Assembly (NCBI GenBank): GCA_027493875.1
Contig: JAOSJX010000006.1
Span: forward strand, 45,248 to 109,247
DNA length: 64,000 nucleotides
Direction: 5' to 3'
DNA from: Deltaproteobacteria bacterium
GTDB taxonomy: Bacteria > Lernaellota > Lernaellaia > JACKCT01
A program made the position numbers and the translations under genes. Below the pieces are notes generated by a model, which was not told where the DNA came from, ran no database searches, and worked only from the letters and a program-made list of their open reading frames with translations. Shown one piece after another: positions 1-64,000 of the stretch. Numbering within the stretch: the first letter of the stretch is position 1; the number at the start of each line of letters is the position of its first letter.

Positions 1-486
1 GCCGTGAACGTCGAGGTCCTGCCCGGTATGATCGCCGCAGCCCGCTCCTCCAAACCGGTGAAAATCGCGGCGTTTGTCGGCGGTCTGCTGGCGTTCTGGC
101 TGACCGTTTGGCTCGTGCGCCGGCGCCGGAAACTTTCCGCCGCGTCCGTTGTCGAACGGGCGGCGGAGGTTCGTCCGAACGCCGCGTGGGAGGCCTTGGA
201 GTCGGAAGCGCGCGAGCGCCCCGAGGGCTCGTTTTACGCGCGTCTGGAAGAGCTCGTCTGGTCCGACGTTTTTCGGCCGGACGCCGTTCCGCCCGGCACC
301 GCGGCGACGCGCCTCGCGGAGCTGGCGGCGCACGGGGCGAACCAACCGGCCGTTGACGCCGTCCGCCGCATTGTGGACGACTGCCAGAAGCGGCGCTACG
401 GCGGCGGCACGGTAAGCCAGGGCGATGCGATCGACGCGTTGCGGGCGGCGCGGGAGGCCGTTCGCGCGGTGCGCGGCGACGCTTGA
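1..486 (+). CDS. hypothetical membrane-anchored protein, probably 5'-truncated at the window edge (one TM helix, Arg cluster, Ala/Arg-rich soluble domain)
   Basis: ORF 4..486 is open to the first base of the window. It has a TM segment IAAFVGGLLAFWLTVWLV followed by RRRRK. It lies directly upstream of moxR, as unknown membrane proteins do in MoxR/Bat-type operons. Confidence 0.4.
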   Translation, partial: AVNVEVLPGMIAAARSSKPVKIAAFVGGLLAFWLTVWLVRRRRKLSAASVVERAAEVRPNAAWEALESEARERPEGSFYARLEELVWSDVFRPDAVPPGTAATRLAELAAHGANQPAVDAVRRIVDDCQKRRYGGGTVSQGDAIDALRAAREAVRAVRGDA

Positions 487-592
487 AAGAACGCGGCCCA
501 GCCGTTAAGGAATGATGCGCGGCGTGTCGAGAGGCGCGCCGGTTTCGTTGCCGTTCGTTGCCGGGACCGTTTCCCGGAAGGAGTGAAGGCTC

Positions 593-1654
593 ATGCAACT
601 GCCCCCGGAGATTCAGGCGCTGACGCGGGATGTGGAGAAGCACTCCATTTTCATCGACCGCCTTACCGCCGAAATCGGTAAGGTCATCGTCGGCCAGCGC
701 TACATGATCGAACGCATTCTTATCGGCCTGCTCACCGGCGAACACATTCTGCTGGAAGGCGTGCCGGGCCTGGCGAAAACGCTGGCCGTCAACACCTTCG
801 CGCACGCGGTGCAATGCAGCTTCGCGCGCATCCAGTTCACGCCCGATCTGTTGCCGGCGGACCTGGTCGGCACGATGATCTTCGATCAGAAAAGCGGCGA
901 GTTCACGCCGAAAAAAGGGCCGCTGTTCGCCAACCTTATCCTGGCGGACGAAATCAACCGCGCGCCGGCGAAGGTACAGTCCGCGCTGCTCGAATCGATG
1001 CAGGAGCATCAGATCACGCTCGGCGATACGACCTTCCCCCTCCCCGAACCGTTCCTCGTCTTCGCCACGCAAAACCCCATCGAGCAGCAGGGCACCTATC
1101 CGCTCCCCGAGGCGCAGGTCGACCGCTTCCTGTTCAAGCTCAAGATCGGGTATCCGACGCGCCAGGAAGAACGCGAGATCGTGACGCGTTACGGCGGCGG
1201 GCAAACGCCGCGCGTCGAACCGGTCTTTGCGCCCGACGAGCTACTCCAGGTGCGCGACGTCGTCCGGCGCATTTACGTCGACGAAAAAATCGTTTCCTAC
1301 ATTCTCGATATCGTGTTCGCCACGCGCGAGCCGAAATCGATGGGCCTGGACAACCTCGAACCGCTGATCCAACTCGGCGCCAGCCCCCGCGCCAGCCTCT
1401 ACCTCGCCGCCGCCGCGAAAGCCTACGCGTTTCTCAACCATCGCGGCTTTGTCACGGCGGACGACGTCCATACCATCGCGCCCGACGTCCTGCGCCACCG
1501 CGTGATCGGAACGTACGAAGCGGAAGCCGAAGGCATGTCGAGCGACGATATCGTCGCGCGCGTCCTCGAAAAAAGTCGTGAAACCGTAATTAAAGCAGGT
1601 GAGAGGTGCGAGGTGAGAGCGCGGGAAACGAGGAATTCATGGGTAATGCGATAG
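593..1654 (+). CDS. moxR: MoxR-family AAA+ ATPase
   Basis: Walker A GVPGLAKT, Walker B LILADEINRA, and conserved VFATQNP and VDRF motifs. The last ~25 aa appear to read through into the start of an inserted four-helix-bundle gene fragment. Confidence 0.9.
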   Translation: MQLPPEIQALTRDVEKHSIFIDRLTAEIGKVIVGQRYMIERILIGLLTGEHILLEGVPGLAKTLAVNTFAHAVQCSFARIQFTPDLLPADLVGTMIFDQKSGEFTPKKGPLFANLILADEINRAPAKVQSALLESMQEHQITLGDTTFPLPEPFLVFATQNPIEQQGTYPLPEAQVDRFLFKLKIGYPTRQEEREIVTRYGGGQTPRVEPVFAPDELLQVRDVVRRIYVDEKIVSYILDIVFATREPKSMGLDNLEPLIQLGASPRASLYLAAAAKAYAFLNHRGFVTADDVHTIAPDVLRHRVIGTYEAEAEGMSSDDIVARVLEKSRETVIKAGERCEVRARETRNSWVMR

Positions 1655-1934
1655 CCAGCTACCGAGATCTTGATGTTTGGAAGAAAGCCGTGGATTTGAC
1701 GGTATTTTGTTATGAAGTGACGAGGGCTTTCCAAAAAGCGAAATGTTTGGACTAACCAGCCAAATTCGGCGGTCGGCGGCAAGTGTTCCGGCAAACATTG
1801 CTGAAGGCCGCGGGCGCCAGCGTGTCAAAGAATTTATTCAATTTCTTCATATCGCAAAAGCGAGCCTTGGAGAATTCGAAACGGATACGACGATCGCGTA
1901 TCGCATCGATTATCTTTCCGAGCAAAATTTTTAA
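1639..1934 (+). pseudogene. four-helix-bundle protein (TIGR02436 / '23S rRNA intervening-sequence protein' family), frameshifted, overlapping the moxR stop
   Basis: The N-terminal half MGNAIASYRDLDVWKKAVDLTVFCYEVTRAF (ATG 1639) ends at TAA 1753. The family continues in the -1 frame as PKSEMFGLTSQIRRSAASVPANIAEGRGRQRVKEFIQFLHIAKASLGEFETDTTIAYRIDYL (ORF 1743..1934). The switch is at an ttcc/aaaaa run near 1728-1737. Confidence 0.6.
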
Positions 1935-2054
1935 TGAGTTGCTGAAGCGTTCGGACGAGATCGGCAGAATGCTTCGCGGGCTGATCAACTCTCTCTCCCG
2001 TTCAAAACGAACAGGGGCGACGGCTCGCACCTCAAACCTCACACCTCGAACCTC

Positions 2055-2939
2055 GTGATGCTTCCCCGCGAGCTCATACGCAAAATCCGCCGGATCGAAA
2101 TCCTGACGCGCCGCCACGTGGACGAGACGTTCGCGGGTCAGTATCACTCCGTGTTCAAGGGACGCGGCATGGAGTTCGCCGAGGTGCGGGAGTACCAGCG
2201 CGGCGACGACGTGCGCGCGATCGATTGGAACGTCACCGCGCGGATGGGGCGGCCCTTTCTCAAGCTCTTTGAAGAAGAGCGCGAGTTGACGGTGATGATC
2301 GTGGCGGACATTTCCGCGTCGATGGACACGGGCTCGCGGTCGGAGACCAAACGCGAAGCGATGGCCACGGTCGCGGCGATTCTCGCGGTCTCCGCCGTAC
2401 GCAACCAGGACAAGGTCGGGGCGGTGCTCTTCGGCGGAGACGTCCAAGGCTATGTGCCGCCGGGCAAGGGCCATCGTCACGCGATCCGCATCGTGCGCGA
2501 CGTGCTTTACGAAAAACCCGCGCGGCCCGGCACCAACCTGGAAGAGGCGCTCGGCTTTCTCGGCCGCGTGCAGAAAAAACGCGCGATCGTTTTTGTGTTG
2601 ACCGACCTGCTCGGCGCCGGCGATCCGGGCCGGGCGCTGCACGTCGCGTCCCGCCGGCACGATCTCGTGTTCGTGCACGTCGGCGACCCCCGCGAACGCG
2701 AACTCGCGGGCGACGGCCTCATGCCCGCGCGCGATGCCGAAACCGGCGAAATCGTCTGGCTCGACCTCTCGGATGCCGCGACGCGCCGGCGCTGGCAGGA
2801 GGCGGCCCGGGAGCGGGACGCGTTCTGGAAAAAGAAACTCTCGCGCCTCGGCCTCGACCGCGTGCGCATCGACGCGGGCGACGATCCCGTGCGTCCGCTG
2901 GTAAGGTTTTTCAAGGAACGCGCGCATCGTTTCCGATGA
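2055..2939 (+). CDS. DUF58 protein (MoxR-associated, vWA-like)
   Basis: Typical DUF58 N-terminus RRIEILTRRHVDETFAGQYHSVFKGRGMEFAEVREYQRGDDVRAIDWNVTAR; conserved partner directly downstream of moxR. Confidence 0.85.
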   Translation: MMLPRELIRKIRRIEILTRRHVDETFAGQYHSVFKGRGMEFAEVREYQRGDDVRAIDWNVTARMGRPFLKLFEEERELTVMIVADISASMDTGSRSETKREAMATVAAILAVSAVRNQDKVGAVLFGGDVQGYVPPGKGHRHAIRIVRDVLYEKPARPGTNLEEALGFLGRVQKKRAIVFVLTDLLGAGDPGRALHVASRRHDLVFVHVGDPRERELAGDGLMPARDAETGEIVWLDLSDAATRRRWQEAARERDAFWKKKLSRLGLDRVRIDAGDDPVRPLVRFFKERAHRFR

Positions 2940-3046
2940 CAGAAAGTGGCCGGTCGCCGGTGGCCCGTAGCCGCCGGCGGAGACCTGGAACCCAAAACCA
3001 AGAACCAAGAACCAAAAACCAGAAACCAGAAACCTGTGGCCTGAAA

Positions 3047-3974
3047 ATGAAAAACGCGATTCTCCCTATTCTGCTGGTCGTCAATCTGATCGTGGCCGCG
3101 CTGGTCGGCGCGCAGTTTTTCAAGGGCGGCGACGCCGGCTCGTTCGATCCGGACGAGGAAACGAAAATCGCCGCCGCGCTGGCCAACCGTGGGCTTTACG
3201 CCGCCGCCGAAGGACGCTTGCGCCGCGTATCCGACAACCCGAGCGTCTCGGACGACAAACGCGCCGGCGCGCTTTATCAAATCGGAACCTGGCACCTGGA
3301 ACGCGCGAAAGATCCGGAGCGCGCGCTCGCCGCATTTGTCGAGTTGCGGGAACGCTTCGACAAAACGGACCTCGCGCGGGAGGCGGCCAAAAAGAGCTGG
3401 CCTGCCTCGACCAACTCGGCCGCCCGCTCGACGCCAAGGGCGTTCTCGACGAAACCGCGCCGGTGGACGCGCAAAATCCGCCGCCCCGCGCGAGGGCGTG
3501 ATCCTCGCGAAGATCGGCGACCGCGAAATCACAAGCGGCGATCTCGACGCGGAAATCCGAACGCTGCCGCCGGAAGTGCAGTCGAAGATGACCGACAAAA
3601 CCGCCAGGCGCCAACTGCTGCAAAGCCTCGTCGCGCGCGAATTGCTCTTTGACTCCGCGCAATCCGCGGGGCTCGACAAAGATCCCGAGGTCTTGCGCGG
3701 TCTCGCCGACGCGAAGAAGGGCTTGATGGTGACCAAACTGATTGAGCAGCGGAGCGGCGACAAGGTGCGCGTCGATGATGTGGACATCAAGAACTACTAC
3801 GAGGCGCACAAAGACAAGCTCAAGGACAAGGACGGGAAGGTTCTTCCTTTCGAGAAAGTGAAGGACCAACTCGCCCGCTCGCTCGCGGCGGAAAAACAAA
3901 GCGCCGTCGTCCAGGAGATGATCAGCGAACTCGGCACGAGCCGCGGCGTGGAAATTTTCGACGATCGTTTGTGA
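3047..3974 (+). CDS. secreted/membrane-anchored TPR-like plus SurA_N-like (PpiD/SurA N-terminal chaperone domain) protein; two apparent homopolymer frameshifts
   Basis: Signal/TM MKNAILPILLVVNLIVAALVGA and a TPR-like region in frame 2 (to ~3400). Real sequence continues in frame 1 (ELACLDQLGRPLDAKGVLDETAPVDAQNPP) and then frame 0 (REGVILAKIGDREITSGDLDAEIRTLPPEVQ…VDIKNYYEAHKDKL, SurA_N-like). The junctions are at an a5 run ~3399-3403 and a c-run ~3480-3488. Confidence 0.6.
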
Positions 3975-3981
3975 GTTTCGC

Positions 3982-5532
3982 TTAGACGGCGGGCAGCGTC
4001 GCGATCCGCTGGCCTTCCAGCCAACGGCGCGCGGTGAGGATGGACGCCTCGCCTTTCAGAATCAGGCCGATTCCTTTTACAACGAATTTTGCCGTATTGA
4101 CGAGTTTCGCCGCGGCAATCACCGGTGAGGGATGCTTCGCGAGAAAGCGCGACCGCGTGAGCCATCGGATGAGCGGACGCGGCACGCCGCGCTTATTACA
4201 CAGCAGATAAAGAGCCAGGAAGAAATTTTCCTCGGGCGGGCGCGGATACGTGAAGTCGGCGTTGAACTGGTGCAGCACTTTCGCGTTGCGTCCTTCTACG
4301 TCGTCCGGCGTGATGAGCCCCGCTTCCAGGAGCTCCCGCGTGCGGTCCGTGCCAGGCCAGTGGCACAGCGAGTAAATCAGAAGATCGAAGGGCCGCGGAA
4401 AACGCAGCAACACGTTGAGAAGCTGCTCTTTGTCTTCGCGTTCCGCGCCGGGATCGTCGATGAGAATCTGGAACATGCCGTGCACGCCGAAGCGCTTGAG
4501 GTTCTTCGCGACCTCGAGAATGCGGTCGTCCCCGCCGGTGCGGTGATAGAGTTTCCGATTATGTTTCGACGCGCCCTGCACGCCGACGAAGATCTCGTCC
4601 ATCCCCGACTCGGCGAGTTTCCGGATCGTCGTTTCGTCCAGGCAGTTCGGATTCGACAGCACGTCGAACGGCAAACCGACGCGCCGCGGGTAGACGTCCG
4701 AAAATTCCTCCAGCCAATCCGGCGTGACCACGAAAAGCTCGTCGTCGAACCGGATGCGTTTGAGGTTCGGAAAATACGGCCGCGCGCGTTCGATCTCGCT
4801 CACGCAGCTTTCCACCGACCGGACGCGGTAAAACGTGCCGTTGCCTTCGTACACCCGGCGCATCGCGCTGATGCCGCAGAATCCGCAACGATACACGCAT
4901 CCGCGCGTCGCCATGATGCGAAACAGTTTTTCGCCGGCCAGCGGCTCGCCGGGCACGACCGTTTCGCCGCGTACCCAGAATTTGTTGGCCACCGAATGAA
5001 AATCCGGCGACGGAATCGTATCCAGATCCGGCGTCAACGGACGCAGCGGATTTTTCACCAGCTTGTCGCCGACGCGCATCCACACGTTTTGAATGGTTTC
5101 GACGTTGCCGTCGCTGGCGTGCGCCCGGGCGATATCCAGAATCGTTTTCTCCGACTCGCCGAGCGCGATGAAATCCGCCTTCTCCACGCAGTCTTCGGGC
5201 GCCATCGTGACGTGCGCGCCGCCCCACATGACGGGGATGCCGAGTTCCTTTTTGATCCGCTGCGTCAACTGCGTGGCGACGTTGAAGAGGGCGCCGATCC
5301 GCAGCGAAAGCCCGACCAGGCCGATCTCGCGTTCGCGCAAAAGATCGATCAGTGTGCGGATTTGCTCTTCCGTCGGCGGCTTGTAGGCGTGGTGCGTGAA
5401 ATATTGGAAGAAAATCTCGTCCACGTCGAAGCCGTTTTTGCGCAGCGACGACGACAAATAGCGAATGGAGTTGCTCTCCACGACGTATAACGCGACAAGC
5501 CCGATGCGTGGCATCCGATGAAAATAACCCAA
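3982..5532 (-). CDS. B12-binding domain / radical SAM domain protein
   Basis: N-terminal cobalamin-binding-like domain, then the radical SAM cysteine motif RGCVYRCGFCG (CxxxCxxC) and an elongated C-terminal region. Confidence 0.8.
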   Translation of the reverse strand: MGYFHRMPRIGLVALYVVESNSIRYLSSSLRKNGFDVDEIFFQYFTHHAYKPPTEEQIRTLIDLLREREIGLVGLSLRIGALFNVATQLTQRIKKELGIPVMWGGAHVTMAPEDCVEKADFIALGESEKTILDIARAHASDGNVETIQNVWMRVGDKLVKNPLRPLTPDLDTIPSPDFHSVANKFWVRGETVVPGEPLAGEKLFRIMATRGCVYRCGFCGISAMRRVYEGNGTFYRVRSVESCVSEIERARPYFPNLKRIRFDDELFVVTPDWLEEFSDVYPRRVGLPFDVLSNPNCLDETTIRKLAESGMDEIFVGVQGASKHNRKLYHRTGGDDRILEVAKNLKRFGVHGMFQILIDDPGAEREDKEQLLNVLLRFPRPFDLLIYSLCHWPGTDRTRELLEAGLITPDDVEGRNAKVLHQFNADFTYPRPPEENFFLALYLLCNKRGVPRPLIRWLTRSRFLAKHPSPVIAAAKLVNTAKFVVKGIGLILKGEASILTARRWLEGQRIATLPAV

Positions 5533-5647
5533 TCCTTCGCCGGAAAAAAGTTGCGGTTCTTACCTCCTCGCACGCGATATGGGGTGCTGGGGCGGCTTTG
5601 CGACGAAAACGCGGTCAAACGTCCGACGCTCTGAAGTCTTTCGGGCG

Positions 5648-6926
5648 TCAATCCGCGTCGGCTTGTGCCAATTTGACGGATGCTTTCTCCGGGAGCGGGA
5701 TCGCGGCGAGCTTCGGGCCCATTTCGTTCATGAGCGCTTCGAAGTCGGCGCGGTAGGCGTCGGGCAGGATCTTCGCGGGTTCGGAATACATTTTCAGGCC
5801 GAGGGGATTGATGTACTGCCCGTTGCGTTTGACGCGGTAGTCCAGGTGCGGGCCGGTCGAACGGCCGGTCGATCCCACGCGCCCGATCATCTGCCCCTGG
5901 CGCACGCGTTGCCCCGAACGAACCGCAATCCGCGACAGATGCATGTACAGCGTCTCGATACCGCCGCCGTGCCGGATCACGATGAGGGTTGCCCGCGGCG
6001 CCGCGGCGTCCCGCCGAGATCACCTTGCCGTCCGCCACCGCCCACACCGGCGTTCCGGTCGGCGCCCCGAAGTCCACGCCGTGATGCATCGCGCGGCGCT
6101 TCAAGATGGGATGGCGCCGCATGCCGAACCGGCTTGTGATGCGCATGGTGTCGAGCGGCGCGCGCATGAACGTGCGGCGAAGCTGCACGCCCTTCTCGTC
6201 GTAAAAGCCGTCGATGTCCTCGTCGCCCACCGAAAACCAGAAGCCGCGCCGTCGCCCGGTTTTCTCGCCGTCGTACTCCCCGGCGAGCAGCCGGCCGTAG
6301 CCGTGCGGCGTGCCGTCCGGCAACAGTTCGCGTTCGTAGATCAACCGGAACGAATCGTCGACGCGCGGATCGGTGTAAAAATCGATGTCCCACGCGAACA
6401 GCCCGGAAACGAGGCTCGCCAGGCCGTCGCCCTCGCCCGCGTCGAGGATCGCCTCGTACACGCTCGTCGCCACGCGCGCGCCCATGTCGCGGACCTCGGT
6501 CGTGGTCGGAATCTCTTCGCGGCGGGCCGCGAAACCGTCACCCTCGGGACGCACTTCGTAGTGCACGAGCCGGTCCACGTGGAAATCCAGACCGCCGAGC
6601 GCGCCGTCGTCCAGGTACGCCACCACCGTCTGCCCCGGACGCATTCTCCGAAAGGGAAACTCCACGTCGCGCAGCGCGTCCACGACCTCCATCGCGTCCT
6701 CGTCCGCCACGCCGGCCTGCGCCAACGCACCGGGCAATGTCTGACCGGACACAATATGCACTTCGACCGGCTCTCCCACCGGCGGGGGTCTCGACGATCG
6801 GCTCGGGCGCCGCGGCGGCGGGGATTCGTCCGGTATCGCCTTCTCCACAACGCACGACGGCGCCGCGGCGAGGAGAGCCGCGATGGTTAGAGCAAAAAGG
6901 AAGAACCGGCTCGCGTTTCGGCGCAT
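5648..6926 (-). CDS. M23 family (LytM-type) metallopeptidase with signal peptide; apparent frameshift near 5985
   Basis: N-terminal signal MRRNASRFFLFALTIAALLAAAPS. M23 motifs HHGVDFGAPTGTPVWAVADGKVISAG (ORF 5349..6926 frame) continue as LIVIRHGGGIETLYMHLSRI…GSTGRSTGPHLDYRVKRNGQYINP in ORF 5648..5980. The junction is at a c/g run. Confidence 0.8.
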
Positions 6927-7082
6927 GATGTTCCTTCCGTCATCGGCGGGACAACGGAAAACCTTCAGAAGCGCCGAGACTTATCTTAAGAAAGGAAAAA
7001 AAAGAAGACCGCGGGGCGGGGCTTCCCCGGCTTTTCCCCGCCCCGCGGTCTGTCTGGAGGGATGAAGCGGCAAAAAGCCGCG

Positions 7083-8306
7083 TCACGACAATCGATCCGT
7101 GAAGAACGCGAAAATGGCGTCGACCTCGCCGGCATAGCCGTACGGAACGTCCAGAACAGGCCGCGGAGACGTCGCGAAATCGTTGATCAGCGGATAGAAG
7201 GGATACAGCGCCGGCGTGGTCTCGTCGATCAGCAGACCATCGAGCCCGATATTGAAGTAGATTCCTTCGCAATCGCTGACATAGGCGCGAAACGCCGGTT
7301 CGAGGCGTATCGTCAGATTGCTCGCCACGCTGCCGCCGGAATGGCCGATGAGCCCGATCCGGTCGTTGTCGACGTTCTCCCGGTATTGAAGGTACCGGAG
7401 ACCGAGAAGCGTCTCGTAGTGGCGAATCGCCATCATCGAGAAGCCCGAACGCAGCATGATCCGCGTCACCAGGTCCTCGTTCTCGTCGGCGCCGAACACT
7501 CGGACCGCCAGAATCAAAATCGCCAGACCACGCTGGGGAAAATCCGCCCCGCCATTGAAATCCCGATAGGATTCCGGGGTGTCCCAGTGGCCGTGAAGGG
7601 CGATCACCGCGGGATGGGGTCCGTCGCCGAGCGGCGTCAGCAGCAACCCCTTGAACGTTCCCACGTAAGGGTCCGTAAAGAGCAGTTCCCGTTCCCGATA
7701 GGTCTCCGTTTCGATCGCGTAAGTCTGCGTGACGGTCAGCGGACGCTTGTTGATGCCGTCGCGAAGGAATCCCACGTTCATCGCGTCCGTCAGAAGCCCG
7801 GCCAGGGCCTCGGGCGCGATCGCCTTCGTGCGCGTCGGGACGTCGCCTTTCAGGATTTCGTTGATCTGCCGTTCCAAGGCGGCTTCCGAAATCGGATGCG
7901 CGAAGGGTTCGGCGAGCGACGGAAACGCCAGATAGTCCTCCATGCACGAATGCTGGCGCCCTTCGCATTTCCAAACCGCCCCGGGATCGTCGATTTCGGT
8001 TACGCAATATTCGTTCTCGCAATCAGTTCCGATAACGCCGTCGTCGTCATCATCGTCCGGCGCCGACGCGTCACCGTCGGCCGTTTCGCTCGGAAGCGCC
8101 GGCATCGGGCCGCCGCTTCCGGATGATGGGTCGTCGTCCTCCGATCCTTCATCATCGTCATCGTCATCGCCGCCGCCCTCGTCGCGCCGGGCGTTGTCGA
8201 TGGTTTGTTCGTTCGAGCCGTCACAACCAGCCGCCGTCACCGTCACCATCGCCGAAAGAGCCACCATGCAGAAAAAACCAAGACAATCGAAATGTTTACG
8301 CTTCAC
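7083..8306 (-). CDS. alpha/beta-hydrolase fold lipoprotein (dienelactone-hydrolase / esterase-like) with N-terminal poly-Asp linker
   Basis: Lipoprotein signal …VTVTAAGC, acidic linker GGGDDDDDDEGSEDDDPSS…DDDDDDG, HGHWDTPE and a GHSGGS nucleophile elbow. Confidence 0.7.
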   Translation of the reverse strand: MKRKHFDCLGFFCMVALSAMVTVTAAGCDGSNEQTIDNARRDEGGGDDDDDDEGSEDDDPSSGSGGPMPALPSETADGDASAPDDDDDDGVIGTDCENEYCVTEIDDPGAVWKCEGRQHSCMEDYLAFPSLAEPFAHPISEAALERQINEILKGDVPTRTKAIAPEALAGLLTDAMNVGFLRDGINKRPLTVTQTYAIETETYRERELLFTDPYVGTFKGLLLTPLGDGPHPAVIALHGHWDTPESYRDFNGGADFPQRGLAILILAVRVFGADENEDLVTRIMLRSGFSMMAIRHYETLLGLRYLQYRENVDNDRIGLIGHSGGSVASNLTIRLEPAFRAYVSDCEGIYFNIGLDGLLIDETTPALYPFYPLINDFATSPRPVLDVPYGYAGEVDAIFAFFTDRLS

Positions 8307-8518
8307 CTTCCAAACAGCCGAGCCTTGCCGGCCGCCTCCTTCTGATTTATAGCCTAATCGTACTACATGCCCTCACATTTGTAAATAAAATTCCTACAAC
8401 AAGTAAGGGAATTCTTGTAGCTAAAATAACCAAAAATACCAAATTTTTGAAAAACCGATGATCGTTATCGCAAAAATCGACGTATTTCGGTTCGCAAGGC
8501 GGTGCTGGGGAAACTGAG

Positions 8519-10595
8519 CTATTCGGTCAGAAATTCAACGAGACCGAGGCGGAACAACGCGTAAATCAGGCCGAGGCAGCGGGCCTCGTCCATGGAACTC
8601 GCCGTCACGATTTCCTGAAGCGTTTTACGGCCGTTGAGTTGGCCGATGACGCGTGTCTCCTCGGGGTCCACGAGATTGCGCCGGGCCCGGTCCCGCATGG
8701 TGGCCGGCATGGTCACCAACGTGTTTCGATACGGCGCCAGTTCGTCCGCGACATGTTGAGGGTTGATCCGGGCACGCAGCGCCGACAGCAGGACGCGCAC
8801 GAGGTCCACGTTGAGCGGGATCGCCTGGCCCTGCCCGATCTTCTGCTCCTCGAATCGGACGTCCTGGCGCCCGGCCGAGGGCGGGGTTGTCAGCGACATG
8901 AGCCGGCTCTCGGCCTGCGCCATGAGCGCCTCCCCACAATTCGTGCGGCGTGACGAGGCCGCGGGCGAGCAGCACCTCACCGAGCGGACGGCCGGCGCTT
9001 TGCGCTTCGGTCAGGGCCGCATCCCGCGTTTCCTCGTCGAGTTGGCCGCGCTCCACGAGAAATTGCCCGAGCGAGTCGCGCGCCACCTTGTCGGTCGTGA
9101 TCTGCACGGGCTGCCCTTCTTTGAGGACGACGCGGTGCGTGGCGTCGGAAGTCTTCACCGTCACCACGCCGTCGGCGCGGATCGAGTTCAGGCGGTACAG
9201 TACGCGCAGCAGATCGCCGCCCTCCTCGTCCTCGCCGTCGCCGGACACCGCGCCGCGCAACACCGCGTCGGGGGTGCCCTCGCCGCGCTGACGCGCTTCG
9301 GCCAGCGCGCGCACCATCACGGGCTCCTCGAGTTGAAAGAACGACACGTCGCGGTCGCGGAACCGCACCAGCCCGAACAGAAAAAACAGATAGAGCACCT
9401 GAAACGTCCGCACGAACGACAGCGGGGCGCGGCTCATCACGTCGCCGAGCGTCCGTTCGCCATCCACGAGATCCAAAATCTCCCACTCGCCGCGCGTGAG
9501 CTGAAGCCCGGCGCGCCGCGCCTGGCGCACGTCGCCTTTGCGAATCGGGCGATGGCGGTTGGCGTAAATGCGCCCCTCGAGAATCGCGAGGGTGCAATAG
9601 TTCTTTACGCCCGCCAGGAGGATCTGAAGAATGCTTTCCTCGATGCGTCCCGAGTCGCCGAGCGGGACGTCGCCGGGCGAGAACCGGTAGTTGCCCTCGC
9701 GGTGCTCGAACGCACTCAGCAGCTTTCGCTGCGCCTGATAGTGAAGCGTGGAAAACAATTCGTAGCTGTCGAGCCAACCGTGCTCGACGAGTACTTCGCC
9801 CAGCCGCCGACCCGAGTCCACCGCTTCCGCCTGCGCTTCGTTCAGTTGCTGCGGCGTGATGCGTTCCTGCTCGACGAGAATCCGCCCCAGGGAATGGTTC
9901 GCGATGAAGTTGGTGTCGATCTCCTGCGGGATGCCGTTTTGAAACATGATTCGACGCTCTTCCTCGCGGCTCCACATCGACAGCACGCCCGTGGCGCGCC
10001 GTTGATAAAGCGATAGCATCAATTCCGGAAAAAGAATGTTTTCGAGCGTTCCCTCGACAGGCACCTCGGGAACCGGCGCGCTCAGTTCCTCTTCGTCGGT
10101 CATATCCCAGTCCGCCGGGCTGACGACCGTCGTCGCGGCGTGGGACGGCTCGTCGAACTCCTCATCGATCCGCGGTTCGTCCGGTTCGGGAGGCGGCGGC
10201 GTTTCGGTGATCGGCGGGGCTTTCCGGCCCGCGGAAACGGACAGCACAAACTCCGGTAATTTTTTGAAATCGAGCGGCAGGGCGAGGTATTCGTCGGCGA
10301 GAAAACGGCGCTTGACGTCCGCGGCGAAGGTCTCGCGGCGTTGGATCGCGCTGACCACGACCACCTTACACGATTGCGTTCCCGGCGCCTGCTTGATCTT
10401 CTTGCAGAGCTCGAGGCCGTTGCGGTCCGGCAACAGCGCGGCCAGAAGAATCACCTGCGGCAGGCGCATTTTTGCCGTCGAATCCTCGAGCGCAATCGTC
10501 AGATCGTGCCCGCGCTTGAACGTCTGCACCTCGAACCCCTCGGAAGCGAGCCGCCCGCGCACCATGTCCAGAAATCCCGCGTCGTGATCCGCCAC
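8519..10595 (-). CDS. multidomain signalling protein: degenerate receiver (REC) – PATAN/DUF4388 – MshEN/T2SSE_N-like (c-di-GMP-binding type) motifs x2 – second PATAN-like domain; one apparent frameshift
   Basis: REC-like VILLAALLPDRNGLELCKKIK with Ala at the phospho-acceptor position. DUF4388-like ILFPELMLSLYQRRATGVLSM. MshEN-like motifs RRLGEVLVEHGWLDSYELFSTLHYQ and RPLGEVLLARGLVTPHELW. The C-terminal DUF4388-type segment continues in ORF 8519..8980 after a g/c4 run at ~8932-8935. Confidence 0.65.
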
Positions 10596-10628
10596 GAAAA
10601 CGATTGTGCCCCCGGCCTTGTTCCTTGC

Positions 10629-12747
10629 TCATGGTTTCCTTCCAAACAGGGACCGAATGGGGTCCTTCGACTCTTGTTCGCGCTGCTTTTCGAGCGCCGA
10701 CGTCAGATAGTGCACTTGGCGGCGCGCCTCGTCGTTTTTCGGATCCTTCTCCATAATCGACTGATAGACCTTGATCGCCGCTTCGGTCTTTCCTTGGTGC
10801 CGGTACACCTCGCCGAGCCATTCGCGATACGTCACGTTGTCCTGATCCAAACGAATGGCCTTATTCAATTTGGCGACGGCGTCGTCCAACGAAAAACGCG
10901 GGTTCGCGATCAACCGGTAAATGCCGTAGCCGGCGCGGGCATGGTATTCGGCCACCGCGGGGTCGAGCGTGGCGGCGCGGTCGAAGGCGTCCGCGGCGGT
11001 CCCGAGTCGCTCCTTCTCCGTGGCGATCAATCCTTTTGGAAGACCGCCTCCGCGTCCATTTTTCGCTTGCGGGCCTGCGCGTCCGGATCGTTCGAATCGG
11101 GCGCCGGCGGGCCCCCGGCCTGACGTGTGTACCGGCGCCGCGTAAGCGGGTCGGAGAGCGTGTCCCACGCTTCGTCAATTTTGCGCACGATCGCCTGAGC
11201 GCGCCGGCGAACGCCCGGCGGCGCGCCGGCCGGCAGCGCGTCGGGCGCGAATTCCGCCTTCGCTTTCTGGTAGGCCTTTTCAATTTCCTTTTTGGTCGCA
11301 TCGGGCGCGACGCCGAGCAGTTCGTAGTAGGTCGTCTCGCCCAGCGACGCGGCAACGCGCTCGAGGTTTTCAAAGGCGCCCGTTTCGGGCGGCGCGTCGG
11401 ACGACGGCGGCGCCTCGGGCTTGACGGCCGGCACGCTCGCCCGTTCCTCGGCCGCCTCGGCCAGACGGCACAGACCGGCCGCGACCAAGCCGTAGATCAC
11501 GCGAACCGTATCCATCAGTCCCAGCGCCGACCGCGCGACGACGTCGCCGAACGCGTGGCGGCCGTCAAGCGACACCGCCAGTGTCTTTTCCTCGGGGGTC
11601 ATCTCCGGCGCCGGCAGCAACGGATTTTTACTCGGCACGGGATGAAGATTCTTATGCCGGACAAACGACGCGTCGATCAATTCGGCCCTGTAGTAACGGC
11701 GGTATCCTTCCATGATCGCGCGGTACAGACCGGCTTCAAAAGTTGGCGTATTCTCCGGATAACGCACGTCCGGGCTCAACCGGTACGTCCCTTCCTTCCA
11801 CGCGAACAGGCTCGCTATTTTCGTCGCCGTCTGCGCGCACAAATAGCGCGTCAGCTCGCCCGCCGGAACGATGCCGCGGCTGATGAGCAAGGTGCCGACC
11901 TTCTGGCCCGTTTCCGCGCTTTCCTCGATCACGGCGCGGTACTGTTCCTCCGTGATCCGCCCGGAGGTCATGAGCAGGCGGCCGAGCGCCTCCTCGCGAA
12001 TATTCGATTGCACGAAGACGGGCTGCCCCTCGATGAAATAGACCTGCTTACTCCCCGGCGCGCCGTCCGCGCGCAACGCCCCGGAAAACCGTTGCTCGGC
12101 CAACGCCAGAAACAGCCCTGCGAGACTGGCCGGGCGGAAAATACCTTCCTCCGCGGGCCGCACCGTGCGCATCGCGGGGCCGGGCCGGTCAGGATCGTCG
12201 TCCGCAACCGCGGCCGGCGGCGGAGACTCCGCCGGCGGTTCGGGTTTCGGGGGTTCTTCCTTGGACCGGTCCGGCCAAATCGATTCGACGCGTTTTTTTC
12301 GGGCGCGGGCGCGATCTTGGCCTCGGGGGCCGCCGCTTCCTCCACTGCCTCCGCGACGGCGGGATCGCCCGCGCCGATGAGATCGATCAGAATCCGCGAT
12401 AAATCCGTGGCGTCAAACGGCTTTTGGAGGAACGCGTCGGCTTTGTGCTTTGTCGTGGCGGCGGTCCGGATCGCGCGGCTTTGCTGGAGCTTGGACGTCA
12501 CGACCACTTTGGCCCAATCCGGCGCTTGTTCCTTGACCAGTTTGGCCACCGCGAGGCCGCCGATGCCCGGCAGCAGAATCTCGACCATGACCAGATCGTG
12601 GTGCTTTTCGCGAAACGCCGCGAGCGCCTCGTCCGCGGAGGCGGCGGTGTCCACGCTGTAACCCATCTGCCGCAACAGCACGCCGAGATCCCGGCGTTCG
12701 GCCTCGTCGACCTCGACCAACAAAATCGATTTGGGCGAGGAGGCCAC
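10629..12747 (-). CDS. multidomain signalling protein: atypical REC – PATAN/DUF4388 – MshEN-like – J-like domain lacking HPD – C-terminal TPR; two apparent homopolymer frameshifts
   Basis: The REC (MASSPKSILLVEVDEAERRDL…VMVEILLPGIGG, ORF 11968..12747) joins across a 7-nt t-run at 12292-12298 to the linker and DUF4388/MshEN/J-like part (TYYELLGVAPDATKKEIEKAYQKAKAEFAPD, ORF 11027..12172). This joins across an a/t4 run near 11033-11036 to a TPR tail (ORF 10629..11168). The GTG start at 12747 has a GGGAGGGGG SD and abuts the stop of the upstream gene at 12748. Confidence 0.6.
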
Positions 12748-15019
12748 CTAGCCCCCTCCCAGCTTCCTCAGAGCCAGCCGAGCTTCCTCGTTGTCGGGAT
12801 TGCAGTGGAGCGCCTGTTCCAGGTGTTTGCGCGCGGCCTCTTTTTTCGCCCAACTGCGACGCAATCATCCCCAGGAAGTAGTGCCCGGCGTCCATCGTGG
12901 GATTCATCGCCACGCCTTTGGCGATGGCCCTCCGCGCGCGTTCGACGCTCTCAGCGTCGCCGGGGTCCCGCCGGTAGACCGCCCAGCCGAGGTAACCGTG
13001 GTACTCGGCCTCGTTCGGCGCGGCGTCGAGCGCCCGGTCGAAACATTCGACCGCCCGGTTGAAATCCAGATCGCGCAGGGCGTCCTCGCCTTCCTGAAAC
13101 GCGAGCTCCGCCTTGAGAATTTCGGCGACGTTTTCCGTCGCCGCCGCGGACTCGGACAGGTCCACCGCGGCCTCGCCGTCGTCCGCGAAAAGATCGAGAT
13201 CCTCATCGCGGGTGTCGCCGGCCGGCGCGAACTCGGCTTCCGCCTCCCACAACGTGTCGAGGCCGTCGAGCTCGTCGGCCGACGACGCGGCGGGCTTACT
13301 TTCCACCGGCGCCGCCGTCTCCGCGGGCGCGTCCTCGGTGCTCAAAGCGAGGGGCGGGAGGTCCGCGTCCAGCGGCGGAAGATCGGGCTCCACCGCCGGG
13401 CCGCCCGGCGCCGCGGCGGCGGGCGGCGACGCCGCGCCCTTGGCCAGGCCCGCGTCGTAGGCGGCGCGCTCGGTGGGATTGACCAGCGCCGTGTACGCTT
13501 CCGTCAAACGCATAAAAATTTCGTCGGCTTTCTTGCGGGTGGTCTCGTCCGCCGCCGAATACAATTTGTGATCGTGAAAATGTTTGGACAGCGCGAAATA
13601 GGACGCCTTGACGCGGTCCACCGGCGCGCTCGGCGCAATGGACAGGATTTCGTAAAAGTTCAACCGGTCGATGCGCGCATGCGCGCGGTTCACCTCGGCC
13701 CGGAAAGAGATGCGCGGGTCACCGGTCTTCGCGATTTTGTCCGTCCGCATGCCGCCCAACCCGGAGAGCGGCGTCGCGGCTTGCGCGTGGGCCGCCGCGC
13801 CGACACCCGGCGCGTGATCCTCGCCGCGGAAGCGGAGGGTTTCGAGCACGAGCAGAAGAAAGAGCGTCTGAAACGTTTCCGTGAGCGACAGGTTCGACCG
13901 CGCCACGATCTGGCCGACCGTCCGCCGTCCGTTGATGAGCGTGACGAACTTCATCGTCTGCGGCCCGAAACCGATTTTGTCGTCGCGGACGAAAGGTTCG
14001 TTCACGCGGACGACGCGCCGGTTCTTGTATTCGTTGAAAAACCCTTCCAGCCGCGACAGCGTGTAAAAACGTTTGATGCCTTCGTAAAGGATTTGAATGG
14101 GATCCACGTTGATCGTGAAATCCTGATTGATCTCGAAGCGCCCGGGACGGAAGCGGTAGCGCCCCCGGTCCCACGAAAAAACGGTGAGCACCTTTTCCAT
14201 CACGTGATCGTAGAGACCCTTGTACAAACCGTGCGGCGTAATGGCTTCCATTTCCAGGAGCACCTGGCCGTGCTGTTTGCCGGTCTCCAGCATCCGTTCG
14301 AGGGAGGCGTTGTACTGCGCGGTGGTAATGTCCCGCCGCTGCACGAGAAAACGCCCCAGGCTTTCCGTCGCCTGGTTGCTCGTCACCAGCACCGGCAGGC
14401 CCGACTGAAGATAAACGACCTTGCTGACGCGTTCCCGCTCCAGGCGCAGCGCGCCGGTCCGTGCGTACTTGTGCAGATAGAATAGGAGCTTCGGAAAGGC
14501 GATATCGCCGAGGTCGCCTTCGAGCCCGACCTTTTTCTGCGCGTCGATGGCCGGGTCCGGTTCGGGCTCGGCTTCGACCGCCACGGCGGCCGGCGCCGCT
14601 TCGCCGAAATCCTCCGCAACGGCGGTTTCCTCCTCCGGATATCGGCCGTCGCCGAGGAGTTCGTTAATGAGCCGTTCGAGCTCGCCCACGTTCACCGGCT
14701 TTTCCGTGTAGGCGTCCACACCCACCTGACGCCGGGCCTCGTATTGTTCGCGGAATTGCCCGTACACGGTGGACATCAAGATGATCTTGACGTCCCGGCC
14801 CTCGCGCATGGACTTCACTTCCTGCGTCACCTTGAGGCCGGTCATGCCCGGCAGGAGCGCGTCGAGGATCATGAGGTCGGGCGTGACGTCCGGAAATTGG
14901 GTCACCACGTCGCGGCCGTTCTTGAGCCAGGTCACCTGAAAGCCTTTCGCCGAGAGAAGGTCGTTGAGCACCTCGAACTCGGCGTAATTGCTTTCTCCGA
15001 CCAGAACGCGTTTGGACAT
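12748..15019 (-). CDS. multidomain signalling protein: REC – PATAN/DUF4388 – MshEN-like – J-like domain (HPD replaced) – acidic linker – TPR; one apparent frameshift
   Basis: ATG at 15019 with AGGA upstream. REC MSKRVLVGESNYAEFEVL…LMILDALLPGMTGL. DUF4388 FPKLLFYLHKYARTGALRLE. J-like NFYEILSIAPSAPVDRVKASYFALSKHFHDHK. TPR EYHGYLGWAVYRR…AGHYFLGMIASQLGEK. It then continues in the neighbouring frame (EAARKHLEQALHCNPDNEEARLALRKLGGG*) after the t6 run at 12841-12846. It is listed by the ORF track as part of one 1231-aa ORF 12413..16108. Confidence 0.65.
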
Positions 15020-15029
15020 GGCGAAAATC

Positions 15030-15985
15030 CTACTCGATTTCTCCGCACGCTTCCACGAGCGCGGCGGCCAGAAGCGGAAACAGAATCTCGTGATGGCCCG
15101 TGATGTGAATGCCGCGTCCCCCGGCCGCGTCGGCCGGTGGACGACATTGGTCAGGGGCCGGTAGTGCCGCAGAAAATCCAGGTTGACCGTCGTGATCGGC
15201 GAGAGCTTCCGGCCCGCGTTGCGCGACGCGGAAACCGCCTTCAAAAACACTTCGGGCAAAAGAACGGCGGAGCCAAGGTTGATGTAGACCCCGCCATCCA
15301 GATCCGACACGAGCGTGACGAACCGCGCGAAGTCGCGGCCGGCCAGCGCTCCGAGTGCGGCGAAATCCAGTTCCGCGGCGAGGTGCGTGACGTCGGTGCC
15401 GATCGCCACGTGCGCGGTGGCCGGCGTTTCCGTCTCTTCACAAAAAGCCAAAAGACTGTGTTCGCGGTATGGCGCGTCCAGCGACGCGATGCCGCGGCCC
15501 ACCGCCTCGGCCAGGCCCAAACCGGCCTCCGCGCCCTCTTTGACGAAACGCGCCAGATCGCGGCCCGTTTCGTGCGTGACGCCGAAGGAACCGTCCGCGA
15601 GCGCGGCTTCCACGTCCTCGCTCGTTTTGCCGGCGACCGCGCTTTCGTAATCGTGCACGAGCACGGCGCCGTTCACCGCCACCGCCGTGAGAATTTTCCG
15701 GCGGATGAGGTCGATAATCAGCGGCGAGAGGCCGACTTTGACCGGGTGCGCGCCCATCCCGAGAATCACCGGCCGCCCGCGTTTGCGCGCCTCGCACACC
15801 GCCGCGACGACGGCGCGCAGATCGCGCGCGGCCAGATGGTCCGGCAGCGCGTTGAGAAACTCGGCGAAGGTCGCGCCCTCGCGGTGCGGCTGGCCGAGTT
15901 GTTCGAGTTCCACCAGGCTCGGCCGCGTGTCGAGGCTCTGCCGCGTGAGGCGGGAGAAATCGAAGGGCGGGACGCGGTTGCTCAT
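15030..15985 (-). CDS. deoxyhypusine-synthase-like (DHS-like NAD-binding fold) protein, family assignment tentative; apparent frameshift at c5 run 15118-15122
   Basis: Start [10 protein letters not shown] at 15985 overlaps the upstream stop as ATGA. The C-terminal [30 protein letters not shown] (other frame, stop 15030-15032) resembles the GGGIIKHHI…VFPLL C-terminal region of deoxyhypusine synthases. Confidence 0.4.
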
Positions 15986-16584
15986 GCGCCGTCCTTCCCG
16001 CCGAACATCGTCTGTTCGACCAGACCGCACAGCAAATGCCCGATCGTGATGTGCACCTGCTGAATGATCGGGGTGTCCGGGCTTCGGACGATCAGAAGAT
16101 GATCGCACACGTCGCCCATGCGTCCGCCGTCGCGGCCGGCGAGACCAATGGTGACGGCGCGACGCGACCGGGCCGCGGCGAGGCCGGCGAGGACGTTGGC
16201 GCTTGTTCCCGACGTCGAAATCCCGACCACGGCGTCCCCTTCGCGCACGAGCGCCTCGACCTGCCGCTCGAAAATCTTATCGAACCCGAAATCGTTGCCG
16301 ATCGCGGTCAGCGCGGAGGTATCGGTCGTCAGCGCCACCGCCGCGAGCGCGGGCCGGTTGATGAGATAGCGGCCGGAGAGTTCCGCGGCGAGATGCTGGG
16401 CGTCGGCGGCGCTGCCGCCGTTGCCGAAGAAAACGACTTTGCCGCCGCCGCGCAGCCGCCGCAGCGAGCCGTTCCGCCACGCCGGCCACGCTATCCGCGG
16501 ACTCGCGAAAAAAGCTTCTAGCGCCTCGGCGCTGGCGCGAGCGTATCGCGCGATCTCGCGCGACGCGATGTCGGCCCCGCTCAC
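15982..16584 (-). CDS. SIS-domain protein, phosphoheptose isomerase GmhA / DiaA-like
   Basis: [26 protein letters not shown], the [11 protein letters not shown] motif and a typical ~200 aa length. Confidence 0.8.
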
Positions 16585-16681
16585 AAGATACTCCCGCCGC
16601 GTTGCGTGTGATGCCTGCTAAGACGGCAAAAATAGTGGGTAAATCGACGCGTCGTCAAGCGAACGCCCGGCGGGGGCACCA

Positions 16682-19618
16682 CCGATAAAGCTCAACACCC
16701 GCAGCCGCCGCAACCGCCGTGGAATTGTTCCCGCCGCTGACGCTGCCGTCCTCGTCGTCGTCGTCCGGTGTGATCGGATCGGCCGCGCTGTCGTCGTCAT
16801 CCGCGTCGTCGTCGGGCGGAAAAAATGTCGTCGTCGCCGGCCGAATCGTCGTCCGACGTGTCGTCGTCGCCCGTATCGTCGTCCGCCGGAATCGTGGTGG
16901 TCGTCGTCGACGTCGTCGAGACCGTTGTGGTGGACGAACTGGTCGTCGGCGGAACGGTTGTGGAGGACGTTGTCGTTGTGGTCGAGGAACTGCTTGTCGT
17001 CGTCGAGCTTGATGACGTCGTGGTCGTCGAAGACGACGTCGTCGTGGAGGACGAGGACGTGGTCGTCGTACTCGATGAGGTCGTCGTGGTCGATGAGCTT
17101 GAAGTCGTGGTCGTGGAGGAGCTCGTCGTGGTGGTCGAGCTGGAAGATGTGGTCGTGGTCGAACTGGACGTTGTCGTTGTGGTCGAGGAACTGCTTGTCG
17201 TCGTCGAGCTTGATGACGTCGTGGTCGTCGAAGACGACGTCGTCGTGGAGGACGAGGACGTGGTCGTCGTACTCGATGAGGTCGTCGTGGTCGATGAGCT
17301 TGAAGTCGTGGTCGTGGAGGAGCTCGTCGTGGTGGTCGAGCTGGAAGATGTGGTCGTGGTCGAACTGGACGTTGTCGTCGTAGAGGAACTGCTGGTCGTC
17401 GTTGTACTCGACGACGTGGTGGTCGTCGACGAACTCGTTGTCGTCGTCGACGAACTTGTGGTCGTCGTGGAACTGGAGGTTGTTGTCGTTGACGAGGACG
17501 TGGTCGTGGTCGACGAACTCGTTGTTGTTGTCGATGACGACGTCGTGGTGGTCGACGAACTCGTTGTCGTCGTCGACGAACTTGTGGTCGTTGTGGAACT
17601 GGAAGTCGTGGTCGTCGACGAGGACGTGGTTGTGGTCGACGAGCTTGTGGTGGTTGTGGAGGAACTCGTGGTCGTGGTTGAAGACGACGTCGTGGTGGTG
17701 GAAGAGGAGCTCGTCGTCGTTGAGGAACTGCTTGTCGTTGTCGTTGAGCTGGACGTCGTCGTCGTGGAGGACGACGTGGTGGTCGTCGACGAGCTTGTGG
17801 TGGTTGTGGAACTGGATGATGTGGTCGTGGTTGACGACGAACTCGTGGTCGTCGAAGAACTGCTTGTCGTCGTTGAAGAACTCGAGGTGGTTGTGCTGCT
17901 CGACGTCGTCGTGGTGGACGAGGTCGTGGTCGTGGAAGAACTCGATGTGGTCGTTGTGGTGGAGGTCGTGGTCGTCGTCGTGACGACCGGATCACCCGGA
18001 ATCTCGCCCCACCACGTCGCCCAGCGGTCCCACCCGCCGCCGGGCGTCGCCGCGTATTCCTGAATCGTCCAGAACGTCGTGTCGTCTTCCGGGTCCACGA
18101 CGGTGTTGCTGTAATCGCCCCAGCGATTCCGTGTGCCGCTGTAGATTTTGTAATAAGGCGCTTCCCCGGCCTTGAGCACCGTATCGTCGCGCAAGACGCC
18201 CGCGGCATCCGTATCGTAGCGGAACGAATAGTTGCCGCCGGCGTACTGCGTTTCGGAAAACCGCGAGTAACCGATGACCGCGTTGTTGTATTGGTTCACC
18301 GCCATGCTGGGATACGCGTAAAACAAGTTTGCCGTGCCGTCGTCGATCCGGCCCTCTTGAACGCGCGAGATGGTCGACGGATTGATTTCCCACCATTGAA
18401 TGGACGACCGCGTCGGCGAGAAGGACGGCAGGAAGATCGTGTGCGTCGCCCAAAGGCTCCCGTTCCGGTAGACCAGCGTCTGCATCCGGTGATCGTTGGT
18501 CGTGATGCCTTGCACGGAATCGAGCTGCGGCGCGAAATCGTTTCCGGCGCTGCCGGCCCAGGTCCCAAGGGCGCTGCCGATCGCTCCCATGTACGAAATC
18601 GACTCCGAACCGATGGCGCCGGTGATTTGATAGAGACGGACTTCCCCGACAGCGAGCGCAGCACGTAGATCCGGTCGAGGGACGCGTCGAAGGTCTGCGC
18701 GGGGACCATGGTGAACTGCGGGTAGTCGATCCGCGTGTAGTCGACGGCGCCGCCGGCGTAGAGATCGGCCTTGTCGAAAACGAACAGGTACGTGGTCGAA
18801 TACGCATTCCCGCTGATGGTGAACATGTTCACCGAGACGACGACCCAGTCCTTGTTGTAGCCGAAGCTCGGATAATCGACCCACAGCGTGTTCCCCGAAT
18901 CCCCGTCGAGGAAGTAGAGATACCAGGTTCCCGTCGGGTCATCCGTCGCCGACGCGCCGATGAGCACGCCCGAGGTCGACGACGCGGCGTTCGCGCACGC
19001 GGTGAAAATCCACCGGCCCGACAGCTGGTCATAGAGCACCTTCGGATCGAACGCGTCGGCGCCGAGGGAACTCCAGAACACATCCAACGTCACCGTCCCG
19101 AGATTCGTTCCGGTCTTGCTCTGGATGCGCACCTGCGAATTGAGCACGGTCATCAGGTGATCGGGGCCGGCGGCGCCGTGCGTGTCCGGGGGAATCGTCG
19201 TGTTGTTGTCGAGCAGCGCCTGGAAGCTCGACGTGGGCGAAGGGCCGGGTACCAAGGGCGGAGGTCCGGCTTTTTCCGGCCCGCCGCGCTCCGGAAGCGG
19301 CGCGGCATCGTCATTCAAATAGTAATCGACCCACGGCGCCTCGCCTTCGTAGATCGGCGGGCCGACCGCCGCTTCCTGCATGACGAGATCGGAAAAATCG
19401 ACGACCGCGCTCGCGCGGATCTCGAGACGGGTTCCGGGGACCGGGCCGTCTTCCTCGATTTCGTCAAGGTTGACGCCGCCGCCGTCGGGATCATGCTCGA
19501 CGGTGATGTCGTCCGCGGACTCTTCCGCCGGTCCGTCATCCAACGAAGGATCACAGGCCGCGCCGGCCAAAACGACCAGCGCGCACAGAACGAAGAAAAT
19601 AGGATGACGAAGTTTCAC
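16682..19618 (-). CDS. giant secreted lipoprotein with a mucin-like Thr/Ser repeat region (~330 aa of TTTTSSS repeats) and an Asp-rich C-terminal tail ending …GGCGGCGC*; at least three apparent frameshifts
   Basis: Lipoprotein signal MKLRHPIFFVLCALVVLAGAAC at 19618. The globular domain runs across ORF 18296..19618 then ORF 16797..18884, joined at a g4 run near 18640. The T/S repeats are at ~16940-17990. The tail …IPADDDTGDDDTSDDDSAGDDDIF then continues, after an a6 run near 16810-16815, as PPDDDADDDDSAADPITPDDDDEDGSVSGG. A further 1-nt shift gives HGGCGGCGC with a TGA at 16682-16684. Confidence 0.6.
16940..17990 (-). repeat. tandem coding repeats (Thr/Ser-rich, ACG/TCG codon arrays) including exact ~200-bp tandem duplications (17001-17200 ≈ 17201-17400)
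   Basis: Long arrays of gtcgtcgtc/gaggacgac-type units, with whole blocks repeated verbatim. All three minus-strand frames stay open across it, producing artefactual Pro/Arg-rich ORFs; the plus-strand frames produce Val/Glu/Asp-rich ORFs. Confidence 0.8.
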
Positions 19619-19665
19619 CGCAAAGCACCGATCCGATAAGGCGGCGTATTATAGAGGATGCGCGT

Positions 19666-20268
19666 CTAAAAAAGCAGTCCCAGACGGACCAACCCCGCGT
19701 AGAAAGAATACACGTCGACCTTATTGTCGACGTCCGCGCCGGTGGCGAATTCCATGTCCGTCCAGGTCACCGACGCGCGGCCCGCCAACCCGAGGGTGAC
19801 GCCGCCGGACACGTAAAAGTCCAGCCCGAGTTGCGCCAGGCCGCCGAAACCGTGCGAGTCCAGCGAATCCTCGTCCGTTCCCGATCCTGCGGGATACCGG
19901 GCCTCGTAGGACGTCCAGGCGAAAAACGGCGCCAACGTCAAATACGGCGATACGTGCCGGCCGGGAAGGCTCAAGCGCGGGCCAAGCGAGACGACGCCGT
20001 GCGTAAGTTGAAGCTGGCCGTATTTGTCCTTGTCCGATTGCTCGTGCTCCGAATAGAGCACATCCCATTCCAAGCCGACGTAGTCCGTCGCCCCGTAGCC
20101 CATGCCGGCGCCGAACGCGAAGTCCGCTTGAAAAAGCTCGCCGAGCTTGCCGTCGAGCACCACGCCGCCGCCCTGAACGAAAAACAGCGCATCACCCCGC
20201 TCCAGAGCGTACGAGGGGGCGGCGGAAAAAGCGATGAACAGAAAAATAATCGCCGTGATACGTCGCAT
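19666..20268 (-). CDS. outer-membrane beta-barrel protein (OmpW/OmpA-like small porin family), signal peptide
   Basis: MRRITAIIFLFIAFSAAPSYA signal, alternating amphipathic strands and a C-terminal …YAGLVRLGLLF* ending in Phe. Confidence 0.6.
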   Translation of the reverse strand: MRRITAIIFLFIAFSAAPSYALERGDALFFVQGGGVVLDGKLGELFQADFAFGAGMGYGATDYVGLEWDVLYSEHEQSDKDKYGQLQLTHGVVSLGPRLSLPGRHVSPYLTLAPFFAWTSYEARYPAGSGTDEDSLDSHGFGGLAQLGLDFYVSGGVTLGLAGRASVTWTDMEFATGADVDNKVDVYSFYAGLVRLGLLF

Positions 20269-20279
20269 GGGCACCGACG

Positions 20280-20904
20280 CTAGAAGCGCAATTCCAGACG
20301 CCCCGTGATCGCGAGATCGTTCAGCGCCGTGGTGAAAATCTTTTGTACGAAAATATACTCGTAACGCACGCGCGCGCCGAGGAGAATCCGGTCGAGGGCG
20401 CGGCTCTTTTCGGCCTCCCAGAGCGTGTAATCGACGCCGCTGCCGAGGTTGACCATCACGTCCTGTTCCCAAAGTTTGTTCACCGTGGACTCGGGCTCGT
20501 ATTTGAGCGCGGCCAGCCCGAAGCCGCCGGAGATATACGGCAGGAAACGGCGGCCCGAGAAAAAGTACCCCCATGTTGCCGCACCAGGTGTCCATGGTGA
20601 GGTTGAAGACTTCGACGTCGCCGGTGTCCAGGTCGGTTTTTTCGCCGTGGCTTCGGCTGTGGAGATAATTGATCTCGAAACTGACGTTCCGCGCCCATTC
20701 GAAATCGACGATCTGCGTGAAGGTGGCGCCGTAGGCCGCGGCGGGGTTGACGCGGATTTCCTTTGCCGTTTCCTCGTAGGCGAAAAGCCAGCGTCCGCCG
20801 CCCTCGACGGCGGGCATGGCCTTGAAATCCTTCGCCGGCGCGCGGGCCGGCAGGCCGAGCGCCAAGGCCGCGAACATTACGATCGCAAGCCTTCTCCTGG
20901 CCAC
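20280..20904 (-). CDS. outer-membrane beta-barrel protein (paralog); apparent frameshift at c5 run ~20569-20573
   Basis: The signal MARRRLAIVMFAALALGLPARAPA and …FNLTMDTWCGNMG (ORF 19666..20904 frame) continue in ORF 20280..20483 (…NKLWEQDVMVNLGSGVDYTLWEAEKSRALDRILLGARVRYEYIF…LELRF*). Confidence 0.55.
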
Positions 20905-20929
20905 GCTTCCTCCTTCGCCGCCCGGCGCC

Positions 20930-21499
20930 TTAGTAGTGGAACTCCAGCCGCATGAGCATCGTCACGGCCGTGTCGGTGTCGAACTCCTCGGGAAAATACT
21001 GGTGGAACCGCGCGATGAACGCCGAATGCAGAAACGGCGTCACCACGCCCACCAGCCCGAGCCCGAAATGAAATCCGAACGCGTCCTCGTCGTCCGCGGG
21101 ATCGTCCACGCGGATCATCTGGTAGCTGAGCCCGCCCAAAAGCTGCGGCCGGATCGTCCCGGTGGAAATCGCCCAGGCGAACGTCGTCAGGACTTCATTG
21201 AAGGCGATGTCGATCGATTCGCCGTTCGTTACGTCCGCCGTCGTTTCCGCGCGGAGAAACCCCAGTTCGAGCGTTGCCTGATCGCTGACGCCGTAGCCCA
21301 GATGCCCGCCGTAGGCCGTGCCGCCGTGCACGTCGAACGGTTCGATTTCCGGATGAAAGAGGCGCGGAAAAATGCCGCCCGCTTCGACGCCGGCGATGAT
21401 TTCGCCGCCGTCGGCGCGGGCCGCGCCCGCCGGCCAGACCGCCGCCGTTAGTGCCAACAATATTCCGAACGCGATCGTCCCACGGCTCATCGCACGCAA
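20930..21499 (-). CDS. outer-membrane beta-barrel protein (third tandem paralog)
   Basis: Signal peptide …ALTAAVWPAGAARA, Gly/aromatic-rich strand pattern and C-terminal …MRLEFHY*. Confidence 0.55.
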   Translation of the reverse strand: MRAMSRGTIAFGILLALTAAVWPAGAARADGGEIIAGVEAGGIFPRLFHPEIEPFDVHGGTAYGGHLGYGVSDQATLELGFLRAETTADVTNGESIDIAFNEVLTTFAWAISTGTIRPQLLGGLSYQMIRVDDPADDEDAFGFHFGLGLVGVVTPFLHSAFIARFHQYFPEEFDTDTAVTMLMRLEFHY

Positions 21500-21577
21500 A
21501 CTCCTCCGGAAACCGGCGACCTTTTTTACCCCGGATCGCCGGGCAAGTCACGGGGCCGGGGCGCCGGCGGGACGCGG

Positions 21578-22600
21578 TCAGGAGTCCAGCATCACCATGA
21601 TTTCGGCGACGCCGAGACGCGTGCCGTCGGCGGTCCAATGCGTCTTGTCGCCGAGAAAAAGGCTGTCCCGGTTGGGATGATCGGCGAACGCGGCCAGCGG
21701 ATAGCGGACGGGAATGTCCATTGCTTCGCAGATTTTCACGGCGTCCTCGATCAAACGCACCTGCGCCGGGGGGGCGACGCCGTAAACGATATCGCGCGGC
21801 GGAACGGCCAAAACCTTGAGGCGCCGGCCCGTTGAGGCGACTTCCCGGTTGAGAAGCTCCAAGAGAAATCGGAACTGGTCGAGTTCGTTGCGTTCGTCGT
21901 CCGCGCGCCGGTTCCGCGCGTCGCGTTTCGTGTAGGCGTCGGGAAAGATACCGACGGCGAGGCGGCTTCTCGCCAAAAGCGACGGCCTCTTATTTTTCGG
22001 GACCGGGACGTTTTCCGCGATCCACCCGGGCGTATCGTCCGTCGGGCGAAGGTACGGCTTGTTGTGGCCGTAAACGCGCGTCATCAGGTTTTCGAGAAGA
22101 TCGTTCTTATAAAATAGATAAATGACCTCGGCGGGCTCGACGAGTTTTTGCTCCACCACCACGCGCCGGAAGAGAAGAAAGGTCTGGTCCGTTCCGTATC
22201 CCGGAAAGGCCAGCGGGAAGACCGGCCGCCCGGTACGTTCGGCGAGCTGCCGCGCGGGGGTCGAGGTGTCGTCGAGATCGAAGCCCGCGGTAAACGAGTC
22301 ACCGATCAGAAGAATCGGACGCTCGCCCGGCGCCGGCAGCGGGCCGCGCAGCCCCCAGGCGTTGAGGCGAACCGGAATGGCGCCCTCGCCGCCCATGATC
22401 GCCATTTCGCCCGAGGCGTGCGGCCGGCCGACCCAGCCGAGCAGATCGTCATGTTGGGAGAGTTGCAACCCGCCCATGCGCGAGGCGGGCACTTCGAGCA
22501 CCCAATTCGGACGCATCCGCCGCGCGAACGCCTCCGCCGAGGCGAGCCCCGCCACCAGTACACAGACAAAGACGACGATGCGTCCCAACCAGCGCGTCAA
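21578..22600 (-). CDS. SGNH/GDSL-family hydrolase with N-terminal signal/anchor
   Basis: PILLIGDSFTAGF (GDS block), DKTHWTADG (DxxH block) and an N-terminal hydrophobic segment. Confidence 0.7.
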   Translation of the reverse strand: MTRWLGRIVVFVCVLVAGLASAEAFARRMRPNWVLEVPASRMGGLQLSQHDDLLGWVGRPHASGEMAIMGGEGAIPVRLNAWGLRGPLPAPGERPILLIGDSFTAGFDLDDTSTPARQLAERTGRPVFPLAFPGYGTDQTFLLFRRVVVEQKLVEPAEVIYLFYKNDLLENLMTRVYGHNKPYLRPTDDTPGWIAENVPVPKNKRPSLLARSRLAVGIFPDAYTKRDARNRRADDERNELDQFRFLLELLNREVASTGRRLKVLAVPPRDIVYGVAPPAQVRLIEDAVKICEAMDIPVRYPLAAFADHPNRDSLFLGDKTHWTADGTRLGVAEIMVMLDS

Positions 22601-22730
22601 CGCGAGCCCTCACATCAAGAACTCCCGAAGGTGGCCGGGGGAGGCACCGTCGATTAGGGCAATTCTACACGATCCTCAATAATCACGTGAGTTATTTCGT
22701 GCGTTGTGTCGTCGGTGACACGCATTTATT

Positions 22731-23510
22731 TCATGGAAGCTTCAACTGATGCGCCGCGGTGAAATAACGGCGGAAGAGCGCGAGGATCGTCGCGATCGTC
22801 GCCGTCGCGGTGATGCCGGTGAGCAGATAGAAGATCACCACCTGGTAACGCACCGCCAGCACCGGGTCCACGCCGCTGATGATCTGCCCGGTCATGACGC
22901 CGGGAAGCTGGACGATGCCCGCCGTCATGAGCCCGTTGATCGTCGGCACCATCGCCTGTTTGAGCGCGCGGCGCACCACGTCGGCTCCCGCTTGCCACGA
23001 GGTGGCCCCAAGACACAACGCGGCTTCCACGCGCTCGCGCCCGTCGCGCAGGCCGTCGTCCATGGCGCGCGCGCCGACGGCCACCGCATTCATCGCGCCA
23101 TTGAGGCCGAGGCCCATCATCGGGATCACGTAGATCGGATTGAAGTACGGCGTCACGCCGATCACGACGTAAAAAACGTACGCCGACACCGCGAGCGTTA
23201 CCGCGCCGATCACGCCGGTCGCAATCGCCGCGACGCGCGCCTCGCGCATCCCGGCCCGGAGCGCCGCGTTCCACCCGGCGATCACGGTCATCACCGCGAG
23301 CACGCCGAACACCGGCAGCGGACGGTTCAGCCCGAACACCGCCCCGAGAAGATACCCGACGAGCATGAGCTGAACGAAAACGCGGACCGTGCCCACGAGC
23401 AGGTCGCGCTGCAAGCCGAGGCGCATTTTGCGGCTGATCGCGTACGGCGCCGCCATGACGAGCGCCGCCGCCAGCACATCCCAATAGCTCAGCGCGTACG
23501 GCCCGCTCAC
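22731..23510 (-). CDS. fetB: iron export ABC transporter permease FetB (YbbM/UPF0014 family)
   Basis: Colinear similarity to E. coli YbbM (LCLGATSWQA…PTINGLMTAGIVQLPGVMTGQIISGVDPVLAVRYQVVI). Confidence 0.8.
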   Translation of the reverse strand: MSGPYALSYWDVLAAALVMAAPYAISRKMRLGLQRDLLVGTVRVFVQLMLVGYLLGAVFGLNRPLPVFGVLAVMTVIAGWNAALRAGMREARVAAIATGVIGAVTLAVSAYVFYVVIGVTPYFNPIYVIPMMGLGLNGAMNAVAVGARAMDDGLRDGRERVEAALCLGATSWQAGADVVRRALKQAMVPTINGLMTAGIVQLPGVMTGQIISGVDPVLAVRYQVVIFYLLTGITATATIATILALFRRYFTAAHQLKLP

Positions 23511-24268
23511 TTGGACGCCTCCCCAAGCACGTCAGCCACGGCACCCGTTGGGTTATCCAGAATCGACGCCGGGGGACCGTCCTGCGCGATGCGTCCCTCT
23601 GCCAGTACGAGGAGCCGGTCGCACCGCCGCATCTTATCCGGCTCGTGCGCGACGTGGACGAGAATCCGTCCCTCGTCGCGTACCACGCGGGCGAGTGCGT
23701 CCAGGACGATGCCGGCGATTTTCGGGTCGAGACTCGCCGTCGCCTCGTCGAGCAAAAGCACTTCGGGATTGGTGTAAAGAGCCCGCGCGAGTTGCACCCG
23801 CGCCTGCTGGCCCACCGACAGCGCGGACGCGTCGCGGTCCAGAAAATCATCGGTGAGCTGCGCGAGGGCGAGAACCCGCCGCGCGCGTTCCGCGTCGCCT
23901 TCGGCGCGGCCGGCCAGCGTGTCCGCGGCAACGATGTTGTCACGCACACGACCGGAAAACATGACGGGCTTTTGCGTGACAAGCGCGACGCGGCGGCGGA
24001 GATCGGTGGGCAAAAGTTGACGGATATCCCTTCCCCCGTAATTCACGCGTCCTTCGTCCGGGTCTTCGAGACGGTTCAGCAGACGCAGCAGGGTTGTCTT
24101 CCCGGACCCGCTTTTTCCCATCAATCCGACGCACGCTCCCGGCGCGATCGTCAACGAAAGCCGGTTGAGAACGGTCTCCCGCCCGCCCGCGCCCTTGCGC
24201 CGCGTGACGCCGTCAAAGGTGATGTCGGAAGCCCTCATCGCGCGAAAGGGTATCGCCAAGCCGGGCAA
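23507..24268 (-). CDS. fetA: iron export ABC transporter ATP-binding protein FetA
   Basis: Walker A GKSGSGKTTL, ABC signature LSVGQQARVQLARAL and Walker B LLLDEATASLD. The stop overlaps the fetB start. The true start is probably MRASDITF near 24238. Confidence 0.85.
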   Translation of the reverse strand: MPGLAIPFRAMRASDITFDGVTRRKGAGGRETVLNRLSLTIAPGACVGLMGKSGSGKTTLLRLLNRLEDPDEGRVNYGGRDIRQLLPTDLRRRVALVTQKPVMFSGRVRDNIVAADTLAGRAEGDAERARRVLALAQLTDDFLDRDASALSVGQQARVQLARALYTNPEVLLLDEATASLDPKIAGIVLDALARVVRDEGRILVHVAHEPDKMRRCDRLLVLAEGRIAQDGPPASILDNPTGAVADVLGEASK

Positions 24269-24378
24269 CGCACAACTTGCACCGCTCCGGCATTTCCACT
24301 TACGGCAGGGCGCCCGGAATTAGTAATGACGGTTATTTAGTCTGCCAAAGCAAGAACATTAGCTAACGTCCGAAATAT

Positions 24379-24969
24379 CTAACGGACACATCGCTTGTAC
24401 GTGCTGAAGCTTTTTTTACATCCGTCGCATTCAACAAAATTAACGACGCTGCCACTATCAAAATTAACATACCAACGGTAAGTATCACCGTCCGCGTCGG
24501 CAACCTTCGAAGTTGAAGCGAACAGAAAGCAAGATTCCGGCAATTCAGCGGGGCCATAGCAGCCATTACTCGGGCCTTCTTGTGCCGCACAAGTGGTGCA
24601 TGCATCGTCGGCGCAGTCCGCCTCAAGACAGTCGTCCGTGACACTGCACGCTCCGCCGGTTTGGGTCGTCGGACAGCCGCGAATCAACGTCCGTAATTCC
24701 GAAATTGACGGCAGGCGCCAATCGTCGAACCCGGCCAACGTCAGATCGGAACAATTCGTCTCAGCGCTCCCGCTCGAATGCGACTCATCCGTTTGCCACA
24801 TCAAACCCGAAGTCGGATCGGTCCATACGCCGTCATCATCGTCGTCATCACTGACCGCCGCGTCATCATCGCTATCGCTTTCGTTTCCGTTTTCACAAGC
24901 GGTTAAGCAAGCTAGAATAACAGCTAAGATCAGAAAATTTACGAAAGCTGCTTGTCTCATAGCATTCAC
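24379..24969 (-). CDS. lipoprotein with poly-Asp linker and DUF1566 (Lcl C-terminal-like) domain
   Basis: Lipobox LTAC, acidic linker SDSDDDAAVSDDDDDDG, then GLMWQ…DWRLPSISELRTL typical of DUF1566. It lies in a lower-GC region. Confidence 0.6.
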   Translation of the reverse strand: MNAMRQAAFVNFLILAVILACLTACENGNESDSDDDAAVSDDDDDDGVWTDPTSGLMWQTDESHSSGSAETNCSDLTLAGFDDWRLPSISELRTLIRGCPTTQTGGACSVTDDCLEADCADDACTTCAAQEGPSNGCYGPAELPESCFLFASTSKVADADGDTYRWYVNFDSGSVVNFVECDGCKKSFSTYKRCVR

Positions 24970-24970
24970 C

Positions 24971-26167
24971 TTATGGGCAACTATTGGGGACGTAGACTTG
25001 GCCGCGCAAGGGCATCCAGTTATTCTGAGTGTGCTCTTCGATGGGACTCGTAAGTATCCCTACGCGGGCGAGGAGGTAATACCAGTTTCCCTTTGCCACC
25101 GATGGGACCGTAAACGCTTGACCAGCCCGGTATGAAGTGGCGGCGGCTATATTTTTGTCCACGGTCGTTGACGACATGGTATCCTGCCAAAGATTCAGCG
25201 ACTCGTCAGTCGAGAACCACAATTGCAGCGTCGCCGTTTCGGATGACGTGCCGTAATTGGCAACGGCAAAACGCGTCCTCACGCTATCACCCGGACAAAC
25301 TGTAACACTTGGACTCGTTGCGCAATACGGAAAGTCTTCTGCGAAAATACTGCTCGTCCAACCCGTGCCTTTAGCGGGTTTACAAAGTTTTTTTGCGTAA
25401 GCCACAGGATAAGTGGCTCCAGGATCAAAAATATCCGAAGAGTCAACCCAAAGATTTAGTACAGCAAGATCGCGTTCGCTACCACTATCCGGATAAATCT
25501 CCCGCAGTCCTTCTCGGGCGTCAGGAAGCGCATCCACCATCCACGCAGACGACCGGTTTACGAACGGGCCTCCATCTGTGGGATGCCAATAATTCATCAT
25601 AGAAAACGCATCATCTTCGTGCCCAAGACCAATTGCATGGCCCATTTCGTGTAAAATCAGCGCTCTCATATACCGTTCTCCACCGTCCGCTACCACGTCA
25701 GGATCGTAATATGTCGAAGGCACGGAGTAAACAAAATCGCGATCGGCATTCATTATGACGTCGGCCTCAAGAATGACACAGCTATACTGGCCACCACCAT
25801 TGACGATCATCGTCACACCGGAAAAATTGTCATCCACATCGTCGCTGATGAAAATTTCAGACAATGTATTTGGAAACTCCGAATCGTACGGCCAAGAAAC
25901 CCATTGGGGTGCGATATTGGCATCGCCGACATAATTGATCGTATCCAACGGTTCGGTCACTGCCGCCAGCTTCGCTGAAGTGTCGAAATCATTCGTGGTT
26001 GTATTGATATGAAATACTGGATTGCTAATGCTCCAAGAAACGCCGGTAGAACAACCAGACTCCTGGTTCGGCGTCCATGCGAATGCGCCGCTGTATGTAG
26101 TAAGGAGGGTTGCGACGAAAAAGACGAACGCGGCAACGTGACGACACCCCATAGTAAACCTCCTCAC
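24971..26167 (-). CDS. secreted zinc metalloprotease, metzincin-type (HExxHxxGxxH)
   Basis: Signal peptide, HEMGHAIGLGHEDD zinc-binding motif, downstream Met-turn candidate SMMNY. It lies in a lower-GC region. Confidence 0.75.
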   Translation of the reverse strand: MRRFTMGCRHVAAFVFFVATLLTTYSGAFAWTPNQESGCSTGVSWSISNPVFHINTTTNDFDTSAKLAAVTEPLDTINYVGDANIAPQWVSWPYDSEFPNTLSEIFISDDVDDNFSGVTMIVNGGGQYSCVILEADVIMNADRDFVYSVPSTYYDPDVVADGGERYMRALILHEMGHAIGLGHEDDAFSMMNYWHPTDGGPFVNRSSAWMVDALPDAREGLREIYPDSGSERDLAVLNLWVDSSDIFDPGATYPVAYAKKLCKPAKGTGWTSSIFAEDFPYCATSPSVTVCPGDSVRTRFAVANYGTSSETATLQLWFSTDESLNLWQDTMSSTTVDKNIAAATSYRAGQAFTVPSVAKGNWYYLLARVGILTSPIEEHTQNNWMPLRGQVYVPNSCP

Positions 26168-26400
26168 CTAGCGTTAATCAACCGCTCATATTTTTCGACA
26201 AACATTTCCAACGGCAAATTTCCGCCGGAACGCGGCGGCACATTTTGCAACAGCGCGTCGATCACGGTGTCAAAATCCTCGATATCAACCGACTCCTGCT
26301 CCACATTCGTAATATCCTCGTTGTCGGCGATATCAGGGTAATCAAAAACTTCGTCCCAAGCCTGACAACGCGTCCGATCCGTTACACCATCGGGATGCAA
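26164..26400 (-). CDS. hypothetical acidic protein, or C-terminal continuation of the upstream gene
   Basis: 78-codon ORF with a TTG start directly abutting the end of 26382..26939 in the -1 frame. Confidence 0.25.
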   Translation of the reverse strand: MHPDGVTDRTRCQAWDEVFDYPDIADNEDITNVEQESVDIEDFDTVIDALLQNVPPRSGGNLPLEMFVEKYERLINAR

Positions 26401-26939
26401 CGAAGATTCCGCGCCTTAATCGTTCGTTCGCCGGAGAACGACATGAGTGGCCGCCAAGCATGATCGAGTACAATCTCCTCGTCGCCTTCACTGACGACGC
26501 GAAGCACGCCCGAGTCGCCTCCCACCGTCGCGAAAATTCCGTACATTTCTCCGTTGTAATTGACGATAACGTGGTCGGTAGGCGCGAAGGCCGCTTGACC
26601 CCCTAAAAGCATGTGCTTTCCATCTCGAAACTCGCCGCCGGCCATGGGAAACGAAAACGAATCACCGTCGCTCACGCCGCGATAACCCTTGATAACCTTT
26701 ATCGTCACTGTGGAATACGGAATTTCCTTGCCGGAATCATTGGTTAAATAGGAATATTCGATCGATTGAACGACTCCTCGCAAAATAACCGTCGCTTTGT
26801 CGGCGATCCTTTCCGGTGAGCCGATATCGGCCGCTTCGCCTTCCCACATCACCGCAAATGCCTGTGCAGATGAAAAAACAAGCACAACGCCTACCGCCAC
26901 CACGATGAACAATTGAATTTGCCTCATGGATAACTCCAC
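26382..26939 (-). CDS. hypothetical secreted protein
   Basis: ORF with signal peptide MRQIQLFIVVAVGVVLVFSSAQA in lower-GC DNA. It may continue into ORF 26164..26400 through a 1-nt frameshift near 26400. Confidence 0.4.
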   Translation of the reverse strand: MELSMRQIQLFIVVAVGVVLVFSSAQAFAVMWEGEAADIGSPERIADKATVILRGVVQSIEYSYLTNDSGKEIPYSTVTIKVIKGYRGVSDGDSFSFPMAGGEFRDGKHMLLGGQAAFAPTDHVIVNYNGEMYGIFATVGGDSGVLRVVSEGDEEIVLDHAWRPLMSFSGERTIKARNLRCIPMV

Positions 26940-27046
26940 GACGTGTTGACTTTGAAAAGATACCCCCCTTTCAAATATGTCAATGATTTTTTTCTTGCAA
27001 AAGCCTCCGCCGCCCGTATTCTTCGCGGTGCATTGGAGAGGGGACT

Positions 27047-27682
27047 TTGGACCAACGGCTCGTCATCGGCACTTACGATCTCGACGAGGATCTGATCGCG
27101 CGCGTGCGGACGACGCGCGAACCGGCGCAGCGCGTCGCGGCGGTGGCGTCGCGCATGGTCGTGCTCGGGCGCGGAAGCAAGCCGGAGATGGAACTGCGCG
27201 TCGACAACTGCCTTGCCGACGGCGTTCCGGTTCTCCGCCGCGGCGGCGGATGCGCGGTCTTCCTCGACGAGGGCAATATCGTCGTGTCCGTCGTTCTCCC
27301 GGTCACAGGCATCGCGGGAAACGACCGCTACTTTTGCGACATCACGAAATGGCTGACGGCGGGACTATCGGAGATCGGCGTCCCCGGCGTCCGCCCGGCG
27401 GGCGTCTCCGACCTCGCCCTCGGCGACCGCAAGGTCGGCGGCGCGTGCATCCACCGCTCGAAGGACGTTTTGTATTACTCGACGACGCTGCTTATCTCGC
27501 CCGACGTGGACGCGATGGAACGCTACCTCGCGCAGCCGCCCAAGGAGCCCGACTACCGCCGCGGACGCGCGCATCGCGAATTCGTCGGCCGACTATCTCT
27601 TCCGCGTTCGATGGAAAATACCGAGGGACTTGCCGAGGCGTTACGCGCGGCGCTCAAATTTCCGATCGCATTCGGGAGCTAA
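27047..27682 (+). CDS. biotin/lipoate A/B protein ligase family protein (LplA/LipB-like catalytic domain)
   Basis: BPL/LPL catalytic-domain-like sequence VLGRGSKPEMELRVDNCLADGVPVLRRGGGCAVFLDEGNIVVSVVL. Convergent with the giant gene, with a 4-nt end overlap. Confidence 0.6.
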   Translation: MDQRLVIGTYDLDEDLIARVRTTREPAQRVAAVASRMVVLGRGSKPEMELRVDNCLADGVPVLRRGGGCAVFLDEGNIVVSVVLPVTGIAGNDRYFCDITKWLTAGLSEIGVPGVRPAGVSDLALGDRKVGGACIHRSKDVLYYSTTLLISPDVDAMERYLAQPPKEPDYRRGRAHREFVGRLSLPRSMENTEGLAEALRAALKFPIAFGS

Positions 27683-30600
27683 CACCCGCAACAACCCGCG
27701 TCGCCGTCATCGTCGTCGTCATCGCCGTCCTCTTCCCACGGGTCGCGGTGGCGGTCCGGCTCTTCGTCGTCGTCAGGTTCCGCGGCGGAGGCGGCGACCC
27801 ACTCGTCTTCCTCGTTCTGGCCGAATTCGGGAAGATCCCAATCGTCGTCCCATTTATCAAAGGTATCGTCGTCCCCGCCGGCGGTGTCGTCGTCATCGTC
27901 ATCGCCGAGGATCTGGTCGCACGTATCCTGAAGGTCGTTGCATTCCGTTCCGGGGTCGCAAGGGTCGCCGCCCGAAACGCAGGCCGCCTGACCCTCGACG
28001 CAAAACTCCGGTCCGTTGCAAAACACGCCGTCGTCCGCGCACGGGTTGCCCGATTGCAGGCAGCTTTGCGTTCCCTCGTCGCAACTCTCGACGCCGTTGC
28101 AGAACACCCCGTCGTCCGCGCACGGCACGTCCAACGGCACGCATTCGTTCTGCGTCTCGTCGCAGCTTTCCTCACCGTTGCAGAACAAGCCGTCGTCCGG
28201 ACACGGATCGCCCGACGAAACGCACATCTGCGCGTCCTCGTCGCAAGACTCGTCCCCATTGCAAAACACGCCGTCGTCGCCGCACGGATCGCCGGTGGAC
28301 AAACACGCGTCCCCGCCTTCGTCGCAGAACTCGTCGCCGTTGCAGAACACGCCGTCGTCCTCGCACGGATCGCCGGACGAAACGCACTCGCGCCCGCCCT
28401 CGTCGCACGATTCGACGCCGTTGCAAAACGCTCCGTCGTCGAAGCAGGGATCGCCGGTGGAAACGCACCCGTCGATATTGTCGTCGCAAATTTCGTCGCC
28501 GTTGCAGAACAGCCCGTCGTCGCTGCACGGATTCCCGGTGTGATCGCAAACGTCCTGCGCTTCGTTGCACGATTCGCCGCCGTTGCAGAACAGTCCGTCG
28601 TCGCCGCACGGCGGGCCGACGTGAAGGCACGCGTCCAGATTGTCGTCGCACGTCTCGCCGCCGTTGCAGAACAATCCGTCGTCCACGCACGGATTGCCCG
28701 ACGATTCGCAGGCGCTCTGCGCCTCGTTGCACGATTCGGTGCCGTTGCAAAACGCGCCGTCGTCGCCGCACGGATCGCCCGAATGCACGCACTGGTCGAT
28801 CTGGTCGTTGCAGATTTCGTTGCCGTTGCAAAACACGCCGTCGTCCAGGCAGGGGTTTCCGGCGTGCGTGCAAACGTTGCCCGCTTCGTCGCAGGTTTCC
28901 ACGCCGTTGCAGAACGCGCCGTCGTCGGGGCACGGATTGCCCGCGGAGGAGCATTGATCCAGCGTATCGTCGCAAAGCTCCGGCCCGTTGCAGAACACGC
29001 CGTCGTCGGCGCACGGATCTCCCGTCGTCACGCATTGGTCCGTGGTTTCGTTGCACGATTCCGCGCCGTTGCAGAAAAGTCCGTCGTCCGGGCACGGATC
29101 GCCCGCGTGCATGGAGCACGCCCCCGCCTGGCAGGCGTCGTCGCCGTTGCAGAAAACGCCGTCATCGCACGAGGCGCCGTTGTTGTCGGACCACGCCTGA
29201 TCGTCGATCCCCGGGTCGCAGAACAGGCAGCCGTTCACCGGGTTGGGATCGCCGTTGGCGTAACACACGCCGCCGATGAAACATCCGCCGGGGCACGCGG
29301 TGCGGATGTGCACGCCGGAAGGCTGCTCGGGCAGGCCGCCCACGTACCACGGCGACCCGGTCGCGTACGGCGTGGTGGCCGGCGAATACAGAAGCCGCGC
29401 CCGCCATCGCCACGTTCCCGGCCCGGGCTGCTGCGCCGTCGCCGTCATGGTGCCGGTGGTGCCGGCCGCGCCGCTGTCCGACCACGCCGCGAGCACGCCG
29501 TGATCCCACTCGTCGAACGCCTCGTCGAACGGCGCGACTTCCCACTCGATCCCGACCTTGCCGCGCCCGAACGGCGTTTTCTTGGGCGCCTTGATGCGGA
29601 ACGCGTCCGGCGACTCGGACGACGTGTACGGGCTCACGCGGCGGTCCACGTCGAGGCGGATCGGCACCGCGCGCCGCGTCAGGCCGCCTTCGTTGCCGTA
29701 GTAGATAAGCACGCGGCCCTCGTCCGTCTGGTCGTTGTTGAAATGCGGCGCGCCGACGATGACGTCGTCGAAGCCGTCGCTGTTCACGTCCGCCGCCGCG
29801 ACGCTCGCGCCGAGGTTCATATCCTGCTGCCCGCCCGAAACGGTCCACGCCGCGGCCGCGCTCGGCGCGGTCGCCGTGCCGAGATAGAGAAACGCCTGGC
29901 CTTCGTAGGTCAGCGTATTCGTGCGCAGATTGGCGCCGACGACCATATCGGCGTACCCGTCGCCGTTCACGTCGCCCGCCGTTCCGACACTGACGCCGTA
30001 GTTGCACAGATTCTGATTGCCTTCGCCCGTCCACGCCGCCGCGCTCTGCGGGCCGGACACGGTGCCGTAGTACAGCCGCGCGACGCCTTCCTTGAATTGG
30101 TCGCCGTTATACCGCGGCGCGCCGACGATGATGTCCGCGAAGCCGTCGCCGTTCACGTCACCCGCCGTCGCCACGGACGTACCGAAACGCGCGTCGGCGT
30201 TGTCGCTCTCTTTGCTCCACGCGGGCGCCGCGAGCGGGCCGGCCGACGTGCCGAGATAGACATGCGCGATGCCTTCATTGGTTTGCCCGTTCGTATAGTC
30301 CGGTGCGCCGACGATGATGTCGCTGAACCCGTCGCCGTTGACGTCGCCCGCGCCGCCGACCGACCAGCCGTACGCCGCGCCGACGGAATTGCCCTGGCCG
30401 GTCCACACCGGCGCGGCGGTGAGCCCCGTCGCCATCCCGAGATAAACAAACGCGGCGCCCTCGCCGTCTTCCCCCGCGTCATAGCCGTAGGCCCCGACGA
30501 TCACGTCGGTGTGGCCGTCGCCGTTGATGTCCCCGGCGCCCGCGACGCTGTACCCGAACCACGCGTTGTCCTGGTTCGACTCCGCCGTCCACGCCGCCGT

Positions 30601-33065
30601 CGTCTTCAGGCCCGTCGACGAACCGCGGTAGAGAAACGCGCGGCCCTCGTTGTTTTGGCCGGAATCGTAGAAGTTGGCGCCGAGGATGACGTCGTCGTAG
30701 CCGTCCGCATCCACGTCGCCCGCGCCGGCCACGCTGACGCCGAAGGCCGCGTTCGGCTGATTCGCCTCCGCGCTCCACACCGGCGACGCGATCGGCCCGT
30801 TGGGGCCGCCGTGAAACGCGAACGCGCGGCCCTCGTTGACTTCATCGGCATCGAAACCGCGCGCGCCCACGATGATGTCGGCGTAGCCGTCCCCCGTTGA
30901 CGTCGCCAGCGTTCGCCACGACGAGTCCGAATTCGGAGCCGCTCTGATTGCTTTCGATCACCGTCCCCGCCGCGGCCGCCAAGCCGCGGCCCGCGCCGTG
31001 GTACACGAAAGCGCGGCCCTCGTCGGCGAAGGAGCCGTCGTAGTCCGGAGCGCCCACCGCGATGTCGGCGAAGCCGTCGCCGTTCACGTCACCCGCGGCC
31101 ATCACGCTCATCCCGAAGTGCGCGTTGTTCTGGCCGCCGGTGCCGGACCACACGGGCGTCGTGGACGGGCCGGGTTTTCCGCCGAGATAAAGACGCGCCG
31201 ACCCCTCCGCGGACGTTCCGCCGAACGGCGCGCCGACCAGAAAGTCCGCGTAACCGTCGCCGTTCACGTCACCGGCCGGCGCGACGCTCGTGCCGAAGGC
31301 CACGCCCGCGAGATCGCTCTCGACGTTCCACCACGCCGTGGCGGACACGCCGAACGCCGATCCGAAAAACACCGCCGCGCGGCCTTCGCCCGCCTGCCCA
31401 TTCGAATAGCCGGGCGCGCCGGCGATCAGATCCGCGTAGCCGTCGCCGTTCGTATCCCCGGCCCCCGCGATGCCCGCGCCGAAAAATTCGCCCGTGAGCG
31501 TGCCGTCCTTGATCCACGAGGACGACCCGGAAAGTCCGGAGCTCGAACCGTGGTAAACGTACGCGCGTCCCGAATCCTGCACCGACAAATCAAAGCCGGG
31601 CGCGCCGACGGCCACGTCGCCGTAGCCGTCGCCGTTCACGTCACCCGCGGCGTCGAGCGCGTAGCCGAACATGGCGCCGGTCTGCGTGCCCTGGACGGCC
31701 CACGACGGCGAGGCCGCCGGCCCCGCGGAGCTTCCGTAGAACGCGTGCGCGAGGCCGCGGTCGGCCGACGCCCCATCGTAAAGCTCCGCGCCGACGAGCA
31801 CGTCCGCGTACCCGTCGCCGTTCACGTCTCCGGCCGACGCCACGGCCTGCCCATACGCCGAGTCCGGCTGGCCGCTCGCGTAGAACCAGAGGGGCGAGGC
31901 GCCGAGGCCGCCGGCCGACCCCGCGAAGACGTACGCGGCGCCTTCCGCCGTTTGCGTATCGGAGGCGCCCGGCGCGCCGACGATCAGATCGCCGAAATCG
32001 TCGCCGTTGACGTCGCCCGCCGCGGACACCGCCGCGGCGAACGCCATGTCCTGTTGGTCGCCCCGGGCCTCCCAGTCGGCGGTCACCGACAGCCCGGCGG
32101 CGCTTCCGTGAAAAACGAAAACCGCGCCCTCGCCGCCGAGACCGTTGTCGAAACCGGGCGCGCCGACGGCGAGATCGGCGAAGCCGTCGCCGTTCACGTC
32201 GCCCGCGGTCGACACCGAGGCGCCGAGACCCGCCGAGGCCGACGGCCCCGACGCCTGCCACGACGCCGGCGATGAAATCACCGGGTCGATGGTGACCGGA
32301 TAAATCGCGCCGTCATCCTGCACGACGATTCGCAACGAACCGTCCCATTCGAGACGCGCCGGCAGCGGCCGGCCGCCCGCGTCCCACGCGAAAGCGCCGC
32401 CGACGCGTAGCACCGCGCGCGCGGCATCGAAGAATTCCACGGCGCCGCCGCCGGCATCCTCCACGCCGTCGAGATCTCCCGCCGCCAGCACCTCGACCGT
32501 CAGCGGACCGATTCCGCCGGGCGCGGCCGGAACGACGTAGCCGAACTCGATCCCCTCGGGCCCGTTGTCGAACCATTCCGTGACGCCGCCGCGGGCGATT
32601 TCGACAACGCGCGGACAATCCTCGGCCATCCGAACCATGGCCGAGCAGCCGCCGAACGCGGGCGCCCCGGAGGGCAGGCCGGCGCGCGATCCGTCCCGTC
32701 CCACCGACACCGGCCGCAACATCATGCGCCAATCGCCGCGGCCCTCGCGGTCTTCAAGCTCGAGCGTCCCGTCCACCAACGCGCCGCGCAGGCTCCTGCG
32801 CCCGGTTGACGATGGAAAAACCTCCATCCCCGTCCGGACGGATGCGGTACTCCTCGGCCCGGATATAATCCAGGGCTTGTTCGGCCCACGACGCCACCGT
32901 CGGCCCGTCCGCGGCGTCGAATCCCGCGGCGGATTCCTCCGCCGCGGCCGAATCGGTGTCGGTAGGCCCGCCGTCGTCCGCGTTTTCGCACGCGACGAAC
33001 GGATAAACGGCCGCCGACAACAAAACGGCGATCGCCACAAGGCTGATATTTCGGTAAAAACGCAT
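27679..33065 (-). CDS. giant (~1800 aa) secreted lipoprotein: >14 FG-GAP (integrin-alpha beta-propeller) repeats, ~20 Myxococcus cysteine-rich repeats, acidic tail ending …DDDDDDGDAGCCGC*; at least two apparent frameshifts
   Basis: N-terminus with lipobox LLSAAVYPFVAC (ORF 32754..33065). FG-GAP units AGDVNGDGxADxxVGAP recur through ORF 30842..33040 and 27679..30870, joined at a c5 run ~30892-30896 (…AGDVNGDGYADIIVGARGFD). ~20 repeats of CxDDGxFCNGxExC(D/N). Tail DDDDDDTAGGDDDTFDKWDDDWD…EEDGDDDDDDGDAGCCGC*. Confidence 0.7.
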
Positions 33066-33160
33066 CGTCTGTTCGTCCGCCCACCACCAAATTCAGGGCG
33101 TACCCCGGGCCGAAACCCGCGAGTTCCATCAATAGTTATCGGCAGGCCGGGAGAGGATAA

Positions 33161-34228
33161 TTAGGCGAAAAGACGCGCGAATTTGGCACGATGAGAGGAC
33201 GGGATCAGAGGAATTTCGCGATTATTTCGGCGTATTTCCGGGCACCGGCGGCGTTCCAATGCGCGTGATCGGGCAGGAATTCCGCGGCGGCGGACTCGGC
33301 CTCCATGAAATCGACCAGGTTGAGCGCCGGAATGCCCGCGGCTTCCGATCGCCGTTTGATGTCCTGAAACCGCGCGTCGCGCATTTTCCGTTTTTTGAGG
33401 TCGGTGAAATGAACTTCCGCGCCGGCGATCACCGCTTTGAGCTCCGCGCCGTGATCGTTCGCCGCACGTTTCATGAGCGACAGGATATCGATCAGCCGCT
33501 CGATGCGAAACGCATTCCCGACTTTGCGGAACGGCTCGTAGCGGATCATGCGCCGGGGAAGAACATCGATGTTTCCGCGCCACGACTCCAGAAGCTTCTC
33601 GTCGATCTTCGGTACCGGAACGTTGGCCAGACGCAACGGGTCGATTTGCGTGATCACCGGTTTCGGATAGCCGTACGCCACCACGCATACCTGCTCTTCG
33701 AGATCGTTGTACGGATAGATGATGACGACCACCCGCGTCGGCCGCCGGAATTTCGGCAACCAACGGCGCAGCTGAAGATACTCCTGATCCGGCGCGTAGC
33801 CGGAAACGCCGAGATTTACGACCTGCAGCCGCGGCGCCCATCGACTTCTGAATCCGGTCCGTCATCGTCTCGCCGTCCGGCAGGCCGTATCCCCAAGCGA
33901 GCGAATCGCCGATCACGAGAAGGGACGCGCGGTCGAAATCCGGCATCGGGCCGCGCAGTCCGAGAGCGTTTTGCGCGATCGGAACGACGTCGGCGCCGAC
34001 GATCATCTCCCCGCGCGCGTTCGGTTTGCCGACCCAGCCGATTTCCGGATGGTGTTCGCAGAAGACCCATCGCTCGTTGCCGGGGTTTTTGATGCGGACG
34101 AGGGGCACTTCCGGCTCTTGGTCCCCCGTCCGAAAACCCGGACGAAAAATCAGGAGGGCCGTCATCAGCGCGGCGGCCGGCAGAAGGGCGAACAGAGCCC
34201 GCTTTCGAAAACGGTGTTTCGTGGTCAC
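33161..34228 (-). CDS. SGNH/GDSL-family hydrolase (paralog of 21578..22600); apparent frameshift near 33810
   Basis: LLVIGDSLAWGYG GDS block in the ORF 33161..34228 frame. The remainder (LQVVNLGVSGYAPDQE… then ORF 33205..33759, HAHWNAAGARKYAEII) is in the adjacent frame. Confidence 0.6.
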   Translation of the reverse strand: MTTKHRFRKRALFALLPAAALMTALLIFRPGFRTGDQEPEVPLVRIKNPGNERWVFCEHHPEIGWVGKPNARGEMIVGADVVPIAQNALGLRGPMPDFDRASLLVIGDSLAWGYGLPDGETMTDRIQKSMGAAAAGRKSRRFRLRAGSGVSSAAPLVAEIPAADAGGRHHLSVQRSRRAGMRGGVRLSETGDHANRPVASGQRSGTEDRREASGVVARKHRCSSPAHDPLRAVPQSRECVSHRAADRYPVAHETCGERSRRGAQSGDRRRGSSFHRPQKTENARRAVSGHQTAIGSRGHSGAQPGRFHGGRVRRRGIPARSRALERRRCPEIRRNNREIPLIPSSHRAKFARLFA

Positions 34229-34329
34229 GCGCTAACGATACCCGACAACCCCGCGGGCGCAACACCGGAGACCTAAAGTCCCCGGGGTTTCACCGCCGGG
34301 GAACTTCGCGTTCAATGATTCGTCAAGGA

Positions 34330-34992
34330 TCACCCTTCATAAATAATCGTCAGAACGATGTTTTCGAGCGTGTTGCTCACGTTCCCCGTAGCGTCCGTCG
34401 CCTCGATGTCGATCGCCGTTCGATACTCGCCGGGACCGTGGTCAAACGAGGACTCGGGGATCAGGACGCCGATCGCAACCTCCAAAGGCGTGTCGCAGTT
34501 TGCCGCATCCTCTTTCCCCGTGTTCAGAGTGCTCCATGGGAAGGGCTGCGTTGTGAAGTAAGGGTCCGCCGTGCCGGCGATATAAAACCACACGCCGCCC
34601 GGATCCGCCAGATCGCCGTCCGAATCGCAAACCGAGAAAACGATCTCCGTGCAGGCCGTGTCGCCGGTCGGAGGATTTTCACAGTAGGGGCCCCACGCAA
34701 TATTCGGCGGATTCCAGTAGCCGCTTGAGAGAACAGGTGTTCCGAACGGGATGCCGTCGTCATCAACACCGTCGTCGCCGCCCACGGCGTCGTCGTCAGT
34801 CACGTCGATGTCGTCCGGCGGCGTGTCGTCCGAAGATTCGCCGACATCGTCATCGTCGCCGCCGCCGCACGCCGTCACGCTGAACAGCGCGAAGACGTAC
34901 ACGATCGGAATCGCCGCGGCGAGCCACCGTATTGTTCCGCATCTCTGACGCATGATCCGCTCCTTCCTCGGTCTCGTCGTGGAGCCCCTCAA
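34330..34992 (-). CDS. lipoprotein with poly-Asp linker and conserved unknown ~140-aa C-terminal domain (paralog family member 1)
   Basis: Lipobox SVTAC, then GGGDDDDVGESSDDTPPDDIDVTDDD, then a domain alignable to the two downstream paralogs (…NGFW/YWNP…C…DPGG.WFY.AGT.D…NCD.PLE…GNVSN.L.N). Confidence 0.6.
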   Translation of the reverse strand: MRGSTTRPRKERIMRQRCGTIRWLAAAIPIVYVFALFSVTACGGGDDDDVGESSDDTPPDDIDVTDDDAVGGDDGVDDDGIPFGTPVLSSGYWNPPNIAWGPYCENPPTGDTACTEIVFSVCDSDGDLADPGGVWFYIAGTADPYFTTQPFPWSTLNTGKEDAANCDTPLEVAIGVLIPESSFDHGPGEYRTAIDIEATDATGNVSNTLENIVLTIIYEG

Positions 34993-35115
34993 TCCAGGAC
35001 GGATCGCGATCGGTCAGAAGAAAATTTTAACGCGGCGGAAAATTCGCGGGCGCGGGGCCGATAACAAAAACCCCGGGCGGACCCGGGGTTTTTGCTTCGA
35101 ATTGTTCTGTTTTCG

Positions 35116-35724
35116 TTAGCCGTTGTACGTCACCGTGGCGGTGAGGTTCGTCAGTTTATTGCTTACGTTCCCCGACGCGTCGGTCGCCTCGATGTCGATC
35201 GCCAGTTCGTAATCGCCGGCGCCCGAGCCGAAGAGATCCTCGCCCATCAACAGGCCGACGCCGGTTTCAAGGGGCGCGTCGCAATTCGTCACGTCCATCG
35301 CATCCGGATTCAGGTCGCCCCACGCGATCGACTGCGTCACGAAGAAGGCGTCGGTCGTGCCCGCCGCGTAGAACCAGGCGCCGCCCGGATCGGTCAGATC
35401 GCCGTCCGGATCGCACACCGAAAACAGAATCGCCAGGCATGCCGTGGTTTCGCAGTCCGCCGACCAGGTCACCGCGTTCGGGTCCCAGAAGCCGTTCGAC
35501 AGCACCGGAGCGTCGCCGGTGACGTCGTCGTCGCCGGTATCGTCGTCATCCGTGTCGTCGTCCGGAAGATCCGTGTCGTCATCGGGGAAGAAAGAGTCGT
35601 CATCGCCGTCCTCATCATCGTCGTCATCGTCGTCGCCGCAGGCGAAGACGCCGGCGAGCGCGAGGGTGAAAACCGCCGCGGCCGCCATCAACCAAAACCA
35701 TGTCCTTTTCCGCTGACTCATCAT
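35116..35724 (-). CDS. lipoprotein with poly-Asp linker and conserved unknown C-terminal domain (paralog 2)
   Basis: MMSQRKRTWFWLMAAAAVFTLALAGVFAC, then GDDDDDDDEDGDDD…, then PVLSNGFWDPNAVTWSADCETTACLAILFSVCDPDGDLTDPGGAWFYAAGTTD…VTYNG. Confidence 0.65.
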   Translation of the reverse strand: MMSQRKRTWFWLMAAAAVFTLALAGVFACGDDDDDDDEDGDDDSFFPDDDTDLPDDDTDDDDTGDDDVTGDAPVLSNGFWDPNAVTWSADCETTACLAILFSVCDPDGDLTDPGGAWFYAAGTTDAFFVTQSIAWGDLNPDAMDVTNCDAPLETGVGLLMGEDLFGSGAGDYELAIDIEATDASGNVSNKLTNLTATVTYNG

Positions 35725-35882
35725 CCGTTCCCTCCTATCGGGTTGTGAACGATGCCCCTGCTCCATCGCCATGACATTGGTACGGTCCGTGATTGTAACA
35801 TATCGGCGCATTCTTGAAAGACAAAAAAAGAAAGGCCCCGGGGCGAACCCCGGGGCCTCTTTTTGTCGTATTCGAGCGATTA

Positions 35883-36497
35883 TTAGCCGTTGTACGTGAC
35901 GGTCAACGTCAGGTTCGTCAGCTTGTTGCTCACGTTGCCCGCCGCGTCGGTCCCCTCGATGTCGGCCGCGAGCGTGTAGTCGCCGGCGCCGGAGCCGAAG
36001 CCGTCTTCGCCGATGAGCAGGCCGATGCCCGTCTCAAGCGGCGCGTCGCAGTTGGTCACGTCCATCGCGTCGGGGTTCAGGTCGCCCCAGGTGATCGGCT
36101 GCTCGACGAAGAACTGGTCCGTCGTGCCGGCCGCGTAGAACCACGCGCCGCCCGGATCGGTCAGGTCGCCGTCGGGATCGCAAACCGAGAACAGGATCGC
36201 CGTGCAACCCGTGGTCTCGCAATCGGCCGACCAGGTGAACGACGCCGGATCCCAGAAGCCGTTCGACAGCACCGGGGCGTCGCCCGTGGCGGCGTCGTCG
36301 TCATCCGCGTCGTCATCCGTCGCGTCGTCGTCGGCGTCGTCATCGCTGAAATCGTCGTCGCCGAAATCGTCGTCATCGTCGTCGTCATCGTCGTCATCGT
36401 CATCGTCGTCGCCGCACGCCGCGACCGCGCCGATGGTGAAGACCATGGCCAGAATCATGGCCACCAGAAGCACGTGCTTTTCGAAAAAGGCTTTCAT
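35883..36497 (-). CDS. lipoprotein with very long poly-Asp linker and conserved unknown C-terminal domain (paralog 3, ~85% identical to paralog 2)
   Basis: MKAFFEKHVLLVAMILAMVFTIGAVAAC, then GD(24)…, then the same domain. Confidence 0.65.
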   Translation of the reverse strand: MKAFFEKHVLLVAMILAMVFTIGAVAACGDDDDDDDDDDDDDDDFGDDDFSDDDADDDATDDDADDDDAATGDAPVLSNGFWDPASFTWSADCETTGCTAILFSVCDPDGDLTDPGGAWFYAAGTTDQFFVEQPITWGDLNPDAMDVTNCDAPLETGIGLLIGEDGFGSGAGDYTLAADIEGTDAAGNVSNKLTNLTLTVTYNG

Positions 36498-36821
36498 ATC
36501 GGGTGTTCCCTCCTTACCAGTGTTACGGTTCCGTTACGCCCCGTTTTTCTCGCGTTAATTTGCCCTGGCGCGGAACGTTCCGGGCCAAGGCCAGCAATCC
36601 ATTACCACAACGCAAAATGGGCGGTCAAGCGAAAATTACGTATCGGCGGAAAAAGCGTTGAAATTAATCGACAATTTATCTTCTTCAGGATGCCCGCAAA
36701 ACGCCCCCCGCCACTCCGATTTTGCCGCCATTCCAAAGGGTTGAAAAGCCGCGCCGATCTTGACCGGAACCGCTTTCGCTGGTACGCAAGGAAGAATCCA
36801 TTCGGCGGCACGCACACAACC

Positions 36822-38051
36822 ATGAAATGCCCGAAATGCGGCTTCGTCAGCTATAGCTATCTCGACAACTGCAAGCGCTGCGGCACGGACCTGACCGAGC
36901 ACAAACGCAAGCTCGGCATCAAGGACGAAGGGCCGATCGCACGCCCGGCGCCGGCGCCTGCGGTCGAGATCGAGACGGCGCGGCTCGCGGAACGCCTCGC
37001 CGAGGAGAAAGCCGCGCTCGAATGGAGCGGCGGCGCCTCGCCGAAGAAGCCGAACGCCTCCGGCGCGAAGCCGAGGAACGGGCTCGCGCCGACGCCGAAG
37101 CCCTGCGGCGAGCGGAGGAAGAAGCCCGCCGGCGCGCCGAGGAGGAATCGCGGCGGCGCGCGGCGGAGGAAGAAGCCCGGCGAAAAGCCGAGGACGCGGC
37201 CCGAGTCCGCCGTGAACAGGAGGAACGCGAAGCCCGCGAAAAAGCGGAACGCGACCGCCGCGAAGCCGAACGGATGTTGCGCGAACGCGAAGCCGCGGCG
37301 CCGCCCGTCGACGACGGCATGGCCGCCCCCGCGGCCGAACCCGCGATCCCGGAATCGCCCCGGACCAAGAACATGCCCGGCGCGGCCGATTATCTGGAAC
37401 TCCTGGCCGCGCGCAAACGCACTTTGCCGGAGGACGCCCCGGCGCCGGCCCCTAAAACCTTCGATTTTCCGCCTCCGGAAGAACCCGAAGACATCATTCC
37501 CTCCGACGGCGCGGACGAGGAAGAGGACGCCGCGGAAGACGAGGTCGCCGAAGAGGAACTCGACGACGAGCCCGAGGCGCCGGAGACGGAAACGCGCACC
37601 GCCCCGCGCTCGGCCGCACCGAACATCAAGCGCGGCGGCCTCACCGTCCGGACTTTCGGCGCGGCCGTGGATCTCGCAATCCTCGGCCTGGTGGTGGGAC
37701 TCTTTCTCCTCATCGGCCGGTCGCTGCTGACCGTCGGCGGCAGCGCGCCAGAATGGTCCGGCTTTCTTAAAATCACCGGTCCGATCTACATTCTCTTTTT
37801 TGCTCCTCGCCGCCGTGTACTACACCTTCTTCCTGGGCAGCACGGGCCAGTCGCCGGGGATGATGGTTTTCGGCCTCAAGGTCGTTAACCGCCGCGGCGA
37901 CACCATCGGCTACAGCCTCGCGTTTCTGCGCTACGTCGCCTCGCTGTTCTCGCTGCTCTTCCTCGGGATGGGCATCTGGTGGATTCCGCTCGACCTCAAT
38001 AAGCAAGGCTGGCACGACAAACTCGCCCAATCCGTCGTTATTCGCGTCTGA
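36822..38051 (+). CDS. zinc-ribbon – Glu/Arg-rich coiled-coil – RDD-family membrane domain protein; two apparent frameshifts
   Basis: MKCPKCGFVSYSYLDNCKRCGTDL (CxxC…CxxC) in frame 0, ERRRLAEEAERLRREAEE… in ORF 37022..37888, and the RDD domain FLGSTGQSPGMMVFGLKVVNRRGDTIGYSLAFLRYV… in ORF 37800..38051. The junctions are near 37020 and at a t6 run ~37793-37798. Confidence 0.6.
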
Positions 38052-38092
38052 TAAAAAAAACGCCGCGTCCTCATCGGAACGCGGCGTTTTCT
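38051..38092. terminator. bidirectional intrinsic terminator between the convergent RDD gene and sodA
   Basis: A8 (38053-38060), an 8-bp perfect stem cgccgcgt/acgcggcg (38061-38068 / 38079-38086), a 10-nt loop, then T4. Confidence 0.6.
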
Positions 38093-38721
38093 CGTTGACG
38101 GCGTTTGTTACTCGCGTCGGCGAAGCGCTTCGCCACGGCGTCCCAGTTCACCACGTTCCACCAGGCCTTGATGTAGTCGGGCCGTCGGTTCTGGTAGTTC
38201 AGGTAATAGGCGTGCTCCCACACGTCCAGGCCGAGCACCGGCACGTCGTCGCCGCTCATCACCGGGTTGTCCTGGTTCGGCGTGGAGGTCACGTCAAGCT
38301 TGCCACCCTTTTTCGCCACCAGCCACGCCCAGCCCGAGCCGAAACGCGTCGCGGCGGCGTTCTCGAATTTTTCCACGAACGCGTCGAAGCCGCCGAACGA
38401 GGCGTCGATCGCCGCGGCCAGATCGCCCGACGGCTTGCCGCCCGCGCCCGGTCCCATGACCTCCCAGAAGAGCGAGTGGTTCCAGTGGCCGCCGCCGTTG
38501 TTGCGGACCGCCGCGCGCTGCGCTTCGGGGATGGCTTCGAGGTGCTTGAGCAGGCTCGTGATATCCATGCTCTTGAACTCGTCGCCCAGGTTTTCGAGCG
38601 CCGCGTTCAGCTTGGACACGTAGGCGGCGTGGTGCTTGCCGTGGTGAATTTCCATCGTCCGCGCGTCGATGTGCGGTTCGAGCGCGTCGAAAGCGTAAGG
38701 AAGCTCGGGAAGGTTATGCAT
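38071..38721 (-). CDS. sodA: superoxide dismutase, Fe/Mn family, Mn-type signature
   Basis: [19 protein letters not shown] (GGGH as in SodA), NQD, and the DVWEHAYY metal ligands. Confidence 0.85.
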
Positions 38722-39112
38722 CGGAGACTCCTCTCGGAACGGGTTCTTTGTTCGCGTTGTTGGTATTTGCGTTATGGATTGGCGCCTTTGGGGGTCGGAA
38801 CTCCCGCCCGAGGCGAAAAAACCGGAACCATCGGCGTCGCTCTTAGGAAAAACCTAATCCTTCTTTATCCGAAGTCAAGGATATTGCTTATGATTTGTCT
38901 CACGCTTCCGCTGGTTTGCGCTCGTTTTTACAAACGGCGGAGAGGCAAAACAGGAGACGGCGGCCGGATCACTAATCGGTGGGAATGTGCTCGTCCGGCC
39001 CGGTTCCCATACCCCAGCCCCATGAATAAAAGTTCTGTTGCTTTGGATATTTGTGACTGAGAAGCGCGTGCCCGACGCACGGAACGTGGCTCGATTCGGC
39101 ATCGGCGGGCCT

Positions 39113-39475
39113 TTAGTTCTTCGCGTAAGCCATCTTAAACGAATACGCCTCCTCGTGTTTCGGCCAGACGAACTTGGACAGCACTTCGACGGCGCACGTC
39201 GTGTGGCCCTCGCCGACGTTCTTATTTTCGTCCACGAGAACTGCCTTGGCGATGCCGGTCTTGGGGTCGACACCTTCGACCGCATAGCGCACAAGAGCCG
39301 GCTCCTTAAGGTCCTTCGGAAAAGCGGGAAATTCCTTTTCGCAGTGCTCCCGAATGTCATGGATCGCTTGGCGCGACGCGTCTTCGTAGCTGACGTCTTT
39401 TGGTCGATCACCCTCGTCGGCAACGGCGAACGGCGCGATGAAAAGAAACAAAACGGCGAAAACTGCTTGGCGCAT
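39113..39475 (-). CDS. small secreted hypothetical protein
   Basis: Signal peptide MRQAVFAVLFLFIAPFAVA; a 120-aa ORF with plausible composition. Confidence 0.45.
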   Translation of the reverse strand: MRQAVFAVLFLFIAPFAVADEGDRPKDVSYEDASRQAIHDIREHCEKEFPAFPKDLKEPALVRYAVEGVDPKTGIAKAVLVDENKNVGEGHTTCAVEVLSKFVWPKHEEAYSFKMAYAKN

Positions 39476-39539
39476 GATCTCCCCCTTTTGCAGGTGCCGT
39501 GGGACCCTATCACAACGCGTCCACGACGTCTGTAACCGG

Positions 39540-41039
39540 TTAGGTTGCCCTCTCCGTTGCGTGCTCCGGCCGCGGTAGCATTTTAAAGGCCAAGAAACCG
39601 GCCAGCCCCCACCACGCGATCAGCGGAGCCAATGACAGCAGGCCCCCGTATCCTAATAGCTCCCCCAAGTTATAGGAGGACCACCATTCTTCCGGTTTTT
39701 CCAAGGACAACAACTCATCGGGGTAGAGCTTCGGTTCCGGCGGAAAAGGCGCGAGATTGTTGATGGACAAGACGCCGGATGTGAAATTCGGCGCGACGTA
39801 CTGAATGATCGGATTGGTCATGGACGCGATCTGCGGGCCGAAGGGATTCACCGAGACGACCATCAAGGTCACCGCGACGGAGACGGCCGCGAGCCCCGCC
39901 GCCGCCCTTCGGAGCCGTTTTCCCGCTGCGAAGACCGGAGCGAGCGCCGCCGCGAGGAACGGCATCGTCGGAATCAAAAACGTGGGCCGAGACACCAGCC
40001 GCCGTGCCACGTGACGTACGAAATATTGAACGCGAAGTACGCGGCGATCACGATCGTCGCGGGCAGCGCCGCGGCGCGGCGTTTCGGATCGCGCCACGTT
40101 ATCCAAAGACCGTGGAACGACAGCACCATCACCGGGCTGAGCCAAAACAGTCCGCGCACCGGCAATACCGTGATGGCAAGCAACACGGTCAACGACGGCG
40201 CAACCAGAACCCCCATCGCCGCGTTCGGATCGTCGAACATCGGATTCTGAAAGAGGTGTCCCGTCGTCACGACGGAACCGAAAGCGTGAAGGTTATACGC
40301 CGCCATCGCGATTGCCGCCGGAACGCCGCCCACCGCGAAAAGCGCTGCGTTGCGCCACCCGGCCCGTAGAACGGCGAGATACGCCAGACAGGCGGCGACC
40401 CCGAAAATCGCTATCGGTTCCGGAAAGCACCGCGTATCCCGCCGCGAAGCCCGCGAGGAGCCACCACCGTTTTCCGCCGAGGCGCGTCGCCCGTTCGATG
40501 GCGAAGACGGCCGTGGCGTAACACGACGCCACGATCACCTGTGCGTTGGCCGTCGATCCGTATAAAAATATCAGCGAACCAAGCGCGTAAACGACCGCCG
40601 CCCCGAACGCCGCCGCGGGCGGCGCATAACGTCGCATCCAGTGAAATAACAGCGCGACGCCCAGCGCCGCGAATAATGAGAACGACAGCGCCGTCATCGC
40701 GTGGGCCGCGGCCTGCGCGCCGGCGAACGAGTCGAAAGCGTTCGGAAAGAGTTTGTGAATGACGAAGTAAATCGGCACGGCGAACAGCCCCGATCCGGGA
40801 TTCTTGCCGAGATAGAAGTGGCCGTTCGCGCTCGCCCAGTCGCCCGTGTTGGCCCGGTAGTCGTCGATTTCCACGCGGTGCTGCTCGACGATCGCGCGCG
40901 TCATGTCGAGCGCCGCGTTCGGTCCCCAGCTCCCACCGTGAAAAAAATAGGCGTAACTGATCCAGGCGAGCGCGAAGAGAAGCGCGGCCAGACGGCCGTC
41001 GCTCGGGTTCCCCGCCACCGGCCACCGGCCACGGCTCAC
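39540..41039 (-). CDS. polytopic integral membrane protein of unknown function (possibly a glycosyltransferase-like or DUF-type membrane protein); two apparent frameshifts
   Basis: Real, highly hydrophobic sequence in ORFs 40293..41039, then 39974..40333, then 39540..40145. The junctions are near ~40410 and at a c-run near ~40005. Confidence 0.5.
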
Positions 41040-41041
41040 CG

Positions 41042-41931
41042 CTATCGGTCCCGCGTGACGATATAGCGCGCCAACGCGCGCAGCGGATCGGCGCGTTCGT
41101 CGAATCCCTCCAACGCGCCGAGCGCCGCCGCGAGCAAGTCGTTCGCGTAGGACCGCGCGCCGTCCACACCCAATAACTGCGGAAACGTCGTTTTACCGGC
41201 CTCCGCGTCGGTCCCCGTTCCTTTGCCGAGTTTCTCGGCGTCGCCCGCCACGTTCAACACGTCGTCCGCCACCTGAAAAGCCAGGCCGATGCGCCCCCGT
41301 ATTGTTCGAGTGCCGCGACCTGCTCGTCGGTGCCGCCGCCGGCGATCGCCCCCGCGCACGCCGACGCCGCGATCAGCGTCGCGGTCTTGTGATGGCAGAT
41401 CGCCGTCACGCGGTCGAGATCGGAGCTCTTGCCGGTCGATTCGATGTCGATGCTCTGCCCGCCGATCACGCCTTCCCACCCGATCGCCCGCGCCATTAAG
41501 TGCGTCAGACGCACCGACCGCGCCGCGTCGAGCTTTTCTTCCAGCGCCTGCCGCGCGAGGATTTCGAAGGCCAGCGTCAGCAGCGAGCAACCCGCGAGCA
41601 GCGCCTGCGCCTCGCCGAAGACTTTGTGATTGGTCGCACGCCCCCGGCGGAAATCGTCGTCATCCATCGCGGGAAGATCGTCGTGAATGAGCGTGTAGGT
41701 GTGCATAAGCTCCAACGCGCACGCCGCCGGAAGAGCGGTTTCGACGGCGCCGCCCACCGCCTCGCACGCCGCCAGCGCCAGGATCGGACGAACCCGTTTG
41801 CCACCCGCGAACAGGCTGTAACGCATGCTTTCGATCTGCTTTCGAAATAATTCCGAGTGAAGATCCAGCGTGCGTTCGAGCGCCCGGTCCACGAGTTCGC
41901 GGCGTTCGCTGAGGTAAGTGCGCAATTCCAC
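41042..41931 (-). CDS. polyprenyl-diphosphate synthase (GGPP/FPP synthase family); apparent frameshift at c5 run 41294-41298
   Basis: FARM LIHDDLPAMDDDDFRRG (ORF 41254..42096 frame) and SARM FQVADDVLN (ORF 41042..41590 frame). Probable GTG start ~41931, just after the stop of the upstream lipoprotein gene. Confidence 0.75.
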
Positions 41932-41953
41932 CGGCCGCCCCCCCGTGCCCGCG

Positions 41954-42559
41954 TCAAGCGCTGTCGTCGTCCCCGGTGTCGTCATCGGCCGTGTCGTCGT
42001 CGGCCGTATCGTCGTCGGCGTCGTCGTCCGCGAAATCGTCGTCGCCGTCATCGTCAACCGCGTCGTCGTCCACGGCATCGTCGTCGGCCGCGTCATCGTC
42101 CGCGCACGCGAATTGCTCGACGTGGATGACGTCCGTGTCGAAGCCCTTAATGCATCCGCTGTCGTGAAAGGCCACCACCTGGAAGTAAAGATTGCACAGG
42201 CAGTCGTCGCACACTTCGTCGCCGCGGAACCGGCGGATGAATCGGCGGGCGTCGGCCTCGCTGCGGACCAGATCGAACTTCACGCCGTTGGGCCGGCCCT
42301 CGGACGTTCGCGCTTCGGCGGTGATGCGGTCGATGTCCTGATTTTCGCTGTCGCCGGTGAGAATCAGGAGAATTTCGAATTCCGTGTCCGATGTCCCGGA
42401 GGCCGGATAAATCTGCGTGTCCTGAAACTTCGGACATTCCTCGGGGTTGTCGTCGCTCTTGCCGCACGCGGAAACGGCCAGCCCGAGAGCCGCAAAAAGT
42501 AAGACGAGCGCGCGTCGTTTCAAGTTTCCCTCCCGCTGAAAGCGGGGCAAGTGTGCCAA
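41954..42559 (-). CDS. lipoprotein with a C-terminal poly-Asp tail (…DDDTADDDTGDDDSA*), no terminal Cys motif
   Basis: LVLLFAALGLAVSAC lipobox; ~80-aa Asp-rich C-terminus. Confidence 0.55.
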   Translation of the reverse strand: MAHLPRFQREGNLKRRALVLLFAALGLAVSACGKSDDNPEECPKFQDTQIYPASGTSDTEFEILLILTGDSENQDIDRITAEARTSEGRPNGVKFDLVRSEADARRFIRRFRGDEVCDDCLCNLYFQVVAFHDSGCIKGFDTDVIHVEQFACADDDAADDDAVDDDAVDDDGDDDFADDDADDDTADDDTADDDTGDDDSA

Positions 42560-42671
42560 CGCCCCGGAGCCCCGTCAAGGATCGACGCCGACGTTTCTCG
42601 GCGAAGAAATTGATTGACCACGGTTCGGGGTGGGCGCACAATCTTCATGACGGCGTGGAATCGAGGGTAGC

Positions 42672-44183
42672 ATGAATTTATTCGCCCGCCGTGTTTTGGC
42701 GATCGTGTTTTTCGGGTGCCTTCTCATGGCAACGAGTTGCCAAGAGAGGGAAGGTCCGTCCGCGGCCGCTTCAAGCGGCGACGAAACGGTGCTGGACGAC
42801 GATACGGCCGACGACGACACGGCGCACATCACCGCCCCCGGAGACGATACCGCCGACGACGACGCCACCGACGACGACACGGCCGACGACGGTTACGTCC
42901 CGCCTGAACCGTCGGACGCCGTCGGCGTTTTTGTCGCGAAGACCGGCGACGACGCTTTTCCCGGAACGATGGCGGAACCCAAACTCACGATCGCCGCGGG
43001 AATGACCGCCGCAAGGGCCGACGGAAAATATCTCTTTGTCGCGCGAGGCCGCTACATTGAAAACGTCGTGGCCCGCGCGCCGATGTACGGTGGATATGAG
43101 GAGACGGCCTGGACTCGGGATATCGTTGCCTATCGGACCGAGATCAAGCCGCCCACCGGCACCGCGGTCACGATTCCCGTGTCGCAACGCGCTCATGAAC
43201 TTACCGTCGAGGGGTTCGCGATCGTCGGTCCGAACGGCACAGCCGACCAGGAAACGACGGCTGTCGACGCGAAAGGTGACGGCGTCGTTCTTCGGTGGAA
43301 CGTGATCCGTGGCGGTGGACTGTTCGCAACGGGTTGGACGGCGGCCAGCAACGGCGCGCGGTTTTCGCTAAACGGCTCCGTTTCCGTGATCGAAAACGAA
43401 ATTGTCGGCGGCGACATCGCCGGATTCGGCGAGTTGGTGCAAACGATCGCGCTGGGCTTCGCGGACGATATTTCCGCAAACGTGATCAACAACCGCATCC
43501 GCGCCGGAAAAGCCGTCGCCTACGGCGGCGTGCTTTCCATCGGCGTGGAAATCTCGACGACGCAGCCGGTCGTCTTGTCCGGCAACACGATCGATACGGA
43601 ATCGATGGCTCTTTCGTCGGTCGGGGTCATGGTTTACACGGGGGCGATACTCGTCCACAACACCATCCACGCCCGCGGGGCGGTTCTCGGCGAAGGCGTC
43701 GTATATCAGTTCCTTCTCCTCCCCCTGACGCAATTGACTCTGGTGAACAACATCATCGTCGCGGATCAGACGACCCTGCGATACGCGGTTGTGGCATCCG
43801 ATCTCCTCGGGACCGACCGGCTGACCTTCGTCGCCAACGATTTTTCCGCCGCCGGCGCATTTCTTCCCGTGGCCGTGGGCACGGACATTTTCACCGATCC
43901 GATCGACGTGAATACCTGCGCCTGGCCGCTCTGCAAGGAGGCGTACGCCAATACCGGAAACGATCCTCTCTTCGCGGCAACCGGCGACTGGCACCTTGGG
44001 CCCGCGAGTCCCTGCCTCGACACCGGCGAGGACCCGACGCCGTGGGCCGACCCGGCCTCGTGGCGCCGCGACATCGATGGCGACGCGCGCCCCTCGGGCG
44101 ACGCGCCCGATATCGGTGCGGACGAATACGGCGCTCGACGCGGACGTCGGCATCCGCCGGCGACCATCGCGAACCGTGAATAG
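42672..44183 (+). CDS. lipoprotein with acidic linker and right-handed parallel beta-helix (pectate-lyase-fold) domain
   Basis: Lipobox LLMATSC, then DDDTADDDTAHI…, beta-helix-like repeats and C-terminal …DIGADEYG typical of this fold. Confidence 0.6.
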   Translation: MNLFARRVLAIVFFGCLLMATSCQEREGPSAAASSGDETVLDDDTADDDTAHITAPGDDTADDDATDDDTADDGYVPPEPSDAVGVFVAKTGDDAFPGTMAEPKLTIAAGMTAARADGKYLFVARGRYIENVVARAPMYGGYEETAWTRDIVAYRTEIKPPTGTAVTIPVSQRAHELTVEGFAIVGPNGTADQETTAVDAKGDGVVLRWNVIRGGGLFATGWTAASNGARFSLNGSVSVIENEIVGGDIAGFGELVQTIALGFADDISANVINNRIRAGKAVAYGGVLSIGVEISTTQPVVLSGNTIDTESMALSSVGVMVYTGAILVHNTIHARGAVLGEGVVYQFLLLPLTQLTLVNNIIVADQTTLRYAVVASDLLGTDRLTFVANDFSAAGAFLPVAVGTDIFTDPIDVNTCAWPLCKEAYANTGNDPLFAATGDWHLGPASPCLDTGEDPTPWADPASWRRDIDGDARPSGDAPDIGADEYGARRGRRHPPATIANRE

Positions 44184-44211
44184 TCATTCCATTGAGCTGG
44201 GGGACTCCCGC

Positions 44212-45543
44212 ATGACGTCATGGCGATCGGCGATTTTCGTGCTTTGTGCGGCACTGGCGCTCGCGGCGGCGGGCTGCTCCGGCGGATCGTCGCCTGAAAC
44301 GAGTTCCGGGGCGACGGACGGTGTCGCCCGAATCGCGGACGACGACATCGAAGCCGGCGGTGGAGACGACGATACGGCGGCGGACGATGCGGCGGACGAC
44401 GATCCGGCCGATGACGATTCGGGCGACGATGATTCCGGAAACGATGACGACTCCGCCGCGGACGACGATGTTTCTTTTGACGACTTCGAGGGGTGGATCG
44501 TCGGAGCATTCTACCTTCCGGATCGAAACACGGAGGCCCTTGTCCTCCACTTTAGAAACGGTGTTTGGGAAACGCCGGACCTCCCCGCGCTGGGTACGTC
44601 GTCGATTCTCTACGGCGTTTACGCCTTGGACACCGCAAATGTTTTCGCCGTCGGGAGCGAGCTCAGCGGATCGCAACGAGCCGCCGTGGTGCTCCATTGG
44701 GACGGGAATGCGTGGACGAAACAGACTCTCCCGCCGCCGGTGTCAACGCACTCCGAACTCCGGACGGTGCGTTTTCTCAATGAGGGATACGGGTGGGCGG
44801 GAGGTTGGACTTGGGGCTCTCTCACCGCTCAACTCCTCGCCCTGCGTTTCATCGGGGATCACTGGGAACACGTCGGGAGTCTTCCGCTTGGCGCGGGCGC
44901 TTGGGCGAACAAGATCGCCGTCGTTGACGACGAGAAAGTGTACTTCGGGGGAACGGGGGCGATGGGCGGCGGCGACTCGGCCCTCTTTTATTACGACCAC
45001 GGCGCCTGGTCATTCGTTCCGGCCCTCACCGGCGCGTACTTCACCTACGTCGCGGCCCTTTATTTTGACGGGCCGAACGACGGCTATGCGATCAATTGTA
45101 CGTCGCGCGGCGGCTACTATGGGGGACTGGGCTGGCATTCGGACGGAGCCGGCTGGACGCTCTCGGGCCTCATCTTTCCGCAGTCCGAATGCGCAACAGA
45201 CATCGCGGCGACGCCGTCGGGCCAATGGCACGCTTCGGGATTGCGCATGGAATTCTCCGGCAAGGAATACCCCGTTTTGAAAACCAAGAACGGCTGGCTC
45301 TGGACCAACGATCGGCTGCCGTCGTTGGCGGGCCGTCAAGCCGAAATCGAGGCTTTGAATTTTCCCGCCGACGACGTCGGAATCGCCGTCGGAAGAGGGT
45401 GGGAAATCCCGACCGGTCAGATCACGGGACTTGCGCTCCGGCACGATGGCACGAAGTGGGCCGTGGTGCCTGAGATCTCGTGGCGGCCCGGGGAATCCTT
45501 CGAAGGGGTTTCCTTCCTCGCTCCCGACCCGGCGGACCGCTGA
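44212..45543 (+). CDS. lipoprotein with poly-Asp linker and a beta-propeller-like (Trp/Gly-rich) domain, function unknown
   Basis: MTSWRSAIFVLCAALALAAAGC, then DDDIEAGGGDDDTAADDAADDDPADDDSGDDDSGNDDD. Confidence 0.55.
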   Translation: MTSWRSAIFVLCAALALAAAGCSGGSSPETSSGATDGVARIADDDIEAGGGDDDTAADDAADDDPADDDSGDDDSGNDDDSAADDDVSFDDFEGWIVGAFYLPDRNTEALVLHFRNGVWETPDLPALGTSSILYGVYALDTANVFAVGSELSGSQRAAVVLHWDGNAWTKQTLPPPVSTHSELRTVRFLNEGYGWAGGWTWGSLTAQLLALRFIGDHWEHVGSLPLGAGAWANKIAVVDDEKVYFGGTGAMGGGDSALFYYDHGAWSFVPALTGAYFTYVAALYFDGPNDGYAINCTSRGGYYGGLGWHSDGAGWTLSGLIFPQSECATDIAATPSGQWHASGLRMEFSGKEYPVLKTKNGWLWTNDRLPSLAGRQAEIEALNFPADDVGIAVGRGWEIPTGQITGLALRHDGTKWAVVPEISWRPGESFEGVSFLAPDPADR

Positions 45544-45642
45544 TTTCCGCGGAACGCGTAAAAACGTCGGATTCGATGGTTTTTGCCGCGCATTGTGATA
45601 AAGTGCGCCGTTTTTTTGGACCCTGTTCCTGAGGGAGTCTTC

Positions 45643-47682
45643 ATGCGCCGAATGATTTTGACGATCCTGATCGCCTGCGTCGCCGTGGCCGGTTTTGTCC
45701 CCGCCGCGAGCGCCGACGAAGCGATTCAACTCAAAACGCGATCCTTCACGCCGCCGGCCTCCGCCGACGTCGCCGCGGATATCGCCAAGCTGGTGGGCCG
45801 GCACGGCGTCATTCAAATGAACGAAACGCCGGATGCCGGAAAGCGCGCCGCGCTCGCGGAAAAAGGCGTTCACTTGCTCAAGGCTCTGCCCGGCCGCGCC
45901 TACCTCGCCTTCATCGAGGAAGGCGCGCGCGTCGAGAAAAGCACCGCCGCGGCCTTTCGTTGGGCCGGCGAATTGAACCGCGCGGACAAAACGCACCCCC
46001 TGCTCGCGCAAGGCAAGTTTGTCATCGATCCCGAAGACGACGCGGGGCGCCGCGTGATGGATATTCTGATGTTCCCCGACGTGACCGAGGAAACCGGCCG
46101 CCGTATCCTCGAAAACGCCGGCTCCGAAATTCTCGGTCGCATCGCCACCGTCAACGGATTCACCGCCGCCCTCAATCCCTCCGCCGTGCCCGCGCTCGCG
46201 GAGGAAGACGCGGTGCTGTGGATCGCGGAGACGGAACCGGCCTATGAACCCTTCTTGGACGTCGGCAAGCCGGCCGTCGGCGGCGACGAGGCCAATGCGG
46301 CGCCTTACTTCACCACCGGCAAGGACGTCGGCGTTCTCGTGCTCGACGGCGGCACCGTCTTCGGCCACAAGGATCTCGAAGGCCGCCTGACACAGATCGA
46401 CGTGCCCATCCCCGACTTTTCCGGCCACGCGCACCACGTGTCGTGCATCGTCGCGGGGGACGGCACCATGTCCGGCGGGCAATACACCGGCATGGCGCCG
46501 GACGCGTCCATCGTGTCCGCCTCCACCACCGGGCTCGGCATCCCGCCGCTCTACAGCAACGCCGGCAACATGGAGCGCGTCTACGAAAACGCGATTCAAA
46601 ACCACAACGCCACCGTGTCCAACAACTCGATCGGCGCCAACCTCGCGCGTCTCGGGGCGAGCGCGTGCGTTTACGAGGGGGACTATTCCGTCACCGCGCA
46701 GGTGGTCGACACCATCGTCGGCGAGGAGTACGGCCGTATCCACATCGTCTGGTCCGCCGGCAACGAGCGCGGCTACGTCACGTGCGGCACGGCGTACAAC
46801 ACCAGCGCCCCGCCGGCCACGGCCAAAAACTCCATCGGCGTCGGCGCGCTCAACAAGGAAGACCTGTCGATGACGTCGTTTTCAAGCTGGGGCCCGACGG
46901 ACGACGGACGCATCCGCCCCGACGTCAGCGCGCCGGGTTGCGATCACGATTTCAACGGCATTCGCAGTTGCTGGTTGGCCGACCGTTACACGGACTTCTG
47001 CGGAACCAGTCAATCCGGACCCATCGTCGCCGGGTCGGTCGCGCTCGCGCAGGAATACTGGCGGCGCACGGTCCGCGAGGAAGACGCCTGGGCCTCCACG
47101 ATGAAGGCCCTTGTCATTCATAGCGCCATCGACCAGGGCGAACCGGGCCCGAACTACCGCGACGGCTTCGGCGCGCTCGACGTGCCGTCGCTGCTCGATC
47201 ACATCGACGGCGCCATGATCCTCGAAGAAGAACTGGATCAGGGCGACGCGTTCACGCTCGATCTTTATCCGTTCACGAACGACGTGAAGGTCACGCTCGT
47301 GTGGACCGATCCCGCCGCCACGGCGCTCGCCGCCACCGCGCTGATCAACGACCTGGATCTTTCCGTCATCACCGGCGACGGCACGGAGTTGCCTTGGATT
47401 CTCAATCCCTCCTCCCCCGCCACGCCCGCGACGAAGGGAGAAAACCACCGCGACCCGGTCGAGCAGGTGCAGTTTGATTCCTCGGGCGTGGACGGACCCG
47501 TTTCGGTCGTGGTCGAGGGAGCGAACGTTCCCGAGGGCCCGCAGCGGTTCTCCCTCGTCATCACCGGTCTTCAGGAGGAGGCTCCGGACGGCGGCGCGGA
47601 GGATGACGATGCGGATGATGATGCGACGGATGATGATGCGGGGGACGACGATGACGACGACGGCGGCGGATGCGGTTGCTGA
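45643..47682 (+). CDS. secreted subtilisin-like serine protease (peptidase S8) with C-terminal Asp-rich tail ending …DDDDDDGGGCGC*
   Basis: Signal MRRMILTILIACVAVAGFVPAASA; catalytic D (VLVLDGG), H (HGTHVSCIVAG) and S (GTSQSGPIVAG). Confidence 0.85.
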   Translation: MRRMILTILIACVAVAGFVPAASADEAIQLKTRSFTPPASADVAADIAKLVGRHGVIQMNETPDAGKRAALAEKGVHLLKALPGRAYLAFIEEGARVEKSTAAAFRWAGELNRADKTHPLLAQGKFVIDPEDDAGRRVMDILMFPDVTEETGRRILENAGSEILGRIATVNGFTAALNPSAVPALAEEDAVLWIAETEPAYEPFLDVGKPAVGGDEANAAPYFTTGKDVGVLVLDGGTVFGHKDLEGRLTQIDVPIPDFSGHAHHVSCIVAGDGTMSGGQYTGMAPDASIVSASTTGLGIPPLYSNAGNMERVYENAIQNHNATVSNNSIGANLARLGASACVYEGDYSVTAQVVDTIVGEEYGRIHIVWSAGNERGYVTCGTAYNTSAPPATAKNSIGVGALNKEDLSMTSFSSWGPTDDGRIRPDVSAPGCDHDFNGIRSCWLADRYTDFCGTSQSGPIVAGSVALAQEYWRRTVREEDAWASTMKALVIHSAIDQGEPGPNYRDGFGALDVPSLLDHIDGAMILEEELDQGDAFTLDLYPFTNDVKVTLVWTDPAATALAATALINDLDLSVITGDGTELPWILNPSSPATPATKGENHRDPVEQVQFDSSGVDGPVSVVVEGANVPEGPQRFSLVITGLQEEAPDGGAEDDDADDDATDDDAGDDDDDDGGGCGC

Positions 47683-49411
47683 CGTCTTCGAGCCGTTCGC
47701 GCAGCGGCGTCTCCGGCGTTTCGGGAAGACCGCGCATCCGGCGGAGTTCGGCCAGCCCGAGCCATAACACCATCCACGCCGCCGCGGCGAGGCTGATCTG
47801 CTTCGCCACGAGACGCACGCGCGTCGGTTCGAACTCCACCATCGTCTCGTAGATTCCGGGCGGCACCGTGAACGTGATCTCGCCGGTGCGCGCGTCGGGC
47901 TCGATCGCCAGCGGCTCCTCACCGATCCGCGCCGTCCAGCCGGGAAAGTAGAACGTGTGCACCAGGACGCGCGCGTCCGTCGCCGCGTTCACGCGAAACC
48001 GGTACGACGCCTGACGCAGGCGCGTCGGCTCGATGCTCGCCTCGCCCTCCATGATCTCCGCGCGGTTGGCGAAATAGCTCGTCGGTTTTTCCTTGACCCA
48101 TACGGGCAGAAAATCGTCGCGCGCGGTGGATTTGCTCTCGCGCGCTTCGCGGAGCAGCCACGGCGTCAGAAGATCCTGCGCTTCGATAAAACGTGAATCG
48201 CCCCGCGCGACCATCGCCTGCTCGCGCGTCATCGAAACGATGTTCTCCGGATTGGCGCGCTCGTGCATGAGATACCGCGCTTGGAGGTACGGTCCGTACA
48301 CGATCAGGGCGGCCAGCAAGACGGCGTACGACGACGCCGCTTCGCCCCGAACGCCCCAACGCTTCCGCGCCATCCAAATCGTCGCACCGGAAAGCCCGGT
48401 CAGCCCCAAGGTCGCCGGCAGGAGAAAGCGCCACGGAAACTGCGTGAACGGCAGAAGCGGCAAAGCGCCCCAGAACGGTTTGGAGAAGCGCGTCGTAAAA
48501 TAAAGCGCGATCGCGGCGGTCAGCGCGAATCCCACGGCCGCGCGCCAGCGCAGGTCGCGCTCCTTCTGGCGCACCATCCAAATCAGCGCCGGCATCGCCA
48601 ACACCAGATGCAGGAGGCCCGCCTGTTTGCTCATCCCCTGCCCCGGCGGCTGTTGCGCCGTCCCGAAACCCCACGCGCGGCTCACGAGATCGGCGAGCGA
48701 CGCGAAGTTGCGGCTGTAGTGAAACGCGCCGGCGGTCAGATTGAACTCGGCGTTGAGATAGGACTTCTCCAGCAGCGCGGGCAGCCAGAAGAAGGACGAC
48801 GCGGCAAGCCCGAGCGCCACGGCGGTTAATTCACGGCGCATCTTCTTCGGCCACCGCACCAGGACGATCCACAAGATAATGAGCGGCAGGCCGATCATCG
48901 CGCTGATGTTGTGCGATAACGCCAACAGCGCGACCGCGCAGCCGCCCGAGATCGCCGACTGCGTCCGCCCGCGCGCCGCGCCGCTGCGGTGAAAAAAGTA
49001 GAACGCCAGCGCCATCCACGTGAAGCCGGACAACTCGGCCAGCGCGCCCCGCACGTACAGGTCCGCGAGCAGATACGGCGACAGCATGTACATCGCCGAG
49101 GCCGCCAGCGCCGCGCGCGCATCCCAGATCTCGCGGACGAGCAGATACATCGACGTACCGGCCAGCACGACGAAAAGAATGTACGTCGCCTTCACGGCGG
49201 CGAACGGCGTCAGACCGATCAGACAAAAGACCTGGCCGATCAGGTAAACGAGCGGCGCGTAGAAATTAAAGATCGGCGAACCGCGCCCGAAGTAATAATC
49301 GGCGATCCACCGGGGATAAACGTACCCGTCCTGGTACGCTTCATTCACCTCGATCTGACGGATCAGGTCGATGTGCGCCGAATGCCCGAAGTGCATCACG
49401 GGAATCCACAC
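47561..49411 (-). CDS. large polytopic membrane protein (YfhO / glycosyltransferase-39-like topology); family assignment tentative
   Basis: >12 predicted TM helices. GTG start ~49411. The His/Arg-rich last ~40 codons are the antisense of the subtilase acidic tail and are probably not real. Confidence 0.5.
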   Translation of the reverse strand: MWIPVMHFGHSAHIDLIRQIEVNEAYQDGYVYPRWIADYYFGRGSPIFNFYAPLVYLIGQVFCLIGLTPFAAVKATYILFVVLAGTSMYLLVREIWDARAALAASAMYMLSPYLLADLYVRGALAELSGFTWMALAFYFFHRSGAARGRTQSAISGGCAVALLALSHNISAMIGLPLIILWIVLVRWPKKMRRELTAVALGLAASSFFWLPALLEKSYLNAEFNLTAGAFHYSRNFASLADLVSRAWGFGTAQQPPGQGMSKQAGLLHLVLAMPALIWMVRQKERDLRWRAAVGFALTAAIALYFTTRFSKPFWGALPLLPFTQFPWRFLLPATLGLTGLSGATIWMARKRWGVRGEAASSYAVLLAALIVYGPYLQARYLMHERANPENIVSMTREQAMVARGDSRFIEAQDLLTPWLLREARESKSTARDDFLPVWVKEKPTSYFANRAEIMEGEASIEPTRLRQASYRFRVNAATDARVLVHTFYFPGWTARIGEEPLAIEPDARTGEITFTVPPGIYETMVEFEPTRVRLVAKQISLAAAAWMVLWLGLAELRRMRGLPETPETPLRERLEDVSNRIRRRRRHRRPPHHHPSHHHPHRHPPRRRPEPPPEDR

Positions 49412-49588
49412 GCCGTGCGTGACGAGGCCCGCGAGCGCGATGACCAGCAGGAAGGGGAAGGCGGCGCCTCCACCGCTCCGCCCGCGTCATCGCCGCGCCG
49501 CTCGTCTCCTCCGGCCCCATCAGCCAAGCATCGCCGACGGGATGAACCTGTCAAGCGCCGCTGCGGACGCGGGCGACACCACGTGGCG

Positions 49589-50808
49589 TCAATTTGGCCC
49601 CCGATAAAGGAGTTTCGGTTTTCCGCCGTCGAACCTCAGTCCAAGGCAACCTTCGGAAAAAGAATCACAAGCGCGTTCGAGGTCGCGCGGGGCAACGCGC
49701 GCTTCGCCGGTAAGCTTACCGCCGTACATCATTTCGAGCGCGTGACGTCCGCCGAAAAGCGCCGCGTCCTTCATGACGAAAACCGAATACAACGGCGAAG
49801 TGACTTTTTCGTTATCGGCGATGACGACCGCCTCGCCCCCGGCCACCGACGGCTGCCGCGCGTAAATGAGCGCCGCGAGATGGGCGGCGCGGTCGCCGTT
49901 GGCGCGCAGAGCGCGTTCCTTGTCCTTGGCCGACATGCCGTGCAGCACAAGAAACACGCACGCGGCAAACACGAGTCCGGGACGAAGAACCGGCAGAGCG
50001 CCGCCGCCGAACGCGCCACCGCGACGCCGGCGACCGCGGCGAAAATGAGCGCGGGTTTGTAGGCGTACAACTCGCTCACCCGCGCAAGCAACGCGTCCGG
50101 CAAGAGCAGCGTCGCGAAGAGAAGAACCGGGATAACCGCGCGGACGCCGACGACAACGAAACCGAGCGATCCGATCGCTAGCGCCGCCGCCAGCGCCATG
50201 AAATACGGATCGTCCGAACGGGCGACGACCTGCGTGCTCGCGATCGGGGACGCGAGCGAAGCCAGGAGCATGCCGGCGTTTTTCGCCAGATTCCATCCCA
50301 GTTGGAGATCGTAGCGCGTCGCGCCGCCGAAAGACGGAAGCAAGGCCCCGGCGCGCCACCGCATCCATCCGTACAACCCGACGACGCCGGTCAGCAAAAG
50401 AAGCCCGGCCAACGCGCGCACGGGTTTGCTCGGCAGATAACGGAGCCAAAGTATCGCCGCGGCGGCGGCGAATCCCGCGCCGGCGTCTTTCCACAGCATC
50501 GAGACGAGAAGCGCCGACGCCGCGAGCGCCGACCGCGCCGCGCCGGGAGCCTCCTCACGCGTCCAGAGCAAAACGAGCGCAAGGCCGCCGAACGCGACGC
50601 ATCCCGTTTGCCCCGCGCCGTCGAGCGACAACACGGCGAGCGCGTTCGTCTGGTGAACGCCGAATAGAAGCGCTGCGAAGACGGCCCCGAGCGCCCCCGC
50701 GCCGGCACGCAGCGCCAGAAAACCGGCCAGCAACGCCGCCAGAATATGCAAGGCCAAGACGGCGAGGTGATAAAACGGATACCCGCCGTAAGCGAGGCTG
50801 ACCCGCAC
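49589..50808 (-). CDS. polytopic membrane protein with C-terminal soluble domain; apparent frameshift between ORFs 49771..50808 and 49589..50494
   Basis: Hydrophobic N-terminal ~330 aa in one frame; the C-terminal …LVFAACVFLVLHGMSAKDKERAL…LLYRGPN* is in the adjacent frame. Confidence 0.45.
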
Positions 50809-51141
50809 CAGGACGAGCTCCAGCGGACGATAGAAATTCGGGTAGTACGTTTTACGGAAAAGATCGGCGACGGAGGCGTCGTGCGCCTGGTGGACGACGT
50901 TCCACGCCTGAAAATCGTCGGCGAAAGGACGGAGGTCGCGCGCCGGTTCCCAAAACCACCAAAGACCGCGCCGCCGCCGCCATAAGCAGCACCGTCGTCG
51001 GAAGATAGGAACGCGGAGAAGATTCGGACGTCACCGCGTCATTCAAGCGCGCGAACGGCGGGAGGGCAAGGCGTCGGCTTCAAAATGAAAAAAAGGGCGG
51101 GAATCGTCCCACCCTCTTTGCGCACCGAAAGGCCGGAAAGC

Positions 51142-51733
51142 CTACTCGGCGGGTTTGATCGCCACGATGTCGAGCTCGATCGTGATGTCGTGACCGATGG
51201 CGAGGTCGGCGGCGGAGTCTTCCTGCACGTGAAATTCTTTGCGGTTGATCGTGGTCGTCGCTGAAAAGGCGGCGCGGGTATTGCCCCACGGATCCTTTTC
51301 CACGGTCCCCAAGTGCGTCAGATCGAGAACGACCGGCTTGGTCACATCCTTGATCGTCAAATCGCCGTGTACTTTGGCGGTGTCCTGGCCGGTGGAAACG
51401 ACTTTGGTGGACTTGAAGGTCATGTCCGGAAACTTGCCGGTCTCAAAAAAAACCTTCCCGCAGGTGCTTGTCGCGCTTGGCGTTGCTCGTATTGACGCTG
51501 GCAGCCTTGATCGTTACCGAAGCGTCGCCGGTCGTGAGGTCCTTTCCGTCCCACGAAATCGTCCCGCTGAACTCGTCGAAGGTTCCGTGAACGTAAACCA
51601 GCCCGAGGTGCTTCACCTTAAAGCCGACCGTCGTGTGCGCGCTGTCGTAAGACCAGTCCGCCGCGAACGCGGACGCCGGCAGCGCGACGAGGGCCGCGAG
51701 CGCGAATAGAAATAGGGCTCTCCTCTTTCTCAT
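51142..51733 (-). CDS. YceI-family periplasmic protein; apparent frameshift at a8 run 51445-51452
   Basis: Signal MRKRRALFLFALAALVALPASAFA. HLGLVYVHGTFDEF…NAKRDKHLREGFF continues in the other frame as ETGKFPDMTFKSTKVV…. Confidence 0.7.
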
Positions 51734-51858
51734 CCTTACATCTCCTTTTGCCGTGAAATTGGCGTTGCGGGGCATGGACGCACCACACCCCATAGGTTTC
51801 ATCGAAAGATACGCACGAAAACGGCCGAAATAAGGTCGCGGCGGCGATTTTGGGCTGT

Positions 51859-53179
51859 TCAGGTGAGGTACGTTACGAGCCGGCGAACATGGCTTCGACA
51901 GAAGTCCTTGGCGTCGAAGGCGCGCAGATCGTCGATTTTCTCGCCGATGCCGATAAACCGGATGGGGACCTTCAGTTCATTGCTGATCCCCACGATGCAT
52001 CCGCCTTTCGCCGTGCCGTCGAGCTTCGTCATGATGATGCCCGAAAGGTCGATCGCTTCGTTGAAGGTCTTGGCTTGCTGAATCGCGTTCTGGCCCGTCG
52101 TCGCGTCGAGCACGAGCACGGTCTCGTGCGGCGCCTCTGGAACGATCTTCGCCATCACACGTTTCGTCTTCTTGAGCTCTTCCATCAGGTTCGACTTGGT
52201 GTGCAGCCGTCCCGCCGTATCCACGAGCACGACGTCCGCGCCGCGCGATTTCGCCGCCTGCACCGCGTCGTAGGCCACGGCGGACGGATCGGCCCCGGCG
52301 TCCTGTTTGATGATCTCGCAGCCGACGCGCCCGGCCCACACCTCGAGCTGCTCGATGGCGGCGGCGCGGAATGTATCGCCCGCGGCGAGCAGAACTTTTT
52401 TTTCCGTCCGCGGCGTACTTCGCGGCGATCTTGCCGATCGTCGTCGTCTTGCCGACGCCGTTAACACCGACGACCATAATGACGAACGGCTTGGCGCCGC
52501 TGACTTCCAGCGGGATCGCCTCGGTCTGCAGGATGCCGCCGATGAGTTCCTTGAGCACGTCGCGCAGACCGGCCGGGTCCTCGATGCCGCGCTCCGATAC
52601 GATCTCTCGCGCCTGGTCGAGAAGATCGGTCGCCGTTTGCACGCCGATGTCCGCGGTGATGAGCGCCTCTTCGAGATCGTCGTAGAGATCCTGATCGATC
52701 GCCGAACGGCCGGTGAGAATTTGATCGATCTTCCCGACGAGTCCCGCGCTCGTTTTGGCAAGCCCCGCCTTGAGCCGTCCAAACCAGGAAACCTTGGGTT
52801 CCGGCGCGGGAGCCGGCTCGGGTTCCGGCTCGGGTTCGGGCTCAGGGGCGGCTTCGGGTTCCTCCGCCTCGGCTTCGAGCATCGCCTCGATATCGGCGTC
52901 CGCGAGCGCTTCACCGTCTTCTTCAGGTTCTTCTTCGGACTCCGCGGTGACCGCCTCTTCACGCGCGGAGAGCTTTTCCACAAGCTCCCGGGTTTTACGC
53001 CGGCGCGACAGAAGCAACAACATCCACAACAAGAGCAACAGCGCCACCAACAAAAGCGGCACGCTCTTCGTCGCCAATGGCAAGCCGGTGCTTTCCAGCA
53101 ACAAATTGAGATTGTGGTGAGCCGGACCCCAGTATTTGTCCAAAAGCTCGCCGATCACCGGAATGTCGGACCAAAACAT
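51859..53179 (-). CDS. ftsY: signal recognition particle receptor FtsY; apparent frameshift at t8/a8 run ~52394-52402
   Basis: Membrane-anchored acidic A domain, then the NG domain [23 protein letters not shown] (G1) continuing as [17 protein letters not shown]…LDTAGRLH…[13 protein letters not shown]. Confidence 0.85.
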
Positions 53180-53221
53180 GCGCGCGTCCTTGGCCTGCAG
53201 GGCCGATAAGCGCCTGAGTAC

Positions 53222-53929
53222 CTACATGAAATATGATCTACCGACAAGGCCGGCGGGCAACGGGGGATCGGAGATTAACCGTCGTTCTCGCCGGGTCTCG
53301 TCGCGAGCCCCGCCGAGACGGGACGGCGGAGACGCCCCCGGCTCCTCATCCATGCGTTCGATTTTTGCGAGCCAGGCGCGGGCGCCGCTGTCGTATAAGA
53401 CGTTATCGAACAAGGCGGTTTCGATTGAATGGACGCGCCATCCCTTTTGAAACGTGCCCTTGATCTCGGTTTGCGTGACGCGACGCGGTCCGTCGGGCCG
53501 GGTTTCGTGCTCGGAAAAGCAGAGAAGGAAATAACTCCCGCCCGGTTCGAGTTTTTCGGCCAACATTTTTTCGAACAGCGGCCTTTCCTCGTCACTGAAC
53601 ACGTGGAACAACCCACTGTCGATAACCGTTTGGAACCGGGCACCGTCAAGGTCCGGCGACAACGCGTCGGTGTTGAGGAACCGGACGCTGATTCCTTTAT
53701 TTTCGGCTTTGGCGCGGGCACGCTCGATGGCCGTGGGCGCGGCGTCGATGGCGGTCACGTCAAATCCACGGCGCGCGAGTTCGATGGCGTTGTCGCCCGT
53801 GCCGCAGCCGACATCCAGGACGGTCCCGACGATCTCGCCGTCATCCGCCAGACGCACGAAAACCGGCTGCGGGCGGCCGATATCCCACGGCACCGGTCCG
53901 GCGCGGTAAAACTCTTCAAATCGGGTCAC
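53222..53929 (-). CDS. class I SAM-dependent methyltransferase
   Basis: VLDVGCGTGDNAIELARRG glycine-rich SAM motif; acidic post-I motif DVTAID. Confidence 0.7.
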   Translation of the reverse strand: MTRFEEFYRAGPVPWDIGRPQPVFVRLADDGEIVGTVLDVGCGTGDNAIELARRGFDVTAIDAAPTAIERARAKAENKGISVRFLNTDALSPDLDGARFQTVIDSGLFHVFSDEERPLFEKMLAEKLEPGGSYFLLCFSEHETRPDGPRRVTQTEIKGTFQKGWRVHSIETALFDNVLYDSGARAWLAKIERMDEEPGASPPSRLGGARDETRRERRLISDPPLPAGLVGRSYFM

Positions 53930-54022
53930 GGCGCGTTCTCCCAGAAAAAAGCGGCTCCTATGATTCCGGGCCTAACCGGAACCGCCAAACTACGATATTC
54001 TTAACGTGGGAAGGGTAGCACG

Positions 54023-55812
54023 ATGAAGTATTATTTTGTTTTCCTCCTCGCGCTTTTTGCGTTTATTCCCGTTTTGTCGTGCGGCTGCGGCGGCGACGAT
54101 GACGACGACGATAACGACTCGGCCGGCGACGACGACACCGATGACGACGTCGACGATGATACGGATGACGACATCGACGACGACACCGATGACGACATCG
54201 ACGATGATACGGATGACGATACCGACGATGACACCGACGACGACACGGGCGACGACGACGCGGCGCCCGACCGGCTCGTCTTCGTTCCGGCGACCGTTGA
54301 CGACTCCGGAAAAAAAGTCGGCGTTCTTCTAACCATCGATACGACGGGCGACGAAAACGAGGCCGTCGTTTCTCTCGTGGAGATGCCGTCCGGTACGCTC
54401 CTCCGGTCGAGCGACCCGGTTTCGCTGGGGGCGTTCGGCGCCGCGAATTGTCTGGTGGAGGATTTTACGGGCGACGGCGTCGCGGAGATCGTTTGCGGCT
54501 TCATCTCGATGGACAGCCCCACCGACCCCTCGACGGAGGTGGTGATTCTCGATCCGGACACGTTGGGAACGGACCTCGTCGTCGATACGTACGACGCGGC
54601 GCAGGCGCTGCTCGGCGGCAACATCGACGTGAACGGCGACGGCGTTCCCGGAACTCGTCGTCTGGACGATTCCCACGGGCACGGACGGCGCGCACATCGG
54701 CGCGTTCGACGGCACGCTCGCCTATACCGACCTGCTCGATTACACCGCGGCCGAGGGGCGCAACGCGCGCGTGCACGCGCTGCCGTACCGCTCCGGCTGG
54801 TCGCGCCCCGCGGATTTTTCCGGCGCGAAAGCGAACGAGGTGATCGTCGCGGAGTACGACCGCGAGGGCGACGATCCGGTGGTCGAAATATTTTCCGTGA
54901 ACCCGTCGGGCGCCGTCACGAGTTCGCTCGGTCCCTATACGCTGGCGACGGCCGCGGCTTATCATTTGACGACCGCGGATTTGAACGGCGACGGCGACGG
55001 CGAACTCGCGCTGGCGCTGCAACTGGACGCGTCGACGGTCGTCTACCTGTTCGATACGTTCGGCGACGTGGTCGGCACGTACACCTACCCCGCCGGGGTC
55101 TCCGCGCGCGTGGCGATGAATCTGAATCTCGACGGCGACGGCCAAAACGATCTGGCGATCACGCTGCGCGGCTCGAGCGACGAACGCGCGATCGATCTCT
55201 ACTCCTCGACCGGCGCCTATCTGGACGGCGTGCGTTTCGGGCCGGAGGGCGACCAGATCCGGTTGCTCGCGTCGTCCGTTTCGCCCGGCGTGGCGGCCCC
55301 GGCGTCGACGGGCGGCGACGCACTGTTCGGCGTGATGGTGGAGGAATTCGACACGGGCGGCCCTGCGCGCATCGATTTTTTTCACCGATCCGTCGGACGC
55401 GACGCCGATCACGCTCGACGATCTCACCGTGTCGTCGGAGCACATCTATCTGGGGGCGTCTTTGCGCGATTACACGGGCGACGGCGTGGCCGAAGTGATC
55501 GCGGTGACGATGGGTTACGCGATTTCCGCGGCGGAGATCGTTTACCAGCGCCGGGTGCAGGTGTTCGGCGGCGCGGACGTGGAACTCGGCTACGACTCCG
55601 GCGCGGTGCCGGGATCGATTTCGCTGGCGAGCCCGTGGGACACGGACGCGGACGGCGTGCCGGAGTTTCAGCTCACGCACTACGGATCGTCGGCCGCCGA
55701 CGTGCCGTGGATTCGTTTTTACAACGGCGTGGACTCGTGGAGCGTGGCGCGGGTGACGCTGGTCGGCGACATCGCCGGGTCGGATATTTTTCTGTACGGG
55801 CTGCCGCGTTAA
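54023..55812 (+). CDS. lipoprotein with a Cys-Gly-Cys-Gly-Gly plus long poly-Asp N-terminus and FG-GAP/VCBS-like (DxDGDG) beta-propeller repeats; two apparent frameshifts
   Basis: MKYYFVFLLALFAFIPVLSCGCGGDDDDDDND…(DDDTDDDI)n. Repeats FTGDGVAEIV, NVNGDGVP, LNGDGDGELA, LDGDGQNDLA, YTGDGVAEVI. The frame changes occur near 54650 and at the t7 run 55371-55377. Confidence 0.65.
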
Positions 55813-57557
55813 TTAAACGAACAGCGTCCACTCCAGCGCGACGAGGCCGGCGGCGAGGAAGTGCGTGTCGACGAGGAAGTCCCGGCGCACGACGCTGACG
55901 CGGTCGAACGAAAATCCCCGATAGTGGAAGAAGATCGTTTCCGCGAGGACGACAAGGCCGAGAATCCACGCGAAAGGCGGAAAAATGCCGACGCCCGCGA
56001 CGGCGATGAGCAGCACGCCGAGCGCGGCGCACCCGTAGAGCAACGCCTGCTTGGTTTTTTTCTCGCCGAACACCAGCGGGATCGTTTCGCGGCCGACGAG
56101 CCGGTCGGCGTTCATATCCGTCAGGTCCACGACGACCGAGCGAATGCCGGTGACGAGGAAGAGGAAGAAGAACGTGAGCAGCGTCTGGCCGAGGCCCGCG
56201 TTTTCCGTCAGGAAGAACAGCGGGAACACGGAGACGACCGCCCACGCGGAGGCGACGAAGAAGTTTTTACTGGCCGCGATGTCCTTGAGGCGGCGGAACC
56301 CGACGTATTTCGTCACGCGTTTCGGCACGATCTTCACCGAATAGAGAATGCCGAGAATGCTGGCGGCGAGCACGAGCAGGAAGGGCAGCACACCCATATA
56401 GAAGCCGACGGCCACCGCGGCGAGGGCGCTGCCCACGCCGAGCGCCTGCATGAAGCGCTTGTTCTTTTCGTAAAAACGCGCGCGGACCGGATCGTCGCGG
56501 AAGCGGTCGAGATTGCGTTCGGTGAATCGGTTGAGGACGTGCATGGCGAGCACGTAACAAAAGACCAGCGCGAAGGAGGAGAGGCGGAACGGAATGCCCT
56601 GCAGCAGCGCGGCGACGTAACAGAGCACGCCCGCGGCGATGCTGGTGTACGCGCTCGTGACGACGAGCGCTTCGAGCACGCGCTTGGCCTTGGAGAGCAC
56701 GGGCGCGCGGCTTTGGTCTTCCAGCGTTTTCAGATACGCCATGACGCGGTCGATGCTCCACGAGGGCGTGCTCGCGCCCGCGGTGACGCCGACCCGGCTG
56801 TACGGCGTGAAATCCACGCCCGCGAGTTCGTCTTCGGTTTCGATGTGCCACGTGGGGAGGCGGAATTCCTCGGAGGCGATTTGCGCGAGGCGCGTCGTGT
56901 TCCCGAGTTCTTGCCGCCGATGACGACCATGGCGTCGACCGAGCGGCAGAGTTCGAGAATTTCGTCCTGGCGTTCGACGGTGGCGTCGCACATGGTGTCC
57001 TTGACGACGACGCTCGGGAAGCGCTCGCGCGCCTCCTTCATGATGCGTTGCCACTCGGCGACGTTGGTGGTGGTCTGCGTGATGAGCAGGACGTTGCGGT
57101 CCGCGGGGATTTTGTCGAGCTCGTGCGCGCCTTCGATGATGCGCACGTTGTCGGCGCCGGCGAAACCGATGAGGCCGATGACCTCGGCGTGGCGCGGCTC
57201 GCCGTAAATCACCACGAAATGCCCTTTTTTGACGTAGGTCTGCACCACCTTCTGCGACCGCTTCACGATCGGGCAGGTGTTGTCGAGGATGGCGTCGGAC
57301 CGGCGTTCGAGTTCGGCGTAATCCGCGGGGGAGACGCCGTGCGACCGGATGATCGCCAGACCGCCGTCGATCTCTTGGATGGCGCCCGCGTTGTGGATTT
57401 CACGATGGCGCAGCAGATCGACGACCTGCGGATTGTGCACCAGCGGGCCGAGGGTCGTGACTTTTTGGTATTGGGAGGCCTCGACTTCGAGGGTTTTGTT
57501 GAGCGCCAGACGCACGCCCCAGCAAAACCCCGCCGTTTTGGCCAGAATAAATTCCAT
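55813..57557 (-). CDS. ispH: 4-hydroxy-3-methylbut-2-enyl diphosphate reductase (IspH/LytB) fused in-frame to a C-terminal UbiA-superfamily membrane prenyltransferase domain; apparent frameshift near 56900
   Basis: IspH MEFILAKTAGFCWGV…PLVHNPQVV…VVIGGKNS continues, after a g-run, as NTTRLAQIASE…IDRVMAYLKTLEDQ. It then runs without a stop into a ~290-aa polytopic domain with UbiA-like Asp-rich motifs (NRFTERNLDRFRDD, VVDLTDMNADRL). Confidence 0.65.
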
Positions 57558-57616
57558 GCTCGCTACCGCTCCATAATACGGGGCGAAAAAAGTCCGTCCT
57601 GGCTTTTTCGCCACCG

Positions 57617-57646
57617 GAAAACAAAAAGCGCGGTTTTTGTTTTCCT
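57617..57646. promoter_or_regulatory. perfect 12-bp-arm palindrome ggaaaacaaaaa-gcgcgg-tttttgttttcc between the lgt 3' end and the ispH-ubiA start
   Basis: 12/12 inverted repeat with a 6-nt spacer; AT-rich in a GC-rich genome. Confidence 0.4.
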
Positions 57647-57715
57647 CCATCCGCCTTCGCTCGGGAGGCATCGGCGGATGCCGCGTCATCCATGACGCGC
57701 GGGGCGTCTCAAAAG

Positions 57716-58537
57716 CTAAACGCGGGCCGCAAAAACCCCTGCGGGCTTCAACTTCCCCGCCGATACTAGCTTTTTTCGGCTTCCGGCGTATATGAAGCAG
57801 ATCACACAGCCGGCGAGCATGGCAATGCTTATCCACTGGCTGGTGGACAGGAAGCCGAAACGGCCGCGGGAGGCGTCACCACGCATGAATTCCAGCAAAA
57901 AGCGCCCGACGCCGTAAATACCTAATTGCAGGCCGAAAATTTCGCCATAGGCCCGTTCTTTCTTCTTGGCGCGGTAGGCCATCAGAATGCCGAACATCAG
58001 GAGCCCCAAAAGAGCCTCGTAAAGCTGCGACGGGTGGAGGGCCAAGCCGCCGTAGGCCTTGTCCGGCCGCGAACCCTCGGGAAAGATGACCCCCCAGGGC
58101 AGGTCGGTGGGCGCGCCGTAGCAGCAGCCCGCCATGAAGCAGGCGCCCGAACGGTGAATGGCGAGCCCCAGGCCGAAGTAGGTGCTGGCGATATCCTGAA
58201 ACGGCAGATAGGGGTGGCGCTTGAATTTGGTGTAACCGACCGCGCCGGCGACCGCGCCGATGAAGCCGCCGTAGAGCACGATGCCGCGCTTGCGATTGAA
58301 GATGCGGACGGGATCGGCCCAGTACCAGTCGAAATTGACGATCACGTCGAGCAGGCGCGAGCCGACGATGACGCCGACCAGCGACGCGATGAGCGCGCCC
58401 ATCATCAACTCTTCGTTGAAGCCTTCTTTCTTTGCGCGCCGCACGCACAGGATCACGCCCATCAGGATCGTGAGCGGATACACCACCTGATAAAAATGGA
58501 TGTCCTTGCCGGCGACGGTCACTAGAATGGGATGCAA
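57716..58537 (-). CDS. lgt: prolipoprotein diacylglyceryl transferase
   Basis: Lgt signature LHPSQLYEALLGL, conserved YGxxxxxG and H…S residues; TTG start with a GGGAGGG SD. Confidence 0.85.
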   Translation of the reverse strand: MHPILVTVAGKDIHFYQVVYPLTILMGVILCVRRAKKEGFNEELMMGALIASLVGVIVGSRLLDVIVNFDWYWADPVRIFNRKRGIVLYGGFIGAVAGAVGYTKFKRHPYLPFQDIASTYFGLGLAIHRSGACFMAGCCYGAPTDLPWGVIFPEGSRPDKAYGGLALHPSQLYEALLGLLMFGILMAYRAKKKERAYGEIFGLQLGIYGVGRFLLEFMRGDASRGRFGFLSTSQWISIAMLAGCVICFIYAGSRKKLVSAGKLKPAGVFAARV

Positions 58538-58754
58538 TTCAGCCCTCCCCCGTTTTGTCGGCGCGTAGTCTAGCGGCGCTTTCCAACATGGTCAAAGCGG
58601 CGACGTTAAGAAACGGGATACCGGCGGGAAGTTAATACAGCCGGCGAATGAAAATACGGAACCGCGTATGCGGCCCCGTCCCACCCACGGGGCGCACGGC
58701 CCGACCGCGCGCATCGAACATGATCGCAAGCGTAAATTCAACGCCGCGCGGGTG

Positions 58755-58780
58755 TCAACCGCAAGTATTTGAAATTTTAG
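58755..58780. promoter_or_regulatory. conserved 26-nt motif tcaaccgcaagtatttgWWattttag, copy 1 (upstream of lgt)
   Basis: Near-identical to 59449-59475; contains a TTGAC(A/G) -35-like box when read on the minus strand. Confidence 0.35.
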
Positions 58781-58805
58781 CTAATTATTGGTTTTCGCAA
58801 TCGGT

Positions 58806-59396
58806 TCACGCGCCGGACGCCTCACCTTCGACGAGCACGCCGATCCGCACGTACCACATCACGTGATAGGAATCGGCGTCCGTGCATTCGACGCAGTAGT
58901 TGAACTCCTCGTCGCGATGCGCGAGGTAGTAGTTGATCAACTCCTCCGCGTTCGCGTCGACCTCGATCGGCGTCCAGCTCATCGAACCCTTCACCACGTC
59001 CTGCTCGACGATGAGCGCGCTGCCGGCGTCGCCCCAGAGCGTCATGGCGCAGGAAACCGATCCGACCTCGACCGGTTCCCACATCGCGTCGGCGTATTTG
59101 GCTTCGACGTATTCGAGCGTGATCGAATCGATGTCCGCGCCTTCGGTATCCACGTCATTGCGCTCCAATTCTTCGTTGACCGACGTAATGCCGCAATCCA
59201 TGTCCAGCGGCTGGAGCTTGGCGGCGGTCTGCTCCGCCTCGATCGGTTCGAGCTCGAGCTCGGCGTCTTTTTCAAAACTCGTATCCACGTTCTTCATCGC
59301 TTCGTCCTTGGCTTCGTCCTCCAGATCACAGGAAGCGGCCACGAATCCGAAGCAAAGCACCACGCCAATCCAGAGAAACACGTATCTCGCCTTCAT
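58806..59396 (-). CDS. hypothetical acidic lipoprotein
   Basis: MKARYVFLWIGVVLCFGFVAASC lipobox with GGAGG 7 nt upstream; divergent from the RiPP precursor gene. Confidence 0.5.
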   Translation of the reverse strand: MKARYVFLWIGVVLCFGFVAASCDLEDEAKDEAMKNVDTSFEKDAELELEPIEAEQTAAKLQPLDMDCGITSVNEELERNDVDTEGADIDSITLEYVEAKYADAMWEPVEVGSVSCAMTLWGDAGSALIVEQDVVKGSMSWTPIEVDANAEELINYYLAHRDEEFNYCVECTDADSYHVMWYVRIGVLVEGEASGA

Positions 59397-59448
59397 CGGA
59401 ACCTCCATTTTGGAAAACGTCCCAGGGTAGGTTTCGACGCGAAGGTTC

Positions 59449-59475
59449 GTCAACCGCAAGTATTTGTTATTTTAG
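59449..59475. promoter_or_regulatory. conserved 26-nt motif, copy 2, in the divergent region between the lipoprotein gene and the RiPP precursor gene
   Basis: Matches 58755-58780 at 24 of 26 positions. Confidence 0.35.
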
Positions 59476-59666
59476 AGGTATTTCCGATATCTCTCCTTTT
59501 TGGGTTGAAGACGCGCGCGAGATGTCCGCGCGCATGATTTTCATCATAACGCCATACGGTTCGATGCGATTTGATGCGGGCTTCACGTTCAGGAGGAAAC
59601 ACGGAAGACGGCCCTGCCGTATTCCAAAGCGTTACTCACGCATTCATTACGCAAGGAGCACCGATC

Positions 59667-60035
59667 ATGAAGAAGAGCAGCCTGATTCTCGGACTTGGTT
59701 CCGCGGCCTTCCTTTTGGGAACGCCGATCGCGCACGCGGCGACGGACGCGGACGCGCTCGTGAAGGACGCGGTGAAATCGTCCAAATCGTCCGATGCGTC
59801 CGGCGTCATGCTGGCGTTTCTGTCGGATGATGACACGGGCGGCGAAGGAAGCTGCGGCGGCGAGGGCAAATGCGGCGAAGGGAGCTGCGGCGGCGACAAA
59901 GACAAGGACAAAGACAAGGACAAGGACAAGGACAAGGATAAGGATAAGGACAAAGACAAGGGTAAGGACGAAGGCGGCGAGAAGGACAAGGGCGAAGGCA
60001 AGTGCGGCGAGGGAAGCTGCGGCGGCAAGAAGTAA
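59667..60035 (+). CDS. secreted HvfA-like RiPP precursor (EGKCG/EGSCG cysteine motifs) with a (DK)9 spacer
   Basis: AAGGAG SD; Sec signal MKKSSLILGLGSAAFLLGTPIAHA; core GGEGSCGGEGKCGEGSCGGDKDKDKDKDKDKDKDKDKDKGKDEGGEKDKGEGKCGEGSCGGKK (5 Cys, all in EGxCG). An MNIO gene lies immediately downstream. Confidence 0.75.
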   Translation: MKKSSLILGLGSAAFLLGTPIAHAATDADALVKDAVKSSKSSDASGVMLAFLSDDDTGGEGSCGGEGKCGEGSCGGDKDKDKDKDKDKDKDKDKDKDKGKDEGGEKDKGEGKCGEGSCGGKK

Positions 60036-60043
60036 TCGCGACG

Positions 60044-60077
60044 CCGGCGCGGGGGCGCGCGCCCCGCGCCGGTTTTT
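60044..60077 (+). terminator. GC-rich hairpin plus T5 (attenuator/terminator) between the precursor and the modifying-enzyme genes
   Basis: ccggcgcgggg / ccccgcgccgg 11-bp stem (60044-60054 / 60062-60072), 7-nt loop, then ttttt 60073-60077. Confidence 0.5.
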
Positions 60078-60107
60078 CCGCGGTGCGGCGACGATCGGGG
60101 AGATTTC

Positions 60108-60959
60108 GTGAATCCATCCGTTAATACAAAAAAAGTGGAAGGTTTCGGCCTTGGATTTCGGTTCGGCCTGGCGGACCAGATGCTCGGCGCGGAACGGTCG
60201 GCGGCGGATTTTGTGGAAATCGCGCCGGAGAATTACATCGGCGTCGGCGGGCGGCGCGCGCGGCTGATCGACGCCGTGCGAGAGCGGTGGCCGATCGTGA
60301 GCCACGGCTTATGCGGCGATTTCGCCGGCGGCATGCCTTTCGACCTCGATTACATGCGCGACCTGCGCACGTTTCTCAAACGCATCGGCGCTCAGTGGTA
60401 CAGCGACCACCTGTGTTTCACGAATTTGCGCGGCGCGGAGATGCACGAGCTCGTCGCGCTGCCGTTTACGGACGAGGCGGTGAAACGGGCGGCGGCGCGT
60501 ATCCGCGACGTTCAGGATTTTCTGGGCATGCCGGTGGCGGTGGAAAACGTCTCGGCTTACGGCGAGATGCCCGGCGCGGAAATGACCGAGGCCGATTTCG
60601 TCGCCGAGGTCGTGCGCGAAAGCGGCGGCCATCTGCTGCTCGACGTGAACAACGTGTACGTCAATTCCGTCAATTTCAAATTCGATCCGCGCGCGTACAT
60701 CGACCGGTTGCCGCTCGACCGCGTGCTCGAAGTGCACGTGGCGGGATACTTTCAGGAAGCGCCGGACCTCCTGCTCGACACGCACGCCATGCCGATTTCC
60801 GATCCCGTTTACGACCTGTTCGCCTACGCGATGGCCAAGCTTCCGCACCGCCCACCGGTCCTGCTCGAACGCGACGGCAATTTCCCGCCGCTCGCGGAAC
60901 TGGAGAGCGAGTTGGCCCGGCTCGACAACATCGCGGAGAAGGTTCATGCCGCCGCTTGA
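60108..60959 (+). CDS. MNIO (multinuclear non-heme iron-dependent oxidative enzyme, DUF692 / MbnB-HvfB-like)
   Basis: N-terminal GLGFRFGLADQML…DFVEIAPENY, the DUF692 hallmark; TIM-barrel-sized (283 aa). Confidence 0.75.
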   Translation: MNPSVNTKKVEGFGLGFRFGLADQMLGAERSAADFVEIAPENYIGVGGRRARLIDAVRERWPIVSHGLCGDFAGGMPFDLDYMRDLRTFLKRIGAQWYSDHLCFTNLRGAEMHELVALPFTDEAVKRAAARIRDVQDFLGMPVAVENVSAYGEMPGAEMTEADFVAEVVRESGGHLLLDVNNVYVNSVNFKFDPRAYIDRLPLDRVLEVHVAGYFQEAPDLLLDTHAMPISDPVYDLFAYAMAKLPHRPPVLLERDGNFPPLAELESELARLDNIAEKVHAAA

Positions 60960-61758
60960 GCAACTCGAAACGAACCTTCGCGGCCTGGTGTTCGACCGCG
61001 AACCCGCGCCCGTTCCCGGTCTGGACGAGCGCGGGCGGCGCGCGTACCGCCGGCAGGTGCGCCGGAGTTTGATGAGCGGCGTGCGCCTGGCGATTCCGAT
61101 CGCGCGGCGCGTGCTCGGCGAGGACGCGGTGAACGACTGGATCGAAAGGTGGCTCGCGGAACGCCCGCCGACGACGCGCGCGTACTGGCGGCTGCCGCTG
61201 CAATTCGCGGAATGGCTGAGCGCGCGCGACGACACCCCCCACCCCGCGTTCGGCGAACTCGTCCACTGGGAAAGTCTGGAAGTGGACGTGCTCAACGCGC
61301 CGGACGACGCGTCCGAGCATCCGGCGCCGGACCCAACGGAGGACCGGCGTCTCGTGCTTCATCCCAGCGCGCGGCTCGGCATCTACAATCATCCGGTCCA
61401 CAAAATGACGCTCGATGACGCCATCTGGCCGGAGCGCGCGCCGGCGCCGATTTTCGTGCTGGCGTGGCGTAAAGACGACGGCCTGCGTTGGATGGAAACG
61501 CACCCGCAAACGGCGCAGCTTCTCGCCCGCGCGGAAGGCGGCGGCACGCTCGGCGCGGGATTCGCTTTTCTCGACACGCTTTACGGTACGGTGGACCGCG
61601 CCGGGGCTTTCCGCGGCGCTGGCGCGCCTTCGCGATCTCGGCGTGATTTCCGGCTTTTCGCCGCGCTGACGCGTTTCTTCCCTCAGGATTTTTCGTTTTC
61701 GTTCCGATCACACGATCGGCGGCGGCTTTACACGTTCCGGGGCCCGTGCTTAGAATAA
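60946..61758 (+). CDS. DUF2063 family MNIO partner protein (MbnC/HvfC-like)
   Basis: Overlaps the MNIO stop by 14 nt. N-terminal region (LRGLVFDREPAPVP…ERGRRAYRRQVRRSLMSGVRLAIPIARRVLGED) fits the DUF2063 N-terminal helical domain. Confidence 0.6.
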   Translation: MPPLEQLETNLRGLVFDREPAPVPGLDERGRRAYRRQVRRSLMSGVRLAIPIARRVLGEDAVNDWIERWLAERPPTTRAYWRLPLQFAEWLSARDDTPHPAFGELVHWESLEVDVLNAPDDASEHPAPDPTEDRRLVLHPSARLGIYNHPVHKMTLDDAIWPERAPAPIFVLAWRKDDGLRWMETHPQTAQLLARAEGGGTLGAGFAFLDTLYGTVDRAGAFRGAGAPSRSRRDFRLFAALTRFFPQDFSFSFRSHDRRRLYTFRGPCLE

Positions 61759-61794
61759 GCGCCTTCCTGGGGGCATCGCTCGTCATCGGTCGCG

Positions 61795-62394
61795 GTGGAG
61801 AATGTGATGGAGCTGGACAAAGCTCTGGATGACATTGAGGTACGGATCAAGGAACTGCGTCATGAGTATGACCTGTTCTTCACGGGCGAGATCCATATCG
61901 AGCCGCAAAAAGCCCGGGACGAGTTGCGCCGCCTGATCCGGCAGGTGAACGCGCAGCACATGGGCAATACGGGCATGAAATTCCGGTTCCACAGCCTTCA
62001 AGCCACGTTCAACTCCTATCAGCGCCTTTGGGACCGCATCCTTTATCAGATCGAAATGGGCACCTACATGCCGCACCGGCTGAAGGCGGACCGCCACGTC
62101 GGCACCTACGACGCGCGTACGGGGACCGTGAAAGAGTCCGACGAGCGCCGCCAGCATCGGCCGGTGGAAGCGCGGCCCGGCAACTCGAACGACATCGGCG
62201 ACGTGAAAAAACTTTATCGAGAGTTTCTCGCGGCGCGCACCGTGACCGCGGAAAAGGGCCGCGTTACCTACGACGCGTTCAAACGCTCGCTCGAAACACA
62301 GCTTCCCGCGCTCAAGAACCGCCTCGGCAGCCGGGTCCGGTTCAAGGTTTCCGTCGAAGGCGGCAAGGCGAAGGTCAAGGGCGTCAGAGCGTAA
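61795..62394 (+). CDS. hypothetical protein co-oriented with the RiPP operon
   Basis: 199-aa ORF 37 nt after the DUF2063 gene; a charged, helical, coding-like composition. Confidence 0.4.
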   Translation: MENVMELDKALDDIEVRIKELRHEYDLFFTGEIHIEPQKARDELRRLIRQVNAQHMGNTGMKFRFHSLQATFNSYQRLWDRILYQIEMGTYMPHRLKADRHVGTYDARTGTVKESDERRQHRPVEARPGNSNDIGDVKKLYREFLAARTVTAEKGRVTYDAFKRSLETQLPALKNRLGSRVRFKVSVEGGKAKVKGVRA

Positions 62395-62436
62395 TCAGTG
62401 GCCAATCGCCAGTGGCCAGCCGCCGGCCGCCAGTGA

Positions 62437-64000
62437 TTATCCGACGGCTCTGAGGTGTGGGCGGGCGTGGACGATGACGAGCGTTTTCACGCCGACGGAT
62501 TCGAAACGCACGATCACCTTCGCGTTTTTTCCCTGACCGTTGAGTCCCATCACGCGGCCGCGGCCGAATTTGTCGTGATCCACCAGCCCGCCGGGGCGAA
62601 GGGGCAGATCCGCGTCGCCTTCCTGGCCTTCGGAGTAATCGTAGTAGGTTTCGCCGCTTTCGCGCGGCGTACGTGGTTGGGACGACCGCGGAAAATCCCG
62701 CGGCTCGAACGAACGCCCGCGCGGCTCGGAAAATATTTCCGGCTCGCGGAACAGCGACGGCGCGAGGGCGAATCCCATCGGCTCGACGAGGTCCTCCGGA
62801 ATTTCGTCGATGAAACGGCTCGGCCGCGCGTAGGTCGGTACGCCGGAATAACTGCGCCGCCGCGCCGCGCACGAGAGCGTCAGATAGCGCCGCGCGCGCG
62901 TGATGCCGACGTAGCACAGGCGGCGTTCCTCTTCGATGGCCTGCGCTCCTTCGGTGATGGAGCGGGAATGCGGCAGAACCATCTCCTCCATCCCGATCAT
63001 AAAGACCGCGGGAAATTCGAGCCCCTTCGCGTTGTGCAGGGTCATGAGGCGGACCGAGTCGGTGTCGTCGGCGACGAGATCCGCGTCCTGCACGAGGCTC
63101 ACCTGTTCCAAATATTCCGCGAGCGTCGATTCCGGGTTTCGTTCGTGGAACTGGCTGACCGCTTCGGCCAATTCGCCCAGGTTTTCCTTGCGGGAGAGCG
63201 CTTCGACGGACCGGTCCTCGTCGAGCATCTTCATATAACCGGACTCGGTGACCACGCGTTCCAAGACGGCCGGCGGATCGAGTTCGGCGGCGGCTTTGGT
63301 GACGCCGTCGATGAGACGGAGAAACCGTCCACCGCCTTCGCCGCCGCGGTGGGCAGATCGCCGCGGCGCACGAGCTCGCGCGCGGCGTCCAGAAACGGCG
63401 CACCGGACGTGGCGGCTTCGGCGTCGATCTTGTCGATGGTGGTCTTCCCGATCTTGCGCGCGGGGACGTTGATGATGCGCCGCGCCGCCACGCCGTCCGT
63501 CGCGTTGACCGCGAGCCGGAGGTAGGCCAGCACGTCCTTGACCTCCTTGCGGTCGTAGAACCGCGTGCCGCCGACGACCACGTACGGCGTGTTCTGGCGC
63601 AGCAACTCCTCTTCGATCACGCGGGAGAAGGCGTTGATGCGGTAGAACACGGCGACGTCGCGTCCGCCGAGCCCGTCCTTGATGGACAGTTCGCGGATTT
63701 CGCGCGCGACGAAGCGCGCTTCGTCGTACTCGTCGTCGGCGCGAAACAGATGCACGCGCCGGCCGGGGCCGTTTTCCGTGGACAATTTTTTCGCCACGCG
63801 CCCGGTGTTGTTTTTGATGACGGCGTCGGCGACGGCGAGAATGTTGGCGGTGGACCGGTAGTTCCGGCCGAGCACGACGCGCGCCGCGTCGGGAAACGCT
63901 TTTGAAATCCGAGAATATTTTCGATGCGCGCGCCGCGCCAGCGGTAGATGCTCTGATCGTCGTCGCCGACGACGCACAGGTTGCGGTGCGGCCCGAGCAT
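62437..64000 (-). CDS. UvrD/PcrA/Rep-family ATP-dependent DNA helicase (3' portion; continues beyond the window); at least two apparent frameshifts
   Basis: Motif [17 protein letters not shown] (ORF 63617..64000), NYRSTANIL…[22 protein letters not shown] (ORF 63231..63977), and C-terminal [13 protein letters not shown]…YVGITRAR (ORF 62437..63264). The junctions are at g3 ~63893 and a3 ~63322. Confidence 0.8.

What the first reader, a model, noticed from the sequence alone, without database searches (positions are those of the whole stretch)
47560..47682. Three large secreted proteins end exactly in an Asp-rich tract followed by a terminal Cys-Gly-Cys, a candidate new C-terminal tag (copy 1: subtilase)
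The S8 protease ends …DDDADDDATDDDAGDDDDDDGGGCGC* with the stop immediately after Cys, and no TM helix or basic tail in any frame downstream. The same architecture closes the ~1800-aa FG-GAP/Cys-repeat protein (…DDDDDDGDAGCCGC*, 27679) and the mucin-like giant (…DDDDEDGSVSGG…HGGCGGCGC*, 16682). It is therefore not PEP-CTERM, MYXO-CTERM, LPXTG or GlyGly-CTERM, all of which need a TM and basic cluster. A terminal CXC/CC is the Rab-type double-prenylation signal in eukaryotes. A polyprenyl-PP synthase and an IspH-UbiA prenyltransferase fusion lie in this same window, but any link is speculative. Other candidate roles are metal (Ca/Zn/Cu) capture, or covalent C-terminal anchoring that mirrors the N-terminal Cys-poly-Asp lipoprotein ends.
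Basis: partly seen in the sequence, partly recalled or inferred. Interest (0 to 1): 0.75.

Follow-up and report, generated by a model that had tools for sequence, protein, structure and literature searches.

The report
Poly-Asp Cys-Gly-Cys C-terminal sorting tag
Dozens of unrelated exported enzymes in one little-known bacterial lineage end in a run of aspartates followed by Gly-Cys-Gly-Cys and a stop codon; this looks like an undescribed surface-anchoring tag, equal to the signature motif of the myxobacterial MYXO-CTERM signal without its membrane helix.

Summary
The S8 protease (45643-47682) ends ...DDDDDDGGGCGC-stop and the FG-GAP giant ends ...DDDDDDGDAGCCGC-stop. The third copy reads this way only after two one-base homopolymer corrections.

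It is not chance. All 16 closest S8 relatives (37-52% identity) end the same way. A genome-wide DNA pattern scan found 36 in-frame cases, all in 8 related uncultured MAGs; one S8 relative is from Ca. Alcyoniella, phylum Lernaellota. Control loci totalling 540 kb had none.

The carriers are unrelated Sec-exported hydrolases and adhesins. Codons vary synonymously, all three stop codons occur, and no membrane helix follows in any frame.

The same genomes hold N-terminal lipoproteins that begin Cys-Gly-polyAsp, the mirror image of the tag. GCGC is the published signature of MYXO-CTERM. One S8 relative carries the full form (polyAsp-GGCGGC, helix, Arg tail), which scores just under the MYXO-CTERM model cut-off.

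Best reading, inferred and not shown: a tail-less, "pre-cleaved" MYXO-CTERM-like anchor whose terminal cysteines are covalently modified, probably lipidated. Rab-type prenylation and a link to the window's prenyl genes are not supported. No curated model or paper that I searched describes the tag.

The parts
45643..47682 (+). S8 (subtilase) peptidase gene, 679 aa, identical to NCBI MCZ7583411.1; carrier of tag copy 1
45643..45714 (+). Signal-peptidase-I-type N-terminal signal peptide (MRRMILTILIACVAVAGFVPAASA)
   Evidence: by inspection; no predictor was run
47599..47670 (+). Asp-rich linker EDDDADDDATDDDAGDDDDDD plus a GGG spacer
47671..47682 (+). Terminal Cys-Gly-Cys followed by the TGA stop
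27679..30957 (-). C-terminal 1092 codons of the FG-GAP / Cys-repeat giant. It continues upstream in ORF 30842-33160 across a G5 frameshift near 30,905. Its N-terminus MRFYRNISLVAIAVLLSAAVYPFVAC lies in yet another frame near 33,100.
27679..27729 (-). Tag copy 2: DGDDDDDDGDAGCCGC followed by the TAG stop
16692..16721 (-). Tag copy 3 (HGGCGGCGC + TGA), out of frame with its presumed gene
16722..19648 (-). Mucin-like Ser/Thr-repeat protein, spread over ORFs 18296-19648 and 16797-18938 and an Asp-rich stretch. It reaches tag copy 3 only after two homopolymer corrections.
54023..54290 (+). Mirror-image N-terminus of a lipoprotein: lipobox ...VLSC, then GCGG, then polyAsp (mature end C-G-C-G-G-D6)
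35883..36497 (-). Lipoprotein with the N-terminus ...AVAAC-G-D15 (mirror architecture). Further examples lie in ORFs 35116-36033, 34330-35013, 42672-44183, 44212-45543 and 7083-8372.
   Evidence: none has a Pfam match
57716..58537 (-). lgt (prolipoprotein diacylglyceryl transferase): the only Cys-lipidating enzyme seen in the window. Listed as context; it is not shown to act on the tag.

Best explanation
This is a lineage-specific C-terminal sorting and anchoring tag: a disordered Asp-rich tether, usually a small residue (Gly, Ala or Ser), then two cysteines (GCGC, GCCGC or [GAS]CCG) at or within one residue of the free C-terminus.

Proposed pathway:
1. The carrier crosses the inner membrane through Sec, using an ordinary signal peptide.
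2. The terminal cysteine thiols are covalently modified at the envelope, most likely by thioether or thioester lipidation, as is proposed but unproven for the invariant Cys of MYXO-CTERM.
3. The protein then stays attached to a membrane, probably on the cell surface, held away from it by the polyAsp spacer.
4. Because the gene already stops after the Cys, no intramembrane cleavage by a myxosortase is needed. The tag is in effect a pre-cleaved MYXO-CTERM.
5. PolyAsp may also act as a surface-export signal, as the acidic signal next to the lipidated Cys does in Bacteroidota lipoproteins.

Shown here: the tag exists and is conserved at the protein level; it is restricted to one lineage; its carriers have signal-peptide-like N-termini and are unrelated to each other; no TM helix follows it; it mirrors the N-terminal lipoprotein ends; it aligns with the signature motif of a tripartite relative.

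Inferred only: any covalent modification, its chemistry, the enzyme, and the final location of the protein.
For: - All 16 closest S8 relatives (37-52% identity, many metagenomes) keep polyAsp plus a Cys motif at the very end.
- There are 42 tagged ORFs in 35 lineage loci plus the window, and none in 540 kb of control loci.
- Gly, Cys and stop codons vary synonymously, so selection acts on the peptide and not on a DNA element.
- All three stop codons are used. The only hydrophobic stretches downstream are the signal peptides of the next genes.
- All 27 full-length carriers start with signal-peptide-like N-termini and show no clear lipobox (by inspection).
- Cargo spans peptidases M14, C25, S8 and M28, GH43, PKD, FG-GAP, Kelch and BNR, the usual clientele of sorting tags.
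- The residue before the first Cys is G, A or S in 59 of 61 tails, the same set as lipobox position -1 (lipobox consensus quoted in PMC12462473).
- Most polyAsp tracts in these genomes sit either directly before the terminal CxC (38) or directly after an N-terminal lipobox Cys (about 22). One lipoprotein starts C-G-C-G-G-D6, the exact mirror of the S8 end.
- The MYXO-CTERM signature is 'generic GCGC', with cleavage proposed distal to the Cys.
- P0017, a relative with the same domain architecture as the tail-less P0016 and P0021, carries polyAsp-GGCGGC, a TM helix and RNRPR. Its tail scores 17.8 bits (cut-off 20) against TIGR03901.2. The gene lies next to a T2SS-M gene.
- Classical DDDD-GCGC-TM-RRRR tails occur in metagenomes.
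Against: - There is no chemical evidence of any modification.
- Every characterised prokaryotic C-terminal anchor signal uses a TM helix to hold the substrate at the membrane for the modifying enzyme. Without one, it is unclear how a membrane enzyme would capture a soluble, highly acidic tail.
- Lgt needs a hydrophobic signal-peptide context, which is absent here.
- No candidate enzyme recurs next to tagged genes.
- Two carriers in the window (the FG-GAP giant and the mucin-like protein) may also have N-terminal lipobox-like Cys residues, so the two ends are not strictly alternatives.
- The tail-less tag itself gets no hit from the MYXO-CTERM model.
- The neighbour-joining tree that places P0017 near P0016 and P0021 is crude.
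Confidence: 0.5

Rival explanations
1. The tail binds metals, minerals or matrix. PolyAsp chelates Ca2+/Mg2+ or sticks to carbonate or oxide minerals or to cationic exopolysaccharide, and the terminal CxC binds a soft metal (Cu, Zn, Fe) or a sulfide mineral. Secreted enzymes are retained near the cell without any covalent lipid.
For: PolyAsp and CxC are classic cation- and thiophilic-metal-binding chemistries (general knowledge). The carriers are extracellular hydrolases from uncultured MAGs. The window also encodes an unrelated Cys-based HvfA/B/C metallophore system, so metal handling matters to this organism.
Against: The Cys spacing is not fixed: CGC, CC, CCGC and occasional single-Cys ends all occur. 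A defined metal site would not tolerate that, though lipidation motifs do. The same polyAsp sits next to the lipidated Cys of N-terminal lipoproteins. A relative has the same motif followed by a sorting-type TM helix and Arg tail.
Confidence: 0.15
2. The tail is a disulfide tether. The terminal cysteines form intermolecular disulfides with an envelope or S-layer partner, or with each other, cross-linking the enzymes into a surface coat.
For: There are two exposed, Gly-flanked cysteines at a flexible end. Many carriers are Cys-rich extracellular proteins, for example the FG-GAP Cys-repeat protein and the MopE-like repeats.
Against: The one named relative, Ca. Alcyoniella australis, is described as lacking aerobic respiration genes and as most abundant in an anoxic zone (PMC9324843); exposed disulfides would be unstable there. 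No recurrent partner gene was found. Single-Cys variants and the tripartite relative fit a sorting signal better.
Confidence: 0.12
3. The tail is a non-covalent targeting signal. It is recognised by a secretion or outer-membrane translocation machine (T2SS-like or unknown) and is not itself an anchor.
For: The tag occurs on exported, mostly non-lipoprotein cargo. P0017 lies next to a T2SS-M gene. Acidic residues next to a lipidated Cys act as a surface-export signal in Bacteroidota (PMC5080379).
Against: In M. xanthus, TraA lacking MYXO-CTERM is still secreted by the T2SS, so there the tag is the anchor and not the secretion signal (PMC11980579). The near-invariance of the thiols and of the small -1 residue points to chemistry on the Cys.
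Confidence: 0.15
4. The proteins receive Rab- or CAAX-like prenylation in the cytoplasm, supplied by the window's polyprenyl synthase and IspH-UbiA genes.
For: Terminal CC and CXC are the Rab geranylgeranylation motifs (general knowledge). The window encodes a polyprenyl synthase (41254-42096) and, next to lgt, an IspH fused to a UbiA-like prenyltransferase.
Against: The carriers have Sec signal peptides and extracellular-type domains. No protein prenyltransferase was seen among the window ORFs scanned. The UbiA domain has only 4 relatives by word search. The one related locus with readable neighbours (L236) keeps IspH next to UbiA but has no lgt there and no tagged gene among its four genes.
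Confidence: 0.03
5. The pattern is an artefact: chance low-complexity ends, truncated ORFs from assembly errors, or a conserved DNA element such as a terminator.
For: This assembly does contain homopolymer frameshifts.
Against: There are more than 60 independent genes, from several assemblies and sequencing projects, with synonymous codon variation, all three stop codons and often tandem stops. No tagged ORF occurs in the control loci.
Confidence: 0.02

Closest known systems
MYXO-CTERM sorting signal (TIGR03901) with myxosortase MrtX/MrtC/MrtP, of Myxococcota and Bradymonadales
   Same: A Cys-containing signature, generically GCGC and sometimes CC, sits after a disordered linker at the C-terminus of many Sec-exported surface proteins per genome. 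Cleavage is proposed just distal to the Cys, so the mature end would look like the end encoded here. One S8 relative (P0017) carries the full tripartite form, just under the model cut-off, next to a T2SS gene.
   Different: Here there is no TM helix and no Arg cluster, because the stop codon follows the Cys. No endopeptidase step is therefore needed or possible. The tag has a long polyAsp tract instead of a generic linker, occurs in a different phylum-level lineage, and gets no hit from the curated model.
Other Cys-bearing tripartite signals: JDVT-CTERM, Synerg-CTERM and the archaeal CGP-CTERM (CPBP/Rce1-type sorting proteases)
   Same: An invariant Cys in a short signature near the C-terminus; lipidation on the Cys is presumed.
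   Different: All have a TM helix and a basic tail and a cognate intramembrane protease. Their signatures differ (a DP motif, an invariant Pro, or CGP).
Bacterial N-terminal lipoproteins (lipobox, Lgt/Lsp) with an acidic lipoprotein export signal
   Same: A small residue (G/A/S) precedes the Cys. In this lineage polyAsp lies directly beside the Cys, as acidic residues follow the lipidated Cys in Bacteroidota surface lipoproteins (PMC5080379). The C-terminal tag is the sequence mirror of the local lipoprotein N-termini.
   Different: Opposite end of the protein; no hydrophobic signal-peptide segment next to the Cys; two cysteines instead of one. Action of Lgt on such an end is unknown.
Eukaryotic Rab CC/CXC and Ras CAAX prenylation (with Rce1 cleavage)
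   Same: Terminal CC or CXC. CAAX processing leaves a lipidated Cys as the last residue. Rce1 belongs to the same protease superfamily as the myxosortases.
   Different: Those are cytosolic substrates and enzymes. The proteins here are exported through Sec and are hydrolases and adhesins, not GTPases.
GlyGly-CTERM/rhombosortase, PEP-CTERM/exosortase, PGF-CTERM/archaeosortase, LPXTG/sortase
   Same: Short C-terminal tags shared by many unrelated secreted proteins of one genome, which lead to surface attachment.
   Different: Different signature motifs. All are tripartite, with a TM helix and a basic cluster that a dedicated enzyme removes.

Membership tests
MYXO-CTERM (TIGR03901) | Short signature motif with an invariant Cys, frequently GCGC, close to the C-terminus | tested here: met
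   40 of 61 tails end GCGC; the rest end GCCGC, [GAS]CCG, ACGC and similar. Motif definition.
MYXO-CTERM (TIGR03901) | Hydrophobic transmembrane helix after the signature | tested here: not met
   A stop codon follows the Cys within 0-1 residues in 60 of 61 tails. No TM helix lies in any downstream frame apart from the next genes' signal peptides.
MYXO-CTERM (TIGR03901) | Arg-rich cytoplasmic cluster at the extreme C-terminus | tested here: not met
   Absent from all tail-less tags. Present only in the relative P0017 and in metagenome loci L135, L139, L216 and L229.
MYXO-CTERM (TIGR03901) | Scores at or above the curated cut-off of the HMM | tested here: not met
   No hit for the window proteins or the isolated tail at E up to 10. 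P0017's tripartite tail scores 17.8 bits against a cut-off of 20.
MYXO-CTERM (TIGR03901) | Cognate myxosortase (CPBP core, NF040914) in the same genome | not testable with these tools
   Only about 0.3 Mb of lineage DNA is held. A motif scan of it found no convincing CPBP. Whole genomes could not be fetched.
MYXO-CTERM (TIGR03901) | Many Sec-exported, unrelated surface proteins per genome carry it | tested here: met
Rab-type CC/CXC double geranylgeranylation | Terminal CC, CXC or CCX motif | tested here: met
Rab-type CC/CXC double geranylgeranylation | Cytosolic small-GTPase substrate, accessible to a cytosolic prenyltransferase | tested here: not met
   The carriers have N-terminal signal peptides and extracellular hydrolase or adhesin domains.
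Lipobox / Lgt substrate | G, A or S at position -1 of the modified Cys | tested here: met
   59 of 61 tails; consensus as quoted in PMC12462473.
Lipobox / Lgt substrate | Leu/Val/Ile at -3 and a hydrophobic signal-peptide core immediately before the Cys, at the N-terminus | tested here: not met
   PolyAsp precedes the Cys, and the motif is at the C-terminus.
PEP-CTERM, GlyGly-CTERM, LPXTG, PGF-CTERM | The named signature motif followed by a TM helix and a basic cluster | tested here: not met
   None of these motifs and no TM helix is present. No NCBIfam sorting-domain hit.
T9SS C-terminal domain | Folded C-terminal domain of about 80-100 aa, recognised by Pfam or TIGRFAM models | tested here: not met
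   The C-terminal 30-90 residues are low-complexity polyAsp. No such Pfam or NCBIfam hit.

The most novel reading that the evidence does not exclude
Bacteria of this lineage attach Sec-exported proteins to a membrane through cysteines at the free C-terminus, with no transmembrane segment and no sorting protease. This would be a new route of C-terminal protein lipidation acting on a soluble, already exported tail, in which lipid-Cys-Gly-polyAsp is read as a surface-localisation signal in either chain direction. Because the lineage would need the Cys-modifying enzyme but not the myxosortase, comparing it with Myxococcota could identify the long-sought MYXO-CTERM lipid transferase.
Probability: 0.35. 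Interest if true: 0.85.

Novelty: new variant of a known kind. Interest (0 to 1): 0.74.

Why it matters
Every prokaryotic C-terminal sorting signal described so far (LPXTG, PEP-CTERM, PGF-CTERM, GlyGly-CTERM, MYXO-CTERM and its Cys-bearing relatives) is tripartite and needs a dedicated protease. A tag that consists only of the signature motif and then stops would show that the membrane helix and the cleavage step are dispensable.

It also bears on an open question. The enzyme that modifies the invariant Cys of MYXO-CTERM is unknown (PMC11980579). A lineage that encodes the "already cleaved" end gives a clean phylogenetic-profiling contrast: the modifying enzyme should be shared with Myxococcota, and the myxosortase may be absent. 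The tag is also simple enough to test on synthetic peptides.

On the practical side, the tag marks what is probably the surface or secreted degradative proteome (proteases, glycosidases, adhesins) of an uncultured polymer-degrading lineage. These proteins are annotated today only by their catalytic domain.

Tried and rejected
- Exact look-up of the S8 protein's contig found nothing.
- A profile of 37 tails searched against the 5.8-billion-protein set gave no hit at E up to 10, so it yielded no census of carriers. Low-complexity short profiles are probably too weak at that database size.
- All-against-all clustering of 249 ORFs from lineage loci found no non-cargo gene that recurs beside tagged genes. 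It found only a B12/radical-SAM paralogue family.
- A CPBP (myxosortase) motif scan of the held lineage DNA found nothing convincing. This is uninformative for whole genomes.
- IspH-UbiA/lgt lead: the UbiA domain has 4 relatives. IspH-UbiA juxtaposition recurs in L236, but lgt does not lie next to it there. AliA/AliB, the archaeal lipoprotein lipidation enzymes, are not UbiA-like.
- Conserved DNA element or terminator: rejected because codons vary synonymously.
- Read-through, recoding or selenocysteine: rejected because TGA, TAA and TAG all occur, often in tandem, and nothing coherent follows.
- Literature searches (Lernaellota, FEN-1099, MYXO-CTERM, GCGC motif, aspartate-rich sorting, poly-aspartate lipoprotein) found no description of the tag.
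- Not attempted: structure prediction, fold search and the representative-protein search. I judged them uninformative for a disordered low-complexity tail.
Full report
**1. Observation**

The ORF ending at 47682 (+) is a 679-aa S8 peptidase (Pfam PF00082, 128 bits). It is identical to NCBI MCZ7583411.1 from a MAG labelled 'Deltaproteobacteria bacterium'. It ends EDDDADDDATDDDAGDDDDDDGGGCGC, followed by TGA.

The FG-GAP / Cys-repeat protein ending at 27679 (-) terminates DDDDDDGDAGCCGC, followed by TAG.

The third case is weaker. HGGCGGCGC-TGA at 16692-16796 (-) is a 34-codon frame on its own. It joins the mucin-like ORF only if a T6 run loses one base and a G3 run gains one. That gives ...DDDIFPPDDDADDDDSAADPITPDDDDEDGSVSGGEQFHGGCGGCGC. 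This is credible, because two other frameshifts I read in this window lie in G-runs: G5 near 30,905 splits the FG-GAP giant, and G4 near 18,645 splits the mucin-like protein. It still needs read-level confirmation.

**2. Not chance, and not confined to this window**

- The motif pattern is expected 0 times in shuffles of the window.
- All 16 closest S8 relatives (P0002-P0016 and P0021; 37-52% identity; ENA, JGI, Logan and NCBI sources) end in an Asp-rich tract followed by GCGC, TCGC, GCCG, SCCG, ECCG or GCGS. More distant homologues do not.
- I scanned one genome per species with a degenerate DNA pattern for D5-x(0-5)-C-[GC]-[GC]-stop.
  - 36 matches were in frame at the end of an ORF of at least 60 codons.
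  - All 36 came from eight MAGs: DAIMDW01, DAIPLW01, DAINPV01, JACKCT01 'HK-STAS-FEN-2', CAXXWT01, CAZEDX01, CAZPJD01 and CAYSHR01.
  - Matches in other bacteria and in archaea were out of frame with no ORF. The one exception is a 61-codon Arg-rich ORF in a Microbacterium locus, which I take for chance.
- With relaxed criteria, the 35 lineage loci (229 kb) hold 38 tagged ORFs of at least 100 aa. The 78 control loci (540 kb) hold none.
- Untargeted neighbours are often tagged too. Examples are three more in L024 and three more beside the S8 relative in L115 (GGCCGC, GGCCSC, EEGCCG).
- P0021 comes from Ca. Alcyoniella australis, phylum Ca. Lernaellota (= FEN-1099). I infer that the lineage is Lernaellota or close to it; I did not place the MAGs phylogenetically.

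**3. Anatomy**

- Across 61 tails, the end is GCGC in 40, GCCGC in 5, GCCG in 5 and SCCG in 3, with rarer ACGC, TCGC, ECCG, GCGS and GCCSC.
- The residue before the first Cys is G (53), A (3), S (3), T (1) or E (1).
- Nothing follows the last Cys in 50 tails, and one residue follows in 10. Metagenomes add the variants GCGCQV and GCGCG.
- In 54 of 61 tails, one to four residues separate the last Asp run from the first Cys.
- Gly uses all four codons, Cys uses both, and TGA (28), TAA (8) and TAG (6) all terminate, often in tandem. The constraint is therefore on the peptide.
- The only hydrophobic stretches within 150 nt downstream are the signal peptides or lipoboxes of the next genes.
- By inspection, all 27 carriers with a complete N-terminus begin with a positively charged, then hydrophobic, then AXA-like signal peptide and lack a clear lipobox. 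No predictor was available.
- Cargo is heterogeneous: peptidases M14, C25, S8 and M28, GH43, PKD, FG-GAP, Kelch, BNR, CarboxypepD_reg, DUF2334 and others.

**4. Mirror image at the other end**

PolyAsp tracts in these genomes are not scattered:

| Position of the polyAsp tract | Count |
|---|---|
| Directly before the terminal CxC | 38 |
| Directly after an N-terminal lipobox Cys (for example ...AVAAC-G-D15, ...VASC-GG-DDDD) | about 22 (15 by regular expression, at least 7 more by eye) |
| Internal linkers | about 8 |
| Before a single-Cys end (GCGR, GGCA, NGCA) | 3 |

The lipoprotein at 54023 (+) starts its mature end C-G-C-G-G-D6. This is the exact reverse of the S8 end D6-G-G-G-C-G-C. Neither feature occurs in the control loci. 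In true lipoproteins that Cys is the lipid attachment site. In Bacteroidota, acidic residues just after it direct surface exposure (PMC5080379).

**5. Relation to MYXO-CTERM**

- Haft (bioRxiv 10.1101/2023.06.07.544157) and the follow-up mBio paper (PMC11980579) define MYXO-CTERM as a signature with an invariant Cys ('GCGC motif'), then a TM helix, then an Arg cluster.
- Their model is as follows. An unknown enzyme lipidates the Cys. The CPBP/Rce1-type myxosortase cuts distal to the Cys. The T2SS then takes the protein to the surface. Lipidation has not been demonstrated.
- The tag here is that signature followed by a stop, which is the predicted mature end.
- P0017 (39% identical to the window S8) shares the MopE-like repeat architecture of the tail-less P0016 and P0021 (Alcyoniella).
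  - It ends ...DDDDDDGGCGGC-ASVRGGPGHGLIPLGLLLLLASAYSITRVLLRNRPR.
  - In a local alignment its polyAsp-G-C motif aligns column for column with the tail-less ends.
  - Its tail scores 17.8 bits (cut-off 20, E 0.003) against TIGR03901.2.
  - Its gene follows a T2SS-M gene.
- A metagenome scan for D4-G-C-G-C followed by further residues recovered classical tripartite tails in L135, L139, L216 and L229.
- The tail-less tag gets no NCBIfam or Pfam hit. No tripartite form was seen in 0.3 Mb of lineage DNA.

**6. Mechanism I commit to (confidence about 0.5)**

Sec export is followed by covalent modification, most likely lipidation, of the terminal Gly-flanked cysteines. The protein is then retained on a membrane, probably at the cell surface, on a polyAsp tether. 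No cleavage step is needed.

- Shown: the features listed in sections 1 to 5.
- Inferred: the modification, its chemistry, the enzyme and the final location.
- Main difficulty: no known envelope lipid transferase acts on a soluble acidic tail that has no TM anchor.

**7. Rival explanations**

- Metal, mineral or matrix binding by polyAsp plus CxC (0.15). This is disfavoured by the variable Cys spacing and by the link to sorting signals.
- Disulfide tethering (0.12). This is disfavoured for Ca. Alcyoniella, which is described as lacking aerobic respiration genes and as most abundant in an anoxic zone, and by the lack of a recurrent partner gene.
- A purely non-covalent export signal (0.15).
- Rab-like cytosolic prenylation (0.03).
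- Artefact (0.02).

**8.

- The window encodes a polyprenyl synthase at 41254-42096.
- On one strand it also encodes lgt (57716-58537), then ispH, whose last ~60 residues run in frame into a UbiA/DGGGPS-like prenyltransferase (55813-57054).
- The UbiA domain has only four relatives by word search.
- In L236, IspH-UbiA is again contiguous, but lgt is not beside it.
- Nothing ties these genes to the tag, and the carriers are exported proteins.

**9. Membership and novelty**

The tag meets the signature and cargo criteria of MYXO-CTERM but fails the TM, Arg-cluster and HMM criteria. The myxosortase criterion could not be tested. It is therefore not a member, but it plausibly works like the processed product.

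I found no curated model (NCBIfam r20, Pfam) and no paper describing it. I rate it a new variant of a known kind: Cys-bearing C-terminal sorting signals.

**10. Dead ends**

These are listed under Tried and rejected. The most important limit is that whole genomes could not be profiled, so neither the cognate enzyme nor the presence of a myxosortase is known.

Noticed in passing
window 59571-61758 (+): A RiPP metallophore cluster: an HvfA-like precursor ending ...KCGEGSCGGKK (weak hit to NF050137, 13.5 bits against a cut-off of 19.5), an HvfB MNIO maturase (NF003818, 289 bits against a cut-off of 360; Pfam MbnB_TglH_ChrH 290 bits) and an HvfC-like partner (NF050145, 79 bits against a cut-off of 142). 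It is a second, unrelated Cys-modifying system in the window.
   Followed up: partly
window 55813-58537 (-): lgt is followed on the same strand by ispH, whose C-terminal ~60 residues continue in frame into a UbiA/DGGGPS-like prenyltransferase (a frameshift lies inside ispH). IspH-UbiA juxtaposition recurs in metagenome locus L236 without lgt. The UbiA domain has only 4 relatives by word search.
   Followed up: partly
window ~30,905; ~18,645; ~16,825; ~16,730; ~33,000-33,150; ~57,000: Apparent frameshifts split long genes (the FG-GAP giant, the mucin-like protein and ispH). The sites at ~30,905 and ~18,645 were read and lie in G-runs. The T6 (~16,825) and G3 (~16,730) sites for copy 3 are inferred from the minimal corrections that restore the frame. 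The sites at ~33,000-33,150 and ~57,000 were not inspected at base level. Gene ends in this window should be read with that in mind.
   Followed up: partly
window 47561-47682, both strands: The convergent GT-C-type membrane protein (PTPS_related/PMT_2, 47561-49411, -) overlaps the S8 3' end by about 120 nt. The antisense of (GAY)n contains no stop codons, which gives that protein a His/Arg/Pro-rich tail. A GT-C-like gene also follows the S8 relative P0017 in L114.
   Followed up: partly
proteins P0018-P0120 (distant S8 homologues); window 24971-26167 (-): 32 of 103 more distant S8 homologues, those with source names mostly Planctomycetota, end in ...Cys-Pro-stop, and 7 more end in Cys-Asn or Cys-Glu. 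These ends follow dockerin-like or FN3-like domains. The window's M10-like metalloprotease also ends ...NSCP. This may be another terminal-Cys motif; I did not investigate it.
   Followed up: no
L121, L197, L226, L227 (metagenome loci): Short variants of the tag occur with extra residues after the cysteines: ...DDDDGCGCQV-stop and ...GCGCG-stop. L121 also carries a DDGCCGC-stop protein and an N-terminal lipobox-polyAsp protein on the same contig.
   Followed up: partly
window 41954-42574 (-) and 41254-42096 (-): A lipoprotein ends in a 50-residue polyAsp tract with no terminal Cys (...DDDTGDDDSA-stop), and its 3' end overlaps the start of the polyprenyl synthase ORF. This is either a true Cys-less tail or another frameshift.
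   Followed up: no
window 16797-18100 (-): About 380 residues of near-perfect (Thr4 Ser3-4)n repeats form a mucin-like domain. Several GT-C-type membrane proteins lie in the window (47561-49411; others at 49771-51030 and 39974-41169 have no Pfam hit and are judged by eye), which suggests O-glycosylation.
   Followed up: no
L114 478-999 (+): The only relative with a full tripartite tail (P0017) lies immediately downstream of a T2SS-M gene. This fits T2SS-dependent surface delivery as described for MYXO-CTERM.
   Followed up: partly

What the first reader, a model, noticed from the sequence alone, without database searches (positions are those of the whole stretch)
55813..57557. IspH (HMBPP reductase) fused to a UbiA-family membrane prenyltransferase domain, next to lgt
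The IspH reading frame, repaired across one g-run indel, runs without a stop into ~290 aa of polytopic membrane protein carrying UbiA-type Asp-rich motifs. It would deliver DMAPP/IPP directly to a membrane prenyltransferase. Its position immediately upstream of lgt (lipoprotein diacylglyceryl transferase), in a genome region full of unusual lipoproteins, raises the possibility of isoprenoid-based (ether-type) lipid anchors.
Basis: partly seen in the sequence, partly recalled or inferred. Interest (0 to 1): 0.6.

Follow-up and report, generated by a model that had tools for sequence, protein, structure and literature searches.

The report
Known IspH–UbiA fusion gene, assembly-frameshifted
This is one gene that joins the last enzyme of the bacterial isoprenoid-precursor pathway (IspH) to a membrane prenyltransferase-like domain; the fusion was published in 2015, occurs in hundreds of species, still has no known second function, and here is broken only by what looks like a one-base assembly error.

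Summary
On the minus strand (57557→55813), adding one base in the Gly219 codon (window 56902-56904) gives a 581-aa ORF. Residues 4-277 match LYTB/IspH (273 bits; TIGR00216 above cutoff) and residues 313-551 match UbiA PF01040 (69 bits; cutoff 34). The break lies inside IspH's invariant GGxNSxNTxRL motif, not between the domains. At least three other genes in the window, including essential ftsY, are also frameshifted, so I read it as an assembly indel. The architecture is not new: Rao et al. 2015 (Chem Sci, PMC4746011) described IspH-UbiA "Rosetta stone" fusions, with the UbiA domain's function unknown. Here I found over 120 full-length homologues and relatives in 256 species genomes. All 78 assessable loci of the best 80 carry the fusion. 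IspH catalytic residues are invariant across 190 fusions. The UbiA-like domain has a 9-helix UbiA fold and a canonical second Asp motif, but a non-canonical first motif (N-x-x-x-[D/E], never NDxxD). It reaches no cutoff for any characterised UbiA subfamily. The lgt link is weak: lgt lies upstream, not downstream, and is adjacent only in the three closest relatives. Nothing supports isoprenoid lipoprotein anchors. Verdict: already known, function still open, low-to-moderate interest.

The parts
55813..57557 (-). ispH-ubiA-like fusion gene: 581 aa after repair of a 1-nt deletion; stop codon at 55813-55815
   Evidence: ORFs and repair; LYTB + UbiA Pfam hits; over 120 full-length homologues of 575-606 aa carrying both Pfam domains
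56725..57557 (-). IspH (HMBPP reductase) domain, residues 1-278. Cluster ligands C12, C95, C190. Substrate and catalytic residues H41, H73, H123, E125, T162, T163, S218, N220, S263
   Evidence: TIGR00216 264.5 bits above cutoff. These residues are invariant in 33 and about 190 fusions. AF2 model half matches E. coli IspH 3KE8, TM 0.84, rmsd 2.0 A
56902..56904 (-). Site of the 1-nt deletion (Gly219 codon lacks its third base) that splits the ORF into two frames
   Evidence: Repair restores the invariant GGKNSGNTTRL motif, and intact relatives L004-L006 have a full Gly codon here
55816..56724 (-). Linker helix plus UbiA-superfamily membrane domain (residues 279-581), 9 predicted transmembrane helices
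   Evidence: PF01040 69 bits. AF2 pLDDT 87, pTM 0.86. Foldseek: ApUbiA 4OD4 TM 0.63-0.69, then DGGGPS 7BPU/6M31, AfUbiA 4TQ3, UBIAD1 8DJK
56482..56532 (-). Non-canonical first 'Asp-rich' motif at the end of TM2 and in loop 2-3: N343-R-F-T-E347-R-N-L-D351-R-F-R-D355-D356-P357-V-R359
   Evidence: 190 fusions: N 182/190; position +1 is never D; +4 is D/E in 176/190; +8 is acidic in only 62/190; P357 187/190
56242..56289 (-). Conserved cytoplasmic loop 4-5 and TM5 block L424-K-D-I-A-A-S430-K431...W439
   Evidence: K431 and W439 190/190, S430 189/190
56065..56127 (-). Canonical second Asp-rich motif D478-L-T-D481-M-N-A-D485-R-L-V-G489-R-E-T-I-P...G498
   Evidence: D485 189/190, G489 190/190, D/E478 186/190, E491 178/190. 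This region aligns to both Asp motifs of M. jannaschii DGGGPS 6M31
57716..58537 (-). lgt (prolipoprotein diacylglyceryl transferase), co-directional and 158 nt upstream of the fusion; probably co-transcribed in this lineage
   Evidence: PF01790 178 bits, full length. TIGR00544 above cutoff. No terminator-like site between the two genes, and a promoter-like site at 58595-58567 upstream of lgt. The same lgt-fusion order is seen in L004-L006

Best explanation
This is a single gene for a membrane-anchored two-domain protein of the published IspH-UbiA 'Rosetta stone' family. The break in the reading frame is most likely a one-base assembly or sequencing deletion, not biology. The N-terminal domain is a normal, catalytically competent [4Fe-4S] IspH that reduces HMBPP to IPP and DMAPP in the cytoplasm. 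Its last helix runs through a short linker helix into a nine-helix UbiA-fold domain. In that domain the Lys/Arg-rich loops that carry the conserved motifs (loops 2-3, 4-5 and 6-7) are predicted to face the cytoplasm, on the same side as IspH. The UbiA-like domain is most likely an active Mg2+-dependent prenyl-diphosphate transferase with an unknown acceptor. It belongs to a distinct subfamily (CDD PT_UbiA_5 according to Rao et al.) that, in the genomes sampled here, is found only fused to IspH. Because the fusion is obligate, I infer that the transferase uses a product made by the attached IspH, most simply the C5 donor DMAPP, or benefits from a high local IPP/DMAPP concentration. Shown: domain identities, conservation of catalytic residues, the folds, the constancy of the fusion, and the indel. 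Inferred: topology, catalytic activity of the UbiA-like domain, the donor, and channelling. Unknown: the acceptor and the product.
For: Both Pfam domains score above cutoff, and TIGR00216 is above cutoff. Over 120 full-length homologues at 35-72% identity carry both domains. The motif scan matched 256 species genomes; in the best 80 loci, 78 of 78 assessable have IspH directly fused upstream, 76 of them as a single ORF of about 581 aa. IspH cluster and substrate residues are invariant in 190 fusions. In the UbiA domain N343, P357, S430, K431, W439, R473, D478, D485, G489, E491 and T492 are at least 86% conserved across sequences only 35% identical overall. AF2 models are confident (pLDDT 87-89). 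The halves match IspH (TM 0.84) and UbiA-family structures (TM 0.63-0.70). Indel as artefact: the repair restores an invariant motif. The coding signal (GC3 0.88) continues for 331 codons after the shift. Peptidase_M23, ftsY and the FG-GAP lipoprotein gene in the same window are also split between frames inside conserved domains. The published interpretation of the family is the same (PMC4746011).
Against: No biochemical data exist for any member; full-length expression failed in 2015. The first Asp-rich motif lacks the canonical Asp at +1 in every member, and the Asp at +8 in two thirds of them, so Mg2+/diphosphate binding may differ or be weakened. No characterised UbiA subfamily model reaches its cutoff; the best score is 30 bits against a cutoff of 238. 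Gene neighbourhoods give no family-wide partner that would point to an acceptor. The public record carries the same frameshift: P0008 is 100% identical but covers only the part after the shift. A real, very recent pseudogene therefore cannot be ruled out from sequence alone. I could not inspect model coordinates or predicted aligned errors, so the IspH-UbiA interface is not assessed.
Confidence: 0.7

Rival explanations
1. The UbiA-like domain is a catalytically dead membrane anchor. Its only role is to tether the (possibly sole) IspH to the membrane, for example near a membrane-associated electron donor or downstream membrane prenyltransferases.
For: The first Asp-rich motif is degenerate: no Asp at +1 in 190/190, and +8 acidic in only 62/190. 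No characterised UbiA subfamily is matched. Rao et al. also raise membrane localisation of IspH as a role.
Against: A pure anchor would not keep polar and charged residues at catalytic-type positions across 35%-identical sequences. D485 is 189/190, G489 190/190, K431 190/190, and N343, D/E347, R473, E491 and T492 are each at least 93% conserved. The second motif still aligns to the Asp motifs of DGGGPS.
Confidence: 0.15
2. The frameshift is real. In this organism the gene is a pseudogene, or is expressed as two polypeptides: a truncated IspH fragment and a separate UbiA-like protein, as the public annotation of P0008 implies.
For: The public record holds the same frameshift: P0008 is 343 aa, 100% identical, and annotated as a stand-alone UbiA family prenyltransferase.
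Against: The shift removes the invariant S218-x-N220-T221 substrate-binding motif and the last third of IspH, so no functional IspH could result. Everything downstream stays open, keeps its codon bias, and is 72% identical to an intact orthologue. Essential ftsY and two other genes in the same 64 kb are likewise frameshifted. Other MAG assemblies (L032, L083) show similar splits in this gene.
Confidence: 0.1
3. One reading: the fusion works with the neighbouring Lgt to build isoprenoid (ether-type) lipid anchors on the many lipoproteins encoded nearby.
For: lgt and the fusion are co-directional with no terminator-like site between them. The pair is kept in the three closest relatives. Several lipobox proteins are encoded nearby.
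Against: The adjacency is limited to one shallow clade (57-70% identity in the UbiA domain). It is absent in 75 other assessable loci, including the next-closest lineages. Lgt is a canonical full-length family member above the equivalog cutoff. From established knowledge, Lgt takes its diacylglyceryl group from phosphatidylglycerol, and nothing here suggests altered specificity. The fusion family is far more widespread than this gene order.
Confidence: 0.03

Closest known systems
IspH-UbiA 'Rosetta stone' fusion proteins (Rao, O'Dowd, Li, Wang, Oldfield 2015, Chem Sci 6:6813; PMC4746011)
   Same: Same architecture: N-terminal IspH with three conserved Cys, and a C-terminal 9-TM UbiA-like domain, about 580 aa in total. 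The window protein aligns end to end at 35-42% identity with fusions from Thermodesulfobacteriota, including cultured Desulfocarbo indianensis and Dethiosulfatarculus sandiegensis. The functional hypothesis is the same and equally untested.
   Different: The paper reported 47 sequences, all from sulfate-reducing anaerobes. The window copy belongs to a separate clade: 72% identical to the nearest protein and about 50% to Ca. Lernaella / FEN-1099. That clade has a one-residue insertion (R354) and an acidic residue at +8 of motif 1. The family is now also seen in MAGs labelled Nitrospinota and Nitrospirota. The window copy carries a 1-nt deletion.
Canonical stand-alone IspH/LytB (E. coli 3KE8, A. 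aeolicus 3DNF)
   Same: 30-38% identity, TM 0.78-0.84, all cluster and substrate-binding residues present.
   Different: About 300 extra C-terminal residues form a membrane domain, so the protein is predicted to be membrane-bound rather than soluble.
Archaeal UbiA-superfamily enzymes: ApUbiA (4OD4/4OD5), AfUbiA (4TQ3/4TQ4), DGGGPS (6M31/7BPU)
   Same: Same 9-helix fold (TM 0.52-0.69). The second Asp-rich motif D..D...D...G..(T/S).P is conserved. These are the best, though weak, sequence matches: 6M31 at E = 3e-7, PRK13591/PRK12872 at about 30 bits.
   Different: Only 13-18% identity. The first motif is N-x-x-x-[D/E] instead of NDxxDxxxD. Every equivalog cutoff is missed by a wide margin. There is no evidence for a glycerol-phosphate acceptor.
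IspH-RPS1 fusions (NCBIfam NF000907, Firmicutes/Fusobacteria)
   Same: Another C-terminal extension of IspH. The IspH half of that model gives the highest NCBIfam score (278.7 bits).
   Different: The partner is four to six S1 RNA-binding repeats, not a membrane domain, and the full-model cutoff of 624 bits is not reached.

Membership tests
IspH/LytB, HMBPP reductase (PF02401, TIGR00216) | Profile score above the curated cutoffs over the full domain | tested here: met
   PF02401 273.5 bits (cutoff 24.5), profile positions 2-267 of 267.
IspH/LytB, HMBPP reductase (PF02401, TIGR00216) | Three Cys ligands of the [4Fe-4S] cluster, plus the catalytic Glu and the His/Thr/Ser/Asn substrate-binding residues | tested here: met
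   C12, C95, C190, E125, H41, H73, H123, T162/T163, S218, N220 and S263 are present and invariant in 190 fusions. S218 and N220 lie on either side of the indel and are in one frame only after repair
IspH/LytB, HMBPP reductase (PF02401, TIGR00216) | Three-lobed alpha/beta (trefoil) fold | tested here: met
   AF2 model (pLDDT 88.6) against E. coli IspH 3KE8: TM 0.84, rmsd 2.0 A; against A. aeolicus 3DNF: 36-38% identity
IspH/LytB, HMBPP reductase (PF02401, TIGR00216) | Uninterrupted reading frame | tested here: inconclusive
   Not met in the sequence as given (1-nt deletion at 56902-56904). However, ftsY, an M23 peptidase gene and an FG-GAP lipoprotein gene in the same window are also frameshifted, which points to assembly error. 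Reads are needed to decide
IspH/LytB, HMBPP reductase (PF02401, TIGR00216) | HMBPP to IPP + DMAPP activity | not testable with these tools
   Needs an enzyme assay or complementation of an ispH mutant
UbiA prenyltransferase superfamily (PF01040) | Profile score above the Pfam gathering threshold | tested here: met
   68.9-69.6 bits against a cutoff of 34.2, profile positions 10-234 of 250
UbiA prenyltransferase superfamily (PF01040) | Nine-TM helical fold with cap loops HL2-3 and HL6-7 | tested here: met
   The AF2 domain model has nine long helices plus short loop helices. Foldseek: 4OD4 TM 0.63/0.69, 4TQ3 0.63/0.67, 7BPU and 8DJK, all probability 1.00
UbiA prenyltransferase superfamily (PF01040) | First Asp-rich motif NDxxDxxxD | tested here: not met
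   The window reads N343-R-F-T-E-R-N-L-D. Across 190 fusions, +1 is never Asp, +4 is D/E in 93%, and +8 is acidic in 33%. N and one or two acidic residues are kept, so this is a reduced variant rather than complete loss
UbiA prenyltransferase superfamily (PF01040) | Second Asp-rich motif DxxxD (D..D...D...G) | tested here: met
   D478-L-T-D481-M-N-A-D485-R-L-V-G489-R-E-T. D485 is 189/190 and G489 190/190. It aligns to the DGGGPS motifs
UbiA prenyltransferase superfamily (PF01040) | Mg2+-dependent prenyl transfer | not testable with these tools
   No biochemical data for any member of this subfamily
Characterised UbiA subfamilies (DGGGPS, ChlG, archaeal PRK13591/PRK12872 prenyltransferases; UbiA, MenA and CyoE did not appear) | NCBIfam equivalog score above cutoff | tested here: not met
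   The best scores are 30-31 bits against cutoffs of 238-353, so the domain cannot be assigned to any characterised acceptor class
IspH-UbiA Rosetta-stone fusion family (Rao et al. 2015) | IspH at the N-terminus and the UbiA-like domain at the C-terminus of one polypeptide of about 580 aa | tested here: met
   581 aa after repair. Full-length alignment with 32 fusions, no stop between the domains
IspH-UbiA Rosetta-stone fusion family (Rao et al. 2015) | Orthology with the fusions of sulfate-reducing Deltaproteobacteria | tested here: met
   35-42% identity over 99-100% of the length to fusions from Desulfobacterales, Desulfobulbales, Desulfarculales and Desulfobaccales. The UbiA-domain motif [RK]L[KM][DE]I[PA][AG]SK is shared
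IspH-UbiA Rosetta-stone fusion family (Rao et al. 2015) | CDD class PT_UbiA_5 for the C-terminal domain | not tested
   No CDD library is available here
Lgt (the neighbouring gene) | Equivalog and Pfam scores above cutoff over the full length | tested here: met
   PF01790 178.1 bits, positions 1-240 of 240. TIGR00544 124.3 bits against a cutoff of 118.9

The most novel reading that the evidence does not exclude
The UbiA-like domain is a dedicated C5 (DMAPP-dependent) prenyltransferase that takes DMAPP straight from the fused IspH and alkylates a membrane isoprenoid or other lipid, as lycopene elongases do. The product would be an undescribed lipid class shared by Thermodesulfobacteriota, Nitrospinota, Nitrospirota and the FEN-1099/Lernaellota lineage. 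Two hints: the domain is never seen without IspH (78 of 78 loci), and in Desulfobaccales a PF04240 (CruF-type carotenoid hydratase family) gene sits divergently next to the fusion. The second hint comes from a single lineage, and the lyeJ-cruF parallel is from memory.
Probability: 0.1. Interest if true: 0.6.

Novelty: already known. Interest (0 to 1): 0.2.

Why it matters
As a discovery it adds little, because the fusion has been in the literature since 2015 and intact orthologues are routinely annotated as IspH. Three practical points follow. First, the public record of this genome splits the gene and labels the 3' part a stand-alone UbiA prenyltransferase, so the MAG appears to lack ispH; that is an annotation artefact of an indel-rich assembly. 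Second, the family is much broader than first reported: 256 species-level genomes rather than 47 sequences, and not only sulfate reducers. The UbiA-like subfamily appears only as a fusion, which strengthens the case for a real functional coupling. Third, what the UbiA-like domain makes is still an open, testable question, and the conserved but atypical first motif gives concrete residues to mutate.

Tried and rejected
1. Gene-neighbourhood inference of the acceptor. I clustered ORFs from 80 loci. Every recurrent neighbour is confined to one closely related lineage, so there is no family-wide partner. The neighbours were PF04240 + PNP_UDP_1 in Desulfobaccales (fusion proteins 72-95% identical), Dus upstream with GT2 + HIT downstream in another clade, and lgt in the window's clade. 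None of the other lineages' neighbours occurs anywhere in the window.

2. A GC3 frame plot to count frameshifts across the window. It was too noisy to tell gene boundaries from shifts, so I replaced it with split-Pfam-domain evidence.

3. Looking up the source record with the look-up of encoding contigs for P0008: not on record.

4. AFDB50 fold search for the closest stand-alone relatives: the library was unavailable.

5. Rfam and promoter/terminator scans of 53-61 kb: no RNA element, and no terminator between lgt and the fusion.

6. Literature after 2015 (searches for 'IspH-UbiA', 'PT_UbiA_5', LytB+UbiA+fused, and UbiA+Desulfobacterota): nothing functional beyond Rao et al..

7. Whether the fusion is the only ispH in these genomes: only ±6-10 kb flanks could be read. 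No second ispH was found in the window or in any flank, which says little.

8. A PDB sequence-profile search matched only DGGGPS, and only through the motif-2 half. The N-terminal half of the UbiA-like domain has no detectable sequence match to solved structures.
Full report
**Observation**

The feature lies on the minus strand. An ATG at 57557 opens a frame that reads MEFILAKTAGFCWGV…DAMVVIGGKNSG and then degenerates into Arg-rich sequence. A second frame reads …NTTRLAQIASEEF… through about 360 further codons to a stop at 55813-55815. Adding one base after TCGGG (window 56902-56904, the third base of the Gly219 codon) gives a continuous 581-aa ORF.

At nucleotide level the closest intact relative, L006, reads AAC TCG GGC AAC ACC ACG CGC CTC. 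The window reads AAC TCG GG- AAC ACG ACG CGC CTC. Pfam finds LYTB (273.5 bits, residues 4-277) and UbiA PF01040 (68.9 bits, residues 313-551, cutoff 34.2). NCBIfam TIGR00216 (ispH) scores 264.5 bits against a cutoff of 187.85.

- The indel is inside the IspH domain, not at the domain junction.
- lgt is upstream of the fusion, not downstream.
- Only one of the two UbiA Asp-rich motifs is canonical.

**Is the frameshift real?**

The shift cuts the motif G214-G215-x-x-S218-x-N220-T221-x-R223-L224, which is invariant in 33 aligned fusions and in about 190. Repair restores it exactly. The downstream frame keeps strong codon bias (GC3 0.88 over 331 codons) and stays 72% identical to an intact orthologue (P0001).

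The same 64-kb window holds other frame breaks inside conserved domains:

| Gene | Evidence of the split |
|---|---|
| M23 peptidase | Peptidase_M23 profile positions 2-35 in one ORF, 35-96 in another |
| ftsY (essential) | SRP54 GTPase profile positions 1-31 in one ORF, 27-192 in another |
| Adjacent FG-GAP/poly-Asp lipoprotein gene | Read in three frames |

Two other MAG loci (L032, L083) also show this gene split across frames. I conclude that the break is most likely an assembly or sequencing indel. The public record carries the same error. P0008 is a 343-aa protein annotated as "UbiA family prenyltransferase"; it is 100% identical to the window but covers only the part after the shift. 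Only the reads can settle this.

**What it is**

A homology search returned over 120 full-length proteins of 575-606 aa with both Pfam domains, at 72% down to 35% identity. Sources mostly name them IspH, in MAGs of Deltaproteobacteria, Myxococcales, Nitrospinae, Desulfobulbales and Ca. Lernaella stagnicola.

A motif scan of one genome per GTDB species with the UbiA-domain alignment found 256 genomes encoding a relative. The best 80 include Desulfobaccales, Desulfarculaceae, Desulfobulbales, Syntrophobacterales, Desulfobacterales, Nitrospinota, Nitrospirota and the FEN-1099 MAG. They also include the cultured Desulfocarbo indianensis and Dethiosulfatarculus sandiegensis.

In 78 of the 78 loci with enough upstream sequence, IspH is directly joined to the UbiA-like domain. 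In 76 of them the two form a single ORF of median 581 aa. In the sampled genomes this UbiA subfamily is therefore never seen without IspH.

**Prior knowledge**

- They found 47 IspH-UbiA sequences, all in sulfate-reducing bacteria.
- They classed the C-terminal domain as PT_UbiA_5, of unknown function.
- They noted a separate UbiA/MenA in those genomes.
- They proposed that the domain localises IspH to the membrane and that IspH supplies IPP/DMAPP.
- They failed to express full-length protein.

Further literature searches found nothing functional since.

**Anatomy and likely mechanism**

*IspH half.* C12, C95 and C190 (cluster ligands) are invariant. So are H41, H73, H123, E125, T162/T163, S218, N220 and S263. 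The AF2 model (pLDDT 88.6, pTM 0.76) superposes on E. coli IspH 3KE8 at TM 0.84 and rmsd 2.0 Å. This is a normal, presumably active HMBPP reductase.

*UbiA-like half.* The AF2 domain model (pLDDT 87.1, pTM 0.86) has nine long helices. It matches the following structures at 13-18% identity:

- ApUbiA 4OD4: TM 0.63-0.69
- AfUbiA 4TQ3: TM 0.63-0.67
- DGGGPS 7BPU/6M31
- UBIAD1 8DJK

The Lys/Arg-rich loops carrying the conserved motifs (HL2-3, HL4-5, HL6-7) would be cytoplasmic by the positive-inside rule. That places the putative active site on the same side as IspH; this is an inference.

| Motif | Sequence in the window | Conservation in 190 fusions |
|---|---|---|
| Motif 2 | D478-x-x-D481-x-x-x-D485-x-x-x-G489-[RK]-E-T-x-P | Canonical and nearly invariant |
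| Central block | L-K-D-I-[PA]-x-S430-K431…W439 | Nearly invariant |
| Motif 1 | N343-R-F-T-E347-R-N-L-D351…D355-D356-P357-x-R359 | N 96%; +1 never Asp; +4 acidic 93%; +8 acidic 33% |

No characterised UbiA subfamily model comes near its cutoff. The best are archaeal prenyltransferase/DGGGPS-like models at about 30 bits against cutoffs of 238 or more. The only PDB sequence-profile match is DGGGPS, through the motif-2 half.

Charged residues at catalytic-type positions are strongly conserved across sequences only 35% identical. That argues for an enzyme rather than a mere anchor. The donor, acceptor and product are unknown. The obligate fusion makes direct use of an IspH product, most simply DMAPP, the most economical guess, but that is inference.

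**Context**

lgt (58537→57716, minus) is a canonical Lgt: PF01790 178 bits, TIGR00544 124.3 bits against a cutoff of 118.9. It lies 158 nt upstream of the fusion, with no terminator-like site between the genes and a promoter-like site upstream of lgt. Co-transcription is therefore plausible.

The lgt-fusion order recurs only in L004, L005 (the same contig as L001) and L006, which are the closest relatives (57-70% identity in the UbiA domain). It is absent from the flanks of all other assessable loci, including FEN-1099 and Ca. Lernaella.

Unbiased clustering of neighbouring ORFs found only lineage-restricted partners:

- A PF04240 Caroten_synth gene plus a PNP_UDP_1 gene in Desulfobaccales, where the fusion proteins are 72-95% identical to each other.
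- Dus upstream, with GT2 and HIT downstream, in another clade.

The lgt adjacency is therefore local synteny. It gives no support to the idea of isoprenoid lipoprotein anchors.

**Verdict**

This is a real, correctly recognised domain fusion, but it is already described in the literature and annotated in databases. The window copy is an orthologue in a lineage near FEN-1099/Lernaellota, broken by a probable assembly indel. What remains open is the chemistry of the UbiA-like domain. This work adds three things:

- The family is broader than first reported (256 species genomes, not only sulfate reducers).
- The UbiA-like domain is always found fused to IspH.
- The first motif is atypical but conserved.

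Novelty: already known. Interest: 0.2.

Noticed in passing
window ~5985 (-), ~52400 (-), 54023-55812 (+): Three more genes are frameshifted inside conserved domains. Peptidase_M23 is split between ORFs 5349-6926 and 5648-6019. ftsY (SRP54 GTPase) is split between 51977-53179 and 51859-52983. The poly-Asp/FG-GAP lipoprotein gene runs through three frames. Indels appear to be a general property of this assembly.
   Followed up: partly
window 16894-17982: Highly repetitive GTCGTCGTC-type DNA with nested periods of 21, 42, 63 and 201 nt. In one minus-strand frame it gives 363 codons with GC3 0.99 and GC2 0.01 and a protein made only of D/H/N/V/F/L/E/K/Q residues. The true frame, strand and meaning were not resolved.
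   Followed up: partly
window 54023-55812 (+), 58806-59459 (-), 59571-60035 (+): A cluster of small acidic lipoproteins or secreted proteins surrounds lgt. One has the lipobox VLSC followed by a long (D)n/DDDT linker and FG-GAP repeats. One has the lipobox VAASC. One has a signal peptide followed by GEGSCGG/GEGKCG units and a (KD)n run.
   Followed up: no
L012, L016, L017, L021, L032, L033, L038, L053, L055, L062, L068, L070, L071 (about 250-500 nt upstream of the fusion, opposite strand): In Desulfobaccales relatives a PF04240 Caroten_synth (CruF-type hydratase family) gene lies divergently next to the IspH-UbiA fusion, with a PNP_UDP_1 phosphorylase-family gene beside it. From memory, this recalls the haloarchaeal lyeJ (UbiA-type, DMAPP-dependent lycopene elongase) and cruF pair. 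It is a single-lineage synteny, so weak evidence.
   Followed up: partly
L019, L029, L034, L041, L042, L044, L052, L060, L064 and others: In another Thermodesulfobacteriota clade the fusion is preceded by a dihydrouridine synthase (Dus) gene and followed by a family-2 glycosyltransferase gene and a HIT-family gene.
   Followed up: partly
L066 (MAG labelled Promethearchaeota archaeon), L051 (MAG labelled Caldisericota): Contigs binned to an Asgard archaeon and to Caldisericota carry typical bacterial IspH-UbiA fusions (about 39-41% identity in IspH). This is probably mis-binning rather than a real distribution.
   Followed up: no
P0008 (public record of the window's genome): The public annotation calls the part after the frameshift a stand-alone 343-aa 'UbiA family prenyltransferase'. 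The genome would therefore seem to lack ispH and to have a free UbiA_5-type protein. This is an annotation artefact.
   Followed up: partly
L032 5097-5922, L083 5001-5814: Two 'MFD…' MAG loci also have the IspH domain of the fusion split over two frames, so frameshifts in this gene recur in some MAG assemblies.
   Followed up: no

What the first reader, a model, noticed from the sequence alone, without database searches (positions are those of the whole stretch)
59667..62394. HvfA-like Cys-motif RiPP precursor with MNIO (DUF692) and DUF2063 partner: putative oxazolone/thioamide metallophore cluster with an unusual (DK)9 precursor
A small Sec-secreted protein whose only cysteines sit in five EG(S/K)CG motifs is followed by a GC hairpin plus T5, then by translationally overlapping DUF692 (MNIO) and DUF2063 genes, and then by a small unknown ORF. 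This is the gene order of the recently characterised HvfABC / MbnBC-type systems. In those systems an MNIO-partner pair converts Cys in EGKCG motifs into oxazolone-thioamide copper-binding groups. This precursor differs from Haemophilus HvfA: it has an 18-residue pure Asp-Lys alternation between two motif blocks and a KK C-terminus. That suggests a variant product, or a spacer/metal-bridging element.
Basis: partly seen in the sequence, partly recalled or inferred. Interest (0 to 1): 0.8.

Follow-up and report, generated by a model that had tools for sequence, protein, structure and literature searches.

The report
Copper-binding thiooxazole peptide gene cluster
This is a three-gene cluster for a secreted, cysteine-modified, probably copper-binding peptide of a class already known from more than 20,000 bacterial clusters; it is ordinary apart from an unusually long Asp-Lys spacer in the peptide.

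Summary
A 122-aa Sec-signal peptide (59667..60035) has its only five cysteines in EG(S/K)CG motifs. A strong GC hairpin plus T5 follows, then an MNIO gene (PF05114, E 1.5e-86) that overlaps a DUF2063/HvfC-type partner gene.

Corrections:
- The Asp-Lys run is (DK)11, 22 residues, not (DK)9.
- The partner ORF carries a +1 frameshift in a GGGG run (61603..61606). Its real end is 61669, not 61758. This is most likely an assembly error, because ftsY, ispH and uvrD nearby are also split.
- The fourth ORF (61795..62394) is unrelated. It has an MXAN_5187 C-terminal domain and a promoter-like site of its own, and it is absent from 57 related loci.
- The chemistry is out of date. HvfA-type modifications were reassigned in 2025-26 from oxazolone/thioamide to 5-thiooxazole.

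EGSCG motifs, GGDKDK spacers and a KK terminus are all common in this family (about 2,100 cluster representatives). Only the length of the DK tract stands out.

The MNIO is 39-42% identical to FonB, HvfB and NgoB. It belongs to a metagenomic clade labelled Deltaproteobacteria or Myxococcota, whose clusters lack DoxX and which differs at two published substrate-selectivity sites.

Verdict: a new member of a known kind (the oxazolin/captophorin class). Low to moderate interest.

The parts
59653..59658 (+). Shine-Dalgarno AAGGAG, 8 nt upstream of the precursor ATG
   Evidence: Read directly from the sequence.
59667..60035 (+). Precursor peptide gene (122 aa, HvfA/oxazolin-like, 'Lys-Cys' captophorin type). 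The exact sequence, from either candidate start codon, is absent from the protein collection searched, so it may be unannotated in the public record.
   Evidence: Translation. phmmer hits to EGKCG/EGSCG precursors. Similar precursors lie upstream of the closest MNIO homologues. NF050137 scores 14.1 bits (cutoff 19.5), while the L001 and L003 precursors score 29.4 and 32.5.
59667..59738 (+). Predicted Sec/SPase I signal peptide (residues 1-24, cleavage after A-H-A). There is no lipobox Cys, unlike the nearest MNIO-linked relatives.
   Evidence: Sequence reading with the -3/-1 rule. Relatives carry L-x-G-C lipoboxes. No Cys codon occurs in any frame here. SignalP was not run.
59844..59894 (+). 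Motif block 1: EGSCG-G-EGKCG-EGSCG-G (Cys63, 69, 74), predicted sites of 5-thiooxazole formation
   Evidence: Motif statistics in the family. FonBC tolerates A/R/T at the position before Cys, and NgoA carries AEGSCG motifs (PMC13097082).
59895..59960 (+). (DK)11 spacer, 22 residues. It is encoded by a degenerate GACAAG hexanucleotide array, which Tandem Repeats Finder places at 59895..59974 (13.2 copies, 83% matches).
   Evidence: The longest D/E/K-only run in the top 150 family representatives is 11 aa. Among the phmmer hits that carry Cys motifs, the longest DK run is (DK)4.
59994..60026 (+). Motif block 2: EGKCG-EGSCG-G (Cys113, 118), followed by the C-terminal KK
   Evidence: The same terminal GEGKCGEGSCGG + 2 residues is seen in P0128, P0134, P0140 and P0148.
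60044..60077 (+). Intrinsic-terminator-like hairpin (11-12 bp perfect GC stem, 7-nt loop) plus T5, between the precursor and MNIO genes. Proposed attenuator or mRNA 3'-stabiliser.
   Evidence: Strong stem-loops occupy the same position in L006, L008, L009, L036, L011 and L026.
60108..60959 (+). MNIO (DUF692) peptide-modifying enzyme, 283 aa, GTG start with GGGGAG 5 nt upstream
   Evidence: PF05114 at 1.5e-86. NF003818 HvfB scores 289 bits (cutoff 360) and NF050167 BufB 257 bits (cutoff 310). 3BWW matches at 2e-59. The iron-ligand motifs and the catalytic Asp256 are conserved.
60946..61669 (+). DUF2063/HvfC-type partner protein (PME type 1). It overlaps the MNIO stop by 14 nt. It reads as 240 aa once one G is removed from the GGGG at 61603..61606. 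As assembled, the ORF runs in the wrong frame to 61758.
   Evidence: PF09836 at 29.9 bits (gathering score 27.2), PF22106 at 22.1 bits (gathering score 27), NF050145 at 81 bits (cutoff 142). Frameshift repair and alignment. The clade profile hits 3DEE at 9e-8. NCBI lists the 270-aa frameshifted form as hypothetical protein MCZ7583424.1.

Best explanation
The region is a three-gene RiPP operon (precursor, MNIO, DUF2063 partner) of the oxazolin/'captophorin' class.

Proposed mechanism, inferred by homology:
1. The 122-aa precursor is translated in the cytoplasm.
2. The MNIO-partner heterodimer binds it. Using a mixed-valent di-iron centre and O2, it carries out a four-electron oxidation of each of the five Cys in the EG(S/K)CG motifs, giving a 5-thiooxazole (-4 Da each, -20 Da in total, absorbance near 305 nm).
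3. The modified peptide is exported by Sec and cut by signal peptidase I after A-H-A. This leaves a soluble, disordered peptide of about 98 aa in the periplasm.
4. The thiooxazole N/S donors of that peptide chelate copper and buffer copper stress.

The hairpin plus T5 after the precursor gene probably attenuates read-through or stabilises the short transcript, so that the precursor outnumbers the enzymes. The (DK)11 tract is most simply a slippage-expanded version of the family's usual GGDKDK linker, acting as a highly hydrated zwitterionic spacer between a three-site block and a two-site block.

Shown here: gene identities, motif content, conservation of the catalytic residues, conserved synteny and the recurrence of the hairpin. 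Inferred: the chemistry, copper binding, the role of the hairpin and the role of the DK tract.
For: - MNIO: PF05114 at 1.5e-86, with HvfB and BufB as the best NCBIfam models. 3BWW matches at 2e-59. The SDH, EN, D..NN, H.AG, DTH and ERD motifs align with MbnB, FonB, HvfB and NgoB, and the FonB-D249 catalytic base is kept as D256.
- Partner: DUF2063 above the gathering score. The clade profile hits NGO1945 (3DEE) at 9e-8.
- Precursor: 40-51% identical in MAFFT alignment A2 to EGKCG/EGSCG precursors. A profile of these finds 2,129 representatives.
- Synteny: precursors with the same motifs sit directly upstream of the closest MNIO homologues, 55-67% identical. Two of them pass the NCBIfam HvfA-domain cutoff.
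- Chemistry: 5-thiooxazole was shown for FonA, HvfA and NgoA. NgoA contains AEGSCG motifs, and FonBC accepts A/R/T before Cys (PMC13097082; 10.64898/2026.06.05.730506; mixed-valent di-iron in 10.64898/2026.07.17.739211).
- Hairpin: rare in the window and recurrent in relatives.
- Precursor structure: predicted disordered, pLDDT 48.
Against: - Nothing here was tested biochemically.
- The MNIO, partner and precursor all score below the NCBIfam HvfB, HvfC and HvfA cutoffs.
- The MNIO is only 39-42% identical to the characterised enzymes. It differs at the two published selectivity sites: R-F instead of R-R, and D-G instead of D-F.
- The partner gene is frameshifted as assembled.
- No DoxX gene was found in the 64 kb (a single tblastn query).
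- No copper-homeostasis gene or regulator was identified next to the cluster.
- The precursor lacks most of the family's PFxMxxLSSGYML leader motif. Only 'SGVMLA' remains.
Confidence: 0.8

Rival explanations
1. One reading: the MNIO-partner pair converts each motif Cys into an oxazolone plus thioamide, as MbnBC does in methanobactin, giving a methanobactin-like copper site.
For: This was the original assignment for HvfA (PMC11252979). The NCBIfam names NF050137 and NF050188 still say 'oxazolone/thioamide'. The mass change (-4 Da) and the ~302 nm absorbance do not discriminate between the two chemistries.
Against: Two groups reassigned the HvfA modification to 5-thiooxazole by alkylation-assisted HMBC and by comparison with methanobactin (PMC13097082; 10.64898/2026.06.05.730506). 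All characterised MNIOs with DUF2063 partners make 5-thiooxazoles. The window enzyme matches MbnB only weakly: TIGR04159 at 49 bits against a cutoff of 325, and PDB MbnB at E 4e-8 to 3e-5.
Confidence: 0.05
2. The cluster is decaying. The frameshift in the partner gene is real, the last ~25 residues of the partner are lost, and the precursor is made but left unmodified, acting as a plain Cys-rich peptide or not at all.
For: The assembled sequence does carry the frameshift. The precursor has lost the lipobox and most of the leader motif seen in relatives. HvfB needs HvfC for activity.
Against: At least four other frameshifts break conserved housekeeping genes (ftsY, ispH, uvrD/pcrA) within the last ~12 kb, which points to assembly indel errors. 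The shift sits in a G4 homopolymer. The out-of-frame C-terminus is still intact and aligns residue for residue with the homologues. The MNIO and precursor ORFs are intact, with good ribosome-binding sites.
Confidence: 0.1
3. The (DK)11 tract is a selected functional module rather than a neutral linker expansion. It could be a protease-processing region that releases two separate small metallophores, a slippage-prone tract that varies product length, or an anti-aggregation or metal-bridging element.
For: Its length is an outlier: 22 aa against at most 11 aa of D/E/K-only run in 150 family representatives. The units differ at synonymous sites (GACAAA, GACAAG, GATAAG), so the protein sequence has been kept while the DNA diverged. 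The literature reports that Cu-loaded EGKCG peptides aggregate, and that it is unknown whether the products are proteolysed (PMC13097082).
Against: GGDKDK-type spacers of (DK)2-4 are common in the family, so this is a difference of degree. The L001 precursor, with the same 3+2 block layout, has an unrelated spacer, DKAEEGADGAEKD. The repeat copy number in an error-prone assembly is uncertain. No experiment bears on it.
Confidence: 0.15

Closest known systems
Oxazolin system HvfABC(X) of nontypeable Haemophilus influenzae (PMC11252979; structure revised in 10.64898/2026.06.05.730506)
   Same: Gene order is precursor, then MNIO, then DUF2063 partner. The precursor carries a Sec signal peptide and its modified Cys lie in paired EGxCG motifs separated by Lys-rich spacers. 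All iron-ligand motifs and the catalytic Asp are conserved. The MNIO's best NCBIfam model is HvfB.
   Different: The MNIO is 39% identical. No DoxX (HvfX) gene is present. Three of the five motifs are EGSCG. There are five rather than six sites, no N-terminal disulphide pair, and a (DK)11 spacer. The selectivity residues are R-F and D-G instead of R-R and D-F. The host is a MAG labelled Deltaproteobacteria, not a gammaproteobacterial pathogen.
Gonophorin NgoABC (Neisseria gonorrhoeae) and fontiphorin FonABC (Fontimonas thermophila), 'captophorins' (PMC13097082)
   Same: NgoA also mixes AEGSCG and EGKCG motifs. It has a charged spacer before a final EGKCGEGKCG pair and ends in SK. FonA carries the GAGYMVA leader motif, echoed by SGVMLA here. 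The partner-clade profile hits NgoC's crystal structure 3DEE.
   Different: The MNIO is 42% identical to each. The spacers in NgoA and FonA are Lys/Ala-rich, not a DK alternation. ngo encodes DoxX, and this locus does not.
Lipidated EGKCG peptide NedABC (Neisseria dentiae; PMC13056109)
   Same: The closest MNIO homologues of the window gene (L001, L003, L005, L006, L036; 55-67% identical) pair with EGKCG/EGSCG precursors that carry lipoboxes (L-x-G-C), as NedA does.
   Different: The window precursor itself has A-H-A-A where its relatives have the lipobox Cys. It is therefore predicted to be a soluble SPase I substrate, not a lipoprotein.
Bufferins Buf1 (DUF2282) and Buf2 with BufBC (PMC11626156, PMC12452194)
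   Same: The same MNIO plus DUF2063 enzyme pair, Sec-dependent precursors, 5-thiooxazole chemistry and a copper-buffering role. The window MNIO scores 257 bits on the BufB model.
   Different: The bufferin precursors are folded DUF2282 or 6/12-Cys domains, not EGxCG repeat peptides. The DoxX-linked MNIOs recovered here have EWDTN where the window enzyme has ERDGN.
Methanobactin MbnABC
   Same: An MNIO TIM-barrel enzyme with the same iron-ligand pattern. The product is a copper-binding Cys-derived heterocycle.
   Different: The relationship is distant (TIGR04159 at 49 bits against a cutoff of 325). The partner is MbnC rather than DUF2063, the precursor is a leader peptide with no Sec signal, and the product is an oxazolone/thioamide used for copper uptake.

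Membership tests
MNIO superfamily (Pfam PF05114, MbnB_TglH_ChrH / DUF692) | Whole-protein score above the Pfam gathering threshold | tested here: met
   290.4 bits against 25, covering profile positions 2-262 of 263.
MNIO superfamily (Pfam PF05114, MbnB_TglH_ChrH / DUF692) | Conserved iron-ligand motifs (H in HGL, H in SDH, E in EN, D and N in DVNN, H in HxAG, D and H in DTH, E in ERD) and the catalytic Asp after ER | tested here: met
   H66, H101, E146, D179, N182, H210, D224, H226, E254 and D256 are invariant in clade alignment A1. They align with FonB, HvfB and NgoB, with MbnB chains and with 3BWW. The ligand roles come from the published MbnB and FonB work and from my own knowledge, not from a structure solved here.
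HvfB family MNIO (NCBIfam NF003818, equivalog) | Score at or above the curated equivalog cutoff (360 bits) | tested here: not met
   289.4 bits. It is the best-scoring model but falls below the cutoff. Identity to HvfB, FonB and NgoB is 39-42%.
HvfB family MNIO (Lys-Cys group of PMC13097082) | Arg-Arg at FonB positions 15-16 and Phe after the catalytic Asp (FonB F250) | tested here: not met
   The window has R18-F19 and D256-G257. Its clade has R-L/A and D-G/N/S/A/H. In FonB these residues tune selectivity and are not needed for thiooxazole formation.
BufB bufferin maturase (NCBIfam NF050167, equivalog) | Score at or above the cutoff (310 bits) | tested here: not met
   257.2 bits.
DUF2063 / HvfC partner (PME type 1) | The N-terminal DUF2063 domain (PF09836) above the gathering score | tested here: met
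   29.5 bits as assembled and 29.9 bits after frame repair, against 27.2.
DUF2063 / HvfC partner (PME type 1) | The NGO1945-like C-terminal domain (PF22106) and the HvfC equivalog (NF050145, cutoff 142) | tested here: inconclusive
   PF22106 scores 22.1 bits against 27, and NF050145 81 bits against 142. However, a profile of the partner clade hits 3DEE (NGO1945) at E 9e-8 over residues 21-159.
HvfA / Buf_EGKCG / oxazolin precursor (NCBIfam NF050137, KCGExKCG_twice) | Domain score at or above 19.5 bits | tested here: not met
   14.1 bits, because three of the five motifs are EGSCG. The precursors upstream of the closest MNIO homologues pass: L001 at 29.4 and L003 at 32.5 bits.
HvfA / Buf_EGKCG / oxazolin precursor | A Sec signal peptide plus repeated E-G-x-C-G motifs holding the Cys residues, encoded next to MNIO and DUF2063 genes | tested here: met
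   Family profile A2 retrieves 2,129 representatives, in which EGKCG and EGSCG are the two commonest motifs.
Oxazolin/captophorin cluster | An associated DoxX membrane protein gene (frequent but not universal) | tested here: not met
   tblastn with a DoxX protein from L035 finds nothing in the 64-kb window, and the flanking genes are not DoxX. DoxX is also absent next to the closest homologues L001 and L003. Only one DoxX query was used.
Oxazolin/captophorin cluster | Cys converted to 5-thiooxazole (-4 Da, ~305 nm, alkylatable thiol) and Cu binding | not testable with these tools
   This needs co-expression, mass spectrometry, UV, NMR and metal titration.

The most novel reading that the evidence does not exclude
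The cluster may represent a distinct subclade of thiooxazole metallophore systems. This subclade is so far known only from metagenomes labelled Deltaproteobacteria or Myxococcota, and it lacks DoxX. Its MNIO carries an HGLCGD motif and a small residue in place of FonB Phe250. That enzyme might have different substrate rules, for example a preference for Ser-Cys-Gly-Gly sites. In this reading, the (DK)11 tract of the precursor is a selected zwitterionic spacer, or a slippage-variable or processing module, that keeps the Cu-loaded peptide soluble or splits it into two metallophores.
Probability: 0.15. Interest if true: 0.45.

Novelty: new member of a known kind. Interest (0 to 1): 0.25.

Why it matters
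If expressed, the locus adds a divergent example, from a MAG labelled Deltaproteobacteria, to the thiooxazole copper-peptide class. That class is already counted at more than 20,000 clusters, including 74 in Myxococcota.

Its practical value is modest:
- It offers a natural test of whether Ser-Cys motifs and a non-Phe selectivity pocket still give thiooxazoles.
- It offers a natural long zwitterionic linker for asking why Cu-loaded EGKCG peptides aggregate.

It also shows that the precursor's exact sequence is absent from the protein collection searched, and that the public annotation lists the partner as a frameshifted hypothetical protein.

Tried and rejected
- Exact look-ups of the precursor and of the window MNIO in the contig index found nothing, so the source contig could not be read beyond the window.
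- The genome-contig scan with the MNIO returned a single locus, already in hand.
- phmmer of the repaired partner against the PDB found nothing. Only the clade profile reached 3DEE.
- A search for inverted repeats or an operator in the upstream region 59440..59680 found none, and the sigma-70 scan found no promoter upstream of the precursor.
- The AlphaFold2 model of the precursor gave pLDDT 48 and no secondary structure. It was therefore not used for fold searches, and it does not support the beta-helix fold proposed for mid-size family members.
- The fourth ORF was rejected as a cluster member. Its only hit above threshold is an MXAN_5187 C-terminal domain, it is absent from the 57 other loci, and a promoter-like site precedes it.
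- The antisense ORFs 59589..60305 and 59636..60028 were rejected as low-complexity mirror images of the repeat.
- A hidden lipobox was rejected: there is no Cys codon in any frame of the signal-peptide region.
- The conserved Cys in SDHLC (C103) was rejected as clade-specific, because it is widespread in MNIOs outside the HvfB group.
Full report
**Observation**

The + strand between 59667 and 61669 carries three tightly packed genes.

The first gene runs from an ATG at 59667 (AAGGAG 8 nt upstream) to a stop at 60033-60035 and encodes 122 aa. The product begins with a typical Sec signal: MKK, a 15-18-residue hydrophobic core, then A-H-A. It contains exactly five cysteines, all in EG[S/K]CG motifs. 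Three are in one block (Cys63, 69, 74) and two in a second block (Cys113, 118), followed by a C-terminal KK.

Between the blocks lies an uninterrupted Asp-Lys alternation. It is encoded by a degenerate GACAAG hexanucleotide array at 59895..59974 (13.2 copies).

A perfect 11-12-bp GC stem (60044..60072) followed by TTTTT begins nine nucleotides after the stop codon. Only two such structures exist in the 64-kb window, against 0.33 expected in Markov shuffles. Strong stem-loops occupy the same position, directly after the precursor gene, in six related loci: L006, L008, L009, L036, L011 and L026. The hairpin is therefore a conserved positional feature and not a chance match.

**The enzymes**

The ORF 60108..60959 (283 aa) matches Pfam PF05114 (MNIO/DUF692) at 290 bits, E 1.5e-86. 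Its best NCBIfam models are HvfB (289 bits, cutoff 360) and BufB (257 bits, cutoff 310). MbnB is far behind at 49 bits. The closest solved structure is 3BWW, at 2e-59. All iron-ligand motifs and the Asp equivalent to the FonB-D249 catalytic base are present and invariant in its clade.

The next ORF starts at 60946 and overlaps the MNIO stop by 14 nt. It passes the Pfam DUF2063 gathering score (29.5 against 27.2) and matches the HvfC model at 79-81 bits, below the 142-bit cutoff. A profile of this partner clade hits the NGO1945 crystal structure 3DEE at E 9e-8.

As assembled, the partner ORF runs to 61758 with a nonsensical Arg/Ser/Phe-rich tail. Another frame encodes PGLSAALARLRDLGVISGFSPR* and ends at 61669. 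Deleting one G from the GGGG at 61603..61606 yields a 240-aa protein. Its C-terminus (LYGTVDRAGLSAALARLRDLGVISGF) aligns residue for residue with the partners in L001, L006 and L036.

In the last ~12 kb of the window, ftsY, ispH and uvrD/pcrA are also split between overlapping ORFs. The assembly is therefore rich in indel errors, and the partner frameshift is most probably an artefact. NCBI carries the frameshifted 270-aa form as a hypothetical protein (MCZ7583424.1). The precursor's exact sequence, from either candidate start, is not in the protein collection.

**The fourth ORF**

The ORF 61795..62394 matches only the MXAN_5187 C-terminal domain above threshold (NF041621, 49 bits, cutoff 30). 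It lies 125 nt beyond the partner's true stop and is preceded by a promoter-like TTTACA-18-TAGAAT. It has no counterpart in any of the 57 other loci fetched. It is not part of the cluster. A tblastn search with one DoxX protein found no DoxX gene in the window.

**Relatives**

The MNIO comes from a MAG labelled Deltaproteobacteria bacterium (contig 145,778 bp). Its closest homologues are at most 67% identical. They are almost all metagenomic, and several are labelled Myxococcota or delta proteobacterium.

In these loci a small gene directly upstream encodes a signal peptide, a low-complexity region and EGKCG/EGSCG motifs. For example, L001 has ...GEGKCGEGKCGEGKCGGDKAEEGADGAEKDGEGKCGEGKCGG, the same 3+2 block layout. 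A DUF2063 gene follows, and no DoxX is present. Two of these precursors pass the NCBIfam HvfA-domain cutoff. The window's own precursor does not (14.1 against 19.5 bits), because three of its motifs carry Ser instead of Lys.

Most of these neighbours have a lipobox Cys. The window precursor has A-H-A-A at that position and no Cys codon in any frame, so it is predicted to be a soluble SPase I substrate.

By precursor sequence, the nearest proteins (40-51% identical in alignment A2) are EGSCG/EGKCG peptides with a PFxMxxLSSGYML leader, of which the window keeps only SGVMLA. Two of them (P0143, P0128) are stand-alone genes behind an ECF sigma factor and a DUF3379 anti-sigma pair.

**How unusual is the precursor?**

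A profile of 15 such precursors retrieves 2,129 cluster representatives at E<=1e-3, and 860 at E<=1e-10, from 1.84 billion. In the top 150:
- EGKCG occurs 754 times and EGSCG 125 times.
- 48 proteins carry EGSCG.
- KK is the single commonest C-terminus.
- 'CGGDKDK' spacers recur.

The longest D/E/K-only run among them is 11 residues, and the longest DK alternation seen in any Cys-motif hit is (DK)4.

The units differ at synonymous positions (GACAAA, GACAAG, GATAAG), so the tract is not a fresh pure microsatellite. In an error-prone assembly its exact copy number is still uncertain. AlphaFold2 gives the precursor pLDDT 48 and no secondary structure, consistent with a disordered peptide.

**What is known**

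HvfABC of Haemophilus influenzae was first reported to install oxazolone/thioamide pairs on AEGKCGEGKCG repeats (PMC11252979). Later work showed the products to be 5-thiooxazoles:
- fontiphorin (FonABC), oxazolin and gonophorin (NgoABC) (PMC13097082);
- a direct comparison of oxazolin with methanobactin (bioRxiv 10.64898/2026.06.05.730506).

The class, which includes the bufferins, is now called captophorins. More than 20,000 clusters have been counted, 74 of them in Myxococcota.

Other relevant findings:
- HvfB activity requires HvfC and a mixed-valent di-iron cluster (10.64898/2026.07.17.739211).
- FonBC tolerates Ala, Arg or Thr at the residue before Cys and needs a small residue after it.
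- NgoA naturally carries AEGSCG motifs.
- Lipidated EGKCG peptides exist (NedA; PMC13056109).
- The survey in PMC12452194 describes about 2,000 Buf_EGKCG/oxazolin proteins, whose clusters combine precursor, MNIO, DUF2063 and DoxX genes 'in various combinations'.

**Where this locus differs**

The MNIO is only 39-42% identical to HvfB, FonB and NgoB. It departs from them at the two published substrate-selectivity sites: R18-F19 instead of Arg-Arg, and D256-G257 instead of Asp-Phe. Its clade also carries a specific HGLCGD motif next to the first His ligand. In FonB, Ala substitutions at these selectivity sites still gave thiooxazole product, so they argue for altered selectivity and not for different chemistry.

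**Mechanism proposed**

These steps are inferred by homology:
1. The precursor is modified in the cytoplasm by the MNIO-partner heterodimer. Five Cys become five 5-thiooxazoles, for -20 Da in total.
2. The peptide is exported by Sec and cleaved by SPase I after A24.
3. A disordered ~98-aa periplasmic peptide chelates copper through thiooxazole N/S donors.

The hairpin/T5 attenuates or stabilises the transcript, so that precursor exceeds enzyme. The (DK)11 tract serves as an expanded zwitterionic linker between a three-site block and a two-site block.

**Verdict**

This is a real, correctly recognised cluster, and a new member of a well-charted class. Its minor peculiarities are the long DK linker, a divergent MNIO clade without DoxX, and the loss of the lipobox relative to its neighbours. 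Interest is low to moderate.

Noticed in passing
window 51859..53179 (-), 55813..57836 (-), 62437..64000 (-): Conserved housekeeping genes are each split between overlapping ORFs. For ftsY, SRP54 positions 1-31 and 27-192 fall in different frames. For ispH, LytB positions 2-210 and 210-267 are split. uvrD/pcrA is in three pieces. This indicates an assembly with roughly one indel error every 2-3 kb.
   Followed up: partly
window 55813..57836 (-): Once the frameshift is allowed for, the C-terminal part of IspH (LytB) continues in frame into a UbiA-family prenyltransferase domain (PF01040, residues 145-383 of ORF 55813..57054). This suggests an IspH-UbiA fusion protein.
   Followed up: no
window 35833..35858: This is the only other perfect hairpin of 9 bp or more followed by a T-run in the 64 kb. 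The 11-bp stem AGGCCCCGGGG/CCCCGGGGCCT has T-runs on both strands, so it is probably a bidirectional terminator.
   Followed up: no
L056 2696..4390 and L057 2700..4396: The proteins most similar to the window precursor (P0143, P0128; EGSCG-rich with GGDKDK spacers) are encoded without any adjacent MNIO. They sit directly downstream of an ECF sigma factor and a DUF3379 anti-sigma gene.
   Followed up: partly
L001 3454..3798, L003 3720..4016, L005, L006, L008, L009, L036 (upstream of the MNIO genes): Precursors paired with the closest MNIO homologues carry lipoprotein signal peptides (L-x-G-C lipobox). The window precursor has Ala at the lipobox Cys position. An lgt gene (57716..58537, -) lies 1.1 kb upstream in the window, probably by coincidence.
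   Followed up: partly
window 58806..59459 (-): A divergently transcribed ORF encodes a predicted acidic lipoprotein (internal start MKARYVF..., lipobox VAASC) with no Pfam or NCBIfam match. It is not conserved next to the homologous clusters.
   Followed up: no
window 61795..62394 (+): A protein carrying an MXAN_5187 C-terminal domain (NF041621, 49 bits), preceded by a promoter-like TTTACA-18-TAGAAT at 61727..61756. The family name points to a myxobacterial affiliation of the MAG.
   Followed up: partly
window 60108..60959; loci L001-L015: The window's MNIO clade has a conserved Cys in HGLCGD, three residues after the first His iron ligand. HvfB, FonB, NgoB and the DoxX-linked EWDTN-type MNIOs lack it. 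Its role is unknown.
   Followed up: partly
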